Positions 1-64,000 of a DNA stretch of 64,000 nt are shown here, piece after piece (the first letter of the stretch is position 1; the number at the start of each line of letters is the position of its first letter). Under the pieces are notes generated by a model that ran no database searches, was not told the DNA's origin, and saw only the letters and a program-made list of their open reading frames with translations. The stretch spans positions 200,843 through 264,842 of the forward strand of contig JBHLOC010000002.1 of the NCBI GenBank assembly GCA_048940925.1, written 5' to 3'. The translations under genes and the position numbers were made by a program. This DNA is from Promethearchaeota archaeon. Lineage in GTDB: Archaea; Asgardarchaeota; Lokiarchaeia; Sigyniarchaeales; SOKP01.

Positions 1-588
1 CACCTGATCGTGAGTAACATATACCTGAGTAATTTGCAGTTTTCTTTGTAATTTAATAATTTCTCCTCTCATTTGAATACGTAATTTCGCATCTAGATTA
101 CTTAATGGTTCATCAAAAAGAAAAACTGTTGGATAACGCACAATTGATCTCCCTAAAGCAACCCTCTGGCGTTGTCCTCCACTTATTTCCCCAGGCTTTC
201 TGTCTAACAAATGATCGATATCTAAAAGCTTAGCAGCCTCTATTACTCTTCTATTTATCTCGTTTTTATCCATTTTGGATAATTTTAAAGCAAATCCCAT
301 ATTTTCTCGAACATTCATGTGAGGATATAAGGCATAACTCTGAAACACCATCGCAACTTTTCTTTCTTTTGGGGGAATAAAAGTAACATCTACATCGTCA
401 AATAAAACACGTCCATCTGTAACATATTCTAATCCGGCAATAATATTCAGGCAAGTTGATTTACCACAACCAGATGGACCAACAAGCACCATAAATTCTT
501 TATCTTTGATCTCAAGATCTATGTTCTTTAAAACATGGACATCGGGAGCAAAAATTTTATTTACTTTTTCTAATGTTATTCTTACCAT
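1..588 (-). CDS. malK: Sugar ABC transporter ATP-binding subunit (MalK/UgpC family), 3' end beyond window start
   Basis: Manual translation from ATG at 588: [13 protein letters not shown]...GPSGCGKST (Walker A), ISGGQRQR (signature), [11 protein letters not shown] (Walker B), YVTHDQ. Confidence 0.93.
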
Positions 589-605
589 TTTTATAACCAA
601 CTCAT

Positions 606-2630
606 TTAACCTTTTACTGCCCCTCTCGTTAAACCACTAATAATTTTCTTTTGAAATATTAACACGGCTATTACAAGAGGAACAGTTGAAATTGATGTTG
701 CTGCCATTAAAGCTATATCGGTATTCCATCTTGCTGTTAAACTCTGAGGATTCCTTACATATCTCAGTATTGCCCGAGGAACTGTATGATGTGCTGGTGA
801 AGTTAGAAATATTTGTGCAAATAATAATTCATTCCAACTAGCGATGAAAATTAGAATTGCACATGTAAAAATGCCAGGAATAGTTAATGGAAGAATTACC
901 TTACGAAAAATTTGAAAATTACTAGCCCCATCAACTTTAGCTGCTTTCCATAAATCCTCAGGTATTTCATGGAAGAATGCTACTAAAATAAAAACTGCTA
1001 AGGGTAAATTAAATGCAGTATAAGGTAACACTAATCCAAGTAGATTATCACGTAAATCAAGTGGTGGTAAAAATGTGCCAATAAAAATCATTTGTAAGTA
1101 AAACGGTATTATTATAATTAAAGGTGGTAAACTATTCATAGAAAAAATAAAACTATTCAAACCGCTTTTAAAAGGAAAATCAAATTTTGCTATAGCATAG
1201 GCAATAAACGACCCCACCACTATTACAACAATAACTGTGAGTCCTGCTAAAATACTACTATTTAAAAGAGCTCTATCAAAAGTTATTCCATACACCTCTG
1301 CATGAACAAAAATTACTTGATATGCTCTCAATGATGGATAAGCGGGAAATAATTCAAACTGTGTTTGGACTATATAGGGATCTCTGAAAGATCTACTTAC
1401 AATCCAAATAAAAGGTACAGCACAAAATAAACACATCAATATTACAAGAAGCGCAAAGATAATTTTGTGCAGATATCTTCGAATAATAAACATTTTAACT
1501 TTCGATTCTGAAATTGGTTTAAATTCTGTTTTAAATTGCGTAATATCAGAAGATTCTTCCTTATCCTCCTGTTTTAAATCATATTTTTCTTCTAGATCAT
1601 TATTTTTCAATTTTGAATTAGATTTTTCAGTTGTCCCTGTTTCTCTCCTAGTAAAATACACTATAACAAGAGCGAAAATCCCTACAAATACTAAAAGCAT
1701 GACAGAAACTGCAGAAGCTAATCCATAATCACCACTTAACCATAACAAGACTGCATGAGATGTCATTGAATTAACACTTACATCATTAAAGACAACAACA
1801 GCATCATACACTCTAAGAGCTTGCATCATTCGAAATAATAATGCAACTCCAATTCCAGGTTTTATCAATGGCAAAGTAATATATCTAAATTTTTGCCATC
1901 CACTCGCTCCTGCTACTTCTCCTGCTTTGTATAAATCTTCAGGAACAATTTGTAATGCGGCCAAGATTAATAATGTGATAAAGGGAGTAGTTTTCCACAC
2001 ATCAATTATAATTACTGAAAACATAGTTAAAGTAATGGGTATGTCGGTGACGAAAGGAGAATATGGTACAAGACAAGGTAAGAAAAATAATGTTGGAGCA
2101 TCAGCGCCATAAAAGGATACTGGTCGACCGCCAAATAGTATTAAAAGGCTATTAATCAATCCATACTGATCTGCTGAATTGAGGATCTCAAACCTATAAA
2201 GTGTTGCAGAAGCTACCGTAGGTATCGCCCATGGTATTAAAAGTGTTGCTCGGGCAATACTTCTTCCTTTAAATGATTTATTGAGAAGGATTGCAAATAG
2301 TAAACCAAGTAAAAATTCTAAAGTTAGAGAGACAATTGAAAAAAATAGTGTCTGGTAAGTATAACGCCAAAAATCACGTGTATTGTAATTTCCATAGAAA
2401 AGAAGTTCATAATAGTTAGAAAGTGTGAATTGTTGGCCAAAATATTGTCCTCCAGAAGCATTTCTAAAACTAATAAAGATTCCTATAAAAATGGGAAATA
2501 GAATAACGAGTACAAATATCAGTAATGCGGGTAATAAGAGTGAAATAACAAATTTAGTATCTTTCGGGGGCTGCTCTTTATGTTTAAAACTTTCTGGAAT
2601 TTCAAATTCTTGTACCGTCAAAACATCCAT
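606..2630 (-). CDS. Fused sugar ABC permease (MalF-like + MalG-like in one polypeptide)
   Basis: Two EAA-loop motifs ([14 protein letters not shown]; [14 protein letters not shown]) in two TM bundles joined by a charged linker; ends [11 protein letters not shown] like MalG. Confidence 0.92.
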
Positions 2631-2674
2631 AATTACGTACTCTTCTGATAATTAGAATAAATTTATTTAATTAT

Positions 2675-2688
2675 AAAAAAAAAAAAAA
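2675..2688 (-). terminator. U14 tract after the binding-protein gene (probable intra-operon terminator)
   Basis: A14 run on + strand ~16 nt past the stop of 2705..4246; archaeal intrinsic terminators are oligo-U. Confidence 0.5.
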
Positions 2689-2704
2689 GGTTTATATTAA
2701 AATT

Positions 2705-4246
2705 TTACTTGAACTTTTTTCTAGAGATTATAATAATTCCAATGATACTTGCAATTGAAAGTACTATAATAGCTACACTATAACCTGGGATTTGAGTTGG
2801 TGCTCCAGCAACAATTTCTTTTACATCTTTTTGCATTCCTGCTAATTGATCAGCAACACTTTTCCCCGTTAATATAAGGGTAAAATAGTCTCCGATTTTA
2901 TTAGAGATTTCAGGGTATTTAGGTTGAACAGGTCTTGATAAAGTTAACGATGCTTGATCTGTCCAATTTTTAATCCATTCAAATCCACTTGGAGGATTAG
3001 CATATACTGATAATAATGCCGGGAAATTTGCTAATGCCTGTACTCCTGGTGTTTCCTTGTCAGTATCAGCTATAAGTTCTGCTTCTTGAGCTTTCTTATC
3101 CCCAAGATATTTAATAAGATTAACAGCTGCATCTCTTGCATCTCCAGTTGTAGCTTTAGGAATGGCTAAAATGGCACCTCCTACACACGAAGTTTTATAT
3201 CCGGTAACTCCTTCAAAATGAGGTAATGGTGCTACGCCAAAATCCATACCTGCAGTTATAGATCCCCCATAAGCAAAAGGCCATTGTCGCATAAATATTG
3301 CATTACCTGCCAACCATGCTCCTACAGAAGACCCTTCATCATAAGTAAGAGCAGCACGAGGGATGATATAATTATTATAAGCACTATTTGGTGCTCCGCT
3401 AAGCCCGGTTTCATTAAATTGTGTTAAATTACCTTGAACTCCTGTGTATTGAGGTGGAACTAATGCTTGAACAAATTCCATTGCTTTTGTAACTCCTTCT
3501 GTATCAATATTAACGGCTCCTTCACTTGTAACAACATCTAACATGCCGTTACTCCCACACCATTCAAAGAAATTTACTACACCACCTTCATAATTATCGA
3601 ACTGACCAACATATCCTCCGAGATCTCCCTCAGATCTTAGCAACATACCAGAACCATTGTTAAGGATAAAATTAGCTGTTTCATTTAATCCCTCCCAAGT
3701 ACTAAAGTCTGCTTCTGACCATTTTCCAACACCAAAAAATCGATCCATCAAATCTCTTCGATAAAATAAGATCCCAAGATTCATGAAATAAGGATAAGCA
3801 TAAGTCTTTCCTTTATATTGACCAGCAGCAACTATCCCGGAACCATAATCATTTAGTTCTCCACTGGTTAGATATGAATCGAGCGGAATAATCCATCCGT
3901 TAGAAGCAAAAAGAGCTGTCCAGACCACATCTAATCCAATAACATCAGCAGTTGCAGTTCCACCTTGCATCAATGTTTGCAAATTTATTAGCTGATTATC
4001 AGCAGTAGTTCCTGTAGATTTAACTGTTACTGAATTTACTCCTGTACCTAAATCTGAATTCAAGAAATCGTCAGTAACATTTGTAACACCAGGTAATTGT
4101 TGATCTGTGACCCAAATTGTTAAATCGACACCTGCAGAAGGTTTCAAATTTGAGGCTCTAATAGGAAACACAAACATCGCAGTTGAAAATAACATTAAAA
4201 GTCCAAGTAAAGCAACTAAAGCTTTGTGGTTTACATTTTTTCTCAT
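2705..4246 (-). CDS. Sugar (trehalose/maltose-type) ABC substrate-binding protein with Loki-CTERM-like anchor
   Basis: Signal peptide; DVIGLDVVW, LFYRRDL, FMRQWPFAY motifs of trehalose/maltose SBPs; C-terminal IPGY+TM+RKKFK. Confidence 0.88.
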   Translation of the reverse strand: MRKNVNHKALVALLGLLMLFSTAMFVFPIRASNLKPSAGVDLTIWVTDQQLPGVTNVTDDFLNSDLGTGVNSVTVKSTGTTADNQLINLQTLMQGGTATADVIGLDVVWTALFASNGWIIPLDSYLTSGELNDYGSGIVAAGQYKGKTYAYPYFMNLGILFYRRDLMDRFFGVGKWSEADFSTWEGLNETANFILNNGSGMLLRSEGDLGGYVGQFDNYEGGVVNFFEWCGSNGMLDVVTSEGAVNIDTEGVTKAMEFVQALVPPQYTGVQGNLTQFNETGLSGAPNSAYNNYIIPRAALTYDEGSSVGAWLAGNAIFMRQWPFAYGGSITAGMDFGVAPLPHFEGVTGYKTSCVGGAILAIPKATTGDARDAAVNLIKYLGDKKAQEAELIADTDKETPGVQALANFPALLSVYANPPSGFEWIKNWTDQASLTLSRPVQPKYPEISNKIGDYFTLILTGKSVADQLAGMQKDVKEIVAGAPTQIPGYSVAIIVLSIASIIGIIIISRKKFK

Positions 4247-4492
4247 TTTTTAAATTCGACCCAAATTTTTTTGATTTTTGTTAAATTTTTATTTTTTACC
4301 TCTAAATTGGGATAAAAGAGGCAAAAAATTATAGAAAAAGATTATAATTATATTTAAAAACTTTACGCTAAATTTTTAAAAATCTTCGATTTTTCTTTGA
4401 ATTTCTAAACAAAAATGTAATATTAGAAAAGAAATATCAATAAATTAAATGAAAACATATTAAAATAAAATAAATATGGTTGAAATTAAAAA

Positions 4493-5701
4493 TTGAATGC
4501 AAACTCTATTTTAGATCAATATCTTAAATTATTAGGAAATAACGTTATAAAAAGAATTAAGAAAAAAGGAAAAGAATTTGAAAACCATAAAGTTTTCCAT
4601 GTAAATGCTACCAAGTTTGGAGGAGGGGTAGCTGAGATCTTACATAATATGATTCCATTAATGCAAGAATTAAAAATTGATGTGGATTGGAAAGTCTTTA
4701 CTGCCCCTGATAGTTTTTTTGAAATATCCAAGCGAATGCATAATGCATTACAGGGTAATATGGATATTAAATTTTCTAATGAAGAGATTTCCTCATATAT
4801 TTCCCAGGCTAAATCTTCATATGAACAAATACAGCCTGATGGTGATTTTATAATAATGCATGACCCTCAACCATGTCCTATTATTAAATTTGCAGAAAAG
4901 AGAATAGGAAAATGGATATGGCGGTGTCATATTGATACTTCTAACCCAAATCCTCAAGCATGGGGAATTATTTCAAAATATCTTCCATTATATGATGCTC
5001 TCATTTTTACTAAGAAAGAATTTGCCAAAGAAGATATAACCACACCTATATTTCAAATAACACCTTCAATTAACCCATTTTCGAATAAAAATAAACATAT
5101 AGAAGAAAATGAAGCAAAAGAGATTGTGCAGAAATTTGTTCCCTTAGATTTGCCTCTTATTACTCAAGTTTCCCGATTTGATCCATGGAAGGATCCTTTA
5201 GGTGTAATCGAAGTCTATAAAAAAGTTAGTGAAAAAATACCAATTCGTTTAGCATTGATAGGTAGCTTAGCTCATGACGATCCAGAAGGCATAAAGTGGT
5301 TAGAACAACTAAAAAATTATGCAGGTGATGATCCAAATATTCATATATTATCAAATTTAGATGGGGTTGCAGATTTGGAAGTAAATGCGTTCCAACTAAT
5401 TTCTAGTATCATATTGCAAAAATCTATTAGAGAGGGCTTTGGCCTCACTGTCACTGAAGCACTCTGGAAAGGCACACCTGTGATTGGAGGAAACGTTGGA
5501 GGGATTAAACTACAGATTGAGAATGGGGTCAATGGTTTCCTAGTAGATACAATCGAGGAAGCGACAGAAAAGGTCCTTTATTTGTTAAAAAATCCCAAAA
5601 AAGCAAAAGAAATGGGTCAAAATGGTTATGAAAAAGTAAAAAATGAATTTTTATTAATTCACCATGTAGAAAAATATTTAGATCTTTTTAAAAGCATCTA
5701 A
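4493..5701 (+). CDS. treT: Trehalose glycosyltransferring synthase (GT4)
   Basis: HVNATKFGGGVAEIL, HDPQP, WRCHID, SRFDPWKD, EGFGLTVTEALWK motifs; next to a trehalose/maltose ABC operon. Confidence 0.88.
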   Translation: MNANSILDQYLKLLGNNVIKRIKKKGKEFENHKVFHVNATKFGGGVAEILHNMIPLMQELKIDVDWKVFTAPDSFFEISKRMHNALQGNMDIKFSNEEISSYISQAKSSYEQIQPDGDFIIMHDPQPCPIIKFAEKRIGKWIWRCHIDTSNPNPQAWGIISKYLPLYDALIFTKKEFAKEDITTPIFQITPSINPFSNKNKHIEENEAKEIVQKFVPLDLPLITQVSRFDPWKDPLGVIEVYKKVSEKIPIRLALIGSLAHDDPEGIKWLEQLKNYAGDDPNIHILSNLDGVADLEVNAFQLISSIILQKSIREGFGLTVTEALWKGTPVIGGNVGGIKLQIENGVNGFLVDTIEEATEKVLYLLKNPKKAKEMGQNGYEKVKNEFLLIHHVEKYLDLFKSI

Positions 5702-5737
5702 TACTTAGCAAATTGATATAGAATTAGTGAATTTAAA

Positions 5738-6871
5738 TTGAAAGCGCCCGAGAGAGTGTTAACTACTATTAAACACAAGGAACCTGATAAAGTTCCTGCG
5801 TTTGAAAGTGCTTTTACAAATAATAAAATAATGAAACATTACGGGCTTACTCCAAGAGAACAGGATACTAATCTCTTCCAAGAGATTTTAGAAAAGAAGC
5901 AAAATTTCAAGAAATGCTATTTGACTTCTCATGAACTTTTCTGTAAAATTGGTATCGATATTATAACAACTCTTTCTAGTCTTTTCCCACTTAAAAAGCT
6001 AAAAAAAGGAGAGGGATTTATTGATGAGTATGGAAGAATAATGAAATATGAATACTATAAAGATAATACAGTTATTTTAGGTTACTATGGTGGAGTTTTT
6101 AATAATTTTGAAGATTATGAGAGTTGGGAAAAACCTGAGCCAAATTGGGAACCAAGAATTAATAGTTTTTTAGCAGGAAGAGAAATTCAAAAGGATTTAA
6201 AAGATAATGTTTTTTCTATTCCATCAACAGGAGCTTTAATGGAAGATGTATGGCAGGGCTTCGGACTAGAAACATTCTCAAAAATTCTAGCAAGACCAAA
6301 GCAGGCAAAAAAACTTTTTGATGAATATGGGGGCTTTACTCTTGAACTTGTCAAAATTTTAGCAGAGCTAGATGCCCAAATAGTATTACTTTTAGATGAT
6401 TATGGTTATAAAAATGGATTATTTATGAAACCCTATTATTTTCATAAATATGTTTTTCCTTGGTTAAAGCGAATATGTGATGTTGCTCATAAACGTGATT
6501 GTAAAATAATGCTTCACTCTGATGGGGATTTATTGGAAATTTTTGAAGATATTATTAATTGTGGAGTTGATGTTATTAATCCTATCGAACCCACAACAGC
6601 AAACCCAGATTATGATATTTTCAAATTAAAAAGAAAATACGGAGATCAAATTACTTTCGCGGGTAATTTAAGTCCAATGATGTTAGCAACAGGAACGATT
6701 GATGAAATAGAGATCTATGCTAAAAAACTAATAAAAGAATTAGCACCTGGAGGAGGATATATTTTTAGTAGTGGTCACTCAATAAATCCTGCTATAACAG
6801 TAGATCGATTTGAAGCAATGCAAAATATTAGAAGAGAGTATGGAATATATCCTATTAATATTCCTGATTAA
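5738..6871 (+). CDS. Uroporphyrinogen decarboxylase / MtaA-CmuA family protein
   Basis: ERV..TIKHKEPDKVP start, DDYG, LHSDG, GGGYIFSSGHSI. Confidence 0.8.
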   Translation: MKAPERVLTTIKHKEPDKVPAFESAFTNNKIMKHYGLTPREQDTNLFQEILEKKQNFKKCYLTSHELFCKIGIDIITTLSSLFPLKKLKKGEGFIDEYGRIMKYEYYKDNTVILGYYGGVFNNFEDYESWEKPEPNWEPRINSFLAGREIQKDLKDNVFSIPSTGALMEDVWQGFGLETFSKILARPKQAKKLFDEYGGFTLELVKILAELDAQIVLLLDDYGYKNGLFMKPYYFHKYVFPWLKRICDVAHKRDCKIMLHSDGDLLEIFEDIINCGVDVINPIEPTTANPDYDIFKLKRKYGDQITFAGNLSPMMLATGTIDEIEIYAKKLIKELAPGGGYIFSSGHSINPAITVDRFEAMQNIRREYGIYPINIPD

Positions 6872-6884
6872 TATTTTAAATAAA

Positions 6885-7057
6885 AACTGTTTTCTAGTGG
6901 ATACAATCGAAAAAGTTATAAAAAAAGTATTTTATTTATTATGTCATCCAAAAATTGCTGAAAAAAGGGTAAAAAAGGAGTTTAAAAAGTAAAAAAAGAA
7001 TTTCTATTAATAATCTATGTAGAAAATTATTTAGTTTTGTCCATATACTTGTCAAAT
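6885..7057 (+). repeat. Degenerate direct copy of the treT 3' end (original ~5531-5713)
   Basis: NCFLVDTIEKVIKKVFYLL.HPK vs treT NGFLVDTIEEATEKVLYLL.NPK; DNA similarity continues through aaaaagtaaaaaa.gaattt.tattaat, atgtagaaaa.tatttag and atactt..caaat. Confidence 0.8.
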
Positions 7058-7129
7058 CCTAATTAATACACCTTCTAATAAAAAATACTTATTATTTGAT
7101 ATATTATTCTTTCGTGCTTAGGATAAAAA

Positions 7130-7384
7130 TTAATGTCGTTTTTTACGATAAAAGAACAACATCTCTGCAAGGAACATGAAAATTAAGGTGAATATTAGGC
7201 TAGTAATTATACCATATATCCAACTAAATTCTACTGAATAATTCAAATTCATTCTATAAACATTGTAAAAACCCAAAAATGAAAAATAGAAAACTAGGAT
7301 ACTGATGAGTATTAACCTTTTAAGACCTGTCTTTAGGTAACCAGCAAAATCGCTAAAAAATTCTTTAAATTCCATAAATATCAA
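7130..7384 (-). CDS. Small two-TM membrane protein
   Basis: Two hydrophobic segments, basic C-terminus. Confidence 0.6.
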   Translation of the reverse strand: MIFMEFKEFFSDFAGYLKTGLKRLILISILVFYFSFLGFYNVYRMNLNYSVEFSWIYGIITSLIFTLIFMFLAEMLFFYRKKRH

Positions 7385-7585
7385 ATCTTAATCATTTATT
7401 TTTAATATTCAAATGTAGAATAATTATGTAAATATAATAACAGAATTATTTTTAAATCTCTCTACCTATGATGTGGATGTAATTTAACTCTATTTATTAT
7501 AGATTATAAACTTTATATAATAAAGAACATATTTTTGCTTGTTTAAATTCATAATTGATTATTTCAAAAATATGAGGAAATTTAT

Positions 7586-9136
7586 ATGAATCTTAAAGAA
7601 CTAGTAGAAACTCAGGCAGAAACGTATAAAGATAAAACATTTTTATATTGGGAAGATAAAACTGTTTCTTACTCTCAATTGAATGAGCTTACAAATAAAG
7701 TAGCTAATTTTTTATATGAATTAGGAATCAGAAAAGGAGATAAAGTAAGTGTTTACCTCCCAAATATGCCTGAATATGTATATCTTTATCTAGGTATTCC
7801 TAAAATCGGTGCGATTACTGGTCCTGTAAACGCACTGTTTAAAACTCGAGAGGTAAAATTTGTAGTAGGGCATTCAGAAGCAAAAGTTTTGATCACAATC
7901 CCAAATTTTATGGATTTAGTAAATGAAATTAAAAGTGATCTACCTAATTTGAAACACATCATAGTAATCGGAGAACCTATGGAGCATACATTAAATTTTT
8001 GGGAATTAATGGATAAAGCTTCAACAAATACTCCTCCTGAAGTGATTATTAATGAAAGAGAGGATCCCGCGGCAATTATCTATACATCAGGAACCACAGG
8101 ATTTCCTAAAGGAGTATTACAAACCCACTTTAACATCAGGAGAAATGGTGAAATGATTCAAGAGTTTTTAAAAGCGAGAGAAGATTTTCGATTTATGTTA
8201 ATTTTACCACTTTTCCATGTTAATGCTCAAGTTGTAACAGTCATGGCGCCTTTAACTATCGGAGCTAGTTGTATATTAACTCCTGGATTCTCAGCTCAAA
8301 CACACTGGGAAATTGTAGCAAAATATAAAGCATCTACGTTTAGTGCAGTGCCAACAGTGCTTTCTATATTACTTAGAATGCCACATGAAAATCTCGATCT
8401 TTCTTCATTAGAATTTGTTATTTGTGGGGCGGCTCCTTTACCTGTGGAGGTGTTCAGGGAATTTGAGAATACATTTAATTGTAAAGTTATAGAAGGGTAT
8501 GGTCTTACAGAGGGCACATGCGCTTCTTCAGTTAACCCTTTGCCTACTGAAACAGAAGATAGACGAAAAATTGGTAGTATCGGCTTACCTCTCCCTGGGA
8601 ATGAAATGAAAATTGTAGACGATAAAGGTAATGATGTTCCCCCTAACACTAAAGGTGAAATTGTGATTAAAGGTGATAATATTATGAAAGAATATTTTAA
8701 AAATCCAGAAGCAAATGCTGAGACTCTCAAGGATGGCTGGTTATATACAGGCGATATTGGACATATGGATGAAGACGGATTTTTTTATATCACAGATCGT
8801 AAAAAAGATATGATCATTCGAGGTGGAGAAAATATATATCCTAGAGAAATAGAAGAAGTGCTTTATGCTCATCCTGATGTGTCATTAGCAACTGTTATTG
8901 GGGTACGAGATGAGATCTATGGAGAACTTCCCAAAGCATTTATAGTATTAAAAGAAAGAAAATCTCTAACTACCGATGATATTATTGAACATTGTAAGAA
9001 AAATCTCGCTAATTTTAAAGTTCCAAAGTATGTAGAGTTTAGGAATGATCTTCCTAAGACACCGACAGGGAAGATAATGAAACAACCTCTCCGAGAAGAA
9101 GAAGAAGAAAAAACTGGAAAGATCTTTAATTCTTAA
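7586..9136 (+). CDS. Long-chain acyl-CoA synthetase (AMP-binding)
   Basis: YTSGTTGFPKG, EGYGLTE, TGDIG, PKTPTGKI motifs. Confidence 0.93.
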   Translation: MNLKELVETQAETYKDKTFLYWEDKTVSYSQLNELTNKVANFLYELGIRKGDKVSVYLPNMPEYVYLYLGIPKIGAITGPVNALFKTREVKFVVGHSEAKVLITIPNFMDLVNEIKSDLPNLKHIIVIGEPMEHTLNFWELMDKASTNTPPEVIINEREDPAAIIYTSGTTGFPKGVLQTHFNIRRNGEMIQEFLKAREDFRFMLILPLFHVNAQVVTVMAPLTIGASCILTPGFSAQTHWEIVAKYKASTFSAVPTVLSILLRMPHENLDLSSLEFVICGAAPLPVEVFREFENTFNCKVIEGYGLTEGTCASSVNPLPTETEDRRKIGSIGLPLPGNEMKIVDDKGNDVPPNTKGEIVIKGDNIMKEYFKNPEANAETLKDGWLYTGDIGHMDEDGFFYITDRKKDMIIRGGENIYPREIEEVLYAHPDVSLATVIGVRDEIYGELPKAFIVLKERKSLTTDDIIEHCKKNLANFKVPKYVEFRNDLPKTPTGKIMKQPLREEEEEKTGKIFNS

Positions 9137-9340
9137 TCTTTTTCAAATTTTACTATTTTTTTTTAGATTAGATTTCAATAATTAGAGAATTTATAAAAAA
9201 CCTGCATTCCAATATGAATATTTAAAAGCTTAGTTTTATATTTAAATTCAAAAGAAATTCAATATTAACATATTTTAAATTAAGATATGCATTAAATATA
9301 TTACAAAAATTAATCTAATGTCATTAGGAGCTGTGTTAAA

Positions 9341-11020
9341 ATTATAAAAAAGAGAACGATTTTAATTGTAGTTTTCGCAATAACATCTGTTATTGTTCAG
9401 TTATTTGGAATTCCATATTTAGGTATTAAATCTACATCTCATGACCTTGAATTCGAATATGTCTATAATTGGGACTTAACAGGAACAGGAGGATGGTACG
9501 ACGGATATAAAGAGACTTTTAGAGCAAAAGGACATTACACTATTGATTTTAATGGGAATTTTGCGAATGTAACTGCTCGCGTTTCATGGAAATTTTCTGA
9601 AAACTATTATGGTTCTTCCCAAAAAAGCGTAGATACTTATGAGTTTTCATATTCGCTAGATAATGGTGCGTATATATGGGGAACTGACCAAGATGTCCTT
9701 AACACAACTAATATGAATGTTTGGTTTCATATTCCTGGAGGGATTAAAGCTCCTCAATATGATATTCTCGATACTTCATATAAAGTAATCAGTGGAGAAC
9801 ATCTTATTTGGGTTGGATATTTAATGCCTTTTAGTGGAAAGAAACTTCATAGTGAGGGCCAATATTTTCGAGATGATGAGCTTGGGAAATTTGATGCTAA
9901 ATATAGAGTAGATAATTTCTTTACGAAAAATGGTTATTTAATTGGAGAGATTTATACAGAAACAGATGATGGTTACGATAGAGACACGGGAGATTGGTCC
10001 GAATTTAAATTGAATTCCTATGTCTTCATTACATCTTCTAGTTATCTAAGACCTTTTAATTTTGGAATGTACTTTTTAGCATACTGGGGACCTATATTAT
10101 TTTTTATGATTCTTTTTTACGTAGTATATGAAAACCTCCGCTGGAAATCAAGGATAATTCCCAAAGGAGATATAGAAATTGTTGTTGAAAGAAATCTTCC
10201 TAACTTTGTGAAATTTGAAATACAATCTGCTTATTCAGAAATGATACCATCCTATTTAGTTAGAGCAAGATCTCATGATAAGAGAATTATTAGTGCTCAT
10301 AAAAATGGAGTAGTAGAAGGAATAGGATTTATTGAACCAAATGGGAAAATCGGTACATTTTATGGTAACTACATCTGGGATATGATAAACTATACAAAAG
10401 TAAAATACGCATTCACTGAAATTGGAAGGAATTTAAAAGGTTTTCGCACAATCGAAAAATATAATATCCTTGAAATTAATAATCTCCAGCAAAGAGATTT
10501 AAGTTTTGACACTGCTCATATTAAACCTGTTGAGGAGAAACATCTAGATGCCATCATGAAAATGGTCGCAAATGAAGATAGAGGTAAAAAAAGCAAGAAA
10601 TATGCAAAATGGGTTTCTAAATCTTATGAGGATGATATCGCAGTTATAGCTACTGCTTCAAGCACAGAAACATGGGTTCAGTCTATAATGTCGGATTTAT
10701 ATCAGAGTAAATATCCTAAACCAGAATCTATAGCTAATGAAATAATATTGGGTGTAGGTTTTACTACTCCTGGAGAAGAAACTGGATGGTTATATGGACT
10801 TTACGTCCATCCTGCTTTTAGAAATCATGGGCTAGGGAGAACACTTGTATTAGCCCGACTTTCAGCGCTCAAGGAAATAGGATGTATACGAGCAATTACA
10901 GAAATTGCTGAATGGAATAGTCCTGCTAAAAAGATATATGATGATTATAATGCTCAAATAGTAGGTACAATATATCTTTTAGGTAAAAAGATGCCAAAAG
11001 TTAAGGTGAGACACTACTGA
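9341..11020 (+). CDS. Membrane-anchored protein with putative extracellular domain and cytoplasmic GNAT acetyltransferase
   Basis: Frame is open from 9314; N-terminal hydrophobic segment TILIVVFAITSVIVQLFGI lies upstream of the tracked ATG (9713); second TM FGMYFLAYWGPILFFMILFYVV; GNAT motif A LYVHPAFRNHGLG. Start codon uncertain. Confidence 0.75.
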   Translation: MIKKRTILIVVFAITSVIVQLFGIPYLGIKSTSHDLEFEYVYNWDLTGTGGWYDGYKETFRAKGHYTIDFNGNFANVTARVSWKFSENYYGSSQKSVDTYEFSYSLDNGAYIWGTDQDVLNTTNMNVWFHIPGGIKAPQYDILDTSYKVISGEHLIWVGYLMPFSGKKLHSEGQYFRDDELGKFDAKYRVDNFFTKNGYLIGEIYTETDDGYDRDTGDWSEFKLNSYVFITSSSYLRPFNFGMYFLAYWGPILFFMILFYVVYENLRWKSRIIPKGDIEIVVERNLPNFVKFEIQSAYSEMIPSYLVRARSHDKRIISAHKNGVVEGIGFIEPNGKIGTFYGNYIWDMINYTKVKYAFTEIGRNLKGFRTIEKYNILEINNLQQRDLSFDTAHIKPVEEKHLDAIMKMVANEDRGKKSKKYAKWVSKSYEDDIAVIATASSTETWVQSIMSDLYQSKYPKPESIANEIILGVGFTTPGEETGWLYGLYVHPAFRNHGLGRTLVLARLSALKEIGCIRAITEIAEWNSPAKKIYDDYNAQIVGTIYLLGKKMPKVKVRHY

Positions 11021-12225
11021 ATGAAAATGTAACTTACCATTCACTTTATCATCAAAAATTACTAAATTCTGTTAATTTTAATTTATTCAAGATTGAACCT
11101 GAGGCGATTGAGATTAATAAGCAATTTAAATTACCGGAGGAATGGTATTCTGCCTATTTAGGACCAGCTACTGCTGAATTTCATGGATTAACTCATAAAT
11201 CTCAACCAGCACTTAGAGACGAAAATAGAAATGCAATTATCCCAGAATATTTTATTGAGATTGGAGGAAAAATTATCTATTTATCAGTGAAAGGGTGTGG
11301 AGCTTATGAGGATATGTTTTTTGGAGGAAAATTAAACCAGAGCAAAATAAAAAATGCATGTCGAGATTCAAAACATCTAGCTAAAATTGAGACATTATCT
11401 ACGAGTCTAGGTTTCATAATGGGAGAGTCTTGGATGGGTGAAAGTCCATATGGTGCCCAAGGTTTTATAAACGGATATGATGAGCTTAAATTTTCTAGAA
11501 TTGCCGAATTGGATAATATTAACGGAGCTTATATATGCCCCTCAATAGCAGTTATTAAGCTACCAAAAGAAATTGAAAAAGTGGCTAGAAAATTCTTTTG
11601 GTTTAGAACATATAAAGATCATTTTTATCAAGTTCTGCGCCTAGTTCCATCAAATATACGTTTGTATTTTGAATCATCTCACAATATTGCTAATCCAAGT
11701 CCAGTTTTTCAGTTATTCGAGATTGACACTATAGAAAGAGCAGAAAATTTTGAATTGAATTTTATAAAAAGTGGAATCGCACTTTTAACACTTTATACAC
11801 GATCAGCAATAATAGAAGGAAATGAAATTAAGGGTATTTATTATCAAGATGTATGGTTAGATAAAGACTGTGTAGTAGCACCGAATGGAATAATTCATTT
11901 TGCAGATATTGAAGGATTTATTTGGAAAAAAGTGACTATTGATGAATATAAAGAGATTCAGAAAAAAGAATGGCAGAAATTAGTATATGAGTTTCTATAT
12001 GCATTGGTTCAAATCGATTCTTATCGCCATTCATTGGACGAACGTCAAATTTCTTGGGAACGACAAAGAGAAGAACTAGAAATCCTTATTTATGAAGCTT
12101 TAAATAAAGATTTTTTTACTAATGTAGAAAATATTAATGGAAATTTAACTATCATAATAGAGGGCAAAGATTTACCCTCCATTGAAATGCCAATACTAGA
12201 AAAGGTGATCAAGTTTGATATGTGA
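11017..12225 (+). CDS. Uncharacterised protein with SelO/protein-kinase-like motif order
   Basis: Frame open from 11005; GGTGA then CTG overlapping the previous TGA; motifs SVKGCG, VLRLVPSNIRL, LDKDC...HFADIEG. Confidence 0.55.
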   Translation: MNENVTYHSLYHQKLLNSVNFNLFKIEPEAIEINKQFKLPEEWYSAYLGPATAEFHGLTHKSQPALRDENRNAIIPEYFIEIGGKIIYLSVKGCGAYEDMFFGGKLNQSKIKNACRDSKHLAKIETLSTSLGFIMGESWMGESPYGAQGFINGYDELKFSRIAELDNINGAYICPSIAVIKLPKEIEKVARKFFWFRTYKDHFYQVLRLVPSNIRLYFESSHNIANPSPVFQLFEIDTIERAENFELNFIKSGIALLTLYTRSAIIEGNEIKGIYYQDVWLDKDCVVAPNGIIHFADIEGFIWKKVTIDEYKEIQKKEWQKLVYEFLYALVQIDSYRHSLDERQISWERQREELEILIYEALNKDFFTNVENINGNLTIIIEGKDLPSIEMPILEKVIKFDM

Positions 12226-13726
12226 GAGAGCTTTAGAGATATTAAGTTCTATAAAAGATAAACATAATCTTATGACTTCATTTGAAGAGATTTCTGAATT
12301 AAAAGAAAACAATTTGATTTCAGAATTCAAAGCTAATATCCCCAAGACGTCAAGAGATTATGACTTAACTAGTCTAAAAAGAAAGTATGTGAAGTTATCT
12401 AATGATATAAGACAAGCTTATCAAAATTTAGTAACATTAGAGGGTGATTTTAATCATGTATCAACGTTGTCCCGCTTTTTTTCTTATCTAAAAATGGGAA
12501 GAGGAGCAACACTAAAAAAAGATATATCTGATTTACATCAATTCATCGAAAATAAAGAAGCTGATCTGAAAAAATTGAAAAATGAACTGTTAAAACTTAA
12601 TAGAGAAATTGAATCTCATGAAAGAGCAGTTAAGGTAAATGGTATTAGAGTTTTTCTTACCCCCATAGGTGAGACAATTATTGATGAAATAAAAGCTCGA
12701 AGGAGATTCTATACTCGAGAATTAAAAGAGCTAATTATTGTATTAAAGAATTTAGATGATACATTCACCATGCTTATCGACAATATTGGTACTATTATGA
12801 GAACAAATAATTTCTCACCCATATGGGCGTTATATCTTCTTAATACAAATATGCTAAATCTATCTAAAATTCTGAATATAATTACGCTACGTGAACGTAA
12901 TTATAATAACGCACAAAAAAGAATGATGAATTTATCATTTTTTCTCATGAATCATCCAGAAATAATGATTCCAAGGAATAATCGTGAAGCAAAGATTACT
13001 GAGAATGAATTTAAATATACGTATCCCGAAAACGAATATAAAAGAATGTTTCATGAAATCCTTAATAATGCAAATATATCAACTTATAAAATAAGAACAG
13101 CTATCTCGTTATTGGGTAAATTTTTCACAATATGGGGTTCAAAAAATGAGGTAAATAGAAATATTATTAAGCAATATTATGAAAATCTTAGAATCTTCAT
13201 AGATTTTCAAAGAGATTTACCAATGATCGGAAAGAAGACAATTCTTTATCAGCATTTAAAGCAAAATATTGATGAGGAAATGATATTTGTCTTGTTAATT
13301 TTAGCTTTTTCCACTAAATTGGATTCTTATAATTATTTCTACGAAATTATTGAAGATATACCTGAAGGTACGAAATTTTTTTCAGCAATCTCCTCATTAT
13401 TCCCATGGGACCCTGAAGAGACATGGAGAGTATTATTGCGCGCACAATCAAACATACTAAAAGCTCAAAGTGCAAAATTTATTCCAGAATTAATGGAATA
13501 TGCTATTCTAATGTGTTTAAATCCCAATGTATTATTAATAGAAAATAATATCTCACAAGAGCAACTGGCTAAATGGAAATTTTTAATAAATCCTGTTATA
13601 CATCTTAGCATATACTCTTTCTTCGAACAAGATTTAGAAACTTACATAAGGAGAAGACCTTTAGCATATATTATAGCACCAATGTATTATCATCATTCTA
13701 TGCTTCATTACCACTCTATAGGTTAA
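12215..13726 (+). CDS. Uncharacterised coiled-coil/helical protein
   Basis: GGTGA 6 nt before TTG, overlaps upstream gene; heptad-rich residues ~50-140. Confidence 0.75.
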   Translation: MICERALEILSSIKDKHNLMTSFEEISELKENNLISEFKANIPKTSRDYDLTSLKRKYVKLSNDIRQAYQNLVTLEGDFNHVSTLSRFFSYLKMGRGATLKKDISDLHQFIENKEADLKKLKNELLKLNREIESHERAVKVNGIRVFLTPIGETIIDEIKARRRFYTRELKELIIVLKNLDDTFTMLIDNIGTIMRTNNFSPIWALYLLNTNMLNLSKILNIITLRERNYNNAQKRMMNLSFFLMNHPEIMIPRNNREAKITENEFKYTYPENEYKRMFHEILNNANISTYKIRTAISLLGKFFTIWGSKNEVNRNIIKQYYENLRIFIDFQRDLPMIGKKTILYQHLKQNIDEEMIFVLLILAFSTKLDSYNYFYEIIEDIPEGTKFFSAISSLFPWDPEETWRVLLRAQSNILKAQSAKFIPELMEYAILMCLNPNVLLIENNISQEQLAKWKFLINPVIHLSIYSFFEQDLETYIRRRPLAYIIAPMYYHHSMLHYHSIG

Positions 13727-13823
13727 AATTAAAGTAAGATTGACACTTTTTTTCTCTTGATTATTATTTGATTTTGTATAGTTAAAAATGATTAGTTTGA
13801 ATAGAAATTTCTTATTTTATATT

Positions 13824-15494
13824 CTATTCAATCAACCTTAAATAGTCACTATTAATTGAAGTAGCTAAGGAATCATAGAAAAAAGAATAATATTTTTGAT
13901 AGAAATCTTTCTTTTGTTTCAAAATGATTGAGCTCTCATCTTTTTCTATGATACCCTTTGTCCAAAGAATCTTACCTTGATGTGACAAATCTAACCTATC
14001 TCGATTTTTTATAATTTCACCAGATTTTATAACATATTCAATATCTTTTAATGAATTTTTTATTACTTCATACTGTTTAGCTGTATCGATATTATTAAGA
14101 TCGATATCTAAAATATTGATATCAGCATCAGCACCAATACCCAAATTTCCTTTTATATTTCCTAAACCAAGAGATTTAGCTGGACTAGCTCGACTTAAAA
14201 TAATAAATTCGTAAAACGATAAAATATTATTTGATTCTGATAAAAACTCTTTGAATTTAAAACTTCTCGTCATGTCTTTCATAAATTTTATTCTAGCATC
14301 ACTACTTAACAACCATGTAGCAACTTCCGCAATATCATTTATATTCCCATAATTTGGATAGTTAAGAGATAGTTGAACTTTCCACTTATCTTTAATATTT
14401 AGAGCAAGACCTATTCCATTTGCCCACATTAAGCAATGATTTTCATTATTCTTATCAAAATTCCTAAATTTTACAAATGAATCCCCTTCAAATTCTACAG
14501 CAGATCTAATTAGTATATTATGTTCGTTTTCAAATTTTAATTCTTTTGCAATTAACTTTCTATCAGACGTGATCAAGGGATTAATTTTATTAAATGTAAG
14601 AAATCCAATATCTAGGTCTATTTTATTGGATTGATTGATAATATTAATTAGTTCAGCATTATCCTCCTCGATAATATATGCAGAAGCATGAGCAAGATGA
14701 AAAATTTGGGATCTTGGATTTTTAGATTTTTCCTTTAATTGGGGAACTTTGTCTAAAGAATTTATTTTGTCTAGTATAAGGGAATAATTACCTTTTGCAT
14801 ACTCGGTCTCATAACCTTCAATATGAGCATGAATTGAATGCGGTAATCCCATATGTTCATTAGCTTTTGCTAAGTTTTCATAAACATCTAGAGCTGAGAA
14901 ATTGTAGAGTCGACCTGAGGCTTTGAGATCATTTCTTATCTCTTTAAAGTTCCAATCTTCAGACTCAAAAGGATTATAGACTTTAAGACCAAAAGCTTTA
15001 GTTTTTTGCATTAAATCAGATAAAAATATACTTAACTCATCTATTTTCCCTCTCTGAAACTCTAATTCTAAAGCCCAAAAATTACTGACATTTAATAACA
15101 TCCCCTTATCAAGAACAGGTAAATGGGTAAAGTCAAATAATGTTTGTTTTGATAAGGAGGGGAAAACATTCGCTTCAAGAATAAAAGTGTAACCATTATT
15201 TATATAATCCCGAGCTATTTTTTCAAGTGTTAGACCCTGCCATATTTTTTTAAATAAGGAATTTTTTGTTCCGATTAGTCTAACCCAATTTACTTGTTGA
15301 GATGCAATATGAGTATGAATATCCAATGCACCAGGAATAACTGTTTTACCTTGAGCATCTATTTCTTTTACATCACTTGGATTAGAAAATTTTTCGACAA
15401 TAAATTCGCCCTCAATTAGTATATCCTTCTTTTCACCCTCAATATTGTTAAGAGGATCAAATACCAATCCATTCTTAATAATTAATTTAGACAT
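13824..15494 (-). CDS. fwdA: Formylmethanofuran dehydrogenase subunit A-like amidohydrolase (divergent)
   Basis: IIKNGLVFDPLN, DIHTHIA, KVYNP, PHSIHAH, PAKSLGL, GADADI. Confidence 0.8.
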   Translation of the reverse strand: MSKLIIKNGLVFDPLNNIEGEKKDILIEGEFIVEKFSNPSDVKEIDAQGKTVIPGALDIHTHIASQQVNWVRLIGTKNSLFKKIWQGLTLEKIARDYINNGYTFILEANVFPSLSKQTLFDFTHLPVLDKGMLLNVSNFWALELEFQRGKIDELSIFLSDLMQKTKAFGLKVYNPFESEDWNFKEIRNDLKASGRLYNFSALDVYENLAKANEHMGLPHSIHAHIEGYETEYAKGNYSLILDKINSLDKVPQLKEKSKNPRSQIFHLAHASAYIIEEDNAELINIINQSNKIDLDIGFLTFNKINPLITSDRKLIAKELKFENEHNILIRSAVEFEGDSFVKFRNFDKNNENHCLMWANGIGLALNIKDKWKVQLSLNYPNYGNINDIAEVATWLLSSDARIKFMKDMTRSFKFKEFLSESNNILSFYEFIILSRASPAKSLGLGNIKGNLGIGADADINILDIDLNNIDTAKQYEVIKNSLKDIEYVIKSGEIIKNRDRLDLSHQGKILWTKGIIEKDESSIILKQKKDFYQKYYSFFYDSLATSINSDYLRLIE

Positions 15495-15511
15495 TTTTAA
15501 ACTTAGTTTGT

Positions 15512-15886
15512 TTATGTTACCTTAATTGAACTTATAATATCTTCAAAACTTAATATCGGTTCTTGGGTTAATTCCACATTTACTTCAATATTTTTAAAAA
15601 TTAATTCACCATTTTCAACACCTGTAATTTGATTAGACCAGATTGATACTGGCATTATAATAATCCCATTTGGAACATCTTCTTTCTGTCTAACATTTAC
15701 TGTAATCTGACCGAATTTACTACTCAATTTTACATTTGATTTCTCTGTTAATTTTAATTTTTCCATATCTCTGGGATTAAATAAACCTATTGCCAAATTT
15801 TCTTTGAGGGAATCATTATCTCCAGCCATAAATTCCCTTAATTGATCATAATCAACCATTCTTACAGTATTTACAATCATTTTCAT
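15512..15886 (-). CDS. fwdD: Formylmethanofuran dehydrogenase subunit D-like (molybdopterin dinucleotide-binding fold, divergent)
   Basis: NPRDMEKL, SKFGQITV, GIIIMP..IWSN; lies between fwdA- and fwdB-like genes. Confidence 0.72.
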   Translation of the reverse strand: MKMIVNTVRMVDYDQLREFMAGDNDSLKENLAIGLFNPRDMEKLKLTEKSNVKLSSKFGQITVNVRQKEDVPNGIIIMPVSIWSNQITGVENGELIFKNIEVNVELTQEPILSFEDIISSIKVT

Positions 15887-15901
15887 CTAAAACACTACTT
15901 T

Positions 15902-17200
15902 TTATGACTTTTTTATTTCTTCTAATAGTAAGGTCAATATCTCTTCATCAGTCTTAACATTACTTGGCGCATTTATAACTTTCTTTAATTCAATAGGGAT
16001 ATGATCTAATCTATAAGCTAATCCCGAACATTCTATACCTGTAATTGCCGATGGTAATATCACATCAGCTATTTGAGAGGTAGCAGATTTCTTATTATCT
16101 ATCAAAATTAATGGTTTTGCAGCTAATTTTTTACTCAATTGGATTGGTAAATGCGAAATTGGATCAGTCCCTACAATTAACGAACTATCAAAATCTTCAT
16201 TCTTGACTTTTGCGATAACATTATCTGAGGTCTCTGAAAGTTTGTTGTTAATAAATTGTAAACTATTATTTTTCCCATAACTTGATAATGCGACATGTTC
16301 GAATCCTGCCATGTTATAATGCCCACCCAGCATAACGACTGAAATGCGACCTTTTTGTTGTTTTTCATTAATTATCTGAACCAGTTCTAATAATGCATGG
16401 ATTACACTGGAACCTGATTGAGTTTTTAATATTCCTTGTCCTATAAAAATAACTCCATATTCTGATCCAGTTAGATGAAGTAATATCCTTTTTAAATCAT
16501 TAGTATCTATACCTGCAACGCTATGTTCTGGAATACTTCCTTCAGTACAACATTCCTCCTTTAAAACTTTGATTAATTCAATATCTTTTCCTGGCTCAAT
16601 ATTTAAAGCAATATCTCTGACACCCATGACACCGAAAGAAGCTGTTTTCATTGGATCCAAAGCTATTAACGTTTTTATTTCTCTTCCTGTCATTCTAAAC
16701 TTACCACGCGAAAATAGAACCTTATTTAGTAGACGTGGAATTGATTCAGCGACATTTGCACCCCACAAAATTAATAAATCTGCTTTATTTATGAGTTCAG
16801 TGATTGTTGTTAAAGTAATCCCTGTTTCTTTTGCAGTATCTAATACTTTTCCTTGACATATAGTAGAATTTGAATCAATAAAGCCATTTATAAGCTTTGC
16901 CAATTTAATTCCTTCAAATTGTGCTTCACAACTACTCGTTGAGAATCCATATAATACTGGATTGGTTGATTGTTTAAGAATATCAACAGTTTTATCGATT
17001 GCCTCATCCCAAGAGCTTTTTTCTAATTTTCCATTTTTACGAACCATGGGTGATAATATACGATTTTTTGCTGTAACTTGATCAAATCTTTCTTTTCCTT
17101 TTAAACATGCTCCTACAACCTCATCAATATATAGTCCATCGCTTCTTATAATTATATCATCACATAATAAAGAACAACCTGAACAAGGTATTCTTTTCAT
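15902..17200 (-). CDS. fwdB: Formylmethanofuran dehydrogenase subunit B-like (divergent)
   Basis: CSGCSLLCDD..ACLKG Fe-S motif, ADLLILWGAN, GHYNMAG, GIECSGLAYRLD. Confidence 0.82.
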   Translation of the reverse strand: MKRIPCSGCSLLCDDIIIRSDGLYIDEVVGACLKGKERFDQVTAKNRILSPMVRKNGKLEKSSWDEAIDKTVDILKQSTNPVLYGFSTSSCEAQFEGIKLAKLINGFIDSNSTICQGKVLDTAKETGITLTTITELINKADLLILWGANVAESIPRLLNKVLFSRGKFRMTGREIKTLIALDPMKTASFGVMGVRDIALNIEPGKDIELIKVLKEECCTEGSIPEHSVAGIDTNDLKRILLHLTGSEYGVIFIGQGILKTQSGSSVIHALLELVQIINEKQQKGRISVVMLGGHYNMAGFEHVALSSYGKNNSLQFINNKLSETSDNVIAKVKNEDFDSSLIVGTDPISHLPIQLSKKLAAKPLILIDNKKSATSQIADVILPSAITGIECSGLAYRLDHIPIELKKVINAPSNVKTDEEILTLLLEEIKKS

Positions 17201-17240
17201 AGATTTTACCTCTTATTAAAAATTAAATAATTAAGATATT

Positions 17241-17708
17241 TTATACGTAATCAATTTTTACAGCTTCGCGAGGACAATAAGTTTCACATACACGACATTC
17301 TCTTTCTCTTCCCTCTGCTTCAATTCTCCTACAGTGCTCTAAATTTAACAATTCGCATTTACCTGCTTTAATCTGAAATAATTGATGCTTTTCAGGAGGA
17401 TAATCAGGTGCTTTTCCACTTAGAGTTGGAGGGCAATATCTAGCATTCACAGGACAAACTGTGACACAAATTCCGCATCCATCGCATAAATCTGTATCTA
17501 CATCAATTCTTAATTCTTTTTCTTTACCCTCCTCAGTGCCTAACATCTCCTTTAGGGTATCATAATTCTTTTTATATTTCGGTTCTAAAAGAGGAGTACA
17601 ATCATCAATTTTTACTTTACCTTGTAGTAAATCTAATGCGAATGCCATACATGTTGGCTTTCCACATTTTTTGCAATTAGTTTTTGGCAGAAATTTATAA
17701 AGTTCCAT
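17241..17708 (-). CDS. Fe-S protein: N-terminal RnfB/CdhE-type FeS domain plus 2x[4Fe-4S] ferredoxin (FwdG-like role)
   Basis: LPKTNCKKCGKPTCMAFA...C; CDGCGICVTVCP; CRVCETYCP. Confidence 0.82.
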   Translation of the reverse strand: MELYKFLPKTNCKKCGKPTCMAFALDLLQGKVKIDDCTPLLEPKYKKNYDTLKEMLGTEEGKEKELRIDVDTDLCDGCGICVTVCPVNARYCPPTLSGKAPDYPPEKHQLFQIKAGKCELLNLEHCRRIEAEGRERECRVCETYCPREAVKIDYV

Positions 17709-17962
17709 AAAGTTATTAACGGGAATGTTGATAACACCTTAGAATTTAATTTTTCTTTCTCTTTTCAGTATTGAATAATATTAGGAAATTTATTAATTTC
17801 TTTAGTATATTTAAAAAAGAATTCTATTAATGAAAATTGTTTTATAACTGAAATTAAGGAAATATTCATAAAATATTAACATAAGAATTATTACAAATTA
17901 AAAGTATGATATACTAAATAGAACTATTGAAGTATCCTAAAAAACAAATGTGATTTGGAAAG

Positions 17963-18817
17963 ATGTCGGAAGAAAATATACCGGATATCAATTTAAAAGA
18001 AATGATGATTGACGAAAGAGAAAAGAATATTAAAATAAATATGGAACAAATAAAACATAAAATAGTCATAATTTCAGGAAAAGGAGGAGTTGGAAAAACT
18101 ACAGTAGCAGTTAATTTAGCTATGAGTCTAGCAAGTTTAGGCCTAAGAGTAGGAATTCTTGATGTTGATATCACAGGACCTAATGTAATAAAAATGTTAG
18201 GTGTTGATCCTGAGTTAAAACCAAAAGTTGATGCTGAAGCTAAGAGATTCTATCCTATTGATGGTCCTTTCAGATTAAAAGTAATGAGTATGGCATTTTT
18301 AACTCTTTCATCAGATGATCCAGTGATTTGGCGAGGTCCTATGAAGATGAGTGCGGTAAGGCAATTTCTGGGAGATGCAGTATGGGGTGAACTTGATTAT
18401 TTAATATGTGACCTACCCCCAGGAACGTCTGATGAAACCTTAGACATTTTACAACTTATTCCTGATGAAAATGTTGTAGTTGTAACAACTCCACAAGAAG
18501 TAGCTTTAATGGATGCCCGGAAGACAATAAAAATGTCAATAGTAATGCAAAGGAATGTTCTTGGGATAATTGAAAATATGTCAGGTTTTAATTGTCCGCA
18601 TTGTGGAGAATATATCGATTTATATCCTCCTGGTGGAGCAGAAAAAGCTGCAAATGATTTTAATATTCATTTATTAGGTAAAATTCCTTTTGAAACTGAA
18701 GTAAGTCAGCAAGGGGACCAAGGGTTACCCTTTATTCTAAAATATCCTGAAAGTAAATCTGCTAAAGCCTTTAAAGAAACAGTTAAGAAAATCAGAGAAT
18801 TATTAGAAAAATCATAA
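17963..18817 (+). CDS. mrp: Mrp/NBP35 (ApbC) Fe-S cluster carrier ATPase
   Basis: SGKGGVGKTT, VIWRGP, DLPPGTSD, ENMSGFNCPHC. Confidence 0.92.
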   Translation: MSEENIPDINLKEMMIDEREKNIKINMEQIKHKIVIISGKGGVGKTTVAVNLAMSLASLGLRVGILDVDITGPNVIKMLGVDPELKPKVDAEAKRFYPIDGPFRLKVMSMAFLTLSSDDPVIWRGPMKMSAVRQFLGDAVWGELDYLICDLPPGTSDETLDILQLIPDENVVVVTTPQEVALMDARKTIKMSIVMQRNVLGIIENMSGFNCPHCGEYIDLYPPGGAEKAANDFNIHLLGKIPFETEVSQQGDQGLPFILKYPESKSAKAFKETVKKIRELLEKS

Positions 18818-19702
18818 TTAAAAATCCTTTATTTTCTTTTTAAAAATTAAATCACCAATCTTAGCCTTAAAAATTCGTTCCATTAATGTACATTTAACTT
18901 TCAATAAATAATATACATCTTTATCTGGAATCTCCATTCCATACAGACATTCAAAATTTCCTTGTCCTTTGGATAATATTAATCCTCCTTTTCGATAAAA
19001 ATGCCTTTTGAATTCTTTTGGAGATGTAGTCATGTCTACTCCTGGAATTGGACCTGATTCTATAACTGGAACCAAGTCTGTTAAACCGATGTATTTTGCA
19101 TCTTCTATTGTGGCATCATTTACAACGGGTTCTTCTCTAACTGAATAAATTATTTGCAATTCTGGATAAATTCTTATAAGGGTTGTGATTAATACCTTAT
19201 CAAATACAATTTCTCCGGAATTATCTCCTATTATTAAAAGATGATTTGTCTTTTCTAAGGATTCCTTGAAACTGATATAATCATTGATAACAAAATCTTC
19301 TTTTTTAAAGTTTTTAATATCAGAAATGAGATCTATTTTATGCTGGCTAGCAAAATCAATGGTATTTCCAAGTGCTGCTACAAATATCGCCTCTAACAAT
19401 GGATCATCTGAATTCTCAACAATACTTCTTATTTCATCGTAATATTCTAATGCGAGATCATTGTATTTTTGTTTTAAAGCCTGATATGGATCTTGCTCTC
19501 CCACTACTTCTGCTACTATAGAATAGACAACTTTACCCAAAGCTGGTGCGGCTTTATTTGCTATATCTATATCCCTTAGGGTTTTTATGAACTTTTTTTG
19601 GGCTTCTAATACACTTTTACGGGAGATATTCGGTTTCAGCAATCTCAATCCATTTGAAATCTGATTAAACAAGCATCCTACACATTCAGGTTCTAATTTC
19701 AT
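18818..19702 (-). CDS. ARMT1/DUF89 damage-control phosphatase
   Basis: ECVGC, GNTIDF, DNSGEIVFD, NDAT, SKGQGNFE. Confidence 0.88.
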   Translation of the reverse strand: MKLEPECVGCLFNQISNGLRLLKPNISRKSVLEAQKKFIKTLRDIDIANKAAPALGKVVYSIVAEVVGEQDPYQALKQKYNDLALEYYDEIRSIVENSDDPLLEAIFVAALGNTIDFASQHKIDLISDIKNFKKEDFVINDYISFKESLEKTNHLLIIGDNSGEIVFDKVLITTLIRIYPELQIIYSVREEPVVNDATIEDAKYIGLTDLVPVIESGPIPGVDMTTSPKEFKRHFYRKGGLILSKGQGNFECLYGMEIPDKDVYYLLKVKCTLMERIFKAKIGDLIFKKKIKDF

Positions 19703-19818
19703 ATTATCATAATATTATGTTTAATTTTAAAAAAAATAAAAAGAAATTAAAACTCTTTTAAAAAGATCTTAAATTGGAAAGAAATAAATAGAAAAAAAAA
19801 TTCAATATTTTTTAGATT

Positions 19819-21159
19819 TTATAGTTCTGCTATTGCTTTTTGTTTTGCTAGCTTTTCCTCTTCAGTAAGCTCAATTTCCCCTCTTCGTACAAAAAACATA
19901 AATATGAAAGCTAAAATTAAGAATATGGCACCATCAAGAAGTAACGATGTTTTTCCAAAAAGATCTCTTAGTCCACCTACAGAAATAGGTCCAAGAATCA
20001 TTGCTAAGACACTAAAAAAGTAATAAAGCCCTGTATATGTTCCAATTTTCTTTGTACTAGGTGCTAGTTCCCAAACTACCACAATAGTATTTACATTTAC
20101 TAAAGCAAAACCTATTCCATATAACACCAAAATAATAGTTGTAACCAATAATGTTTGAATAGCAAATCCTATTAATAATGCTATAAACATAACTGCTAAA
20201 CCTATCTTTATACATTTTCTTCTGCCAATTTTTGATGCTAATAGTGATAACGGGAAAGCTGCTATAATAAATGGCACTGCAACAAAATTAAATAAAAAAC
20301 CAGCAAAGCCAGCACTTACATTAAGTACTCCATTAGGGCCAGATCCAGCATAAATTGAAAATAAAGCTTCCAATCCATTATGGGTTAAAAATAATGCAAA
20401 AATAGTTAATAATATAAATAGAGTACTTTTATCTTCTTCTTTCATAATATCTCTAACACTACTTATTAGACCAAGTTTTTCTTTCTTTGTTTCGCTTTCA
20501 ATTCCTTTTGTTTCTGTTTTTAATAGTAGAATGTAACTATAGGCTTCATTTTCATCTACTTTTAAAAAAAGTACTATTAAAGCAAGAATCATAATAATTG
20601 AAGCTATAATAAACGTAAACTGCAATCCAATATAATCCGACACTAAACTCATTGTATAAGCCACTATGGAACCAATTCCCCCCATTATATTTATTATAGC
20701 ATTCGCTTTGCTTCTATGAACTGGTCTAATAAAATCAGGCATTAGTGATACAGCTTGAGATCGATAGAAACCCATACTTACGCTAAATAAGAACATCCAT
20801 AAAATGAGAATAACTAAAGATGTACCAAATCCTGTGGGGATAAGAGCAAAGAATATTGCAGATGATATCACCCCCACTATAATGTACGGCATTCGACGAC
20901 CATATCTCGTCCTTGTTTTATCAGATACAGATCCCATTATTGGTTGAATAATTACACCAACAATATTATCAATTGTCATTAAAGCGCCCACTATCAAACC
21001 TGCTATAGCAATTCCCGTAAAGTAAAGATCTAATTGTTGGTTGACTTGAGTATTATATAGACTCCATGAGATTCCTGTTGTGAAAAAAGCTAATCCTATA
21101 AAGAAGGTTTTTTTTATATCAAGTTTTTCCTCAATTTCTCTTTCAGACATTTTTTTCAC
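19819..21159 (-). CDS. MFS sugar transporter (MalA/SLC45-like)
   Basis: ~12 TMs, SDKTRTRYGRRMPY, KIGRRK. Confidence 0.85.
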   Translation of the reverse strand: MKKMSEREIEEKLDIKKTFFIGLAFFTTGISWSLYNTQVNQQLDLYFTGIAIAGLIVGALMTIDNIVGVIIQPIMGSVSDKTRTRYGRRMPYIIVGVISSAIFFALIPTGFGTSLVILILWMFLFSVSMGFYRSQAVSLMPDFIRPVHRSKANAIINIMGGIGSIVAYTMSLVSDYIGLQFTFIIASIIMILALIVLFLKVDENEAYSYILLLKTETKGIESETKKEKLGLISSVRDIMKEEDKSTLFILLTIFALFLTHNGLEALFSIYAGSGPNGVLNVSAGFAGFLFNFVAVPFIIAAFPLSLLASKIGRRKCIKIGLAVMFIALLIGFAIQTLLVTTIILVLYGIGFALVNVNTIVVVWELAPSTKKIGTYTGLYYFFSVLAMILGPISVGGLRDLFGKTSLLLDGAIFLILAFIFMFFVRRGEIELTEEEKLAKQKAIAEL

Positions 21160-21305
21160 ATAAAAAGCAATTTTCTTTTAAGATTAAATTGAAATTTTAA
21201 AAATTATTTAGATGTTTTTATTTAAATAGATTTAGATGATAAAAAAATTAACGATGCAAATCGTAGAAATCTTCTTTTTGAAAAACTTAATAAATAGAAA
21301 AAAAA

Positions 21306-21497
21306 TTATAGATTAATTTCGATTTTTATAGTCTTAATGTTTTCAGGTACTTTTTTAGTAGAATTCAAATAACCTAAAATAATGTTCGCAAGCATCTCCT
21401 GCATAAAATCTTTTAATGGGATTTTTTGTTCGTTAACAATTAAAGTTGCATCAACCATATTTAACTCTAAATCGCTTAATTTTTTAAAATTTTTCAT
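21306..21497 (-). CDS. Small protein resembling the MobB C-terminal domain
   Basis: LIVNEQKIPLKDFMQEMLANIILGYL pattern. Confidence 0.5.
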   Translation of the reverse strand: MKNFKKLSDLELNMVDATLIVNEQKIPLKDFMQEMLANIILGYLNSTKKVPENIKTIKIEINL

Positions 21498-21597
21498 AAT
21501 AATTTGAAAATAACTAACTAAAAAGCAAATAATAATAAAGAAAGAGTATCAATCTATAATCAATTTTTATTTACCATTTAAAATTTCATATAAAGAG

Positions 21598-22062
21598 TTG
21601 ATTAATTCAATGCCAAATGAATTTTTACTCTCTAATTCAGAGAATGAATTTTTAACCAAATCTCGCGTAGCTAGGATTGCAACAATAGACGCTGCTAGTA
21701 ATTTTCCGCATATAATACCAATCTGCTATAGTTTTGATGGCAACAATTTTTTTACATCACTACGTAATACTAGTAAGCGCTTGCAAAATATTAATAAAGG
21801 AAGTAAAGTTTCATTGTTATTTGATGAATATGTTGAGAATAATGGAAAATGGATAACACTTCGAGGAATTCTTATCAACGTGACAATTTCTATTCTAAAT
21901 TACCACGATCATTCAGAACAATTCAAGCAAGGATGGAAACAACTAATTGAAAAATATCATCAATATAAAACATGGGCACAAGAAGATTTAAGTCCAACAG
22001 ATTCAAATACACGACGTATTATGAAAATGACTCCAATCCATAAAATATCATGGGGATTTTAA
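21598..22062 (+). CDS. Pyridoxamine 5'-phosphate oxidase-like split-barrel flavin/F420-binding protein
   Basis: VARIAT, PHIIPICY, KRLQNI, C-terminal ISWG. Confidence 0.78.
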   Translation: MINSMPNEFLLSNSENEFLTKSRVARIATIDAASNFPHIIPICYSFDGNNFFTSLRNTSKRLQNINKGSKVSLLFDEYVENNGKWITLRGILINVTISILNYHDHSEQFKQGWKQLIEKYHQYKTWAQEDLSPTDSNTRRIMKMTPIHKISWGF

Positions 22063-22126
22063 AAAAAAAGAAATAAAAAACATACTTTGAAAAAAATTAA
22101 AGATAAAACCAAAACCCTTGCAGGGG

Positions 22127-22168
22127 TTGTCCTTTTACAACTATCTTTTCTTTGTAAAAATCATTCAA
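22127..22168 (-). promoter_or_regulatory. Kink-turn / SECIS-like hairpin
   Basis: Minus strand UUG-AAU-GA-UUUUUACAA-[AGAAAAGAUAG]-UUGUAAAAG-GA-CAA: AUGA...GA tandem-GA core, 9-bp upper stem, A-rich loop. Confidence 0.5.
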
Positions 22169-22184
22169 TTTGGTTATAATCGAT

Positions 22185-22421
22185 TTATGTAACCTTTATG
22201 GTACTTATTATAAAATTTAAATTCTCGAACAAGCACCCTTCTTTTTGTGATAAAGAACCAAATATCATACAAGGTGAAGATCATGAGGTTCCTCCCTCGA
22301 AACTCAACATTGTTATTACTATTGCTACTATGAATGTCACGATGATTGCTCCAACTAAAATCCACATGATAATTCTTTTAATTTTTCTTCTTTTCAAGTG
22401 TTTTATCTCAGAATCACTCAT
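22185..22421 (-). CDS. Small single-pass membrane protein: 46 aa if UGA (22281-22283) is stop, 78 aa if read as Sec
   Basis: MSDSEIKHLKRRKIKRIIMWILVGAIIVTFIVAIVITMLSFEGGTS-UGA-SSPCMIFGSLSQKEGCLFENLNFIISTIKVT-UAA; not in the ORF track. Confidence 0.5.
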
Positions 22422-22480
22422 TGTAACTAACGAGAATTAAAAATCAAATAAAAAAGATTTCTATTCTTCTAAACACTTTG

Positions 22481-22900
22481 TTAATTTTTGATATTTAATA
22501 ATAAAAAGGCATATATATCAGTTATTAAGAGAAAACCACCAATAATTATAAAAGAGTAGATAATAAAGAACGTAAGATTTTGGTGAATTATATAAATGCC
22601 AATCACACCCCCTAAAAAGAAAAACACCATGTCCGTAGCTACATTTATTTTACTATCTCTTCTATGTCTATATTTAATTTTGAATTTGTAAAGAAGAAAA
22701 TTTTCTAGAACTTCCCAACTAATTGAAGCAATTACATTTAGCAATAAAAGTAAATAATCAAAAGATATTTTAAGACTTATATTTAAAATAGTATAATTAG
22801 TTAATAGGATCAAATACCCAAGAACTATATGAGTAAAACTAAAGAAATCAATGGCAGAAATTCCTACTTCTTCTTTATTTTTTGCTATTATTAACATCAT
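22481..22900 (-). CDS. Membrane protein (HxxxG...WE...D..N..D motif family)
   Basis: DFFSFTHIVLG, SWEVLEN, DSKINVATD; ~4 TMs. Confidence 0.65.
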   Translation of the reverse strand: MMLIIAKNKEEVGISAIDFFSFTHIVLGYLILLTNYTILNISLKISFDYLLLLLNVIASISWEVLENFLLYKFKIKYRHRRDSKINVATDMVFFFLGGVIGIYIIHQNLTFFIIYSFIIIGGFLLITDIYAFLLLNIKN

Positions 22901-22921
22901 GTTGAATCTCTATAATCATAA

Positions 22922-23389
22922 TTAATGATTTAGCTTAGCAGTAATTAGACCTAAACATATTATGAAAAAGCTAAAGAGAAATCCTAGCCCCAGACAAAAT
23001 CCAAAATTTTGATAAAAATAGGATATGAAATTTGTACCATCAGATGCTCTAGCTATTGTTCCCCCTGCTAAGGTAATAATTATTAAACATAAAAATGTTA
23101 ATATAGTAATAGTAATAAACCAAGCTAAAACAGATCTCTTATATTTTATAATAGGTGAGGTTTTACTTGTGTATATTAAATAAATTGCAGGAAGAATAAA
23201 AAGTAGGAAAGAGAAAAAAATAAACCAAAGACTGATCGTGATTGCTAAATCTGCCCAAACTCTAGCAGGATTTATAATATTATTGCTGATCCAAATTAAT
23301 AGAGGAATTATTATGAATAATCCAGCACATATCAGGCAGATTCCACCAATTTTTTTTTTACAATCACTTTGCATAATTCTTTTACTCAC
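22922..23389 (-). CDS. Four-TM membrane protein
   Basis: Four hydrophobic segments. Confidence 0.6.
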   Translation of the reverse strand: MSKRIMQSDCKKKIGGICLICAGLFIIIPLLIWISNNIINPARVWADLAITISLWFIFFSFLLFILPAIYLIYTSKTSPIIKYKRSVLAWFITITILTFLCLIIITLAGGTIARASDGTNFISYFYQNFGFCLGLGFLFSFFIICLGLITAKLNH

Positions 23390-23567
23390 ATAATTTAGTA
23401 TATAAAGGATTTTTAAATTCCAAAATAAAAAATTGACTCTATATTTATATCTTTATATTAAATTATACTAAGAGACTCAAATTAATAAGCATAAGTCAAG
23501 TTTCTTTTTTCCCATTACAGAGATCCTCATAATCAAATTCTTAAATCTTTTTATTTTTTTATTATTC

Positions 23568-24740
23568 ATGGAACTTTCCAAAATTACAGAATCTTTTACG
23601 GAATCAGTTATACGTGAAATGACACGGATTGCATATCAACATCCTGAAAGTGTTGATCTCGCACAGGGATTTCCAGACTTTCCCGCACCAGAATCCATAA
23701 AAAATGCCGCAATAAATGCGATTAAAAATAATATTAATCAATACTCAATTACATGGGGCGCTCTATCTTTACGGAAGGCTATAGCAGATAAAGTTTCCCA
23801 CTACAATAAAATCAAATTTGTAGATCCCAATAAAAATATTACTATAACTTGTGGTGCAACAGAAGCGATGATTTCCGCTATGAAAGCAATAATAAACGCG
23901 GGAGATGAGGTAATCATATTTGAACCTTTTTATGAAAATTATGGCCCAGATTGTTTATTATCAGGAGCAAAACCTCGGTTTTATAAATTAAATCCCCCAG
24001 ATTGGGATATTGAAACTAATGAACTTGAAAATCTTTTTAATAAGAAAACAAAAGCAATCATTTTGAACACTCCAAATAATCCTACAGGTAAAGTGTTTAA
24101 CCAAAAAGAATTAGAATTTATCGCAGACTTGTGTATAAAAAACGATTGTATAGCTATTACAGATGAAATTTATGAGCATATAATATATAATGATCAAAAG
24201 CATATTTCAATTGCCTCATTTCCAGAAATGGAAAATAATTCAATCACAATCAACTCAATTTCTAAAACTTATGCCCTTACTGGTTGGAGAGTAGGATGGG
24301 CAATAGCATGTGAAAGAATAACTAATGAAATAAAAAAGGTGCATGATTTTTTGACTGTGGGTGCACCTGCACCACTCCAAGAAGCTGGTGCTTTTGCATT
24401 ATCACTAGGGGATGAATATTATCAAAAACTAAAGGATTATTATCAGAAAGCACGAGATATTCTTTATAATGCTTTGAAAAACACAGATCTCAAGCCAATT
24501 AAACCAAAGGGAGCATACTATATGATGACAAATTGCAAAGAATATATGAGAAACAGGAATCTTAAAAATTCTATGGATCTGGCCATACATTTAGTAAAAG
24601 ATATCGGTTTGGTAGCAGTACCAGGTTCCTCTTTTTATGCGAATCCTAAAGATGGGCAATTTCAAACTAGATTTTGCTTTTGTAAGAAAGTTGAAACGCT
24701 TCAAGCAGCAATAAAAAAATTAGAAAAAATTAATTATTGA
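23568..24740 (+). CDS. PLP-dependent aminotransferase class I/II
   Basis: DLAQGFPDF, NTPNNPTG, DEIYEH, SISKTYALTGWRVG. Confidence 0.93.
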   Translation: MELSKITESFTESVIREMTRIAYQHPESVDLAQGFPDFPAPESIKNAAINAIKNNINQYSITWGALSLRKAIADKVSHYNKIKFVDPNKNITITCGATEAMISAMKAIINAGDEVIIFEPFYENYGPDCLLSGAKPRFYKLNPPDWDIETNELENLFNKKTKAIILNTPNNPTGKVFNQKELEFIADLCIKNDCIAITDEIYEHIIYNDQKHISIASFPEMENNSITINSISKTYALTGWRVGWAIACERITNEIKKVHDFLTVGAPAPLQEAGAFALSLGDEYYQKLKDYYQKARDILYNALKNTDLKPIKPKGAYYMMTNCKEYMRNRNLKNSMDLAIHLVKDIGLVAVPGSSFYANPKDGQFQTRFCFCKKVETLQAAIKKLEKINY

Positions 24741-24950
24741 CTTTAATTAATTAAAAGATTTTCCTCGAGTCAAGAGTAAATCACCTTTTCCCTCTTTTTA
24801 AATATTTTCTAATACCTATTAATTTGAATTATCAATAGTTTTCCTATACTATTTCATATTTAATACTTTTAAAATAAGAAAAATAACGAATAACAATTGT
24901 ATGGGCAAAATAACTATAAGAAAACATAAGATGAAGCTGTTTTAGAAACT

Positions 24951-25865
24951 TTATAATGCACGAAGATAGTCAGGTCGACGTAGGTTTGGATACTTAATAG
25001 CTCCCTCAACGACCTTTAGGAATGTTTCTTTATCTTCTGCTAATTCTCCTTTTAAGCTTACATAATTTGAAGCATGATTTGAATTAAAGATGCACTTCTG
25101 TAAATCATCGGACGTATATTCTATCAATGTGTGTAATTCTTGAAGAATTTCAGTACTGCTACATGGCTTGAATTCCCCTGTTGATGTTTGAGTCCACAAC
25201 TCAGTTCCGGGAGTAACACCTAAGGTTAAAGGGGATATATACCATTCAATTGGAGTTGGTGGAGCCATTCTATTAATTAACTTTGCGGATTCGATAGCAT
25301 GCTTTCTACTTTTCTCTGGATCATTTCCTGCTAGTCCTAATAGAAAAATGCCGGACCATGCAATACCTACTTTGTAACATTTTTGAGCTGCTAGGGCAAA
25401 ATCATCTTGTGTAGCTCCTTTTTTACAAGCTTTTAGAACCTCATCATCTCCGCTTTCAATGCCCACATAAACCATTGTAAATCCGCTGTCTGCTAGAATC
25501 TTTAAATCCTCATCTGATTTACTTAGGATATCTTTAACATGAGCATATGCACTCACTTTCCTGAGATTCGGATGAATTTTGTAAGCATATTCAGTTAACT
25601 CAGTAAGAATCTCAGGTTTAACTACAAAGGCATTTCCATCTTCGAAAAATATTTTTTGTATTCGATTTCCATAAACAATAGCGGCTCTTTTTATATCTTT
25701 TTTGATCTCTTCGATATCTTTACGAATAGAGAAGATTTTTGATCTATACATAGAGCAGAATGTGCATTTACGAGTGCATCCATTTGTTACTGCAATCAGT
25801 AGTGCGTTATGTTCTGATGGGGGACGAAAACAGGGTTCTGTTATGTTTCCAACTACATAATTCAT
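24951..25865 (-). CDS. Radical SAM protein
   Basis: FRPPSE, CTRKCTFC, GIESGDD, NHASNY. Confidence 0.88.
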   Translation of the reverse strand: MNYVVGNITEPCFRPPSEHNALLIAVTNGCTRKCTFCSMYRSKIFSIRKDIEEIKKDIKRAAIVYGNRIQKIFFEDGNAFVVKPEILTELTEYAYKIHPNLRKVSAYAHVKDILSKSDEDLKILADSGFTMVYVGIESGDDEVLKACKKGATQDDFALAAQKCYKVGIAWSGIFLLGLAGNDPEKSRKHAIESAKLINRMAPPTPIEWYISPLTLGVTPGTELWTQTSTGEFKPCSSTEILQELHTLIEYTSDDLQKCIFNSNHASNYVSLKGELAEDKETFLKVVEGAIKYPNLRRPDYLRAL

Positions 25866-26117
25866 AGTTTCTTCTATTTATAATATGTTTTTTTCTAAAC
25901 TTTAACTTTTTCATTAAAAATTATTAAAATTGGTTAGAAATTTTGGGGCAAAACTAAAAATTCTATATTTGATTTTGAAGGCAATACTCTAGTTTGTATT
26001 TCAAGCATTATAGCTAAAAGTATAAATTTATATATTGTCTGAAAGTTTAGTATATAATATTTAATCAAATTAAAGCTTTTACGATTATGTAGTGGTGAAA
26101 AAATCATCAATAAAATA

Positions 26118-27029
26118 ATGTCCATGAAAGAGGCGATAGAAAAATTTGTTCACAATGGAGATTTCATTTTTTTTGGTGGATTTGGCAATGGTATGACCTT
26201 TTCTGCAAGTCATGAAATTATTAGACAAGGTTTAAGAAATCTTAAGGTGACTAAATGTGGTGGGGGAATTCTCTTTGATCAATTAATAGGTGCAGGAGTT
26301 ACTAATCATATTGTGACTTCTCATTGTTGGAATGGTACTGGTCCGCAACCAGCATGGAATCTAAAAAGAGCTATGGAAGAAGGAATACCTCAAAAAATAA
26401 TTTATAATGAACAATCGTTATTTATGATAAACATGTCCTTTTTTGCTGGTTACATGGGCATCCCTTTCGTGCCTATTCGTTCAATTATTGGAACTGGTAT
26501 TTATAATCATCCAAATGAAGTGGGATTAAAAGCTGCTAAAGTGAAATGCCCTTTTACTGGGGAAGAAATATGTGTTATTCCTGCTATTAATCCTGATGCC
26601 GGTATAATCCAAGTTCAACGAGCAGATAGCGAAGGAAACGCTCAAATGTGGGGATTAATTGGTGACACCAAATACGGTATCAATGCATGTAAAAGAATTA
26701 TTGTTGCTGCAGAAGAGATTGTGGATAAAAAAGTTATTATGGAATCTCCTGAACGCACGATAGTAGGCGCCCATAAAGTTGATGCTGTTGTACATGAACC
26801 TTGGGGTGCTCATCCAAGTAGCATGCAAGGTTTTTATTACACAGATTTAGAATATAGATTTAATTATGCTAAAGAAACTAAAACAATAGAAGATTGGGAA
26901 AAGTGGCTTGAGAAATGGGTAACAGGCGTGGAAGATCGACAAGAATATTTGAAAGTTCTTGGGGATGAAAGAGTAAATTTTCTAAAAGCTAAAAGTATAA
27001 TACAAGGAGCTGTTGATTATGGGTATTGA
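26118..27029 (+). CDS. CoA-transferase subunit A (glutaconate CoA-transferase GctA-like)
   Basis: MSMKEAI, HEIIRQ, DQLIGAG, QRADSEGN, PWGAHP; true start may be ATC at 26103/26106. Confidence 0.85.
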   Translation: MSMKEAIEKFVHNGDFIFFGGFGNGMTFSASHEIIRQGLRNLKVTKCGGGILFDQLIGAGVTNHIVTSHCWNGTGPQPAWNLKRAMEEGIPQKIIYNEQSLFMINMSFFAGYMGIPFVPIRSIIGTGIYNHPNEVGLKAAKVKCPFTGEEICVIPAINPDAGIIQVQRADSEGNAQMWGLIGDTKYGINACKRIIVAAEEIVDKKVIMESPERTIVGAHKVDAVVHEPWGAHPSSMQGFYYTDLEYRFNYAKETKTIEDWEKWLEKWVTGVEDRQEYLKVLGDERVNFLKAKSIIQGAVDYGY

Positions 27030-27855
27030 TGATAGAGAGTTTTGTACAGAATATACCGGTTTTGAGATGATGTTAGTGTCAGCGTGCAGACAAATTAAAA
27101 ATGAAGATATCGTATTTAACGCTTTTCACTGGCCTTTTCTTGCCGTTCACATGGCTAAATTGCTACATTGTCCCGATCTTTTCTCTGTGCTCGAAGTAGG
27201 ATTATTTCAAGATGAACTTCCAAGACCAATTAAAATGCCTTACTCGATTAGTGATCCTGTTTTAGTACCAAATTCATTATTCGTTGGAGACTCTATTGAT
27301 GCATTATCCATACTTCAAAGAGGTGAAATAACTGTAGCATTGTTGAGTACTTCCATGGTTGATAAGTATGGAAACTGTAATACTACAGTTGTGGGTCCAT
27401 ATGAAAAGCCGATTTATCGTTTACCAGGAGGTGGTGGGGCGACAGAAATAGCGGGTATGGCAAAAAGATTAATATGGCTTATAGATGATCACATAAAACG
27501 TAGATTACCAGAAAAATTAGATTTTATAACAGATCCTGGTTATTTAGAGGGATTTGATAGTAGAGTAAAAGCTGGTTATCCTCCTGATACTGGTCCAGAT
27601 GCTATTGTCACACCTTTCTGTATTATGAAGTTTGATCCTGAAACAAAAGAAGCATATCTAGATGCTTTACATCCAAATATTACAATAGATCAAGTGAAAG
27701 AGAACACGGGCTGGGATTTAAAAGTTGGTAAAGAACTGAGACAAATTGAACCACCAACCCTAAGAGAAATAGAAATTTGTCGTAGAACTATGAAAGATGC
27801 TATTGATCAATATTTCATACTAAAACCAGAATGGACAATTTATTTAGATAAGTAA
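27013..27855 (+). CDS. CoA-transferase subunit B (GctB-like)
   Basis: VLEVG (putative catalytic Glu), DKYGNCN, RLPGGGGATEIA, DFITDPG, ENTGWDL. Confidence 0.85.
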   Translation: MIMGIDDREFCTEYTGFEMMLVSACRQIKNEDIVFNAFHWPFLAVHMAKLLHCPDLFSVLEVGLFQDELPRPIKMPYSISDPVLVPNSLFVGDSIDALSILQRGEITVALLSTSMVDKYGNCNTTVVGPYEKPIYRLPGGGGATEIAGMAKRLIWLIDDHIKRRLPEKLDFITDPGYLEGFDSRVKAGYPPDTGPDAIVTPFCIMKFDPETKEAYLDALHPNITIDQVKENTGWDLKVGKELRQIEPPTLREIEICRRTMKDAIDQYFILKPEWTIYLDK

Positions 27856-27890
27856 CTGTATGATCGATTCCAATAACTTGAGAACTAAAT

Positions 27891-28319
27891 CTATACTATC
27901 ACTTGAAACATTAATCCTGTTACTTCACCTTCAAGAAACTTTTCGTCTTTTTTATTGTAACATTTCATTGAGAAGTTTAATCTGCGATTTTCGCGATCAA
28001 CCATAGTAATCTCAGCAATAGCTTTAATAGTATCTCCGAAATATACTGGTTTTAAATATTTAAATATCATAGTTTCAGCAAGACAGCCTGGTCCAGGAAA
28101 TATATCACCTCCAAAATGACAACTCATTCCTGCTACAAGTAAACCATGCACAATAGGCTTTTTAAAGTGTGTATTTCTTATAAATTCACCATCGTAATGA
28201 AATAGGTTATGGTCGCCTATTAAATCTGCCATTAATTCTGTTTCTTTTTGAGTAAATGTATGTGAGAATTCTGCTTTCATTCCAACTCTAAATTCATCAA
28301 TCGATCGACCTAACTTCAT
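27891..28319 (-). CDS. MaoC/PhaJ-like (R)-specific enoyl-CoA hydratase
   Basis: GDHNLFH, PIVHGLL, PVYFGDTI. Confidence 0.82.
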   Translation of the reverse strand: MKLGRSIDEFRVGMKAEFSHTFTQKETELMADLIGDHNLFHYDGEFIRNTHFKKPIVHGLLVAGMSCHFGGDIFPGPGCLAETMIFKYLKPVYFGDTIKAIAEITMVDRENRRLNFSMKCYNKKDEKFLEGEVTGLMFQVIV

Positions 28320-28396
28320 AAGTTTTTAAATTATTGATAATATTTTAAATAAACTTGATAAAAGCTTTAGTATATAAAATTTAAGGTTAAAAGTTT

Positions 28397-29188
28397 ATGG
28401 AAAAACAAATTGATATAGTTATAGAGGGGAATATTGCTACAATCACATTTATAGATTCTGATAATCTTAATCCTTTAAATAAAGAAACAGCGAAACAATT
28501 ATTCGATACATTAGAATCTCTGAAAGAAAATGATGAAATTAGATGTGTTATAATTACTGGATCAGGAAGAGCATTTTCTGCTGGCGGAGATATTAAGTTG
28601 TTTAAATCGAGTATAGAGAACGGCACTTCTGGGAAAGTTATGGATGAACTAACAAAAGTTCTATATAAAATCGCTATATTTTTACGTAAGTATCCAAAAC
28701 CAGTTATAGCAGCCGTTAACGGATGGGCTGTGGGAGCAGGGATGAATTTAGCCTTCTCATGTGATTTTGTCATTGCTTCTGAAAAAGCAAAATTTAGACA
28801 ATCATTTTGTAAATTGGGTTTAATTCCTGGATTTGCAGGTACAATTATTCTTAGTCGTCAACTAACATGGCAACAGGCCACTCAAATGGCATTTTTTGGA
28901 GATACTTATTCTGCAGAGGATTTGAAAAGACTTGGTTTAATTAATGAGATTGTACCTCATGAAAAATTAGGAGAAATTACAATGCAATGGGCAGAAAGGT
29001 TATCAAACGGTCCCACATTAACATATGCACGAACTAAAGAACTATTCTTCGAAGCATTAAGCACACCACTGGAAGAACACCTCGAAAATGAACGTCAAAT
29101 GCAGATAAAGTCTGCAGAAACGGAGGATTTTAAAATAGGTGTTTTTGCTCTAATAGAGAAAAAAGAACCCGAGTTTATCGGGAAATAG
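28397..29188 (+). CDS. Enoyl-CoA hydratase/isomerase (PaaG-like crotonase)
   Basis: AFSAGGDI, AVNGWAVGAG, LGLIPG. Confidence 0.9.
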   Translation: MEKQIDIVIEGNIATITFIDSDNLNPLNKETAKQLFDTLESLKENDEIRCVIITGSGRAFSAGGDIKLFKSSIENGTSGKVMDELTKVLYKIAIFLRKYPKPVIAAVNGWAVGAGMNLAFSCDFVIASEKAKFRQSFCKLGLIPGFAGTIILSRQLTWQQATQMAFFGDTYSAEDLKRLGLINEIVPHEKLGEITMQWAERLSNGPTLTYARTKELFFEALSTPLEEHLENERQMQIKSAETEDFKIGVFALIEKKEPEFIGK

Positions 29189-29320
29189 TATACAATATTT
29201 TTTTATTAAAAAATTTTAAAATTATTATTTAACATTATATAAATAATTCTGATAACAAACATTAAATATATAGATTTTTTTTATTGATTTAAAAATTTAT
29301 TATAGAAAAATTCTACTGTA

Positions 29321-29773
29321 ATGCCAAAAAATAAAGATATTTTAAAGTTTTTTCAGGCTTATGTTAAAGAAATGATTGATATTGGGGGAAATAATTTACC
29401 CAAAGCCGTTTCAGTCAAATCTGGTTCAAAGTTAGGAAAATTTTATAAAGGACGAGAGTCGGTATTAACTATGGAAGCCGTTTTAAAGCATTTTTATTCC
29501 GCTTTTAATGGAAAACCAACGATAAAGAAATTAAATGATAATAATTATGATGTGAGTGTAAAATTTCCTAAAAAATTTTGTCCAATAGGAGGGATTCATA
29601 ATCCTTCTCGAGGTTCTGTTTTTCAAGAAAATATATGTATTCCTTACATGAGAGGATTTTTAAGTGAAATATTTCCTCAATTAACAACTGAAGCTGATTT
29701 TATAAATTGTATCCCTCTTAATAACCAAAGAACTTGTCATTATATTTTAAAAGTGAGGAAAAAAATAAATTAG
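29321..29773 (+). CDS. V4R / methanogen output domain 1-like protein
   Basis: FCPIGG, ICIPYMRGFL, C...CHYIL Cys pattern. Confidence 0.55.
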   Translation: MPKNKDILKFFQAYVKEMIDIGGNNLPKAVSVKSGSKLGKFYKGRESVLTMEAVLKHFYSAFNGKPTIKKLNDNNYDVSVKFPKKFCPIGGIHNPSRGSVFQENICIPYMRGFLSEIFPQLTTEADFINCIPLNNQRTCHYILKVRKKIN

Positions 29774-29821
29774 TCTATCAAGTATTCAATTTGTTGATTC
29801 TTGATATCTTCATAATTTTAT

Positions 29822-30295
29822 TTATTTTTGAAGAGAATAAAATCGTGAAAGTTTTGAAGCTACAAAACATGGTTTTGATTCCCCCTCAACATAGATTTTA
29901 AAATCAAATTCAACATCATATGCATTACTTTCTACTTCTTTAACATTTACTACGGAAACAACTAGTCTAATACGTTTACCCACAGGTGTTGGTGCAGGAA
30001 ACCGAATCTTATTCCATCCATAATTAATTGTCATCCGTGTGTTAATCGATTTATACATGTTAGAAAATAATTTGGGATAAACTATAGAAAGTAACCAATT
30101 ACCGTGAGCAACTGTGGTTCCATACGGAGATTCCTTTTTAGCTTGTTCAGGATCCACATGAATTCATTGCAGATCACCTGTGATTCTTCCAAATTCAGTT
30201 ATTTCCTCTTGAGTTACTTCATACCAATCAGAAGTTCCAAATTCTTTTCCAACATAACTTTTCCAATCAGTTGGGCTAATTTCTAATTGATCCAT
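29822..30295 (-). pseudogene. MaoC/NodN-like dehydratase interrupted by in-frame UGA at codon 44
   Basis: ATG 30295: MDQLEISPTDWKSYVGKEFGTSDWYEVTQEEITEFGRITGDLQ-UGA(30164-30166)-IHVDPEQAKKESPYGTTVAHG; family consensus TGDxQWIHVD. Confidence 0.8.
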
Positions 30296-30297
30296 TA

Positions 30298-31518
30298 TTA
30301 TTTACCCCACATTCTAATCATTTCTCTTGAAATTAAATATCTCATAATTTCTGCGGATCCCGCGCTTATTTGTCCGATTTTTGCATCTCGATAAAATCTT
30401 TCTACAGGATACTCTTCGGAATATCCCAATCCTCCAATCACTTGTACAGCATTTTTAGTAATTTCAACAGCCATATCTGAGACTCGAGCTTTTACAGCAG
30501 CTACTGATGCTCTACAATATTTTCCATCATCCAACATTCTAGCTATTTGAGCTATCGCAATTCTATTTAACTCTAGATCCATAAACATATCACTAAGTTT
30601 AAAAGAAATCCCTTCAAAGGAATAAATTGGTTGACCAAATTGCTCACGTTGGTGTGCATATTTATAGGCAACCTCGAAGGCACTCCGTGCTAAACCAAGA
30701 TATTGAGAAGCAGTAAATGTTCGTTCACCATCGAGACCAAACAATAGCACTTCAAGTCCTTCATTTTCCTTATATAATAAATTTACTGCGGGGACTTTAC
30801 AATTGGTAAATCGAAGGTGAGAATTTGGCATTCCTCGACGCCCCATATAAGTATAATCCTTTACAACCTCAAATCCGGGAGTAGCTGTTTCAAAAATGAA
30901 AGCTGAAATTCCCTGGTGTCTTCTTACTTGGTCATTAGTTACTGCATATAAACAAATGTAATCTGCTACACTTCCATTAGTAATAAAACATTTTTCTCCA
31001 TTTAAAACGTAATAGTCTCCTTCTCGAACCGCTCTTAGATTCATTCCTCCTATAGCATCAGATCCTCCAGTTGGTTCTGTTATCCCTATCGCCCCTATTT
31101 TTGTTCCATCAGCAATTCCAGAAAGATACTTCTTTTTTTGCTCACGTGTTCCATATTCGATAATAGGTGCAGCAAACAAACAGGAAGATGCTCCAAATAT
31201 TGTTGCTATGGCATAACTATATGCAGTTATCTCCTCACCAAAAATAGTGCGATACAATACTCCCTTTCCTAAGCCTCCAGCCTCCTCAGGAATTACCATA
31301 GGTAAATAAGGTTTCATTTTTTTTAACGTCTCAACCGCTAATACTTTGTTTCTTTCTCGATCTATCTTTCTAGCCACAGGTTCAATATTATCTTTACACC
31401 AATTCCGCACTTCCATTCTAAAGTCGTTTTCCTCTTTACTATAATAATGTAATCTGTCAGACATGCATGAGTACCCATATTCAAAATCTAAATCTTCAAA
31501 ATTAATATGTCCTGCCAT
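30298..31518 (-). CDS. Acyl-CoA dehydrogenase
   Basis: ITEPTGGSD, LNGEKCFITNG, REQFGQPI, GGLGYSEEYPVERFYRDAK; start set at ATG 31518. Confidence 0.93.
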   Translation of the reverse strand: MAGHINFEDLDFEYGYSCMSDRLHYYSKEENDFRMEVRNWCKDNIEPVARKIDRERNKVLAVETLKKMKPYLPMVIPEEAGGLGKGVLYRTIFGEEITAYSYAIATIFGASSCLFAAPIIEYGTREQKKKYLSGIADGTKIGAIGITEPTGGSDAIGGMNLRAVREGDYYVLNGEKCFITNGSVADYICLYAVTNDQVRRHQGISAFIFETATPGFEVVKDYTYMGRRGMPNSHLRFTNCKVPAVNLLYKENEGLEVLLFGLDGERTFTASQYLGLARSAFEVAYKYAHQREQFGQPIYSFEGISFKLSDMFMDLELNRIAIAQIARMLDDGKYCRASVAAVKARVSDMAVEITKNAVQVIGGLGYSEEYPVERFYRDAKIGQISAGSAEIMRYLISREMIRMWGK

Positions 31519-31666
31519 TTTAATCATCTGATAATTTAATAAATCTTTAAACACTAAAATTAAATATTTATATTTAAGTTAATGTCTACGCTTTTAGCGT
31601 AATATGTAAAAGAATAAAAGCAATTCAAATTTACTAAAAACAATTATTTTAAACTTCAACTTTATC

Positions 31667-32599
31667 ATGGAATACACTATACTGGGACGCACGGGCTTGA
31701 AAGTAAGTGTTATGGGATTAGGATGTGGGGGACCCAGTGGTATTGGATTGCGTACTGGTAAAAGTCAAGAAGAATCTATTGAGATTGTTAAATATGCTGT
31801 TAATTCCGGTATAAATTTCATAGACACCGCAGAAGTATACAGAACTGAGAAAATTGTTGGAAAAGCAATTAAAGATTTTAATCGTGAATCTCTTATATTA
31901 TCAACTAAAAAATCAACCTGGAGTAATATTAAACCTAAAGATGTGATAAAAAGCATTGAAAGAAGCCTTAATAATCTTAATACTGATTATATTGATATTT
32001 ATCATCTACATGGTGTAATTTTAGAAGATTATGATTATCTGATCGCAGAAGTTGTCCCCACACTCCATGAGATGCACGATGAAGGCAAAATCCGTTTTAT
32101 AGGAATCACAGAACGATTCAATCCAGATCCTCAGCATAACTTGCTGCAACGTGCATTAGAAGATGATATCTGGGACGTTATGATGGTAGGTTTTAATATT
32201 TTAAATCAATCTGCGCGTGAACGTGTTTTTAAAAAAGCTTTAGAAAAGGATATTGGGATCTTAATAATGTTTGCTGTTCGACTTGCTCTAAGTAGACCTG
32301 AAAGACTTAAGCAATGTATCGACGAATTAATCAAAAATCAGCAAATTAATCCAGCAGATATTGATAAAACGAACCCTCTTGGATTTCTTATTCATAAGGG
32401 AGGCGCTAAAAGTTTGGTAGATGCTGCCTATCGATTCTGTCGGTCTGAAGAAGAACCTCATGTAATTCTTTCTGGTACTGGAAATCTTGAACATTTAAAA
32501 GAGAATTTTAAATCATTTTCAAGACCACCTCTTCCTCAAGAGGATATTATTAAGCTCAAAAAGATTTTTAGGAATGTTGATTCTATTTCAGGACAGTAA
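31667..32599 (+). CDS. Aldo/keto reductase
   Basis: LGRTGLKVS, IDTAEVY, STK, YIDIYHLH. Confidence 0.92.
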   Translation: MEYTILGRTGLKVSVMGLGCGGPSGIGLRTGKSQEESIEIVKYAVNSGINFIDTAEVYRTEKIVGKAIKDFNRESLILSTKKSTWSNIKPKDVIKSIERSLNNLNTDYIDIYHLHGVILEDYDYLIAEVVPTLHEMHDEGKIRFIGITERFNPDPQHNLLQRALEDDIWDVMMVGFNILNQSARERVFKKALEKDIGILIMFAVRLALSRPERLKQCIDELIKNQQINPADIDKTNPLGFLIHKGGAKSLVDAAYRFCRSEEEPHVILSGTGNLEHLKENFKSFSRPPLPQEDIIKLKKIFRNVDSISGQ

Positions 32600-32633
32600 A
32601 AAATTCAATAATTATTGTTAAGAGTGAATAAAA

Positions 32634-33521
32634 TTGATTTGGAAAACAAGAATAACCGAAATGGTAGATGGTCTTCAATACCCCATTATAATGGGAGCAT
32701 TTGCTATAATAGGAAGAGCTGAATTTACTGCTGCATTTTCAGAAGCAGGGGGTCTAGGTATTTTAACTGCCTTAAATTTTGGAACCTCTGAAACATTTCA
32801 AGAAGAAATTAATAAAATGAAACAATTAACAAATAAACCATATGGTGTTAATTTTACAGTATGGCCACCACAAGTGAAAAGTGCAACTGGTAGAGACAGA
32901 ACAGAAGAATCTTATTTTGATTTTTTAGATATTGCTCTTGATGCAGGTGTTAGAGTATTTACTACATCCGCTTATAAAGCAGCTGAACTCGGAAGGAAAA
33001 TACATAACGCAGGAGGTGTATGGTTTCATAAATGCGCAACAGTAAAACATGCAATATCTGCTGAAAAAGCAGGAGCTGATGGAGTGACGATAGTAGGTCT
33101 TGAAGGAACGGGTTTTAAAAACCCAAATCAAAATACTACACTTGTTAATATGACTATGGCAAGAAAATTGTTAAAGGTGCCACTTATAGCAGCTGGAGGG
33201 ATTGGTGATGCTAGAGGATTTCTCGCTGCATTAGCAATGGGTGCTGATGCAGTATGCTTTGGGAGTGCTATAATGGCAACGAAGGAAAGTCCTGCTCCAG
33301 ATGTATGGAAAAAGCAAGTTTTGAATCAAGATATATTTGATGAAAAATTTTACAAAAAGATTTTTCACCTTGAGCTAAGAGACTCTGGTATTGGTTCAAT
33401 GGCTGTTGGTCATATTAATGAAGAAACTACGATTGAAGAATTCATACAAAATATTATTATAAACGCAGAGAAAATTCTTAAAAATTGGGGAGTAAGAGAC
33501 GAAATATTCAATCATACCTAG
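32634..33521 (+). CDS. Nitronate monooxygenase / FabK-like flavoprotein
   Basis: SEAGGLG, PLIAAGGIGDARG, MGADAV. Confidence 0.85.
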   Translation: MIWKTRITEMVDGLQYPIIMGAFAIIGRAEFTAAFSEAGGLGILTALNFGTSETFQEEINKMKQLTNKPYGVNFTVWPPQVKSATGRDRTEESYFDFLDIALDAGVRVFTTSAYKAAELGRKIHNAGGVWFHKCATVKHAISAEKAGADGVTIVGLEGTGFKNPNQNTTLVNMTMARKLLKVPLIAAGGIGDARGFLAALAMGADAVCFGSAIMATKESPAPDVWKKQVLNQDIFDEKFYKKIFHLELRDSGIGSMAVGHINEETTIEEFIQNIIINAEKILKNWGVRDEIFNHT

Positions 33522-33549
33522 ATTTAATAGTAATAATATTTAAAGATAA

Positions 33550-33900
33550 AGAAGGGACGAGAAGGTGCAACAAATACCCAAGGGTGTTCATTGCGTGGTA
33601 TTGTTTTTCCTTACTTGGAGCAAGGAAGTCTCAACGTATTATTTCAAGCCACGTCGTGAAAAGAACCATAATTCATTGAATAAATTTTTATCCTATAAAA
33701 TATATTACCGTTAGATAATCTCACTAATCCTTGCGGATTAGCCGGATTGAACACCGAATATAAACCATAAGGCTTACATTTTAGTTCAGATTATGCTTTT
33801 ACACACAACCTCCTTTCATATCGTTTCTGATCAACCGATGGTTGTAATACATTGAGGTAAACATTACCTCTTCTCGACGTTCATACCGTAAGATATGAAC
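33550..33900 (-). ncRNA. Unidentified structured RNA region (possibly two transcripts)
   Basis: At least 8 hairpins, several completed by G-U pairs only on the minus strand; GCAA tetraloop; two TATA-like boxes upstream; no convincing ORF. Confidence 0.65.
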
Positions 33901-33920
33901 AATATATGATGTGAAGAAAA

Positions 33921-33935
33921 CCTATTTAAATAAAA
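33921..33935 (-). promoter_or_regulatory. TATA-like box for the structured RNA
   Basis: Minus TTTTATTTAAATAGG ~21-30 nt upstream of the first hairpin (33900); a similar TTTTATAGG at 33692-33700 precedes the second unit. Confidence 0.45.
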
Positions 33936-34223
33936 CTGTTAAGGGGTTATTATGACCTTTTTGTCGGTTTACAACTATTACAGAATTTTTTAGTCGGAAT
34001 CAAGTTTCATTTAAATATTTCATTCCATTTAAATCTAGATTTCATGTGAAAGGAAAAACGAAAAACGATAAAAAGTTAATTTTAGGATTGAATCTTGAAA
34101 AAAGCTTAAATTATTTCAGCGTTAAGGTTAAATTCGACAAAATTTATATATACAATTAAATAAGTTGTGATTATCAAGAGAAGTACAATAATAATAACAA
34201 TTTTGAAAAAAAAGGATTAAATT

Positions 34224-36071
34224 ATGATTACAGATCGAATTTTGTTAACAACTCCTTGTTACCCTTATCCTTCTTTACCTGCGAATGATTCACTTACAGA
34301 TGCGACTGGACAAAGATTTACTCATGGAGATGATATCTTTACACTTGTCTCGCACACTCATTGTTATGCAAATCACATTTTAGCGCAAAATGTTAATCTT
34401 CCAGCAACTTTACTTGAGTACCCGCGCTGGAATAATTTTGTTGAAGAAGTAGATAAAGAGTATGCCATTATTGGGATCAGTGCTTTTCCTGTACATCTTG
34501 ATATGGTTATGAAGATGTGTAAATATATTCGTGAAAAATCTCCCGAAACGAAAATTCTCCTTGGAAGCTATGGAGCTCAGGCTTTTGCGGCACAATATGA
34601 TGAAGAAACTAAAAAAAAATATGTAGATCATGTTGTTCTAGGCGAAGGTGTAAATTTTCTTCGTGAACTATTAAAAGAGGACACAAATCGTCCTATCCAG
34701 CAGAAATTAATGCCTAAGTGTGGTGGAGCGCCACCATTTCTTAATAAATATCCCCGAGGAGGTATTGGGTTTTTAGTTACAGGATTAGGATGTCCTGGAG
34801 GCTGCGATTTTTGTTCGACAACGGAAATGTTTGGAAAAAAAAGGATTGAACTACTCTCCCCAGAAGAGTTTGTTAACCATGTTGAACTTTATCGTAAACA
34901 CTTTAAACAACTTTCTTCAATTTTTGTAATCGAAGAAGATCATTTCCGTCATCCGCGGTGGATGGTAAAAACCAAGGAAAAATGGGAAAAAAATCTGGAT
35001 CTCGTGGAAAACGTTGACTGGACTGGTTTTGGTTCAGTAGATTTCATCTGGCATTTTGCTAGTAATTATGGATGGGATGCCATTCCTGAAACAGGAATAG
35101 GCGCGGTTTTCATTGGTGTAGAATCTAAATTCGCAGGAGAGCATGGCTACAGAAAAGTTAAAGAAGCTGATGCTAGAGAAGTTTTTCATAAACTTCATTC
35201 AATGGGCATTCGTACGCTTGGAGCATGGATATGCGGGTGGGATTATCATAACCATGCAAACATGTATGAGGATCTTAATTATTTTATTGCATGTAAGCCT
35301 ACTTATCAGCAATTAACACGTTTATCTCCATTTCCTGGGACTGAATTATGGCGTAAACTTAAGGAACAAGGAAGAGTTTGTGAAGTACCATGGGAAGATG
35401 TACATTTCTGGAGTGGAGCACAGAAAAACATATCTTTAGAAACTCATGAAACCTTGAATCTAACAGAATATGGATATGATTTGATGTACCGAACATGGGG
35501 TCCATCGATGCTTAGAAGGCTTGAGGTTACATTGAATGGGTATGAATATTGTATGAATTCTGATAATCCATTAATGCGGGAACATAGATCTCAATTATTC
35601 AAACGAGGTTCTGCAACATCTTGGAGTATGTTAGGTGCTATGGATCGTTTTGCTCCTAATGGTGTTGTGCGGAGGAGAGTTCAAAAAGCAGATGAAAGAT
35701 TTAGAGATCTTATTGGTGAACCTACTCCAATGATGGAGTTGATAAGTAAAAATGTTGAACAGAGTGCAGTGAAATTTAAAATGAAACACTTATTTGATCC
35801 GTTTGATCGAAAACCAAGAGAAGAACCCACTAAACGATATCTTTATAACAAAGATAAATCAATAAAAGATGATGATATCCCCTATATTACTGAGTATCCT
35901 AATAAGATTCCAAAAAAGGTTCGCAGGGATATGAAGAGAAATAATTTTAAATATAAGCTCATTAACAAATTCCTTAGCACTAAGTATAGAGTCAAATCCA
36001 CTAAACGTTTGAGTGAATTAGATGAAATTATTTTAAATAATATAAGAGGACAAAGCTATGGAGGTTTCTAA
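34224..36071 (+). CDS. B12-binding-domain radical SAM protein
   Basis: N-terminal cobalamin-binding-like domain (IIGISAF...ILLGSYG...GEG), CPGGCDFC, IGVES, PFPGTELW. Confidence 0.85.
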   Translation: MITDRILLTTPCYPYPSLPANDSLTDATGQRFTHGDDIFTLVSHTHCYANHILAQNVNLPATLLEYPRWNNFVEEVDKEYAIIGISAFPVHLDMVMKMCKYIREKSPETKILLGSYGAQAFAAQYDEETKKKYVDHVVLGEGVNFLRELLKEDTNRPIQQKLMPKCGGAPPFLNKYPRGGIGFLVTGLGCPGGCDFCSTTEMFGKKRIELLSPEEFVNHVELYRKHFKQLSSIFVIEEDHFRHPRWMVKTKEKWEKNLDLVENVDWTGFGSVDFIWHFASNYGWDAIPETGIGAVFIGVESKFAGEHGYRKVKEADAREVFHKLHSMGIRTLGAWICGWDYHNHANMYEDLNYFIACKPTYQQLTRLSPFPGTELWRKLKEQGRVCEVPWEDVHFWSGAQKNISLETHETLNLTEYGYDLMYRTWGPSMLRRLEVTLNGYEYCMNSDNPLMREHRSQLFKRGSATSWSMLGAMDRFAPNGVVRRRVQKADERFRDLIGEPTPMMELISKNVEQSAVKFKMKHLFDPFDRKPREEPTKRYLYNKDKSIKDDDIPYITEYPNKIPKKVRRDMKRNNFKYKLINKFLSTKYRVKSTKRLSELDEIILNNIRGQSYGGF

Positions 36072-36109
36072 CCTTTTCTAAATATTCTTAGGTATAGTTG
36101 GTGATTTAA

Positions 36110-37198
36110 ATAGTCAAAAAATCAAATTCTAAACCCATCCCAAGTAATACACCAGTTAAAAATGTTCCATCTGACTACTATCCAGAAGGATGTGGATTTT
36201 GGTATGAGCTATCAGATGGTATCGATGCAGGGAAAAAAATATTTTTCAGAGATAGCAATCATGGAATAGGCAACCCTAAGGAAATAATAGTTTTTGTTCA
36301 TGGAAATCCTGAATCTTCATATACTTTTAGAAAAGTTATTGATCATCTTATAAAAGCTGCTAAGAAACCTGTCAGAATCGTAGCGATGGATCATATTGGT
36401 TTTGGTTTGTCTGATCAAGCTTCATTTGAAATGGTTTGTATGGATCATGCTGATAATTTAACCCAACTTATAAAACATCTTGATTTGAAGAAGGTGACCC
36501 TGATAATACATGATTGGGGTGGCCCAATTGGTATTGGAGCGTTTTTAAGATTTCCTGATCGTATATCTAATCTTATTATTTTAAATAGCACAGTCTTTCC
36601 ATTTCCAAAATCAGGTATGACTTATGAAAATTACCCATTAAAACAGTTTTCATGGGCTAATACCCCAAATATTATTCCAAACAATTTATGGGGTGCCTTT
36701 ACTTCTTTTGCTATATTCTATAATCCTGAAGATCCACAAGAATTAATATCTGCTTTACCCAATTTGCTTGCAACATCAAGAGAAACGGGTAGTTTCTCAG
36801 AAAATGAAACCCCTACTCAGAAATTTTTTAGAGAGCAGTTCCAATCAGAAAAAAATGTAATGAGTTCAAAACGTTTAGTACTTCAAACACCAGTTTGGGG
36901 TCATGGAAATACATATAAAGACCCTGATCTTGGCGAAAGGGATACAACCGCCTTTTATCGTTTTATACAGGACAATATTAGTAATTATTGGAGTCCTAAT
37001 GGGCAAAATATTGGTGTTCGTGCTGTGTTAGGAAAATGGGATCCTTCAGCTAAAGATGAGGTTATACAACAATGGATTGAAAATCTTCCTCAGCTTGAGG
37101 ACCATGTTAAACTTTTTGAAAATGCAGGACACTTCATTGAAGAAATTGAACCAGAAGCTATTGCTAACACGATAATTGAAGTTGCTAGTTTAAAATAG
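36110..37198 (+). CDS. Alpha/beta hydrolase, haloalkane dehalogenase/OleB-like
   Basis: VFVHGNPESSYTFR (upstream of the tracked ATG 36386), DHIGFGLSD, HDWGG nucleophile, AGHFIEE; apparent ATA start after GGTGA. Confidence 0.85.
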   Translation: MVKKSNSKPIPSNTPVKNVPSDYYPEGCGFWYELSDGIDAGKKIFFRDSNHGIGNPKEIIVFVHGNPESSYTFRKVIDHLIKAAKKPVRIVAMDHIGFGLSDQASFEMVCMDHADNLTQLIKHLDLKKVTLIIHDWGGPIGIGAFLRFPDRISNLIILNSTVFPFPKSGMTYENYPLKQFSWANTPNIIPNNLWGAFTSFAIFYNPEDPQELISALPNLLATSRETGSFSENETPTQKFFREQFQSEKNVMSSKRLVLQTPVWGHGNTYKDPDLGERDTTAFYRFIQDNISNYWSPNGQNIGVRAVLGKWDPSAKDEVIQQWIENLPQLEDHVKLFENAGHFIEEIEPEAIANTIIEVASLK

Positions 37199-37235
37199 AA
37201 GATATTCTTATTTATTACACAATATAAAAGATGTC

Positions 37236-38732
37236 ATGGCTTTAAACCCTAAAAAAATCTATGAAGATTTAAAGAGGAAAGACATTAATAAATTAGCAGC
37301 TGTAGATTCATTAATTTTTCTAATAGGAAATAATGACAATATAGAAATTAGGCGAGCAAGTATTAAAATTCTGCAAAAAATTGGGATCAAAAATGAAAAA
37401 ATTTTTTCCCTTTTGGAAGATCTCTTAGTATCAGATCCTAATCAAGAGATAAAGGAGCAAGCTGCTGATTGCTTAAAAGTTCTATTCCAAGAGAGAGCTC
37501 TTTCTCCTTTAAAATGGACATTGGATCACGAATCATCATGGCAGTTTTTATTACTAATTGTTTCAATTATAAAGGAAATAAACAATCGAAAAGCTAAATC
37601 AATTTTTATTGAAAAGATTAAGAAATTTGATAATTATAAATTTATCAAGAGTCTTAGTCCTTTATTTAAAACTGAAGAAATTCAAAGTTTTAAAACTAGT
37701 GAACTAGTAGAAATTATTAACAACCATATTGTCATTAAATTTTTTGAAGATATATTAGAAAAGGTTAAATTTAAGATAGAAAAAGGAGTATTAATAGAGC
37801 TAGATTTATCATTTATTAGTAATAATAATTTTGGATGGAAAATTTTAAAAACTCTCTCAGAATCCATCAGAGTTATAAACAAACTTACGAAGTTAGAATT
37901 AAGAGGTAATAGACTTGGTAACCTTCCAAATTCTATTTTTTCTTTACCTTTCCTTAAATTTTTGGATATGAGCCATAATAATTTAGAAAAATTATCTGAT
38001 AGATTTGATGCCCTAAAATCCTTGGAGTACTTAAATCTAAGATATAACAATTTAACTGAGATTCCTAATTCGGTTGGGTCATTAGAAAACCTAAAAACTT
38101 TAGATCTGAAACATAACCGATTAACAACTCTTCCTATCTCATTTGGAGATCTAATCTCCCTCGAATCTTTAAATTTGCATGGTAATCAATTCACTACAAT
38201 ACCATCAATTATAGAGAAACTTACTTCACTTAAGAAATTAAAAGTAGGACTTAATCATTTGAAAAATGTTCCAGAATGGATAAAAAATCTAAGGTCTCTA
38301 AAGAAGTTAGGCTTAGGAGGGAATAAAGATTTATCAAAAGCAGAAGAATGGATTTGTTTTTTACCTTCGATATTGGAATTAAATCTCTATAACAATAACA
38401 TTAAAGCATTACCTGAGTCTATTGGGTCATTAGAATCTTTAGAAGTGTTAATTTTACACAATAATCACCTTACTACCCTACCCGAGTCGTTTGGAAAGCT
38501 TATTTCCCTTAAAAAACTTGATTTAAGTTGGAATAATATAACAAATCTTCCTGAATGGATTAGTTCGCTTTCTTCTTTAGAAGAACTAAACTTAAGGGGC
38601 AATAAATTATCAAACCTTCCTGAATCGATAACTTCTCTTCATTCTCTTAAAGTTTTAAACATAACCTTAAATAAGAATATCATACAACTGCCTAAGGAAT
38701 TAGAAAATAAAGCATTACATATTATGAAATAA
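37236..38732 (+). CDS. HEAT-repeat + leucine-rich-repeat protein
   Basis: About twelve 23-aa LxxLxLxxNxLxxLPxxI repeats; N-terminal HEAT-like LVSDPNQEIKEQAA. Confidence 0.92.
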   Translation: MALNPKKIYEDLKRKDINKLAAVDSLIFLIGNNDNIEIRRASIKILQKIGIKNEKIFSLLEDLLVSDPNQEIKEQAADCLKVLFQERALSPLKWTLDHESSWQFLLLIVSIIKEINNRKAKSIFIEKIKKFDNYKFIKSLSPLFKTEEIQSFKTSELVEIINNHIVIKFFEDILEKVKFKIEKGVLIELDLSFISNNNFGWKILKTLSESIRVINKLTKLELRGNRLGNLPNSIFSLPFLKFLDMSHNNLEKLSDRFDALKSLEYLNLRYNNLTEIPNSVGSLENLKTLDLKHNRLTTLPISFGDLISLESLNLHGNQFTTIPSIIEKLTSLKKLKVGLNHLKNVPEWIKNLRSLKKLGLGGNKDLSKAEEWICFLPSILELNLYNNNIKALPESIGSLESLEVLILHNNHLTTLPESFGKLISLKKLDLSWNNITNLPEWISSLSSLEELNLRGNKLSNLPESITSLHSLKVLNITLNKNIIQLPKELENKALHIMK

Positions 38733-38848
38733 CTAATCAAAAGCTTTATGATAATCACCATTTTTAAGCAAAAAATGAAATCAAAAAAAATTTTATATAC
38801 TACAAAATCTAATTAACAATAATATTATACATAAGAGTGTTATGAAAA

Positions 38849-39856
38849 ATGGCCACTAATTTTGTTGAAATACTTTCAAAAATCCCCCTAGCTGTTGATC
38901 CAGCAAAAATGACAAAATGGTATAATGAAGAATTAGGACCAGTATTTTATTTAATGTTTGGTATAACTTATGAATGTCAATGTAACTGCAGACATTGTTG
39001 TACTGGTAATTATATTAAAGAAAAGCATCGTGATCTTACAACAAAAGAGATAAAAAGTGTGCTAGATCAAGCTGCCAAACCTTTGATCGTAAATTTTTTC
39101 GGAGGTGAACCAACATTAAGACCAGATTTAATGGAATTAATTAATTATGCTGCAGAGAGATCAGTGTATGTTTTCACAGATACCAATGGTATTGTTGTAA
39201 CGAAGAATTATGCCCACCAATTGAAAGAAAATGGTCTAGCTTTACTTTATGTTAGTATCGACAGTCCAGTTCCAAAATTACATGATCAATACCGTGGATT
39301 TAAAGGATGCTTTGAAAAGGCTGTTGGTGCAATAAAAAATGCACTTGAGGTTGGATTAAAATGTGTAATTTCTACCTATATGACAAAAGAAAGTTTAGCC
39401 AATGGTGATTTTGAAAAAGTAATAAAAATGGCAAAAGACCTAGGTGCTCATGGAGTAAGATATTTATTACCGACACCTGCAGGTAAATGGTTACGCGAAA
39501 CCGAGGTACTACTTACTCCTGAAGAAGAAGAAAAAGTTTGGGCGCTCACAGATTTTCCTTATGTTTGTAGAGATTTTTATTTTCAGACCCAACTTTCAAG
39601 TCAATGTGCAGGAGTTGCAGGAAAAGCTTATATATATGTTTCACCTTATGGTGACGTCCAACCTTGCTGTTTTATGCCTCTTTCTTTTGGAAATATCAGA
39701 GAAGAACCTTTAAAAACAATTCTAGATAAAATGTTTGACCATCCGATGTATAGACACGAGTGTTTGTCAAAACAATGTCCAATGATAGATCTAAATTTTA
39801 GAACGAAATATATTGACACCATCCCCGATGATACAAAATTACCCTTCAGAATGTAA
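38849..39856 (+). CDS. Radical SAM / SPASM-Twitch protein
   Basis: CQCNCRHC, GGEPTLR, TNG, VSID, C..(VSPYGDVQPCC)..C. Confidence 0.88.
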   Translation: MATNFVEILSKIPLAVDPAKMTKWYNEELGPVFYLMFGITYECQCNCRHCCTGNYIKEKHRDLTTKEIKSVLDQAAKPLIVNFFGGEPTLRPDLMELINYAAERSVYVFTDTNGIVVTKNYAHQLKENGLALLYVSIDSPVPKLHDQYRGFKGCFEKAVGAIKNALEVGLKCVISTYMTKESLANGDFEKVIKMAKDLGAHGVRYLLPTPAGKWLRETEVLLTPEEEEKVWALTDFPYVCRDFYFQTQLSSQCAGVAGKAYIYVSPYGDVQPCCFMPLSFGNIREEPLKTILDKMFDHPMYRHECLSKQCPMIDLNFRTKYIDTIPDDTKLPFRM

Positions 39857-39961
39857 TCTTCTTTTTATTTTGCCTATTTATAGTTTTATGTATTTATAAT
39901 TTTAGAGAAAGATATATAAATCTCTTTAGCATACATAATTATAAATTATAAATTTGAAATA

Positions 39962-41095
39962 TTGACTACAATTATGTCTATAATGGAAAAAATCGAGCAA
40001 GCTGTTCCACTTTTAAACGATTGGGTGCATAATTGGAAAAATGAAGGAAAAAAAGTTTTAGGATATTTTTGTTCTTACATTCCTGAAGAAATCATATATG
40101 CTGCAGATGTTTTACCAATAAGAATGAGAGCAAGAGGGTGCTCAGATACACCAATGGGTGATGCTTATATGAACCCTACAACCTGTAGTTACACTCGATG
40201 TTGTCTGGAAATGGCAAATAGAAAGGAGTATGACTTTCTTGATGGGATTGTATCATGTAATTGTTGTGATCAAGTTCGCCGCCTCTATGATAATCTAAGA
40301 TATAAGACTCCTTTTCCCTACCATTATATTATGGGTATTCCGGGGTATGTAAGTGATGTAACCATCGAATGGTTCAAACATGAAATTATCAAATTTAAGA
40401 AAAACTTAGAACATGAACTTAAAATCAGCATAGGAAATGATGACCTTAAAAAAGTAATTAAAATATATAACCAAACCCGTACACTCCTAAAAGAATTATA
40501 CACACTTAGAAAGCGAGATGATCCTCCCATTTCTGGATCAGATATAATGAAAATTTTATCAGCAGGGATATCTATTCCAAAAGTAGAATATAATAAACTT
40601 TTAGAATTACAACTCAAGCAAATTATTGACAAAAAAGGTATCTCGGATTATAAAGCAAGAATTATGTTAGTCGGAAGTATGCTAGATGAACCAGAATATA
40701 TAGAAATTATCGAAAATCTTGGTGGATTAGTGGTAACAGATTCATTATGCCTGGGAACTAGATATTTTTGGGATTTTGTAGATGAAACCTTAGATCCTTT
40801 AGACGCACTCGCAAAACGTTATTTATCAAAGATATCATGTCCTCGCATGACAGATGGGCATTTAAAAAGAGCAGAATATATGGTTAATATGATAAAGGAA
40901 TTTAATATTGAGGGAGTTATTTTTCAAAGAATGAAATTTTGTGCCTTATGGTGGGCTGAAATCTTTTTGCTCAGGAATAAATTAAAAGAAGAGGGTATTC
41001 CATTTCTTGATTTAGAAAGAGAATATGTATTAAGCGGTGCTGGAGCAATGAAAACACGTGTTCAAACTTTTATAGAAATTTTAGAGGCGAGGTGA
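39962..41095 (+). CDS. 2-hydroxyacyl-CoA dehydratase subunit (HgdB/FldC/BcrC-like)
   Basis: GYFCSYIPEEII, CCDQVRR, FCALW, TRVQTFIE. Confidence 0.85.
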   Translation: MTTIMSIMEKIEQAVPLLNDWVHNWKNEGKKVLGYFCSYIPEEIIYAADVLPIRMRARGCSDTPMGDAYMNPTTCSYTRCCLEMANRKEYDFLDGIVSCNCCDQVRRLYDNLRYKTPFPYHYIMGIPGYVSDVTIEWFKHEIIKFKKNLEHELKISIGNDDLKKVIKIYNQTRTLLKELYTLRKRDDPPISGSDIMKILSAGISIPKVEYNKLLELQLKQIIDKKGISDYKARIMLVGSMLDEPEYIEIIENLGGLVVTDSLCLGTRYFWDFVDETLDPLDALAKRYLSKISCPRMTDGHLKRAEYMVNMIKEFNIEGVIFQRMKFCALWWAEIFLLRNKLKEEGIPFLDLEREYVLSGAGAMKTRVQTFIEILEAR

Positions 41096-41101
41096 AAAAA
41101 A

Positions 41102-42418
41102 TTGGATAATGAAATATATATGAAATATAAAAGACTTGGGAGAGGTAATTGGGGAAAAGATCTCTCTATGTTGAAAATGATGTATATGGGATTATTAAAT
41201 CAAATGAAAGATGAAGAAGCAACACCAATTACAGAAATGTTTTTAGAATATTTCCTTAATATTCCTAAGGCGAGAAAGGAAGGGAAAACTATTATAATGC
41301 ACCCATTTAATTATGGACCTGAATTATTTTATGCGATGAATTTAGTACCTCTGATGCAAGAAACCTATAGTGTTGGTCTGGCACCTCTACGTTTGAACGA
41401 ACCTTATCTTGACATTACTAATAAAATTGGATACGGAGATAACCCAACATTATGCAATGCCCAAAGACCCCTAATTGGTTCTTATATGCAAGGAGTAGCT
41501 CCCATTCCTGATCTATTATTCTTTCTTTCAACACCCTGCAATTCTCTAGCTATGACTTATCAGGTTTTTGAACAGTTAGCTAAAATACCTACGTTCAATA
41601 TGGACATCCCATATTGGTCATATAATAAATCTGGAGAGTTTAATGATGACCTTGTTATTGATTATATGATAAATCAAATAAAAGATTTAATATCATGGAT
41701 AGAACAACAAACAAAACAGAAATTAAATTTTGAAAAATTGCAGGAGATAATGATAAAAGTAAATCAAGCCAGAGAATATATTTTAGAATTTAATGAACTC
41801 TTAAAAACAATTCCATGTCCAGTTAATAGCCAAGCAGGTTTTGGAAATTTTATTTCTATGGTAGGTGTAGGGGGAACTGATGAAGCTATTAAATCCACAA
41901 AATGGTTAAGAGATGTTGCTGCCAGTAATGTTAAAAATGGTGTTGCTGGTGTGCCTGATGAAAAGATAAGAATTGCTTGGCCTTATACTCATATTTTCTT
42001 TGATGGAGATTTACTATTGTGGCTGGAAGAGACATTTCAAGCGGTAGCTATAATGGATATACTAGGATTTTATCAAGTTCTACCTCATGATGTTTCTACG
42101 ATTGAAAAAACTTTTGAGAGTTTAGCAAAAGGAACTCTGGATTTTTCTATGATTGGAACATGTCGGGGGCCAGTCGAGTATTACATTGAATTCTTGTTAA
42201 ATTATGTAAAAGATTATAAAATTGACTGTGTGATTATGCCAATGCAGTTTGCGTGTAAACATGCTTATGCTATGGCTAGAATTAGCACGGAAGCAGTGCG
42301 AGAAGAAACTGGAATTCCTATTTTTATTTTTGGATGTGACCCTTACGATTCACGAGAGGTAACTTCAGAAGCAATAAGGGGACAGATTTCGGATTTTCTT
42401 ACTCAAGTTGTTTTATAA
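41102..42418 (+). CDS. 2-hydroxyacyl-CoA dehydratase subunit (HgdA/FldB/BcrB-like)
   Basis: PELFYAM, LC, TPCN, ACKH, GIP..DPYDSR. Confidence 0.82.
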   Translation: MDNEIYMKYKRLGRGNWGKDLSMLKMMYMGLLNQMKDEEATPITEMFLEYFLNIPKARKEGKTIIMHPFNYGPELFYAMNLVPLMQETYSVGLAPLRLNEPYLDITNKIGYGDNPTLCNAQRPLIGSYMQGVAPIPDLLFFLSTPCNSLAMTYQVFEQLAKIPTFNMDIPYWSYNKSGEFNDDLVIDYMINQIKDLISWIEQQTKQKLNFEKLQEIMIKVNQAREYILEFNELLKTIPCPVNSQAGFGNFISMVGVGGTDEAIKSTKWLRDVAASNVKNGVAGVPDEKIRIAWPYTHIFFDGDLLLWLEETFQAVAIMDILGFYQVLPHDVSTIEKTFESLAKGTLDFSMIGTCRGPVEYYIEFLLNYVKDYKIDCVIMPMQFACKHAYAMARISTEAVREETGIPIFIFGCDPYDSREVTSEAIRGQISDFLTQVVL

Positions 42419-42434
42419 AGGAGGTTTAGTGTAA

Positions 42435-43214
42435 TTGATTGTAGCTGGATGTGATGTTGGTTCTCTTACAGGTAAAGCTGTGATTCTAAAAGATGGTGAA
42501 ATTTTGTCCTATAGTATTGTTCCAACAACACCTAAACCTGAAATAACAGCTCAAAATGCTATGAATGAAGCACTTGAAAAAGCAAATTTCTCGTTAGAGG
42601 ATATTGAATATCTTGTTGGGACTGGATATGGTAGAGTTAAAATCCCGTTTGCAAATTCTGAAACATCTGAATTAACTTGCCATGGAAAAGGAGCTCATTC
42701 ATTTGTACCATCAATTAGAACAATAATTGATGTGGGTGGGCAAGATTGTAAAGTAATTAAAGTTGATAAAAATGGTAAAATCCTTGATTTTGCAATGAAT
42801 GATAAATGTGCTGCCGGAACAGGTAGGTTCCTCGAAGTTATGGCTAGAACTCTTGAGTTAAAACTTGAAGAACTAGGACCAATATCGCTGCAATCTAAAA
42901 ATCAGGCAAAAATCACTGCTCAATGTAGTGTTTTTGCAGAGACTGAAGTTGTAAGTCTAATGGCAGATGGAATAGAAGTAGCTGATATAGTTGCTGGAAT
43001 ACATGATGCTATTGCTTCTAGAATACTGTCACTGGTTTATAGAGTAGGTCTTGAAGAAGATTTAACTATAACTGGAGGAGTGGCTAAAAATATTGGTGTA
43101 GTAACTTATTTAGAAAAAAAAATCGGTATAAAAGCACAAAAATTGCCTGTAGACCCCCAAATTATTGGCGCTTTAGGGGCTGCTTTAATAGCAAAGGAAC
43201 AACTACAAGTTTAA
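42435..43214 (+). CDS. Acyl-CoA dehydratase activator ATPase (HgdC/FldI-like)
   Basis: DVGS, TGYGR, IDVGGQDCK, MNDKCAAGTGRF, CSVFAE, GGVAKN. Confidence 0.92.
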   Translation: MIVAGCDVGSLTGKAVILKDGEILSYSIVPTTPKPEITAQNAMNEALEKANFSLEDIEYLVGTGYGRVKIPFANSETSELTCHGKGAHSFVPSIRTIIDVGGQDCKVIKVDKNGKILDFAMNDKCAAGTGRFLEVMARTLELKLEELGPISLQSKNQAKITAQCSVFAETEVVSLMADGIEVADIVAGIHDAIASRILSLVYRVGLEEDLTITGGVAKNIGVVTYLEKKIGIKAQKLPVDPQIIGALGAALIAKEQLQV

Positions 43215-43276
43215 TAAATATTTTTTTAAATTTTACTCTTCAATATTCTAAAAAAATAAATAGAGTTTAAATTTCA

Positions 43277-44518
43277 TTAGATTGCATTTCTTATCAATTC
43301 AGAAAGGTCTAATGCTTGAATTTCGTTATTTTCAATATTGTTTTTAAATTGATTTAAACAGAATGGGCAACATGAAACAATAGCTTCAGCTGTAGTTTCT
43401 TTTGCTTCTTCTATCCGTTCTTTTGCAGCAAAAGAAGATAAATCTTTAAATGCTGATCTAACTCCCCCTCCCGAACCACAACACCATGCATTATGTCTAT
43501 TTCTTGTCATCTCTATTAATTCAATACCTGGAATTTTTTCTAAAACATCCCGCGGTGCTTTATAAATTCCCATATGTCGTCCTATATGACAAGGATCATG
43601 ATAAGTAATTTTCATAGCTAATTTATTATTAAAGTTTAATTCACCATCTTTTATCTTACGTCGCAAAAATTCTGGCAGATGTTTAACTTCTATACCATGA
43701 TTTAATCCAAATTTATTTGGGTAAGTATCTTTCCAAGTTCTATAACATCCAGCGCACGAAGTTAAAATCCTATCAATTCCAGCATCTTTAAAAACTCCTA
43801 TATTTTTTTCTGCTAATTCTTTGGCTTTTTCTACTTGACCTGTCATATAAACAGGTGAGCCACAACATCCTTCATCTTTAAGAATTTTAAAATCAACATT
43901 TAAGGCATTCAAAATTTCTGCGGTAGCAATAGCAACCTCTTGTTCTCTATAACTGGAGGTACAACCAACAAAATATGCCAAATTTGCTTCAGGAGATTGT
44001 CTAATATGACGTGGTAACCATTTTAATCGTTCTTCATGTTTTTCCATATACGGATTCTTTTCTATTATTGTATGCTCAGTATAACGACTCTGTTCAGGCA
44101 TAGGTCCATATCCCACTTTAACAGCTTCTTCTCTCATTGCCATTAACCATTCTCCCGCATAAGTATGAATTTCAGGAATCTGACATTGCTGTATGCATGC
44201 CATACAAACTGAACATTGGTAAAAAATCTCTGCTAATTCTTTATTCCATTTTAGTCTATCTGTAGATATAGCCCATGTTAATAGATTTTTCCCACCAAGG
44301 TAATATGCTTCAAACTTACCAAATTCTCCAGATGGACAAACTCGTGACCAAAAAGCTTCTCTATATGCTGTTCTACAGGTTCCACATTTACCACACTGAA
44401 AAAAGACTTCCTCATAATGTGTTAAATCTTGATTTCTATCAAGTTTCTGGTTTTCATGTGCTAAAGTTATCTTAGAAATCCCTTTTCCTGGTAAATATCT
44501 TACTCTTTTCTCAGGCAT
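43277..44518 (-). CDS. HdrD/GlcF-like Fe-S oxidoreductase (two CCG domains)
   Basis: CGKCGTC, CSVCMACIQQC, CCG x2, YHDPCH, CCPFC. Confidence 0.88.
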   Translation of the reverse strand: MPEKRVRYLPGKGISKITLAHENQKLDRNQDLTHYEEVFFQCGKCGTCRTAYREAFWSRVCPSGEFGKFEAYYLGGKNLLTWAISTDRLKWNKELAEIFYQCSVCMACIQQCQIPEIHTYAGEWLMAMREEAVKVGYGPMPEQSRYTEHTIIEKNPYMEKHEERLKWLPRHIRQSPEANLAYFVGCTSSYREQEVAIATAEILNALNVDFKILKDEGCCGSPVYMTGQVEKAKELAEKNIGVFKDAGIDRILTSCAGCYRTWKDTYPNKFGLNHGIEVKHLPEFLRRKIKDGELNFNNKLAMKITYHDPCHIGRHMGIYKAPRDVLEKIPGIELIEMTRNRHNAWCCGSGGGVRSAFKDLSSFAAKERIEEAKETTAEAIVSCCPFCLNQFKNNIENNEIQALDLSELIRNAI

Positions 44519-44519
44519 A

Positions 44520-45947
44520 TTAATCTTCTCCTCTTCCTTGTCCGGGGTTCATTATTTTATTAGGATCAAGAAGTTTTCTAATTTTTTCAATCAAATCACC
44601 GGTAGCGGGAAAGATATTCGCTTTGTGCGTCTGATAGGCCCATTTTGGTGATTTATACATAATTGCTCCGTCAATTTGTTGAACTTCCTCATGAATTTCT
44701 TTTAAAAGCTTCCGTGCCATTTTAATATCATCAGGATCATTTTTATTAAAATTAATATTCGTTCGCGCAACACAATAATGCCCACCAAACATTATTCTAC
44801 TATAAAATTGAGGGGGTTTATCATATTTCAAAGCTACTTTCCTTGCTGAATTATAATAATTTACAATATCTCTTGTTGAGCAGTAAGAACCAATCCATTC
44901 ACCTCCACCTCCCCTAGAAAAATTCCAGCAACCCCAAACCTGAGTTGGAGGTGCATCTATAGCTTCTACGCCTTGTTCGCTTGACATAAGCTGTATTTTG
45001 CCTTTTTTACAAATATCTTTAATAGCTTCGCATTGAGCTTCATGTTGTTTAGCGGTATATGCTTGAGTTGCAATTATACATACAAAATCAGGCATACCTC
45101 CTTCTATAGCATCTTTGGGTACTTTTTTCTCATTTAAATGTTGGAATGATTGGCTCCACCCGAGATTAACTACAACTATATCAATTATTCCAAGACCTGC
45201 TCTCGCAAGTTTTAGCATTACAGGAATTCCATCATCTATTCTAAGCGCGGCTCCAGTAAAAACTTCATTAAAAGGTAATCTTGGCCACAATTTTATAGCA
45301 GCTTTCGTTACAATCCCAGTTGTACCTTCCCATCCTATAAATAATCCAGCTAAATCTGGTAATGGTTGTCTGCCATACCAATGTTTAGAAAGGGCACAAG
45401 AACCTATTTTAACAAGTTCTCCTGATCCTAGTACTGCTTCTAATCCGTTAAGAAACTCTGCGCCAGATCCACCAATCATACCTAAATCAAACATTCCATA
45501 ACAAAGACATGAGGGAACAACCCCCGTTCCTGGAGGTGACCAGGTTATTCCCGCTCTTAGATCAGGATGATTTTTTTCGAGGTAACCTTGCAAATCTGCC
45601 CATGTTATTCCTCCTTCAACCAAAGCATACATATCATCTTCATTTACTTCCAACACTCGATTTAATCTTCTTAAATCAACAACTATTCCTCCTTTTCTGG
45701 GGGTGGCAAGAGAACCAAAATTTATACCAGAAACCCATGGAACTATAGGAATTTTATAATTATTAGCAAGTTTGACAATCTCCTGAACTTCTTCTGCAGA
45801 ATTGGGCATTATTACAATATCACATTTTCCTTCTGGCTCAGCTGTTATAAAATCATAATGATATAGAAATTGCATTTCAGGTTGATCTGAAACATACTTT
45901 TCACCAACTATACCTTCTAATTCTGCGATTATCTCACTATTTATCAT
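44520..45947 (-). CDS. FAD-linked oxidase (GlcD / D-2-hydroxyacid dehydrogenase family)
   Basis: GGIVVDLRRLN, GLEAVLGSG, EGTTGIVT, LDPNKIMNPG. Confidence 0.85.
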   Translation of the reverse strand: MINSEIIAELEGIVGEKYVSDQPEMQFLYHYDFITAEPEGKCDIVIMPNSAEEVQEIVKLANNYKIPIVPWVSGINFGSLATPRKGGIVVDLRRLNRVLEVNEDDMYALVEGGITWADLQGYLEKNHPDLRAGITWSPPGTGVVPSCLCYGMFDLGMIGGSGAEFLNGLEAVLGSGELVKIGSCALSKHWYGRQPLPDLAGLFIGWEGTTGIVTKAAIKLWPRLPFNEVFTGAALRIDDGIPVMLKLARAGLGIIDIVVVNLGWSQSFQHLNEKKVPKDAIEGGMPDFVCIIATQAYTAKQHEAQCEAIKDICKKGKIQLMSSEQGVEAIDAPPTQVWGCWNFSRGGGGEWIGSYCSTRDIVNYYNSARKVALKYDKPPQFYSRIMFGGHYCVARTNINFNKNDPDDIKMARKLLKEIHEEVQQIDGAIMYKSPKWAYQTHKANIFPATGDLIEKIRKLLDPNKIMNPGQGRGED

Positions 45948-46024
45948 TTTTATTCACCTTATAAATTATATTAAATTTTTTATATTATTTATAAACTTAT
46001 TATATTTTCATAGTAATCAATTTA

Positions 46025-47134
46025 ATGGCAAAAAACTTGACAAAATTAATAAAAGTATTTGGAGCAGCTCTAGATGCAACAGATTTTCCTGTTAGTCTTC
46101 AAATGAAACAAAATTATCTAAATCAATTGGCTCAAAAACTCATAATTGACCCTACTTTTTTAGATCCTTATGAGGGTTTCTTATTGTTTAGTCATTTGTT
46201 ATCAAAAGATAAATATCTAAAAATTGGAAAATTTCCTATTGAATCTTGGTTAACTCCTAAACCAAATCTAGAAGATTTACCATTGATAAATCAATTAGAA
46301 TTTCAAAAATTTACAAATAAGGGGACTATTAGAAAATATTCAGAGAGACTTGAAAAATATGTGAAAAACAAAATTTTACCAGATTTTCCTTTAATGATCG
46401 GAGTAGATCATTCTCTAACAGGAGGCGTCTTAAAGGCAATATCTAATGAATATGGACCCGAAGATTTACTAATCCTTATTTTTGATGCCCATTTTGATGG
46501 ATTGCCCGCTCATTTATCATTTAATATAGCAAAATATATGAAAGAACACCCTGAAAAAACAAACCCATTGATTTCTGAGCATATAGATGCTATAAATGAA
46601 AGATTAAACATTGTAGATATATACTCATGTGCCTCTTTTTTATTTTATTTATTGAAAGAAAAAACAATAAATCCTGAAAATTTGATAATTTTTGGGTGCC
46701 AAGATTATCCAGATGTAAAATATCGATCATTAGATGACCCCAAAATAGTAGAATTTGTCGAATTTTACAATGAAATGGAGCGATCAGGTGTTACATTTAT
46801 ACCAAAATCTGATACACCAATTATGATTAGAAAATTAGTAAAAATCTTAAAAGAAACTAAAAAATCAAAATTGTATATTTCATTTGATGCAGATGTAGGT
46901 GCCTTAAAAGAAATAATTGCAACTCGGTTTAGAAATGCTATTGGAATCGATCAAACAACAATAATAAATGTAGCTAAAATTATTAAGAATATAATGCGTT
47001 CAAAAAATATAGAATTAATAGGGCTAGATGTAATGGAAATTGAAACGCATTTACTTAATAAAATATTTCCTAAATCAGGAAGAAAAGATCAAACCATTAA
47101 GGTTGTTGATAGTTTTTTAGATGTTTTTATTTAA
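46025..47134 (+). CDS. Arginase/ureohydrolase-family protein (divergent)
   Basis: GVDHS, FDAHFD, SFDAD, LDVME. Confidence 0.72.
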   Translation: MAKNLTKLIKVFGAALDATDFPVSLQMKQNYLNQLAQKLIIDPTFLDPYEGFLLFSHLLSKDKYLKIGKFPIESWLTPKPNLEDLPLINQLEFQKFTNKGTIRKYSERLEKYVKNKILPDFPLMIGVDHSLTGGVLKAISNEYGPEDLLILIFDAHFDGLPAHLSFNIAKYMKEHPEKTNPLISEHIDAINERLNIVDIYSCASFLFYLLKEKTINPENLIIFGCQDYPDVKYRSLDDPKIVEFVEFYNEMERSGVTFIPKSDTPIMIRKLVKILKETKKSKLYISFDADVGALKEIIATRFRNAIGIDQTTIINVAKIIKNIMRSKNIELIGLDVMEIETHLLNKIFPKSGRKDQTIKVVDSFLDVFI

Positions 47135-47259
47135 AAAATACTATTTTTTGTTTTTCGAGATAAAATTGGAAAAAGACAAAACGATTTGACACCTTAAACT
47201 AAATGATCAAAAATCCTTATATTGATATAATAAAAAGTGATAATAACCTTATTAGTAAT

Positions 47260-47484
47260 CTAATTTGATGATTTTGAAAAGTAATGTTTTTTCTTTCTAA
47301 TTACTAGTAATCCAAGAAGTAAAAAAACCAAGTCAAAATACAAATCTTTAGCGATAATAAATGTTCTCAAATTTCCAAATATTAAATTTATTATTAATGA
47401 TGTAATGCTATAAATGGTAGAGATCAATCCAAATGAGAGTAATAAAATGCCAAAAACTAGTCCAAAATCAATTTTTTTTTTCAA
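47260..47484 (-). CDS. Small two-TM membrane protein
   Basis: Two hydrophobic stretches, basic tail. Confidence 0.5.
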   Translation of the reverse strand: MKKKIDFGLVFGILLLSFGLISTIYSITSLIINLIFGNLRTFIIAKDLYFDLVFLLLGLLVIRKKKHYFSKSSN

Positions 47485-47674
47485 ATTTATAACACTGAAG
47501 TTTTTTTATTTGAAGGTCTACTTATTTAAAGATTTTAAATAATTATATGTGATTTTACTATTTAATGTATATGGATCTCATATAACTTAGTTGATCATTT
47601 AAGTGCAATTTAAATAAATGATAATAATTGAAAAAAAAAGGAAAAAGATAGTAGATTAAGGCTAAATGTGTATT

Positions 47675-48706
47675 TTACTTTATCATGGCATGATTTTTCT
47701 TTATAGTAGCTTCTGCATCTCTTACTATTCTTTTTATTATATCAACGACATCATCAATACTTTCAATAATGCCAATTGATTGACCAAGTAATACTGCACC
47801 CGTTTCAGTATCTCCCTTATAAACCCTGTCATATGCTCCTGCATCTTTTGCCATTTGTTCCATAGTTAATGATTTTTCATATGCAATCATTTCCTCTTTG
47901 CTGCTTGGTGCTGGATGTTCTAAAGCATATTTATTTTTGTATAAACGAATGGGGCCAAATGCTCCTGTGTAAAGTGCAGTATCTTGAGGTTTACCTGGGG
48001 GTACTAAAGCTTTATATTTCTCATGAAATTCACTCTGTTTTGAGGCAATAAATCGAGAACCCATAGCTATTGCTCCTGCTCCTAATGATAAAGCTGCTGC
48101 TAGACCTTCACCAGTTGCAAAGCCACCACATGCTATCTTAGGTAAATCAGGAAATGCATTATTAATTTGCTGGAGTAAAACGAGTGTTGTAACTCTCTCA
48201 TAAGATTGATGACCACCTCCTTCAGTACCAGTAACAACTAATCCATCCACTCCTGAATCTATGCATTTTTGGGCTAACCAAACGGCTGGAGCTACATGAA
48301 AGTGTTTAACTTCCGAATTTTTTCGTAATTCTTGAAAAGACTGAGAACTTGGTAATATCCTTGAGGAACCAGCTGAAGTTAACCAATATTTACATTGTTC
48401 TCTCATTTTAGGATTGTTCATTACAATCTTTGGTACATCTGTAACCATTTCTTTAACTCCTACATTGTTTCGAGATGTGAGGATGTTGAGACCAAATGGT
48501 TTATCTGTATGTTCAACCATGTATTCTATGCTTTCTTTATGCTCTTTTACAGGATTTGTGCCCACGATATTTACATTTGATAATACTCCCAAACCTCCCG
48601 CTTCACTTACAGCAAGAGCCAAATCTCGTGTGAAAAATGGACCCATAGGAGCATTAAAAATTGGAATTTTTATTCCAAACATCTTTGTTATGTTTGTTTC
48701 TAACAT
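47675..48706 (-). CDS. Nitronate monooxygenase / FabK-like flavoprotein (second paralog)
   Basis: NAPMG, SEAGGLG, EGGGH, CGGFATG, MGSRF. Confidence 0.88.
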   Translation of the reverse strand: MLETNITKMFGIKIPIFNAPMGPFFTRDLALAVSEAGGLGVLSNVNIVGTNPVKEHKESIEYMVEHTDKPFGLNILTSRNNVGVKEMVTDVPKIVMNNPKMREQCKYWLTSAGSSRILPSSQSFQELRKNSEVKHFHVAPAVWLAQKCIDSGVDGLVVTGTEGGGHQSYERVTTLVLLQQINNAFPDLPKIACGGFATGEGLAAALSLGAGAIAMGSRFIASKQSEFHEKYKALVPPGKPQDTALYTGAFGPIRLYKNKYALEHPAPSSKEEMIAYEKSLTMEQMAKDAGAYDRVYKGDTETGAVLLGQSIGIIESIDDVVDIIKRIVRDAEATIKKNHAMIK

Positions 48707-49029
48707 TTTTCAAACCACCTTTTGATGTAAAAATCTTCAGAATTTTTAAAAGTAATTCTTTATAGAAATCTTTTTTAGTTAGTATTTATAGTTAGATTTA
48801 TTTTATTGTTTGCTTATAATGTGTTATATAGAACATTTTTGATTATGAGGCTCATTGCGAAAACACCTAAATGTATTAACTCCCTATAATTATTAATTTT
48901 TGATTTATAACTAATTGGGATTACAAATCGTATAATTATAAATTTGTAATATTATTATTATTATCTCGTGCGGAGTATTGGATTATGAAAATTTTATTTT
49001 ATAAAAAAATATAGCTTCAAGAATCGAAA

Positions 49030-49314
49030 ATGACAAAGAAAATATGGAAATACCCCCTAGATATGATTACTGATGAATTCACTTTAGAAATGCCTGAAGG
49101 AGCTATATTATTAAGTTTTAAAGTTCAAAGAGGAGTTCCCACTTTATGGGCTTTAGTTAATCCTGATAATAAATTTGAAAAAAGGTTTTTCCGTTTAGTA
49201 GGAACGGGACATTCAATAGAAGATGATAACTTAAAATACATAGATAGTGTCCATCTAAATCAAGGAAACTTAATTTTCCATTTATTTGAGTCAATCAAGA
49301 TAAACAAAGTTTAA
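49030..49314 (+). CDS. Small hypothetical protein of a family often seen in phages (DUF7352-like)
   Basis: IWKYPL, MPEGA.LL, LWALV.P, GTGH, FHLFE. Confidence 0.6.
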   Translation: MTKKIWKYPLDMITDEFTLEMPEGAILLSFKVQRGVPTLWALVNPDNKFEKRFFRLVGTGHSIEDDNLKYIDSVHLNQGNLIFHLFESIKINKV

Positions 49315-49332
49315 AAAAAGAATTATAGATAA

Positions 49333-49656
49333 GACAGCATGAAATTGATTTAAATCAATGTGAGTAGGTCCAAGAAGCTCTAATGAGATATTGAGATGTC
49401 TCCATGCCTTTCTCTTGGTTCTTTTAAGTGTTTTTCAGATAAAAAAAATTCATTTCTGTATTTTTGAATCCAAGGATTAAGACGAATTTCTGCATTTATC
49501 ATAAGTAGGAGCAACGTCAATTATGTTAACTCCATTATCAATTGCGAGTTTTATAGCTTTATTGGCTTCATTTTGATCCACATTCCCAATACCACATCCT
49601 CCTATCGTAATTTTGGATATATTTGCTCCTTTCTTGCTAAAAATACGAGTTTCCAT
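49333..49656 (-). pseudogene. Truncated, frameshifted aldo/keto reductase
   Basis: GGTGA+ATG 49656: METRIFSKKG..ITIGGCGIG..IDVAPTY, frameshift near 49497, then AEIRLNPW..FFLSEKT..HIDLNQFHAV and homology stops. Confidence 0.82.
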
Positions 49657-49804
49657 TTTTTCACCTTTATTTCTTTTTTAAGATACTATTTAATTCTTTT
49701 TAAATTCATATCCTTTTTAAACTAAAAGAGAAAATATTTTAAACTTCCATAGCAATAACTACTTTAAAAATTAAATCTTCCTAAAAATTAAAGAGGAATT
49801 TAAA

Positions 49805-50239
49805 ATGTCAACTGAAAGAAAAGTAGATGTTTTTGCCGCATTGATACTAGTTCTTAGTCTTATTGGTTTAATCCTTTTAGCAGCTTTGGATTTTGCAGCG
49901 TTTTATTTGCCTAATTATGGTACTAGATATTCTTGTTTAGGTTGTGAATATAGTACTAGCGGTGATCTAGCAGCTCAGATTATAATATTAATTCTATTAA
50001 TAATACAGATTCTAATAGCCTTAAATGACTTGCTTCCAAACAAATTTATTAAAAAGGATCTTGAGAAATATGGTATGTTTCTAGCAGTAGCAACAGTCCT
50101 TTTTGCAATTATTGGAATTAGTTCATTTGGCGCGGAATATGGCGATTATGATTGGTGGGCTGCAGAAGGTTTCTGGGGAAGCATTATTGCAGGACTTCTC
50201 AACACAATCTTATTTTTCTTAAAATATAGAAATAAATAA
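49805..50239 (+). CDS. Four-TM membrane protein
   Basis: Four TMs, loop CLGC, WWAAEGFWG. Confidence 0.7.
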   Translation: MSTERKVDVFAALILVLSLIGLILLAALDFAAFYLPNYGTRYSCLGCEYSTSGDLAAQIIILILLIIQILIALNDLLPNKFIKKDLEKYGMFLAVATVLFAIIGISSFGAEYGDYDWWAAEGFWGSIIAGLLNTILFFLKYRNK

Positions 50240-50333
50240 TTTACTTTTTTTTTATTTAATTTCTAAATTTTCTTGTAGTTTAAATAGATTTCATAAAACA
50301 TTATTAGTACAAAATTTTAAATATTTAATATAA

Positions 50334-50531
50334 ATGACTGAACTTATTCTTAAATTAAAAGAGAAAAAATTTGAGAAAAAAAGAAAGTTATTTGCTAAAA
50401 AATATAGACATTGTAACCATTGTGAAAATCACTTAAATATTAACATGGATGAAGAAATCATATGTGCTTTATGTGGAGAAACATTTTGCAAATCCTGTAT
50501 AACTAACCATCAAAAATATTGTTGTTATTAA
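50334..50531 (+). CDS. Small Cys/His zinc-finger protein
   Basis: CNHC..CALC..FCKSC..H..CC. Confidence 0.65.
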   Translation: MTELILKLKEKKFEKKRKLFAKKYRHCNHCENHLNINMDEEIICALCGETFCKSCITNHQKYCCY

Positions 50532-50686
50532 AAGAAATTTAAATTCTATTTTTTTATTAATCCTTCAATCATCATAATAGTTAATTATTTTAATTCTAAT
50601 TTATTTGAAGAAAATTTGGGAGAAAAGTTATATAAATATCAGACGAAAATACTATATTAGATCAAACTATAAAAATAGGGTAGAAA

Positions 50687-51475
50687 ATGTCATTTGTAGA
50701 AGTAAGTAAAGAGTTTTCTGAATATGGTCATAAAATGAAATTACTGGGCGTATTGGTGCTTGCAGATTTCTTCGTGTCAATAGTATCCCTCTTTATTCTT
50801 TATATTAGTTATATCTCTTGGGCTTTTATTATCCTTCAGTTATATTTTGTCTTTTCTGCATTGAAAAATATTAAATACGTGGCTGAGTCTTTAAATAATC
50901 CAAATTTGCATGAATATCGCTTTAAATGGATTAATGGATTTATAGTACGCTTTATTGGAGGTATTCTTACTGCAATAGGAGGAGTGAGTATTCTCGCTAT
51001 ACTTTTATTTAGCATTTCGATAATCTTTATAATAATATTTTTAATTGGATTAATAACTACAATTGTCGGTGCTTATTTCGAATGGCAGGCTTGGAGAGAA
51101 TTGATATTATTTTTTGAGCAAAATAGAAGGATGTTTCCTGAAATGATTTCTTACGATGCCAGAAGGGGTGCTAATTACATGAAAAATGCCGCAATATGTG
51201 ACATGCTATTTTTCTTAATAATAACAGCCCTTATCGCATTCATATTAAGAGTTGCAGGTTATTTCAAGTTAGCCAAATTGGAAGATATGAAACATATAAC
51301 AGTACAACCTGAAATATATCAACCTCAACCTTCGCAGTCTCTAGAACAATCAATAGATCAACCGATTCCAATAGGAATTTCCACTACAGAGGTAAAATAT
51401 TGTCCTCACTGCGGATCTGAAATTTCAGCTCTTGCAAAATTTTGTGGTTCATGTGGTTCAAAATTAGAGCAATAA
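50687..51475 (+). CDS. Membrane protein with C-terminal zinc ribbon
   Basis: Several TMs, Q/P-rich linker, YCPHCG...FCGSCGSKL. Confidence 0.8.
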   Translation: MSFVEVSKEFSEYGHKMKLLGVLVLADFFVSIVSLFILYISYISWAFIILQLYFVFSALKNIKYVAESLNNPNLHEYRFKWINGFIVRFIGGILTAIGGVSILAILLFSISIIFIIIFLIGLITTIVGAYFEWQAWRELILFFEQNRRMFPEMISYDARRGANYMKNAAICDMLFFLIITALIAFILRVAGYFKLAKLEDMKHITVQPEIYQPQPSQSLEQSIDQPIPIGISTTEVKYCPHCGSEISALAKFCGSCGSKLEQ

Positions 51476-51630
51476 TACATACTTTTACATATAGGTATGT
51501 TTTTAATCTTAGATTCTATATATAAAATTTTTTTAACTAAATCCCCTTCTGGATTAGAGGATTGTCTGTTTCTCTTTATAACTATTTTGCGTTAAAGAAA
51601 TTTTAAAAAACATTTTTAATTTGTAATTTT

Positions 51631-53061
51631 ATGAGAATCTTCCTAGTTATTTTTGACTCTTTAAGAAAAGATCATACAGGAAAAATCTATGGTAATGATT
51701 GGATACACACTCCCAATTTTGATAAATTTGCTAAGGATTCGATTGTTTTTGAGAGAGCTTATCCTGAATCTCTAGCTACTATTCCTGTGAGAAGAGCAAT
51801 CCACACAGGGCTTCGCACATTTCCTTTCAATCATAATAAGCCAAAATTGCGGACTGATGACGTTGTTAAATTACCAGGATGGGATCCTATACCTCCAGAG
51901 CAAATTCATTTATCAGAATACCTAAAAACTGATGGATATTTTTCATCATTCATCACTAGCACTTATCATCAGTTTAAACCAAATATGAATTTTCATTTAG
52001 GATTCGATCAGTGGAATTGGATTAGAGGACATGAGATCGATAAATATAGAGTAAGATATAGAGAAGATAAAACTAAATTTAGAGATGTTATTGATGATTA
52101 TATTATAAAAAATGAATCGATAAATAGAAATCATCAAAAGCAAATCCTGAATGTGTATCTTTCTAACATTCAAGATAGAAGAAATGAGGAAGATTACTTT
52201 CCACCTCAAACTTTCAAGAAAGCAATTGAATTTGTTAAAGATACTAAGAAAATTAAAAATGTTCTATGTGTTATTGATGAATTTGATCCTCATGAGCCAT
52301 GGGATCCCCCAGCTAATTATTTAGAGATGTATAGTGATAAAGATTATTCCGGTAAAAAAATAATTACTCCCTCCTACTCCGAAAATATTGATTATCTCTC
52401 TAATGATGAATTAAAATATATGAGAGCTTGCTATGCTGGAGAAGTTTCCTTATGTGATAATTGGTTTGGATATTTCATTGAAGAACTCAAGAATTTGGAG
52501 TTCTATGATAATTCATTAATTATTTTTATAAGCGATCATGGTCATAGCATTGGTGAACATAATGCAACAGGTAAATTACCAATGTTCATGTATCCTGAGT
52601 TAGTAGATATCCCGCTTATGATTAAACCTCCAGGTTGTATAAAAGGTCCAAAAAGAATAAAAAAATCATATGTCTATTGTCATGATATTTTACCAACAAT
52701 TTTTGGATTTCTAAGTAAACCTATATCTGAACATTTTCAAGGAATTGATCTTTCAGTCTTTCAAGATGAAGATGATCACCTAATTAATAATCGCGATTAT
52801 ATTACATGCGGTTATAGCATCTGCACTCTCTATAAAGACGATAATTATGCGTTAATCACTACTAATGATAAAAAATACCAAAAACTATTTAATTTAGAAA
52901 AAGATCCAGAATGGAATAATAATATAGCAAAAGAGAATCCAGAACTCGATGAAGAGCTCTTTAAAAAGATTGAAAAAGATGCAAATGGAGACTTATTATT
53001 AGAATGGAAAACGAGGATGGATGAGTTGAAAGATTGGTATATCCAAAAAAGTCCTTCCTGA
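51631..53061 (+). CDS. Sulfatase-like hydrolase (alkaline phosphatase superfamily)
   Basis: FDSLRKDH, TPNFD, TIPVRRAIHTG, FDPHEPW, SDHG. Confidence 0.85.
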   Translation: MRIFLVIFDSLRKDHTGKIYGNDWIHTPNFDKFAKDSIVFERAYPESLATIPVRRAIHTGLRTFPFNHNKPKLRTDDVVKLPGWDPIPPEQIHLSEYLKTDGYFSSFITSTYHQFKPNMNFHLGFDQWNWIRGHEIDKYRVRYREDKTKFRDVIDDYIIKNESINRNHQKQILNVYLSNIQDRRNEEDYFPPQTFKKAIEFVKDTKKIKNVLCVIDEFDPHEPWDPPANYLEMYSDKDYSGKKIITPSYSENIDYLSNDELKYMRACYAGEVSLCDNWFGYFIEELKNLEFYDNSLIIFISDHGHSIGEHNATGKLPMFMYPELVDIPLMIKPPGCIKGPKRIKKSYVYCHDILPTIFGFLSKPISEHFQGIDLSVFQDEDDHLINNRDYITCGYSICTLYKDDNYALITTNDKKYQKLFNLEKDPEWNNNIAKENPELDEELFKKIEKDANGDLLLEWKTRMDELKDWYIQKSPS

Positions 53062-53255
53062 TTTATGGTTTTGGATATCCTTGTTGGAGACTATGTTATT
53101 TAGGATTCTTTCCCTGTTTTCTTTTTTAAAATACCTATAATAATCTACAACTCTCAAAAAACTCCAAAAACATTCCAAAGGGTTTTATAATATCATTTTC
53201 ACACCATTTAATTAAGTTAAAAAATAAATGTCAGAAAAACAAAAATGTGATGTGA

Positions 53256-53642
53256 ATGAGTTTTAAAGATGAATTTGATGAGGATTTAGTTGATGAAGAA
53301 CCAGTAAGATCAAAAACTCCAGCAACTAAAACTCCTTCAGCAGGAAAGAAATTAACATTATATTTCATGTCAACTATTGGTCCTGGTGAAAAGAAAGAAA
53401 AATTAACCGTTATTGATGATAATCGTGTAAAAGAAATTAAACATACTCTAGGGAATTTATTCGGACTTAACCCTAATGATTTTCATATATCATCTGGTGG
53501 AGTTACTATGGATGATGAGGATCAATTAAAAGACTGTAGTATAAGGAATGGCGATGACATTCTTTTAATACCTGCGAGTACTGCTGGTATAAATTTCTAT
53601 CCAATTTATATTTTTTTTATCTTTATCTTTTTAGGTAATTAA
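53256..53642 (+). CDS. Ubiquitin-like domain protein
   Basis: Beta-grasp pattern VKEIKHTL..LFGL.P..FHI..GG.TMDD...LKDCSIRNGDDILLIP..TAG; acidic N-terminal tail; hydrophobic extension. Confidence 0.7.
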   Translation: MSFKDEFDEDLVDEEPVRSKTPATKTPSAGKKLTLYFMSTIGPGEKKEKLTVIDDNRVKEIKHTLGNLFGLNPNDFHISSGGVTMDDEDQLKDCSIRNGDDILLIPASTAGINFYPIYIFFIFIFLGN

Positions 53643-53873
53643 ATATTTTTACAACAATGTACATTAATACAAATTATTCTTCTGTTATTGTTCGTTTAAT
53701 GTATCCTTGATACATTTGTTTATTCTTTTCCCTTAGCAAAAGAAACTCTTCTATTTAATTTAGCTGAAAGATTCATGCGGAGAAAAGATTTATATAAGAA
53801 TTTATATATTGTTAAACATTAATTTTTATCTTTTTATCTAAGTTTTGTAAATCCTAAAATTTGTTAAAAAAAG

Positions 53874-56459
53874 TTGAGTTCAAATATGCGTAATAATAGA
53901 AATTATAAAATTTTGACTTTTTCTATTTTATTTTTGTATATTGGATCAATCATCGTATATAGTAATGATATTACAACTAATGAAAATATTCCTATTGTTA
54001 ATGATGTTAAAATAAAAAATATGGGGTATTGGGTGATTTCGCCATTTCTTATTGATGATACTGTTCCTGGTAGTGATTGGGCTTGGGCTGTAAGCCAACC
54101 TTGGTGTAATCTTATTGATGGTGTGTATGTAATCGAGAATGTAACTGTAGATGGTCAAAATTCTGGTAATTGTATTCATATTAAGAATTCCAATGTGCAT
54201 TTTATTATTAGAAATTGTACAATTTATAATGCAGATTTTTATTCTGGAGCTGGAATCCTCTTCGAAGATGTAAATAATAGCTATTTAATTAATAATGAGC
54301 TTTATTCTTGCAAAATCGGATTATCTTTAGCTAGTTATAGTTATAATAATACGATAAATAATAACACCTTATATTCTAATCATATATATGGTATTTACCT
54401 CAACACATTCTCTGATAATAATACAATAAGTAATAATATAGTGTATAATCATAATTACGGGATATCAGTAATTACTTCAAACTTTAATAAAATATGTTAT
54501 AACAAAGTTTATATGAATACAGATATTGGAATTGAAATCTCCGGAACTGCTAATAGCAATAAAATTTTTAAAAACACAGTAATCAATAATACAAATGATG
54601 GGTTCCATTTTTATGCTGGCCTTAAAAATGTTATTAAAGAAAACATAGTTCAAAAGAATTCTATTGGAATTTTTTTAGAAATGAACAGCCATTATAATAA
54701 TTTCTCAAGAAATTTTATATATAACAATACAGAATATGGGGTATATTTTTATAATGTTGCTGCTGAATGTACGAATAATCTCATTTATAATAATAGTTTT
54801 AATAATCCAAGTGGGATAAATGCATATGATGATGGAAGTACAACTCAATGGAATAATTCAATTATCGGTAATTATTGGCATGACTATAATGGTGTAGATT
54901 ATGATGATAATGGCATTGGAGATACTCCCTATAACATACCTCCTGATATTGGGAGAATAGATTATTTCCCAATTTGGCATGATAGTCCTAACATTTTTAT
55001 CAACTTACCTAAACCTTATGAAATTTTTGGAGATCATATTAACCCTCCAGAATTCAATGTAAGAATAAAAGATCCAAATTTAAATAAAATGTGGTATTGT
55101 TTAAATTCCGATCCTAAAAAATACTTCTTTTTATCTAATGAAACTATTGATCAAACAGCTTGGGCAGCTCTCTCTGATGGATATATCAAAATTAAGTTTT
55201 ATGCTAATGATACAGCTGGAAATATAAATTTCTCAACAGTTATCGTAATAAAAGACACTATTGCACCTGATATAAACATTTTATCTCCTCTGCCAGGAGA
55301 CTATTTGAGTTTTAATGCTCCTCAGTTTATCATCGAAATTAGTGAATTAACGTTAAATACAACTTGGTACACTTTAGATGATGGGATAACGAATATTACT
55401 TTTAGTGGATTAAATGGTACTATTGACCAAAATAATTGGACTATTTTACCCGATGGACCAATCACAATAAAATTTTTCGCTAATGACACAAACGGGAGAT
55501 CTAGCTCCCAAGAAGTTGTAGTTATAAAAGATAGTATTTATCCGCAAATCTCTATAGTATCGCCAAAACCGAACAAATTTTTTGGAATTAGTGCTCCAAA
55601 TTTTAATATTACTATTAATGAAATAAATTTAAATACTACTTGGTATACTTTGGACAATGGGATAACGAATATTATTTTTAGTGGATTAAATGGTACTATT
55701 GATCAAAACAATTGGACAATTTTACCAGAGGGACAAGTCACAATAAAATTTTTTGCTAACGATTCTGCAAGTAACCAAAATCATTCAGAAATAATAATTT
55801 ATAAAGATGTTGAAACACCAGAGATTATAATTAATTTCCCAATTCAGGATGATTTTATTGGAAGTGTTGCCCCAAATTTCAATATTTCCATTATCGAACC
55901 ATTTTTAAACACTACTTGGTACACTTTAGATAGTGGTGCAACAAACTTTACATTTGAAGGATTAACTGGACAAATTAATCAAATAGAATGGGCCAAGAAA
56001 GGAACTGGTATAGTAACCATTAGATTCTATGCAAATGATACATTAGGTCGTATAGGGTATGCTGAAGTTTTAGTCTTCAAAGATATTGACAATCCTGAAA
56101 TTACAATAAATAAACCCTCTCGATTTGAAACTTTTGGAAAAGAGGCTCCTTATTATGATATTTCAATCGAAGAACCAAATTTAGAATCTATGTGGTATAC
56201 TATTGACGGAGGTATTACTAATTTTACAATAACTCAAATCAATGGAACGATTAATCAAGCAGCATGGAATGCTGTTTCATATGGAAATATAACTATCAGA
56301 TTTTATGCGAAAGATCTTGCGGGAAATATTGGATACAGTGAAATTATCATAAAAAAAATGAAAAAAAGAGCACCAGCAATTCCAAGTTATCAATTATTAC
56401 TTCTAATTATTGCCATTGGTGTGATAACAGCAATATCCTTAAAGAAAAAATTAAAATGA
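53874..56459 (+). CDS. Cell-surface protein: NosD-type beta-helix + ~5 Ig-like repeats + Loki-CTERM-like anchor
   Basis: Signal peptide, NNTI.NN repeats, GNYW.DY.G.D.DDNGIGDTPY, repeats WYTLD..TI.FYAND..G, IPSY+TM+KKKLK. Confidence 0.88.
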   Translation: MSSNMRNNRNYKILTFSILFLYIGSIIVYSNDITTNENIPIVNDVKIKNMGYWVISPFLIDDTVPGSDWAWAVSQPWCNLIDGVYVIENVTVDGQNSGNCIHIKNSNVHFIIRNCTIYNADFYSGAGILFEDVNNSYLINNELYSCKIGLSLASYSYNNTINNNTLYSNHIYGIYLNTFSDNNTISNNIVYNHNYGISVITSNFNKICYNKVYMNTDIGIEISGTANSNKIFKNTVINNTNDGFHFYAGLKNVIKENIVQKNSIGIFLEMNSHYNNFSRNFIYNNTEYGVYFYNVAAECTNNLIYNNSFNNPSGINAYDDGSTTQWNNSIIGNYWHDYNGVDYDDNGIGDTPYNIPPDIGRIDYFPIWHDSPNIFINLPKPYEIFGDHINPPEFNVRIKDPNLNKMWYCLNSDPKKYFFLSNETIDQTAWAALSDGYIKIKFYANDTAGNINFSTVIVIKDTIAPDINILSPLPGDYLSFNAPQFIIEISELTLNTTWYTLDDGITNITFSGLNGTIDQNNWTILPDGPITIKFFANDTNGRSSSQEVVVIKDSIYPQISIVSPKPNKFFGISAPNFNITINEINLNTTWYTLDNGITNIIFSGLNGTIDQNNWTILPEGQVTIKFFANDSASNQNHSEIIIYKDVETPEIIINFPIQDDFIGSVAPNFNISIIEPFLNTTWYTLDSGATNFTFEGLTGQINQIEWAKKGTGIVTIRFYANDTLGRIGYAEVLVFKDIDNPEITINKPSRFETFGKEAPYYDISIEEPNLESMWYTIDGGITNFTITQINGTINQAAWNAVSYGNITIRFYAKDLAGNIGYSEIIIKKMKKRAPAIPSYQLLLLIIAIGVITAISLKKKLK
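55353..55765 (+). repeat. Recent internal duplication of an Ig-like unit (276-nt period)
   Basis: 55353-~55490 vs 55629-~55765 near-identical DNA (gggataacgaatatta.ttttagtggattaaatggtactattga.caaaa). Confidence 0.85.
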
Positions 56460-56760
56460 TATTCTTTATAATCCTCTTACTTTTTCTCTTCTAATTTTTT
56501 TCATTTGATATGATTAGCTTTTTATTCAATTTATAAGTATCTCTGGATTTATTTTTAAGAAATCTATTTAAATTCAATTGAGAAATTCCTATTTAACTAT
56601 AATATTCCTTTCAGTTCATTCAAAATTAGATTATATTTATTTAAGTTTTAGAGACTGAAAGATTTTCTTACAAATTATAATGATTCATAAGAATTATCAA
56701 ATAAATTAAAAACTATATCTCATTAAAAAAGATATCTTTTTTTTAGAATAACTGAATTTA

Positions 56761-57315
56761 TTGATAACAGAAGATATACAAAAAATGAAAGAACTTAAAA
56801 ATTATCTATGGCTAATTCCTTTTATAGGCGTAATTATATGCATTATTGCTTTATTAACTCCAGCAGCTTTTTTTGAGAATAGACAGTATAATCATACAAT
56901 TTATCGGTGGATTTGGGGTTTTTATTATGATAAGTTAATTTCCAATTTCGATCAAAGTGTTACTATTGAAAGTAGATTTTTTGATAATCCTCTTCAGCTT
57001 ATATCTTCAGCAATAACTTCAACTATTATAATTGCTTGTGTAATAATAACATTACTATCAGCTTATAAACGGAGAAGTGATTTAAAAAATGGAATAATCA
57101 AAGCAAAGACATTCCTAATTCCTGCAATATTGATTATTTTAAGTATGATAACTTGGATGACTCTGATGGAAATTGCTGAATTACAACTTTATGATTTAAG
57201 TATGTGGAATCGTTATTTTCCTAGTTTTGGTGTTATAGGTATGTTCTTAGGAGCTGGATTGATTATTGTTGGATTTTTTTTAGTTAAAAAAAATGGTTCA
57301 AAACCGCAGCTTTAA
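56761..57315 (+). CDS. Four-TM membrane protein
   Basis: IALLTPAA..WIWG..PSFGVIG pattern. Confidence 0.7.
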   Translation: MITEDIQKMKELKNYLWLIPFIGVIICIIALLTPAAFFENRQYNHTIYRWIWGFYYDKLISNFDQSVTIESRFFDNPLQLISSAITSTIIIACVIITLLSAYKRRSDLKNGIIKAKTFLIPAILIILSMITWMTLMEIAELQLYDLSMWNRYFPSFGVIGMFLGAGLIIVGFFLVKKNGSKPQL

Positions 57316-57346
57316 ATAAGAAATGATAAAGGGAATATACCTTGAA

Positions 57347-58234
57347 TCACTCATTTAACTTTTCTTTGATTTGAGTGACTAATTTATTAGCTTCTTCAGA
57401 ATCTGTAATGAATTCAATTTCCTTTGGAGAAGATATTCCTATGTCTAATTCTATTGCTCTTTTAATTTGTGCCTGATCAAAAATTGAGCCATTTGTTACT
57501 TCTGGAGTTGTTCCAAGTATTCTTAATAATGCAACTCCGACAACATCAAGTGCTATCTTGTCTGTACCCGCAACAAAGACATTAGCTTTTTTTCGAGTGC
57601 CTTCCATTGGTCCACCATCTATAAAAGTAATGATGCCATCCATGATAATTAAATCAGGTTTATATACAGAATTAATTTCTGCAATCATTTCCCTCTGATT
57701 TTTCGAAGAATGTAACTCCGACATGTATTCTTTACGTACTAATGCTACAGCATTTTTTAGCGATAATGTAAAATGACCACCATACATATGCGTTTTTAAA
57801 CAACATGTTTCAACAATACATTCTGCATCGTCATAAATTTTTGCAAAAAGAAAACCATTTTTCCAATGACTGCCTTCTGGCTTTTTTAGAATGTATTGTT
57901 CTTTAGGCACAGCAGTTAAATCGACTATATTAAAATCTAATTCTTCTGCTAATGAATATAATCCCTTCTTCTTAAATGTTTTAGCTGTGTCAGCTGGACC
58001 ACTTCGTTCAGCTACGGTAATTGATTTTGCACCCATTTCTTTTAACTTGATGATAAGTTGTCTAACAGTTTCCATTGAGCTTGAAGCAGGAGGAGGATCA
58101 GCTGTATTAAAATTAGGTTTAAAAATAACGTTCTTACCTTTAATAGGGTTGATTCCTAACAACTCTAATGACTTATTAACTCCATAAGCACGATCGTTTG
58201 TAGAGATAACCACTACTTTTGTCATTTTATTCAT
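57347..58234 (-). CDS. DUF362 family protein
   Basis: IFKPNFN, LKTH, TLSLKN, PDLIIMDG, DKIALD. Confidence 0.85.
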   Translation of the reverse strand: MNKMTKVVVISTNDRAYGVNKSLELLGINPIKGKNVIFKPNFNTADPPPASSSMETVRQLIIKLKEMGAKSITVAERSGPADTAKTFKKKGLYSLAEELDFNIVDLTAVPKEQYILKKPEGSHWKNGFLFAKIYDDAECIVETCCLKTHMYGGHFTLSLKNAVALVRKEYMSELHSSKNQREMIAEINSVYKPDLIIMDGIITFIDGGPMEGTRKKANVFVAGTDKIALDVVGVALLRILGTTPEVTNGSIFDQAQIKRAIELDIGISSPKEIEFITDSEEANKLVTQIKEKLNE

Positions 58235-58329
58235 AATACATAGTAAATTAATATTAATAATTAAAATTCATTTATTTAAAAAATAAGTGTAATTTTTAAA
58301 AAATTCAATTATCAAAGTGAAAGAGATTG

Positions 58330-58569
58330 TTAGTTTATTCTATTATTTAACGTAAAAGTATAACCCTCATTTTTTAATATTAATAGAATTCCTTCTTTCC
58401 TAAATTTCCTAATTAATGGTTTAATTTCAGACGAGGGGATACCAAAATTATCAGCCATTACTTCTATCATAAACTTTGGAAACTTTTTATATGTGTTCTG
58501 AAGAAACTGGAGCATTTCAAGAAAAATTTCAGAATAATCCATCATATCACTTTCAACTCCTAATTTCAT
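58330..58569 (-). CDS. Small winged-helix-like protein
   Basis: FGIP..EIKPLIRKFRKEGIL...GYTFTL. Confidence 0.55.
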   Translation of the reverse strand: MKLGVESDMMDYSEIFLEMLQFLQNTYKKFPKFMIEVMADNFGIPSSEIKPLIRKFRKEGILLILKNEGYTFTLNNRIN

Positions 58570-58732
58570 AAATTAATAGTGAGAATATACTCCTTTTAAA
58601 ACTATATCAATAAAAAAGTGTGATTTAGAATATAGATGATATGTCAAATTAATAAGTTATATAATTGACTATGAAGTAAAAACAGTCAATAGTGTAAGAC
58701 CTATCTGTAATAAAGTTTAAGTTAAATCAAGA

Positions 58733-59234
58733 AATCAAGATATTGTCTTAACCGAAGATGAAGCAATTCTAAAATCAAAACCAATGGGGAAAAATGTTGT
58801 TATAGGGGGATTAGATATTTATGGGAAGGGAGGTGCAGAAACCGCAATCACTTTAAATGAGCAAGGCTACAATATTAAAGCACTTGCGGGAAGTGAAAGA
58901 GTTCTGGCTGGGACTTTAACTCAAGCTAGACTAACTGGTAGAGTAACCTGGATTCATCGCTATTTCAAGAAGAATAAGATTCCAATTTTCATTAAAGTAA
59001 AGCACATTAATTTTAGTGATAATAGAGTAATCATACAAGATTCTGATGATAAAGAACATGTAATCGAATCAGATACCACTTGTTTATTGCAGTGCTCGAA
59101 CTACACCCAAATAAACCCTAGAAAAAGAGTTTAAGAATATAGGATTTGCAATCGATTTTATAGGGGATTGCAAGAAACCAAGAGACATTCAAGCGGTAAT
59201 AAGAGATCCCCAAACCTTTGCACGTAACATCTAA
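58733..59234 (+). pseudogene. C-terminal remnant of an NADH:flavin oxidoreductase (OYE/2,4-dienoyl-CoA reductase type)
   Basis: GKNVVIGG...GAETAITL, IESDT, then frameshifted FIGDCKKPRDIQ...ARNI-stop; no N-terminal barrel domain. Confidence 0.72.
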
Positions 59235-59722
59235 TTCTTATGAAAATACTCTACTCTATTTTTAAATTTTTTTTTCTTAATATCTTCTAATTTGGAATTT
59301 TTTTTCAGATCATATTCTTTCTTTTCTAAAGATATAAATCTCGAATTTCTATTCCCAAAAATCCCATGCGAAAATTTATCTAGTCAGAATATCTATACTA
59401 TATTGGAACAGTGATTTAAAATGACTAAATATAAAAAAAAAGGAAAAGAAATGCTTATATTTATGCCAAATCGAATAATTAAAATTTTGTGGATTATAGG
59501 ATTAATGCTATTCAAGTTTACTCTTATTGTTCTTTATTATTTTTATTAATTCCCCCTTCTTGTTCGATAGTACTTTTTTTTTGGATCATATCTTCAATTT
59601 AGAGGAATCTTAGATTTAAAACGGAGAGATCTTTAGTTTTTTAAAATATTTACACTTAAGTTTAAATATAACTTAATCTCAATTTTACCTATATAATCCC
59701 ATTAGAAGAAGATGAGGCTTAA

Positions 59723-60418
59723 ACGAAATATAAATATCCTTTTTTAATTTCTATAGTAACAATAATTTTTTTTTCAACTATCTTATCATACAGTCATGCT
59801 ACTACTAAAAAAACAGTCTATGATATTCGAGATTCTTACGTAAGTAGTTTTAATCTCGATACTAATTATGGTGGACAAACTGCTTTATATTGTGGAACAT
59901 GGGGTACTTATACCATCTATAAATATGAGATCTATATGTATTTTGACCTTAGCTTAGTAAAACAAGCCTGGAATAAAGTAAATCTGTATATTGTTTTTTT
60001 TTCTGTGCCACAAATCATACATTTCGATATTTTAAGAATATCAGGTAGTTGGAGTGAATTTTCAATCACTTGGGACAACAAACCCTCACATGGAATACAA
60101 TTATTATCATTTAAAATTAACGATAATGGGCTTTGTTGTATCGATGTTACTCCTTATGTTTCTGGAACTGAATTTTCTATATGCATTTGTAATACTTATG
60201 ATCAATATGATTGGATATCATCAAAAGAAGTCTACTATGCATGGGTATCATCTAGAGAAGATTCTTTGGAATTTAATAAACCAAAATTAGTTTTTGAGTA
60301 TGAAACTACTGGTATTGATTTTGTTCCTATCTTTATATTTTCTATTATTCTCATTGCTGTAATAGGTATTGCAGTATATGTTTTAAATAATCAGAAAAAG
60401 AAAATAAAACATAATTAA
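59723..60418 (+). CDS. Secreted/anchored protein with DNRLRE-like domain and C-terminal TM
   Basis: Upstream of tracked ATG: signal peptide KYKYPFLISIVTIIFFSTILSYSHA, DSYVSS..DTNYGG; WSEFSITWDNKP, SSRE..KPKL; start uncertain. Confidence 0.7.
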   Translation, partial: TKYKYPFLISIVTIIFFSTILSYSHATTKKTVYDIRDSYVSSFNLDTNYGGQTALYCGTWGTYTIYKYEIYMYFDLSLVKQAWNKVNLYIVFFSVPQIIHFDILRISGSWSEFSITWDNKPSHGIQLLSFKINDNGLCCIDVTPYVSGTEFSICICNTYDQYDWISSKEVYYAWVSSREDSLEFNKPKLVFEYETTGIDFVPIFIFSIILIAVIGIAVYVLNNQKKKIKHN

Positions 60419-60446
60419 GCACTATTACAGCATGTTTGCCATACAC

Positions 60447-61433
60447 TTATTTTTGAAAATCTTTTGGAATATGCACAGCAAACTTACAGAACAATGCACC
60501 ACTTAGAGGAGTTTCTATTGGTTCAACTTTAGTTGATTGATCGAATATTGTATCCCAATATAATTTGGTATATCCCGCGCTACACTGGCAGAAGTTCGAA
60601 GAAATTTCATGACTAGTACCATTTTTGAGTGCACCTCGCACCCAGGGACAATAACAAGTATAATACCTTTTCATCCTCTCATCTTTTACATTCAAATGAT
60701 TCTTTATTTGATAAGGTATTTTTGTGTTAATTATTATATTTCCTTCTCTTTTTCCAGGAGAGATTGTCGGATTATTTTTTACAAATTCTATGACTTCTTC
60801 ATCAATATATTGAGCAAACTCTAAAGTGCTCTCTTTTTGATGTTTTCGGAGTCTTTTAATTAACTCTTGCTTCTTTACTTTTAAAAAGTCATCAATATCA
60901 TTTAATTCTAAAAATTTTTCTCTGTCTTCTTTAATCGAACCAGGACGACCATGTAAACAAGGCTTTAATAGACTAATTGTTTTTTCTTTACCTAATTTTT
61001 CTTCCAATCTTTTCATGACAATTTTAGTAAATTCTGGTTTTCTCTCAGGGTGAACACCTAAAGGTGGAATTGCAATATTTTCAAAAATTTCGTCTTGTAT
61101 TTTTTTATCACATTCTTCACCAACTCTTTGATAGAGATTTTCCATTGCATTATAGGACTCTGATATATCGATGATCTCAATGACATAATCATATTTCTTT
61201 ATAAAGTTAGCATAATTAATTAACGCCATTAAAAAGTCTAAAACCGCGTCATTATCTTTTTTAACTAAAAATTCTGAATACTTAATTATCCCTCCACTCT
61301 GGATTGAATCGATATCGCTATTTTTTTTGTTAAGATATGTGTTAAATTCATTCAATCTGGAAATAAATATAGAAATTTGCTTCTGAGAAACATTATTATT
61401 TAAAAGATATTCTTGGAAGGGTTTTTCTTTCAT
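60447..61433 (-). CDS. DUF6144-like Cys-containing protein
   Basis: PCLHG, CYCPWVR, FCQCSAG, CKFAVHIP. Confidence 0.65.
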   Translation of the reverse strand: MKEKPFQEYLLNNNVSQKQISIFISRLNEFNTYLNKKNSDIDSIQSGGIIKYSEFLVKKDNDAVLDFLMALINYANFIKKYDYVIEIIDISESYNAMENLYQRVGEECDKKIQDEIFENIAIPPLGVHPERKPEFTKIVMKRLEEKLGKEKTISLLKPCLHGRPGSIKEDREKFLELNDIDDFLKVKKQELIKRLRKHQKESTLEFAQYIDEEVIEFVKNNPTISPGKREGNIIINTKIPYQIKNHLNVKDERMKRYYTCYCPWVRGALKNGTSHEISSNFCQCSAGYTKLYWDTIFDQSTKVEPIETPLSGALFCKFAVHIPKDFQK

Positions 61434-61993
61434 AATTTATCACTTTTTGATTATAAGGATTTTGAAGAGTTTATAATCAATCAATTTTCATTAATTAGGA
61501 TAAAATTTGTTTATCTATTATATTATTTTCTATGAGATATCCTATTTATTCAAATATTATGATTTAAATATGATTTCTCTACATGAATTATGATTCTATA
61601 TTACTCAAGAATTTAAAATTTTTGCCGAAGTGAGTATTGAGACTGTGGTATACTCCAATAACATAACAACTTTATCTATTAATTCTTTACGGAATTTAGA
61701 TCTTATAGATTTCACAAAAATCAATACATCTATTATTATTATTACCAAATATATTATAAAATAATTAGATTGGTACCATATAAGGGTAAAGAATTTGTTC
61801 AAACTATTCTTCATTGTTTTTCCTTTTTATCTTAATTTTTTGTTTTTTCATACTTTGAAAAATTAAAAACATCGTATATTGGGGTAATAAAAGCTGATTA
61901 TTCCAATTTTAAAATTTTCTACTTCAAGTTATTAATCTTATTTGATCAATGCTATGGATTTCGTTGTTTTAAATATAAAAAAAATAAGACTAG

Positions 61994-64000
61994 TTATTTA
62001 ATTTGATTTTTTAATTTTTTTTCATCTCTTCTATTCAACCATTTTATCGTTGCAACCTTTAAGAAGTTATTACCAACAAAGGCACAAAAACCAAATAACC
62101 AAATAAAACCTGCTAATACCCAACCAATCGGCGACATAAAAATTCCTACTGCGGCAAAAATTGTTGCTACTACTTGAGTTGATTCACATGCAATAAGAAG
62201 AATTTTTGATGGAAAAGGACGTTTCCAGAAGTTATCCTCTTCTGTTCTAGTAAGATATATTGTCATATGCCCTGCTACTGTTAATTTTAAAAAGATAAAA
62301 GTCTGAAGTGTAGCTATATCCAGTTGAAAAATAAGTTTTCCGATTAAAAATATTAGAAAGCTAAAAACTACTCCTGCTAAACCTAAAGCAGAGGCAATAA
62401 TTAGAACCCTCTGCATTCTCCATCTATCGGGTTTTGAAGCGATTCTTGTATTGTCAAATGCAATAGTCATTATAGGTATATCATTTAAAAGAGCTAAAAT
62501 TACAATCATTACAGCTGTGATTGGATAAAAATTGAAAATTAATATTGCCAACACTAAAAATATTAAAATTCTAATGGTTTCTGCGATACGATAAATTGCA
62601 TAACTTTTCATACGTTCAAAAATTATCCGACTTTCTTTTGTTGCGCTTATTATAACCGATAAGCCTGGTTCTGTAAGGACAATATCGGCAGCCGATTTAG
62701 CTGCATCTGTTGCATTGGAAACAGCAATACCTACATCAGCTTTTTTTAAAGCAGGTGCATCATTAACCCCATCTCCTGTCATTCCAATTATATGATTTTT
62801 ACTCTGAAGTAATTCGACAATATGATATTTATGTTCTGGATATACTTCAGAAAAACCATCAGCGGTCTCTACTAATGCAATCGTCTCCTTATCATCTTTT
62901 CCAAGTATAGATGTAGATGAAATGATATTAGTACCCATACCCAAATTATGTGCAATTTCTTTAGCTATAGCTTGATGATCTCCCGTAACCATCTTAACAT
63001 TTACACCTAAATTCATTGCTGTTTTAATTGTATCTGCTGAATCTTCACGTGGAGGGTCCATAAGACCAACAATACCAATAAATTGCCATTGCCCATTATC
63101 ATCTGTTTTGGCAACACCAAGAGCTCTGTAACCTAGTGCTGCAAGTGAGTTTCCTAATTCCTCAACTCTATCTTTTACTTTTTCTTTATTAGTAGATAAG
63201 GAAAGAATAACTTGTATAGCACCTTTAGAAGCTTTGAATCGAACATTGTTTTTATTTATTAATTCTGATTCTGTGCATTTAGTCACAGGATCAAATGGTT
63301 TAAAAGATACCAAAGAACAATTTAAAACTTGATCATTAACTTCTTGTATTTGCTTTGCTTTACTAATAAACGCATCATCAATAGGATCTTTATTTTCTTC
63401 CCTTGAGGCTAAAACACCATATAAAAGAACTTCATTTTCGGAATAGTTTTCTAAAGGTTCAATTCTAGCAATTGAAATTTCGTTCTTTGTTATTGTTCCA
63501 GTTTTATCCGAACAAAGAATATCCATTCCAGCTAATTCTTCAATTGATAATAATCTTTTTGTGATTGCTTTCTTCTTAGCAAGATCAACAGCTCCAATGG
63601 CCATGGAAACCATTAATACAGCAGGTAACGCTACTGGAATCGCAGCAACAATCAAAACCAATGCAAATTGAAGGATCAACAAAAAAAATTCCTTGCGTAA
63701 AATACCTACTATAAGGACAATTAAAACTAAAGAGACAGCTAAAATAATCAAATAATTTCCAATAGATACGATAGCTTGTTGAAAATGACTTCTAGTTTTA
63801 GCTTCTTCCACCAATTTTGTAGTCTTTCCAAAAAATGTGTTTATTCCTGTCCCTACTACAAGACCATTCATTTCTCCTCGTCGAACTATAGCTCCTTCAT
63901 AAGCTAAATCTGAAAGTTGTTTATCTACGGGTAAAGATTCTCCTGTTAATACAGATTCATCTACCTGTAAATAATTTCCATTTATAAGTTTAATATCAGC
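61994..64000 (-). CDS. P-type ATPase type IIIA (plasma-membrane H+-ATPase), 5' end beyond window
   Basis: TGESLPV, IPVALP, CSDKTGT, PFDPV, DPPR, TGDGVNDAPALK, LLNDIPIMTIAFDN. Confidence 0.92.
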   Translation of the reverse strand, partial: ADIKLINGNYLQVDESVLTGESLPVDKQLSDLAYEGAIVRRGEMNGLVVGTGINTFFGKTTKLVEEAKTRSHFQQAIVSIGNYLIILAVSLVLIVLIVGILRKEFFLLILQFALVLIVAAIPVALPAVLMVSMAIGAVDLAKKKAITKRLLSIEELAGMDILCSDKTGTITKNEISIARIEPLENYSENEVLLYGVLASREENKDPIDDAFISKAKQIQEVNDQVLNCSLVSFKPFDPVTKCTESELINKNNVRFKASKGAIQVILSLSTNKEKVKDRVEELGNSLAALGYRALGVAKTDDNGQWQFIGIVGLMDPPREDSADTIKTAMNLGVNVKMVTGDHQAIAKEIAHNLGMGTNIISSTSILGKDDKETIALVETADGFSEVYPEHKYHIVELLQSKNHIIGMTGDGVNDAPALKKADVGIAVSNATDAAKSAADIVLTEPGLSVIISATKESRIIFERMKSYAIYRIAETIRILIFLVLAILIFNFYPITAVMIVILALLNDIPIMTIAFDNTRIASKPDRWRMQRVLIIASALGLAGVVFSFLIFLIGKLIFQLDIATLQTFIFLKLTVAGHMTIYLTRTEEDNFWKRPFPSKILLIACESTQVVATIFAAVGIFMSPIGWVLAGFIWLFGFCAFVGNNFLKVATIKWLNRRDEKKLKNQIK

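Follow-up and report, generated by a model that had tools for sequence, protein, structure and literature searches.

The AMP-transferring pseudokinase SelO holds the γ-phosphate of a flipped ATP by a lysine and two arginines, Arg176 and Arg183 (PMC8097203). In microcin biosynthesis, the SelO-like proteins MchC and MceJ form complexes with the acyltransferases MchD and MceI, respectively, and these complexes modify the microcin precursor in its C-terminal region (PMC3281104; PMC7472721). By analogy, the SelO-like/acyltransferase pair MceJ/MceI would be the closest functional precedent for the archaeal gene triad described here. Searches of Pfam, NCBIfam, PADLOC, and the literature yielded no description of this triad, and an earlier note on the same DNA likewise knew of none. 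Its second gene appears to encode a new enzyme that is folded like SelO and whose function is predicted.

Architecture of the locus

The window is the whole stretch of 64,000 nucleotides that was analyzed from the Lokiarchaeia contig JBHLOC010000002.1. Herein, three open frames share one strand (9314–11020, 11005–12225, and 12209–13726), and the cassette consists of three codirectional genes at 9341–11020, 11017–12225, and 12215–13726 with both junctions overlapping. The first junction reads CTGA, in which the stop codon TGA of gene 1 (11018–11020) overlaps the CTG (11017–11019) of gene 2. At the second junction, gene 3 starts with TTG at 12215, so that the stop codon of gene 2 (12223–12225) falls 11 nt into it. 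Both junctions carry a ribosome-binding site.

11005–11009, plus strand: GGTGA ribosome-binding site for gene 2, within the end of gene 1; AAGGTGAG precedes gene 2 in almost every orthologous locus
12204–12208, plus strand: GGTGA ribosome-binding site for gene 3, within the end of gene 2; (A/T)GGTGA in nearly all orthologous loci

By itself, AGGTGA is not rare, with 28 occurrences in the window against about 22 expected. The stop/start overlaps together with the conserved GGTGA sites indicate that the three genes are translationally coupled, and the arrangement of three overlapping genes with GGTGA at both junctions, as put forward in the earlier note, is borne out.

ORF calling restricted to ATG, GTG, and TTG shortens both genes, moving the start of gene 1 to 9713 and that of gene 2 to 11287. 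The longer boundaries originally drawn are nevertheless right and the starts are noncanonical, as follows from the N termini of homologues and from the low dN/dS of the segments 5′ of the first canonical starts (0.13–0.17 against the two nearest relatives; 0.16–0.17 for the N-terminal 124 codons of gene 1). Gene 1 starts at ATT 9341 or ATA 9344, with AGGAG at 9327–9331; its homologues begin with M(R/K)KRTIL at the codon equivalent to ATA 9344, and the ATT codon is conserved in the three closest loci. Gene 2 starts at CTG 11017, where homologues have a methionine encoded by ATG, TTG, or CTG depending on the locus. For each of the three genes as a whole, dN/dS is about 0.15.

Distribution and co-inheritance

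It had been set out beforehand that the genes should occur together elsewhere, and they are strictly co-inherited. All 18 Asgard gene 2 loci fetched contain the intact triad, gene 2 being immediately preceded by gene 1 and immediately followed by gene 3, and the same order is found in distant archaeal versions (L002, L113, L114, and L004, a Thermoplasmatota MAG) with genes 1 and 2 at 23 to 36% identity. Another distant version, L104, is a split form, in which one gene encodes the ectodomain–transmembrane protein and another the GNAT, both lying in a cluster with genes 2 and 3. Herein, the ectodomain belongs to a signal-anchored protein with a cytoplasmic zinc ribbon (28% identical, E 1e-9), whereas the GNAT is soluble and comprises 253 aa. 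A separate ectodomain gene had been named as a finding that would speak against a joint module; the separation does exist in this one version, but the ectodomain gene remains clustered with the others, which supports a functional link.

Rather than a core Asgard system, the module is an accessory cassette of patchy distribution, being present in 21 of 301 Asgard genomes and in four of the 22 other genomes of the same genus. Two congeners (G171 and G008) lack exactly the triad, and the genes that otherwise flank it are neighbors there, ∼330 bp apart. Immediately upstream of the triad, the window contains an acyl-CoA synthetase-like gene, which is retained in congeners without the cassette. Neither flanking repeats nor an integrase or other marks of mobile elements occur at the cassette loci, and no conserved target genes adjoin them beyond lineage synteny. 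Since the same downstream neighbors recur at nine of 20 loci, vertical descent with loss fits the distribution.

Such patchiness, with precise presence or absence between the same flanking genes, would suit a conflict or defense cassette that senses envelope events—virus attachment, for example—and responds by a toxic or protective protein modification, the more so as GNATs and kinase-fold or AMPylating enzymes are found among bacterial toxins. However, no PADLOC model matches any of the three proteins, and both the lack of mobile-element marks and the shared downstream neighbors argue against this explanation, for which only a slight chance is left.

Gene 1: a membrane-anchored GNAT

9341–11020, plus strand: gene 1, 559-aa membrane-anchored GNAT; homologues of ∼557 aa at 100% coverage
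9350–9427, plus strand: first transmembrane helix (TM1), residues 4–29, after KKR; Kyte-Doolittle window score 2.54
9428–10060, plus strand: aromatic-rich ectodomain, residues 30–240; 19.9% W+Y+F, conserved from Loki-type to distant versions
10061–10132, plus strand: second transmembrane helix (TM2), residues 241–264, followed by RWKSR; from hydropathy, conserved in the alignment
10193–10510, plus strand: conserved cytoplasmic subdomain preceding the GNAT, approximately residues 285–390; aligns in all versions including the soluble GNAT of L104
10514–11017, plus strand: GNAT acyltransferase domain with intact R-x-x-G-x-G acyl-CoA motif (FRNHGLG); PF00583 and PF13508

Hydropathy, composition, and the PF00583 match agree with the receptor-like order proposed at the outset, namely a transmembrane helix, an aromatic-rich domain of about 200 aa, a second transmembrane helix, and a C-terminal GNAT. 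The 211 residues of the ectodomain contain almost twice the share of aromatic residues of the cytoplasmic part (10.8%) and carry two N-x-S/T sequons, NVT and NTT. Pfam and further searches assigned no family to it and recognized no ligand-binding family. Following the positive-inside rule, KKR before TM1 and RWKSR after TM2 fit a topology with the ectodomain outside and the GNAT inside. The latter is matched by PF00583 with 38.8 bits (cut-off 20.7, residues 472–533) and by PF13508 with 28.2 (cut-off 27), and its motifs LYVHPAFRNxGIG and TEIAEWNxPA are conserved family-wide. The GNAT could also have some entirely different acetylation target.

Gene 2: a SelO-like kinase-fold enzyme

11017–12225, plus strand: gene 2, 402-aa SelO-like kinase-fold enzyme; homologues of ∼400 aa at 97–99% coverage, AF2 model
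11290–11301, plus strand: K92-G-C-G motif equivalent to SelO K107-G-A-G (β3 Lys); K92, G93, and G95 invariant in 74 sequences and (nearly) invariant in the extended set
11638–11661, plus strand: R208-L-V-P-S-N-I-R215 equivalent to SelO R170-V-A-P-S-H-L-R177, the γ-phosphate arginines; from alignment to SelO, same 7-residue spacing
11848–11916, plus strand: catalytic-loop/metal-loop region Y-Q-D278-V-W-L-D282-K-D284 ... F-A-D297-I-E-G; from conservation in 74 sequences

At the level of sequence, no model of Pfam (PF02696 included), NCBIfam, or PADLOC recognizes gene 2; profile searches against PDB sequences found nothing, and the profile-profile alignment to SelO has a probability of 5%. Its fold was recognized from the AF2 model (pLDDT 94.1, pTM 0.92), for which SelO/YdiU ranks top by Foldseek (E 1e-4) and aligns over 263 residues with a Z of 15.5 and an rmsd of 4.0 in exhaustive VIA-align. 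Both methods confirm the SelO/kinase-like fold suspected from the sequence. Among 74 sequences, R208, P211, S212, R215, W280, D282, K283, D284, D297, and G300 are invariant and D278 is at least 90% conserved; D284 and D297 are also conserved across the extended superfamily. The invariant R71 aligns with SelO R87, and the D284/D297 region with the SelO metal loop. Gene 2 most likely belongs to the protein-kinase-like superfamily as an enzyme that uses nucleotides, with SelO as its nearest solved relative. Because the pairing of D278, D282, and D284 with SelO D246/N247 is ambiguous, it may also catalyze a classical kinase reaction.

An atypical catalytic loop and the lack of a sequence-level match to active kinase families might instead mark gene 2 as a pseudokinase without catalytic activity, whose sole role would be to scaffold the GNAT and gene 3. 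However, the invariant residues K92, R208, R215, D284, and D297 are those with which a kinase fold binds nucleotide and metal, and they persist in superfamily members of less than 20% identity; an active site, and not a scaffold, shows such a pattern, making an inert gene 2 very improbable.

The next structural group are the NIS synthetases, with a best Z between 11.9 and 13.1 depending on the search. AcsD reaches 13.1, and the exhaustive search gives 11.9 for SbnC, 11.2 for AsbB, and 10.2 for IucA, each of these three aligning over 270 to 292 residues of gene 2. Hence, gene 2 might be an NIS-like adenylate-forming ligase or an APH-like phosphotransferase whose substrate, shared with the GNAT, would be a metabolite, lipid, or xenobiotic, gene 3 serving as a scaffold. 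Precedents for such small-molecule pairing are IucA/IucB, DfoC—an NIS synthetase match that is itself fused to an acetyltransferase—and AAC/APH pairs, and the acyl-CoA synthetase-like gene immediately upstream would fit as well. This alternative is nevertheless quite unlikely: SelO scores 2.4 to 3.6 Z units over the best NIS synthetase, gene 2 has no IucA/IucC Pfam match, no hydroxylase, exporter, or other biosynthetic genes accompany the triad, the upstream gene persists where the cassette is lacking, and no role is left for an always co-inherited 500-aa protein with an invariant tail.

Gene 3: a helical protein with a conserved tail

12215–13726, plus strand: gene 3, 503-aa soluble helical protein with TTG start, putative substrate or effector; 93 homologues
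12344–12625, plus strand: coiled-coil hairpin, residues 44–137, interrupting a small N-terminal α/β domain (1–161); from DSSP of the AF2 model
12722–13630, plus strand: all-helical domain, residues 170–472; from the AF2 model
13631–13723, plus strand: flexible C-terminal tail, residues 473–503, ending S-M-L-H-Y-H-S-I-G-COOH; pLDDT <50, nearly invariant

Most of the 93 homologues comprise 487 to 503 aa at 100% coverage. Gene 3 has no Pfam or NCBIfam family above cut-off and no transmembrane segment by hydropathy. In the AF2 model (pLDDT 83.9), only the hairpin has PDB matches, which are generic hairpins with a Z of about 10.8; fold searches gave no significant match for the helical domain. This domain holds a conserved low-confidence loop, A-Q-S-A-K-F-I-P-E (417–425). 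The tail is the least confidently folded part, yet among the most conserved, with H498 being one of only four invariant columns. Its H-x-H...G end is present in six distant operons (L001, L002, L004, L104, L113, and L114) and persists even with a Tyr/Arg/Gly-rich linker inserted before the tail end. Of the description as a long helical coiled-coil protein, the helical part therefore stands, but the coiled coil is confined to residues 44–137 and the tail is the most conserved feature.

Complex prediction of gene 2 with gene 3 lends weak support to an interaction: the score is 0.56 against 0.00 for the best control, and the mark, which 58 of 80 solved complexes and two of 110 mismatched pairs reach, is reached at scores of 0.60 or below by only seven of the 80 solved complexes and by both mismatches. 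The runs share at least 37% of contacts, and the partner pLDDT is at least 74. The prediction is read as a score, with no contact positions that place the tail in the active site.

Proposed mechanism

Tentatively, we favor a dedicated and self-contained protein-modification module of archaea that acts on the tail of gene 3. Gene 1 would provide a catalytically competent GNAT at the inner membrane face with the extracellular domain in front, the latter either regulating the enzymes or only localizing them. Gene 2 would bind ATP like SelO and presumably transfer AMP, or else activate some group by adenylylation, rather than act as a classical kinase. Gene 3 would be the dedicated protein partner of both, presenting its disordered conserved tail (H-x-H...G-COOH) to the two enzymes for covalent modification of one of its residues; the A-Q-S-A-K-F-I-P-E loop may possibly be presented or modified as well.

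Alternatively, the N-terminal domain might make gene 3 a regulator instead of a substrate. A further alternative is transmembrane signaling, as suggested in the earlier note, which also envisaged acetylation combined with AMPylation or phosphorylation. On binding of an external ligand, the ectodomain would switch both the GNAT and the kinase-fold enzyme, and gene 3, once modified by them, would regulate the output, perhaps by DNA binding via a small, winged-helix–like N-terminal domain. The TM–ectodomain–TM–enzyme topology of gene 1 is receptor-like, the ectodomain remains in the cluster when split off, there with a cytoplasmic zinc ribbon, and the N terminus of gene 3 is a small helix/strand domain broken by the coiled coil. 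Signaling is nonetheless unlikely, as the ectodomain belongs to no recognized ligand-binding family, the N-terminal domain of gene 3 has no winged-helix or DNA-binding fold match (single domains of the 503-residue model being poorly tested), and, beyond lineage synteny, the neighborhood of the cassette contains no conserved target genes.

Comparison with known systems

SelO/YdiU (PF02696; Protein Data Bank entries 6EAC, 6LNA, and 6K20) heads the structural matches of gene 2 in both Foldseek and VIA-align. Both contain K-G-x-G after β3, an identically spaced R-x-x-P-S-x-x-R, an arginine about 20 residues before the lysine, and an aspartate at the DFG position. However, the structural-alignment identity is only 9 to 12%, PF02696 is silent, and the profile-profile probability is low, as given above. 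Gene 2 carries an insertion of about 45 residues after K-G-x-G and a D-K-D instead of a T-D-N catalytic loop, and the region of SelO beyond approximately residue 353 has no counterpart in it (402 versus 478 aa). Canonical SelO was not found among the 301 Asgard genomes searched, and no SelO is known to share an operon with a GNAT and a dedicated protein that carries a tail.

The NIS siderophore synthetases (IucA/IucC family: AcsD, SbnC, AsbB, DesD, and DfoC) align with nearly all of gene 2 (Z 10–13, 270–297 residues). They use ATP by adenylyl transfer, and GNAT acyltransferases partner them in pathways. Compared with SelO, their Z is lower; they are also much larger than gene 2 (550–600 aa, with extra N-terminal domains), no Pfam match links them to it, and the triad has no siderophore context. 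Sensor-fused protein acetyltransferases, compared by architecture, share with gene 1 the fusion of a GNAT to a putative regulatory or sensing module, whereas in gene 1 this module is extracellular and a membrane helix lies between module and GNAT.

In the microcin systems, the acyltransferases MchD and MceI belong to the HlyC family (PF02794), which has no match in the triad proteins; the acyltransferase of the triad is a classical acyl-CoA GNAT (PF00583) that is membrane-anchored with an ectodomain. The microcin is a small secreted Ser/Gly-rich peptide, whereas gene 3, the putative substrate here, is cytoplasmic, has 500 aa, and ends in H-x-H...G, and siderophore, glycosyltransferase, or ABC-exporter genes do not accompany the triad. 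The likeness, gene 2 and MchC being compared by description only, lies in the plan: there, a distant SelO-family protein and an acyltransferase-family protein jointly modify a cluster-encoded polypeptide in its C-terminal region, and in the triad, the SelO-like gene 2 and the GNAT are inherited together with gene 3 and its invariant C-terminal tail.

Organization of the locus and non-canonical start codons

The three genes are inherited and translated together; they encode a membrane-anchored GNAT, an enzyme resembling SelO, and a protein whose flexible tail is conserved. They reside in a Loki-type Asgard archaeal genome of 4.8 Mb in 90 contigs, and the sources of their homologues bear Lokiarchaeota or Promethearchaeota names. 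The module and its direct neighbors are arranged as follows.

7586-9136: acyl-CoA-synthetase-like gene with the AMP-binding motif YTSGTTGFPKG, upstream neighbor
9341-11020, plus strand: gene 1, 559-aa protein with TM helix, ectodomain, TM helix, and GNAT
11017-12225, plus strand: gene 2, 402-aa SelO-like protein of predicted kinase fold
12215-13726, plus strand: gene 3, 503-aa helical protein with a C-terminal tail
13824-15494, minus strand: FwdA-like gene (556 aa), convergent to gene 3, downstream neighbor

The open frames span 9314-11020, 11005-12225, and 12209-13726 on the same strand. An earlier note had described three overlapping genes with a GGTGA site at both junctions, and orthologous loci confirm this layout: GGTGA is conserved before both internal starts (genes 2 and 3), a hexamer with GGTGA by itself being not rare within the window. 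Calling ORFs with ATG, GTG, and TTG only shortens gene 1 to 9713 and gene 2 to 11287. Full-length homologues measure ~557, ~400, and ~503 aa, with a coverage of the long forms of 97-100%. When 17-19 orthologous loci are compared, the gene 1 product is seen to start with M-(R/K)-K-R-T-I-L, its first codon corresponding to ATA 9344 of the window. ATT 9341 directly precedes it, 9 nt 3' of AGGAG, and is kept in the three closest loci; relatives read ATT-ATA or ATT-TTA in this start region. The start codon of gene 2 is CTG in three loci (the window and two others) and TTG in four others, and in orthologous loci it always lies within a YTGA overlap with the gene 1 stop. Gene 3 starts with TTG 12215, where most relatives have ATG. 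The parts of genes 1 and 2 that lie 5' of the earliest canonical start codons show a dN/dS of 0.13-0.17, with ~0.15 for the whole genes. Hence, these stretches are translated, and initiation is truly non-canonical—at ATT or ATA (9341-9346) for gene 1 and at CTG (11017-11019) for gene 2.

A pseudogene origin of the absent canonical starts was considered and is ruled out by the intact frames, the recurring non-canonical codons in relatives, and the same dN/dS range. Standard gene callers shorten the gene 1 and gene 2 proteins, and not only in the window: several public records contain 435-, 483-, and 312-aa forms. In addition, the last residues of gene 1, K-V-K-V-R-x-Y/F/H (10996-11017), are conserved in the family, and their codons hold AAGGTGAG, the ribosome-binding site of gene 2; the C-terminal protein sequence of gene 1 and the translation signal of gene 2 may thus constrain one another.

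Gene 1: a membrane-anchored acetyltransferase

Hydropathy places the two TM helices of gene 1 at residues 4-29 and 241-264. They are flanked by KKR ahead of the first and RWKSR behind the second; hence, the 211 residues in between should face outward. This ectodomain is 19.9% aromatic and contains two N-x-S/T sequons, and the best score of an Atlas feature search with it (0.80) is at chance level. The sole recognized domain is the GNAT at the C terminus, which matches PF00583 with 38.8 bits against a cut-off of 20.7 and carries the R/Q-x-x-G-x-G/A motif of the family. Every gene 1 version keeps the acyl-CoA motif F-R-N-x-G-I-G together with the T-E-I-A-E-W-N-x-P-A block after it, and a conserved subdomain of ~100 residues directly precedes the GNAT domain. 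The order of TM helix, ectodomain, TM helix, and C-terminal GNAT that had been read from the sequence is borne out by hydropathy, flanking charges, and the PF00583 match, and gene 1 apparently encodes an active, membrane-anchored GNAT.

Gene 2: a sequence-isolated relative of SelO

The gene 2 protein matches no Pfam (E up to 1), NCBIfam, or PADLOC model. A gathering-score match to PF02696 (SelO/UPF0061) is absent for gene 2; the same model has no match in the window's genome and matches in 4 of 14 control genomes, and a search of 301 Asgard genomes found no canonical SelO. Neither the family alignment nor its extended version retrieves a relative when used as a profile against PDB sequences, the sole row being a chance coiled coil (E 0.2). 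With hhalign, the family gives nothing against Escherichia coli SelO alone and a probability of 0.5-5% against an 81-sequence SelO alignment, which was used for motif register only. Among 1.84 billion proteins, the family comprises 135 cluster representatives (E up to 0.001). Ten weaker matches from the 1.8-billion-protein search belong to no Pfam family and thus do not connect gene 2 with a named one.

The fold, predicted from a 74-sequence alignment, reaches a pLDDT of 94.1 and a pTM of 0.92. Foldseek ranks SelO/YdiU first (E 1.2e-4 to 1e-3, probability 0.87-0.99). VIA-align on the Foldseek top 1000 gives Z scores of 14.2-15.5 for SelO/YdiU (rmsd ~4.0 over 257-268 residues), 13.1-10 for NIS synthetases (the IucA/IucC family), and ~10 for Ser/Thr kinases; the exhaustive comparison with 48,161 chains gives 15.5 for Pseudomonas syringae SelO, 11.9-10.2 for NIS synthetases, and 9.6 or less for Ser/Thr kinases. 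The earlier assignment as a SelO/kinase-like enzyme thus stands on the predicted fold with both programs: the model has a kinase-like fold that is closest to the solved SelO/YdiU structures. By this model, gene 2 is a new, small, and sequence-isolated SelO-like family.

Invariant residues of the family are R71, K92-G-x-G, R208-x-x-P-S-x-x-R215, D282-K-D284, and D297-x-x-G. SelO carries, in the same order, R87, K107-G-A-G, R170-x-x-P-S-x-x-R177, D246-N247, and D256, with the first three motifs at nearly equal spacing. Herein, the invariant K92, R208, P211, S212, and R215 are aligned with SelO K107, R170, and R177 in a statistically weak alignment. SelO binds metal through the Asn of the catalytic loop and the Asp of D-[YF]-G; in gene 2, D297-I-E-G occupies the DFG position, and the loop reads D282-K-D284 where its tentative SelO counterpart reads T-D-N. 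In SelO, the Lys and the two Arg grip the γ-phosphate of an upside-down ATP, so that AMP, not phosphate, is transferred (PMC8097203). Gene 2 appears to have these phosphate-binding residues of the flipped ATP—the β3 Lys (K-G-x-G) and both Arg of R-x-x-P-S-x-x-R. Because its motifs match the ATP-holding residues of SelO, gene 2 is taken to be an enzyme that uses ATP, probably through adenylyl transfer; a kinase reaction of the classical type stays conceivable since Y-Q-D278 resembles an HRD-type loop. A rival reading makes gene 2 an inert pseudokinase; judged by its conserved motifs, gene 2 is apparently an active SelO-like enzyme.

Gene 3: a helical protein with a conserved tail

Gene 3 belongs to no known family in Pfam or NCBIfam, and an Atlas feature search gave no usable match. 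The predicted model (pLDDT 83.9) comprises the following parts.

N-terminal part: small helix/strand domain, from which the chain exits into a coiled-coil hairpin (44-137) and then returns
Middle part, residues 170-472: all-helical domain
Tail, 31 residues: pLDDT below 50

Foldseek against the PDB returns nothing at E up to 0.001. The PDB matches of the exhaustive VIA search are limited to the coiled-coil hairpin and generic, and the Atlas shape search finds unnamed archaeal proteins only (TM 0.36-0.47). Of the long helical coiled-coil protein proposed earlier, the helical character holds in the predicted model, whereas the coiled coil is limited to the hairpin and a conserved flexible tail is present besides.

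This tail is among the most conserved parts of the protein and reads ...R-R-R-P-L-A-Y-I-I-x-P-R-Y-Y-x-x-S-x-L-H-Y-H-x-I-G-COOH, with H498 as one of only four invariant columns in the gene 3 alignment. A loop, A-Q-S-A-K-F-I-P-E (417-425), is likewise conserved and of low confidence in the model. The ends in the distant archaeal and metagenomic loci are compared below.

C-terminal ends of gene 3 homologues in distant loci
L001: ...SSLHHHSIG, after a Tyr/Arg/Gly-rich insert
L002: ...HPLHVHYVPWFG
L004: ...HPVHTHYIYG
L104: ...HPAHVHGLGGFTG
L113: ...HPMHMHTVPYFG
L114: ...HPGHFHGGMG

In two of these homologues (L001:9343-11106 and L114:6377-7978), a long, tether-like low-complexity insert rich in Tyr, Arg, Gly, and Ser lies just before the H-x-H...G end.

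A motif that is predicted to be disordered and is terminal, invariant, and carried on a variable linker would be expected of a segment that docks into a partner, be it as substrate or as regulator. One rival explanation is a true signaling pathway with gene 3 as the regulator. A complex of the gene 2 and gene 3 proteins is predicted with a score of 0.56 (best control 0.00), in a range of 0.60 or under that holds only 7 of the 80 solved complexes and both mismatches; 58 of 80 solved complexes and 2 of 110 mismatched pairs attain the mark for such predictions. Agreement between the runs extends to at least 37% of contacts, with a partner pLDDT of at least 74. The prediction thus lends weak support to a gene 2-gene 3 complex.

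Linkage and distribution of the module

Of 301 sampled Asgard genomes, 21 have a member of the gene 2 family, and all of these belong to two families of one order. Within the window's genus, only 4 of 22 other genomes carry it. Gene 1 lies directly upstream and gene 3 directly downstream of gene 2 in all 18 Asgard genomes with a fetched locus. The order is also kept in distant versions in which genes 1 and 2 are only 23-36% identical, one of them from a Thermoplasmatota MAG. The co-occurrence for which a synteny survey across archaea had been proposed is hence found in the 18 Asgard loci and in distant archaeal versions alike.

At the distant metagenomic locus L104, the gene 1 counterpart is split into an ectodomain-TM protein and a soluble 253-aa GNAT. 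The former is signal-anchored, with a cytoplasmic zinc ribbon, and 28% identical to the window's ectodomain (E 1e-9). Both split genes still lie beside a kinase-fold gene and a gene 3 homologue (hhalign probability 89%, N-terminal 180 residues). An ectodomain encoded by a separate gene, which the earlier note had named as a contrary outcome, is thus real at L104, yet within the same cluster, and in the window it is fused to the GNAT. The L104 ectodomain protein (8300-9328, 342 aa) consists of an N-terminal anchor, a Ser/Thr-rich stalk, a TM helix, a Pro-rich linker, and a CxxC...CxxC zinc ribbon that replaces the GNAT.

In two congeners without the module (G171 and G008), the acyl-CoA synthetase and FwdA-like genes are adjacent, ~330 bp apart, which argues that the triad was gained or lost as one unit. 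The acyl-CoA synthetase gene is 86% identical in congeners lacking the triad and is therefore placed outside the cassette. Of 20 loci, 9 have the FwdA-like gene and 6 the 124-aa gene beside the triad, and both genes also occur where it is absent; they look like lineage synteny rather than module parts, and the 9 loci with FwdA-like neighbors are in keeping with vertical inheritance and recurrent loss. Together with a 432-aa gene, the two occupy 13824-17200 on the minus strand, convergent to gene 3. A mobile element was considered and rejected: the flanks of the cassette contain no mobility genes and lack meaningful repeats, be they direct or inverted. Aligning its junctions with cassette-free congeners reveals no target duplication.

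A more distant kinase-fold member (L115:2526-7602; E 5e-20 to the family profile) is encoded between two M16 peptidase genes upstream and a 456-aa protein downstream. It was not counted as the same module, given the adjoining M16 peptidases and the unrelated, tail-less 456-aa protein, and may represent another system that makes use of this enzyme fold.

Proposed mechanism

The module is an arrangement of known superfamilies that is new and includes two unnamed families. It is described in none of the curated families, defense models, or papers within the searchable literature library. As a module it is well supported though uncharacterized, and its mechanism is proposed rather than demonstrated. 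In the general model, the gene 1 GNAT and the gene 2 enzyme would modify the gene 3 protein at the membrane; that gene 3 is a substrate of both enzymes is a tentative reading, to which we give somewhat less than an even chance. Two chemistries are plausible for gene 2 because of its structural kinship with SelO and with the carboxylate-adenylating NIS synthetases: the gene 3 tail could be AMPylated on a Tyr, Ser, or His side chain, or its terminal Gly carboxylate could be activated.

Carboxylates are adenylated by NIS synthetases and probably also by MceJ of the siderophore-microcin maturation pathway. In a conjugation variant, gene 2 would adenylate the invariant C-terminal Gly carboxylate of gene 3, and the GNAT-fold partner would, at the membrane, pass the protein so activated to an amine or hydroxyl. 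The module would then be a C-terminal protein conjugation (tagging) system of Asgard and other archaea with a SelO-like fold in place of an E1 enzyme—an improbable reading in our estimate. Small-molecule chemistry is a further rival to modification of gene 3.

SelO-type enzymes have altered the view of what the kinase fold can do. The module supplies a candidate substrate, and the conserved gene 3 tail makes the chemistry directly testable. The pairing of a SelO-like enzyme with a membrane-spanning acetyltransferase is unusual. If the tail is modified, the archaeal lineage closest to eukaryotes would have a new pathway of post-translational modification; C-terminal activation, if that is the chemistry, would amount to a new route to protein conjugation.

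Comparison with known systems

Canonical SelO is rare in archaea, being found in 3 of 107 archaeal genomes (PMC3281104). NIS synthetases are multi-domain proteins of ~550-600 aa, as opposed to the 402 aa of gene 2, which has no Pfam match to IucA/IucC and a structural Z of 10-13 to them, below that of SelO. A conflict system would be another rival explanation; against it, none of the PADLOC-DB 2.0 defense models matches any of the three proteins at E up to 1.

In microcin maturation, the distant SelO-family protein MchC/MceJ, complexed with the acyltransferase-family protein MchD/MceI, puts a moiety on the C-terminal region of a peptide, and the individual roles of the two are stated as unknown (PMC3281104, PMC7472721). 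PF02794 (the HlyC family) is not among the module matches at E up to 1, and the conserved neighbors of 20 loci include no siderophore-modifying or ABC-export genes. The pairing principle—a SelO-like enzyme with an acyltransferase—is the same, with a classical GNAT as the partner here instead of a HlyC-family protein. MceI/MceJ acts on the C-terminal region of a cluster-encoded polypeptide; in gene 3, the conserved, disordered H-x-H...G-COOH tail is a candidate site only. Functionally, the MceI/MceJ pair is the closest precedent for the module.

Follow-up and report, generated by a model that had tools for sequence, protein, structure and literature searches.

A modular, structured non-coding RNA gene confined to three genera within a single Lokiarchaeial family

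Asgard archaea are the closest prokaryotic relatives of eukaryotes. Beyond the universal RNAs, we know of very few large structured RNAs, almost none of them archaeal, and a literature search returned nothing relevant on an Asgard non-coding RNA (ncRNA) of the kind considered here. An earlier note, made from the sequence of a Lokiarchaeial genome, had marked one intergenic stretch as a highly structured ncRNA locus, apparently composed of two related units and representing a new Asgard family. The locus thereby poses three questions: whether an RNA is encoded here at all, whether it is built as one unit or two, and what kind of molecule it might be. We addressed them within a 64-kb window, i.e., the whole stretch of 64,000 nucleotides that was analyzed, and by comparison with related genomes.

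The RNA gene lies in a 702-bp gap between two plus-strand genes, a nitronate-monooxygenase-like (NMO-like) gene (32634–33521) and a B12/radical-SAM gene (34224–36071), whose ORFs end at 33521 and begin at 34224, respectively. Across 33550–33900 the GC content is 0.31–0.43, compared with 0.20–0.28 in the adjoining spacer (33900–34250), in agreement with the GC-rich appearance described earlier. The RNA is read from the minus strand, antiparallel to both neighbors, and its transcription heads toward the NMO-like gene's 3′ end. A very AT-rich spacer of ca. 280 bp (33943–34223, GC 0.20–0.28), in which neither an ORF nor an Rfam match was found, separates the RNA promoter from the radical SAM gene.

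Comparison with catalogued RNAs did not place the locus in a family. Rfam 15 gave no match at the gathering score in the whole window, and a permissive scan of 33400–34300 returned noise only (E > 2, at most 22 bits, far below the cut-offs); the long and variant forms of the RNA described below were equally without Rfam matches. ARAGORN detected no tRNA or tmRNA in the window. Matches to box C/D and H/ACA snoRNAs stayed at noise level (E 4–10), and the conserved boxes are absent from the alignments; a K-turn elsewhere in the RNA is conceivable. The Rfam and ARAGORN scans bear out the earlier statement that the region resembles no tRNA, SRP RNA, RNase P RNA, C/D guide or known riboswitch.

Folding energies and comparative analysis both point to a structured RNA. 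The minus strand of 33540–33905 folds at −117.5 kcal/mol, compared with −75.9 ± 5.6 kcal/mol for shuffled sequences (z = −7.4, with 0 of 100 shuffles as good), and the fold of the plus strand is weaker (z = −3.0). RNAalifold run on 14 sequences yielded 105 pairs, 28 of which show compensatory changes, and an alignment of 34 full-length sequences from two genera (A3) gave a consensus of 119 pairs in 18 helices. Standard pairs fill 91.9% of the cells in A3, as opposed to 36–44% when the 3′ partners are slid by 1–3 columns. Both-side changes were found in 50 of the 119 pairs, compared with 17–32 for slid partners and 29.2 ± 3.6 for shuffles (0 of 500 reach 50), where the shuffle controls overstate significance because the sequences are closely related, and the comparison with slid partners is fairer. 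Compensatory evolution has preserved this fold.

The same alignment identifies the transcribed strand. Several pairs are G-U in most sequences; columns 56/277 and 168/187, for instance, each hold a minus-strand G-U pair in 27 of the 34. These pairs assign transcription to the minus strand and support the earlier reading that several stems need G-U pairs that exist only there. Compensatory changes and strand-specific G-U pairs together indicate that the locus acts at the RNA level and not at the DNA level. Among the orthologs, the longest open stretch shifts strand and frame, and the gap runs have lengths that are mostly not divisible by three, from which we conclude that the region is non-coding; no conserved ORF was found in the RNA region among these sequences.

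The locus forms one closed fold consisting of a 5′ hairpin, a trunk and a 177-nt head, all on the minus strand. The 5′ hairpin H1 (33879–33900) contains 8 bp, of which four change on both sides; it is present in most forms of the RNA and absent or diverged in two genomes (G013 and G119). The trunk comprises the helices P1 (33870–33878 with 33556–33564), P2 (33860–33868 with 33597–33604) and P3 (33845–33855 with 33631–33641), the latter two of which covary, as well as the side hairpins P10 (33608–33626) and P11 (33567–33594), which stands where a tRNA-like domain would have its T-arm but carries a UUCG-type tetraloop. Its 5′ strands (P1, P2, P3) span 33845–33878, and its 3′ strands (P3, P2, P1) with P10 and P11 span 33556–33644; the covariance model built for the 3′ trunk (R2) scores 86.4 bits at 33545–33644. 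Connectors P3a and P3b (33827–33842 with 33642–33647) join the trunk to a type-A head (33650–33826), which is closed by P4 and contains P4–P9 with five hairpins, including the GCAA-capped P7. With the head model (R1), this segment scores 183.9 bits.

Since the 5′ and 3′ ends pair through P1–P3 and enclose everything in between, and since only the promoter at 33923–33942 is conserved, the locus is one unit, and the earlier proposal of two related units with a promoter each had to be given up. Of the two TATA-like boxes invoked for it, the one within 33923–33942 is conserved, whereas that at 33692–33700 lies inside P9 and is not conserved in orthologs. The motif ACGUYGAGA had been read as a repeat; its second copy (33629–33637) lacks conservation and is nothing but the 3′ strand of P3. 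Arrangements of several units in tandem are found in other genomes, but not here. Most hairpins listed from the single sequence reappear in the comparative structure, at 33879–33900, 33833–33842, 33789–33810, 33757–33780, 33720–33745 (with the GCAA loop), 33608–33626 and 33567–33594. The exception is a hairpin at 33854–33870, for which covariation instead favors the long-range helices P2 and P3: two orthologs break the hairpin and keep P2 through G-C to A-U changes. This local hairpin (GAGGUAAUGUUUACCUC) can form in the present genome in competition with P2 and P3, and may be a co-transcriptional folding intermediate.

Conservation is unevenly spread over this architecture. The P1 core, CGAGAAG/CUUCUCG, is near-invariant in sequence, with four pairs that never vary among 34 sequences, and the trunk beyond P1 is also well conserved. 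Most orthologs contain three GNRA-capped hairpins (P3a, P7 and P10). An unpaired CGGU loop is conserved, and the junctions are A-rich. As a separate observation, an 8-bp complementarity between GAACGUCG (33875–33882) and CGGUGUUC (33749–33756) is intact in 24 of 34 orthologs, undergoes a concerted change in one lineage and is mismatched in genus g14. It competes with H1, P1 and P6 and is possibly an alternative or tertiary pairing that involves the conserved CGGU internal loop.

The gene extends over ca. 359 nt (33545–33903), with a predicted 5′ end at ~33900–33903 and a 3′ end at ~33540–33555. Upstream of each ortholog we found a block consisting of TTAATAG (here TTAACAG), ATTTAAATA, a stretch of ~22 nt and then ATTGTTCA. 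In this genome, TTAACAG occupies 33936–33942 and the TATA box lies in ATTTAAATA at 33923–33931, so that the promoter (33923–33942) sits ~23–27 nt upstream of the predicted RNA start. Judged by its sequence, the block fits an archaeal BRE/TATA-type promoter with a start at ~33900–33903, a position deduced from promoter spacing. It is conserved upstream of all orthologs and variant forms, and the motif is uncommon genome-wide, with 10 loose matches. At the other end, a pyrimidine/U-rich tail (CCUUCUUUAUCUUU, 33540–33555) forms a C/T-rich tract directly past P1 and is kept in orthologs, consistent with the earlier description of a region ending in a pyrimidine tract, which we place at 33540–33564. 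Oligo-U terminators are known from archaea, and by analogy the tail is a probable terminator. A search with nhmmer found the gene once in this 4.8-Mb genome.

How far does the RNA extend beyond this genome? BLAST against 40 related genomes recovered 15 full-length homologs with 72–91% identity, all of them intergenic and all from the same genus, where they were found among 24 congeners. For broader searches we built one model of the head (R1) and another of the 3′ trunk (R2); the automatic structure of R2 retained five pairs only, which makes this model nearly a sequence profile. R1 detected the head in genus g1 (28 of 52 genomes) and in g14 (10 of 42) and gave no match in the other 22 genera searched in the order. 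R2, which finds the 3′ trunk in all size forms, matched 57 of 135 genomes of the Lokiarchaeial family: 36 of 53 in g1 plus the present genome, 19 of 42 in g14 and one of six in g17, the last confirmed by eye. In 400 genomes of the phylum, the trunk pattern occurred only in this family, three other matches in coding sequence looking like chance. Marginal BLAST matches of ~30 nt in genera g12, g16 and g21 were set aside, as HMMs did not confirm them. The RNA constitutes a so far uncatalogued family, whose range is limited to three genera within a single Lokiarchaeial family. The new Asgard ncRNA family anticipated by the earlier note is therefore real as a structured minus-strand RNA of Loki-type archaea: Rfam contributed no family at the gathering score in the window, and BLAST and nhmmer across related genomes uncovered homologs with covarying stems.

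Throughout the family, promoter and trunk stay constant, and the head is exchanged, reduced, lost or tandem-repeated, resulting in sizes of ~215–720 nt. In some congeners, a type B form of ~300 nt retains the promoter, H1, P1–P3, P10, P11 and tail as seen here and bears a different head. Short forms of ~245–275 nt (G088, G052, G160, G144) combine the trunk with a small head, and a reduced form of ~215 nt (G129, locus L184, C3 ~121600–121850) has kept the trunk but no more than a remnant of the type-A head. Long forms of ~670 nt (two g14 genomes, G046, G085) carry a B-like module and a type-A head on one trunk, and in type C RNAs of 490–720 nt (G019, G094, G138, G056) two to three trunk-like units stand in tandem. 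One genome (G120, locus L074, G120:C76:5231–5983) contains two adjacent type B genes in tandem, 512 nt apart, and another (G013, locus L185, C21 ~18990–19090) has a second, partial copy that comprises the 3′ trunk only. The copies in G013 and G129 both follow homologous protein genes.

The gene is not needed by every member of the genus. In three congeners with 97–100% completeness, the syntenic site downstream of a membrane-protein gene was devoid of an RNA gene and none of the queries gave a match, which characterizes the gene as accessory and dispensable.

The genomic context is likewise variable. In this genome the neighbors are the NMO-like gene, the radical SAM/B12 gene and an aldo-keto reductase gene; in relatives they encode a small membrane protein, a zinc-ribbon protein and others. 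Flanking genes are common only to the closest relatives, and other genomes have different neighbors, which suggests that the RNA gene is independent of them. Across the loci compared, there was no conserved neighboring protein gene that would indicate a partner. A small upstream gene occurs in 17 of 33 related loci (e.g., L003:1011–1385) and encodes a membrane protein of ~125 residues with four hydrophobic helices and without a Pfam family. We considered this protein as the partner of the RNA and rejected it: genomes devoid of the RNA carry the gene as well, and its homolog in this genome (contig C82:42020–42391) is unlinked to the RNA gene.

In metatranscriptomic data, 33584–33879 is represented with 95–100% identity in contigs from two runs of one mangrove-sediment study. 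These contigs are of low depth and reveal neither strand nor ends, and DNA may be carried along in libraries of this kind; they therefore document presence in RNA libraries and are not proof of a defined transcript. Contig cover was absent in run X3 and in the flanks (32600–33583 and 33880–34800), which carries no weight either way.

On this basis, we hold with moderate confidence that the minus strand of 33545–33903 encodes, as a gene of its own, a highly structured ncRNA that acts in trans, is modular and dispensable and occurs in three genera. The RNA appears to be neither a cis-regulator nor a guide RNA nor a core housekeeping RNA. As the gene is dispensable and fast-evolving, an accessory role in regulation, stress or conflict seems likelier than one in core information processing. 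The features that bear on function are the retained sequence of P1, the three GNRA hairpins, the A-rich junctions, the exchangeable heads and the patchy distribution. Tentatively, and with less than even confidence, we favor a folded scaffold acting in trans, in which the trunk binds a constant partner and the heads make variable contacts. Such an RNA would work through its three-dimensional fold. The sequence-invariant trunk would offer a docking platform to the constant partner, probably a protein, and the exchangeable, GNRA-rich heads would supply a variable activity or variable contacts. Against this scaffold reading, the patchy distribution and rapid turnover of modules fit a conflict-related or selfish element as well.

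The RNA might also act without any protein, as a self-assembled, defined multimer or as a ribozyme. Its size, dense conserved helices, three GNRA hairpins (P3a, P7 and P10), CGGU loop and A-rich junctions would suit either role, and the bacterial and phage RNAs ROOL, GOLLD and OLE provide a precedent as RNA-only homo-oligomers that associate via A-minor contacts and kissing loops (Kretsch et al. 2025, PMC12286853). However, a palindromic loop for a kissing dimer was not seen, homology to ROOL, GOLLD or OLE is lacking, and the free swapping or loss of heads is hard to square with a single quaternary architecture or active site. We consider protein-free action unlikely.

The comparison with these RNAs is nevertheless instructive. 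Like the RNA described here, ROOL, GOLLD and OLE are encoded by stand-alone genes, measure hundreds of nucleotides, possess covarying helices and tetraloops and are patchily distributed; they too were found by comparative analysis, and their function is obscure or only emerging (PMC12286853). As a long stand-alone RNA with many covarying helices (119 pairs in 18 helices), the present family shows one hallmark of a large ornate ncRNA. It differs in being archaeal and smaller and in swapping whole heads on a constant trunk, shows no sequence or covariance-model similarity to ROOL, GOLLD or OLE, and gave no sign of an association with phages or prophages. The bacterial raiA motif RNA offers a second parallel, with a closing P1 that is strongly conserved in length and sequence and peripheral stems that vary by subtype; its function, too, is obscure (He et al. 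2026, PMC12968392). In raiA, however, a pseudoknotted core is conserved and the periphery varies, whereas here the outer trunk is constant and the inner domain varies (PMC12968392). The likeness to ROOL, GOLLD, OLE and raiA is one of kind only and not of homology. Archaeal RNase P and SRP RNAs share a length of ~300 nt, a multi-helix fold with pairing ends and a promoter of their own, yet they are universal and essential, in contrast to this lineage-restricted and dispensable RNA.

A further alternative is that the RNA sequesters a protein, as a decoy of the 6S or CsrB kind in which repeated similar loops titrate an RNA-binding protein. In this genome, H1 and P8 have near-identical loops (AUCUUACGGUA and AUCUAACGGUA), most g1 orthologs have a YC-NAAC-GR loop in both hairpins, and the number of modules differs between genomes, as might be expected of a decoy. 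Yet genus g14 does not retain the loop motif, the present RNA has no more than two copies and there is no candidate protein, which leaves titration rather improbable in our view.

The patchy distribution raises the question of whether the RNA is that of a mobile or selfish element, or what is left of one, be it MITE-like with terminal inverted repeats, the omega/guide RNA of a TnpB/IscB nuclease or retron-like. Its complementary ends (P1–P3) and the paralogs, tandem copies and 3′-trunk-only fragment in some genomes would be in line with such an origin. A MITE or the end of an insertion sequence, the latter named in the earlier note as a finding that would overturn its proposal, does not agree with one copy in 4.8 Mb, a pairing with G-U pairs and compensatory changes at the RNA level, and a promoter located outside the supposed repeat. 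An omega or guide RNA and a retron were rejected, as no nuclease or reverse transcriptase is adjacent and both ends of the RNA are conserved, leaving no variable guide. No transposase, TnpB/IscB or reverse transcriptase gene was found among the neighbors here or in the loci of relatives that were examined. Phage and plasmid collections gave no matches, and a 17-mer scan recovered real members at seven of 80 metagenome loci but at none of six IMG/VR viral loci, the viral-contig matches being due to chance. A mobile origin therefore seems quite improbable.

Could a universal RNA have diverged or rearranged beyond recognition, such as RNase P/MRP, SRP, 5S or a tmRNA-like RNA? A failure of the models is conceivable because Rfam recognizes other stable RNAs of this genome with low scores or only in part. 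Its SRP RNA (RF01857, contig C37:14256–14371, locus L020) is recognized by the S domain only (model positions 126–246) at 43 bits with a cut-off of 96.5, and the remainder of that gene has either diverged strongly or been rearranged. The sole 5S-like gene, found on contig C68 at ~49545–49705 (locus L021, ~1374–1534) in a test with RF00001, reaches 22 bits on a fragment. This 5S-like gene appears circularly permuted, with the 3′ half first, a UUCG-capped helix I and then the 5′ half with CCCGGUCCCAUCCGAACCCGGAA, and it is flanked by the complementary arms AACCACAUAAAUA and UAUUUAUGUGGUU. RNase P RNA, by contrast, is readily found (RF00373, contig C41:65126–65448, 132 bits). With genes for RNase P, SRP and 5S RNA located elsewhere in the genome, a blank ARAGORN result, no partial match to these families in 33400–34300 at E ≤ 10 and a gene that is dispensable and confined to three genera, we rejected these identities and regard a disguised universal RNA as highly improbable. 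Equally improbable is a cis-acting leader, riboswitch, 3′ UTR of a neighbor or small-protein gene, as might be suspected from the position between two metabolic genes: the neighbors lie on the opposite strand and vary by genome, no same-strand gene follows the RNA at this locus, nor was the kept association with a same-strand regulated gene seen there that would mark a riboswitch or leader, the RNA has its own promoter and a terminator-like tail, and no ORF is conserved.

Returning to the trans-acting scaffold, a bolder version of it, which we regard as speculative and rather unlikely, is a “plug-in” RNA platform in which the invariant trunk recruits one partner or self-assembles and the interchangeable heads deliver different activities. 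If true, this would give the large ornate RNAs a first counterpart in archaea, with a modular logic that is undescribed for those. As it stands, a well-supported family of 215–720 nt in which exchangeable heads sit on a fixed trunk provides a defined target for structural work and for the search for partners, and it indicates that RNA genes missed by annotation pipelines are still hidden in Asgard genomes.
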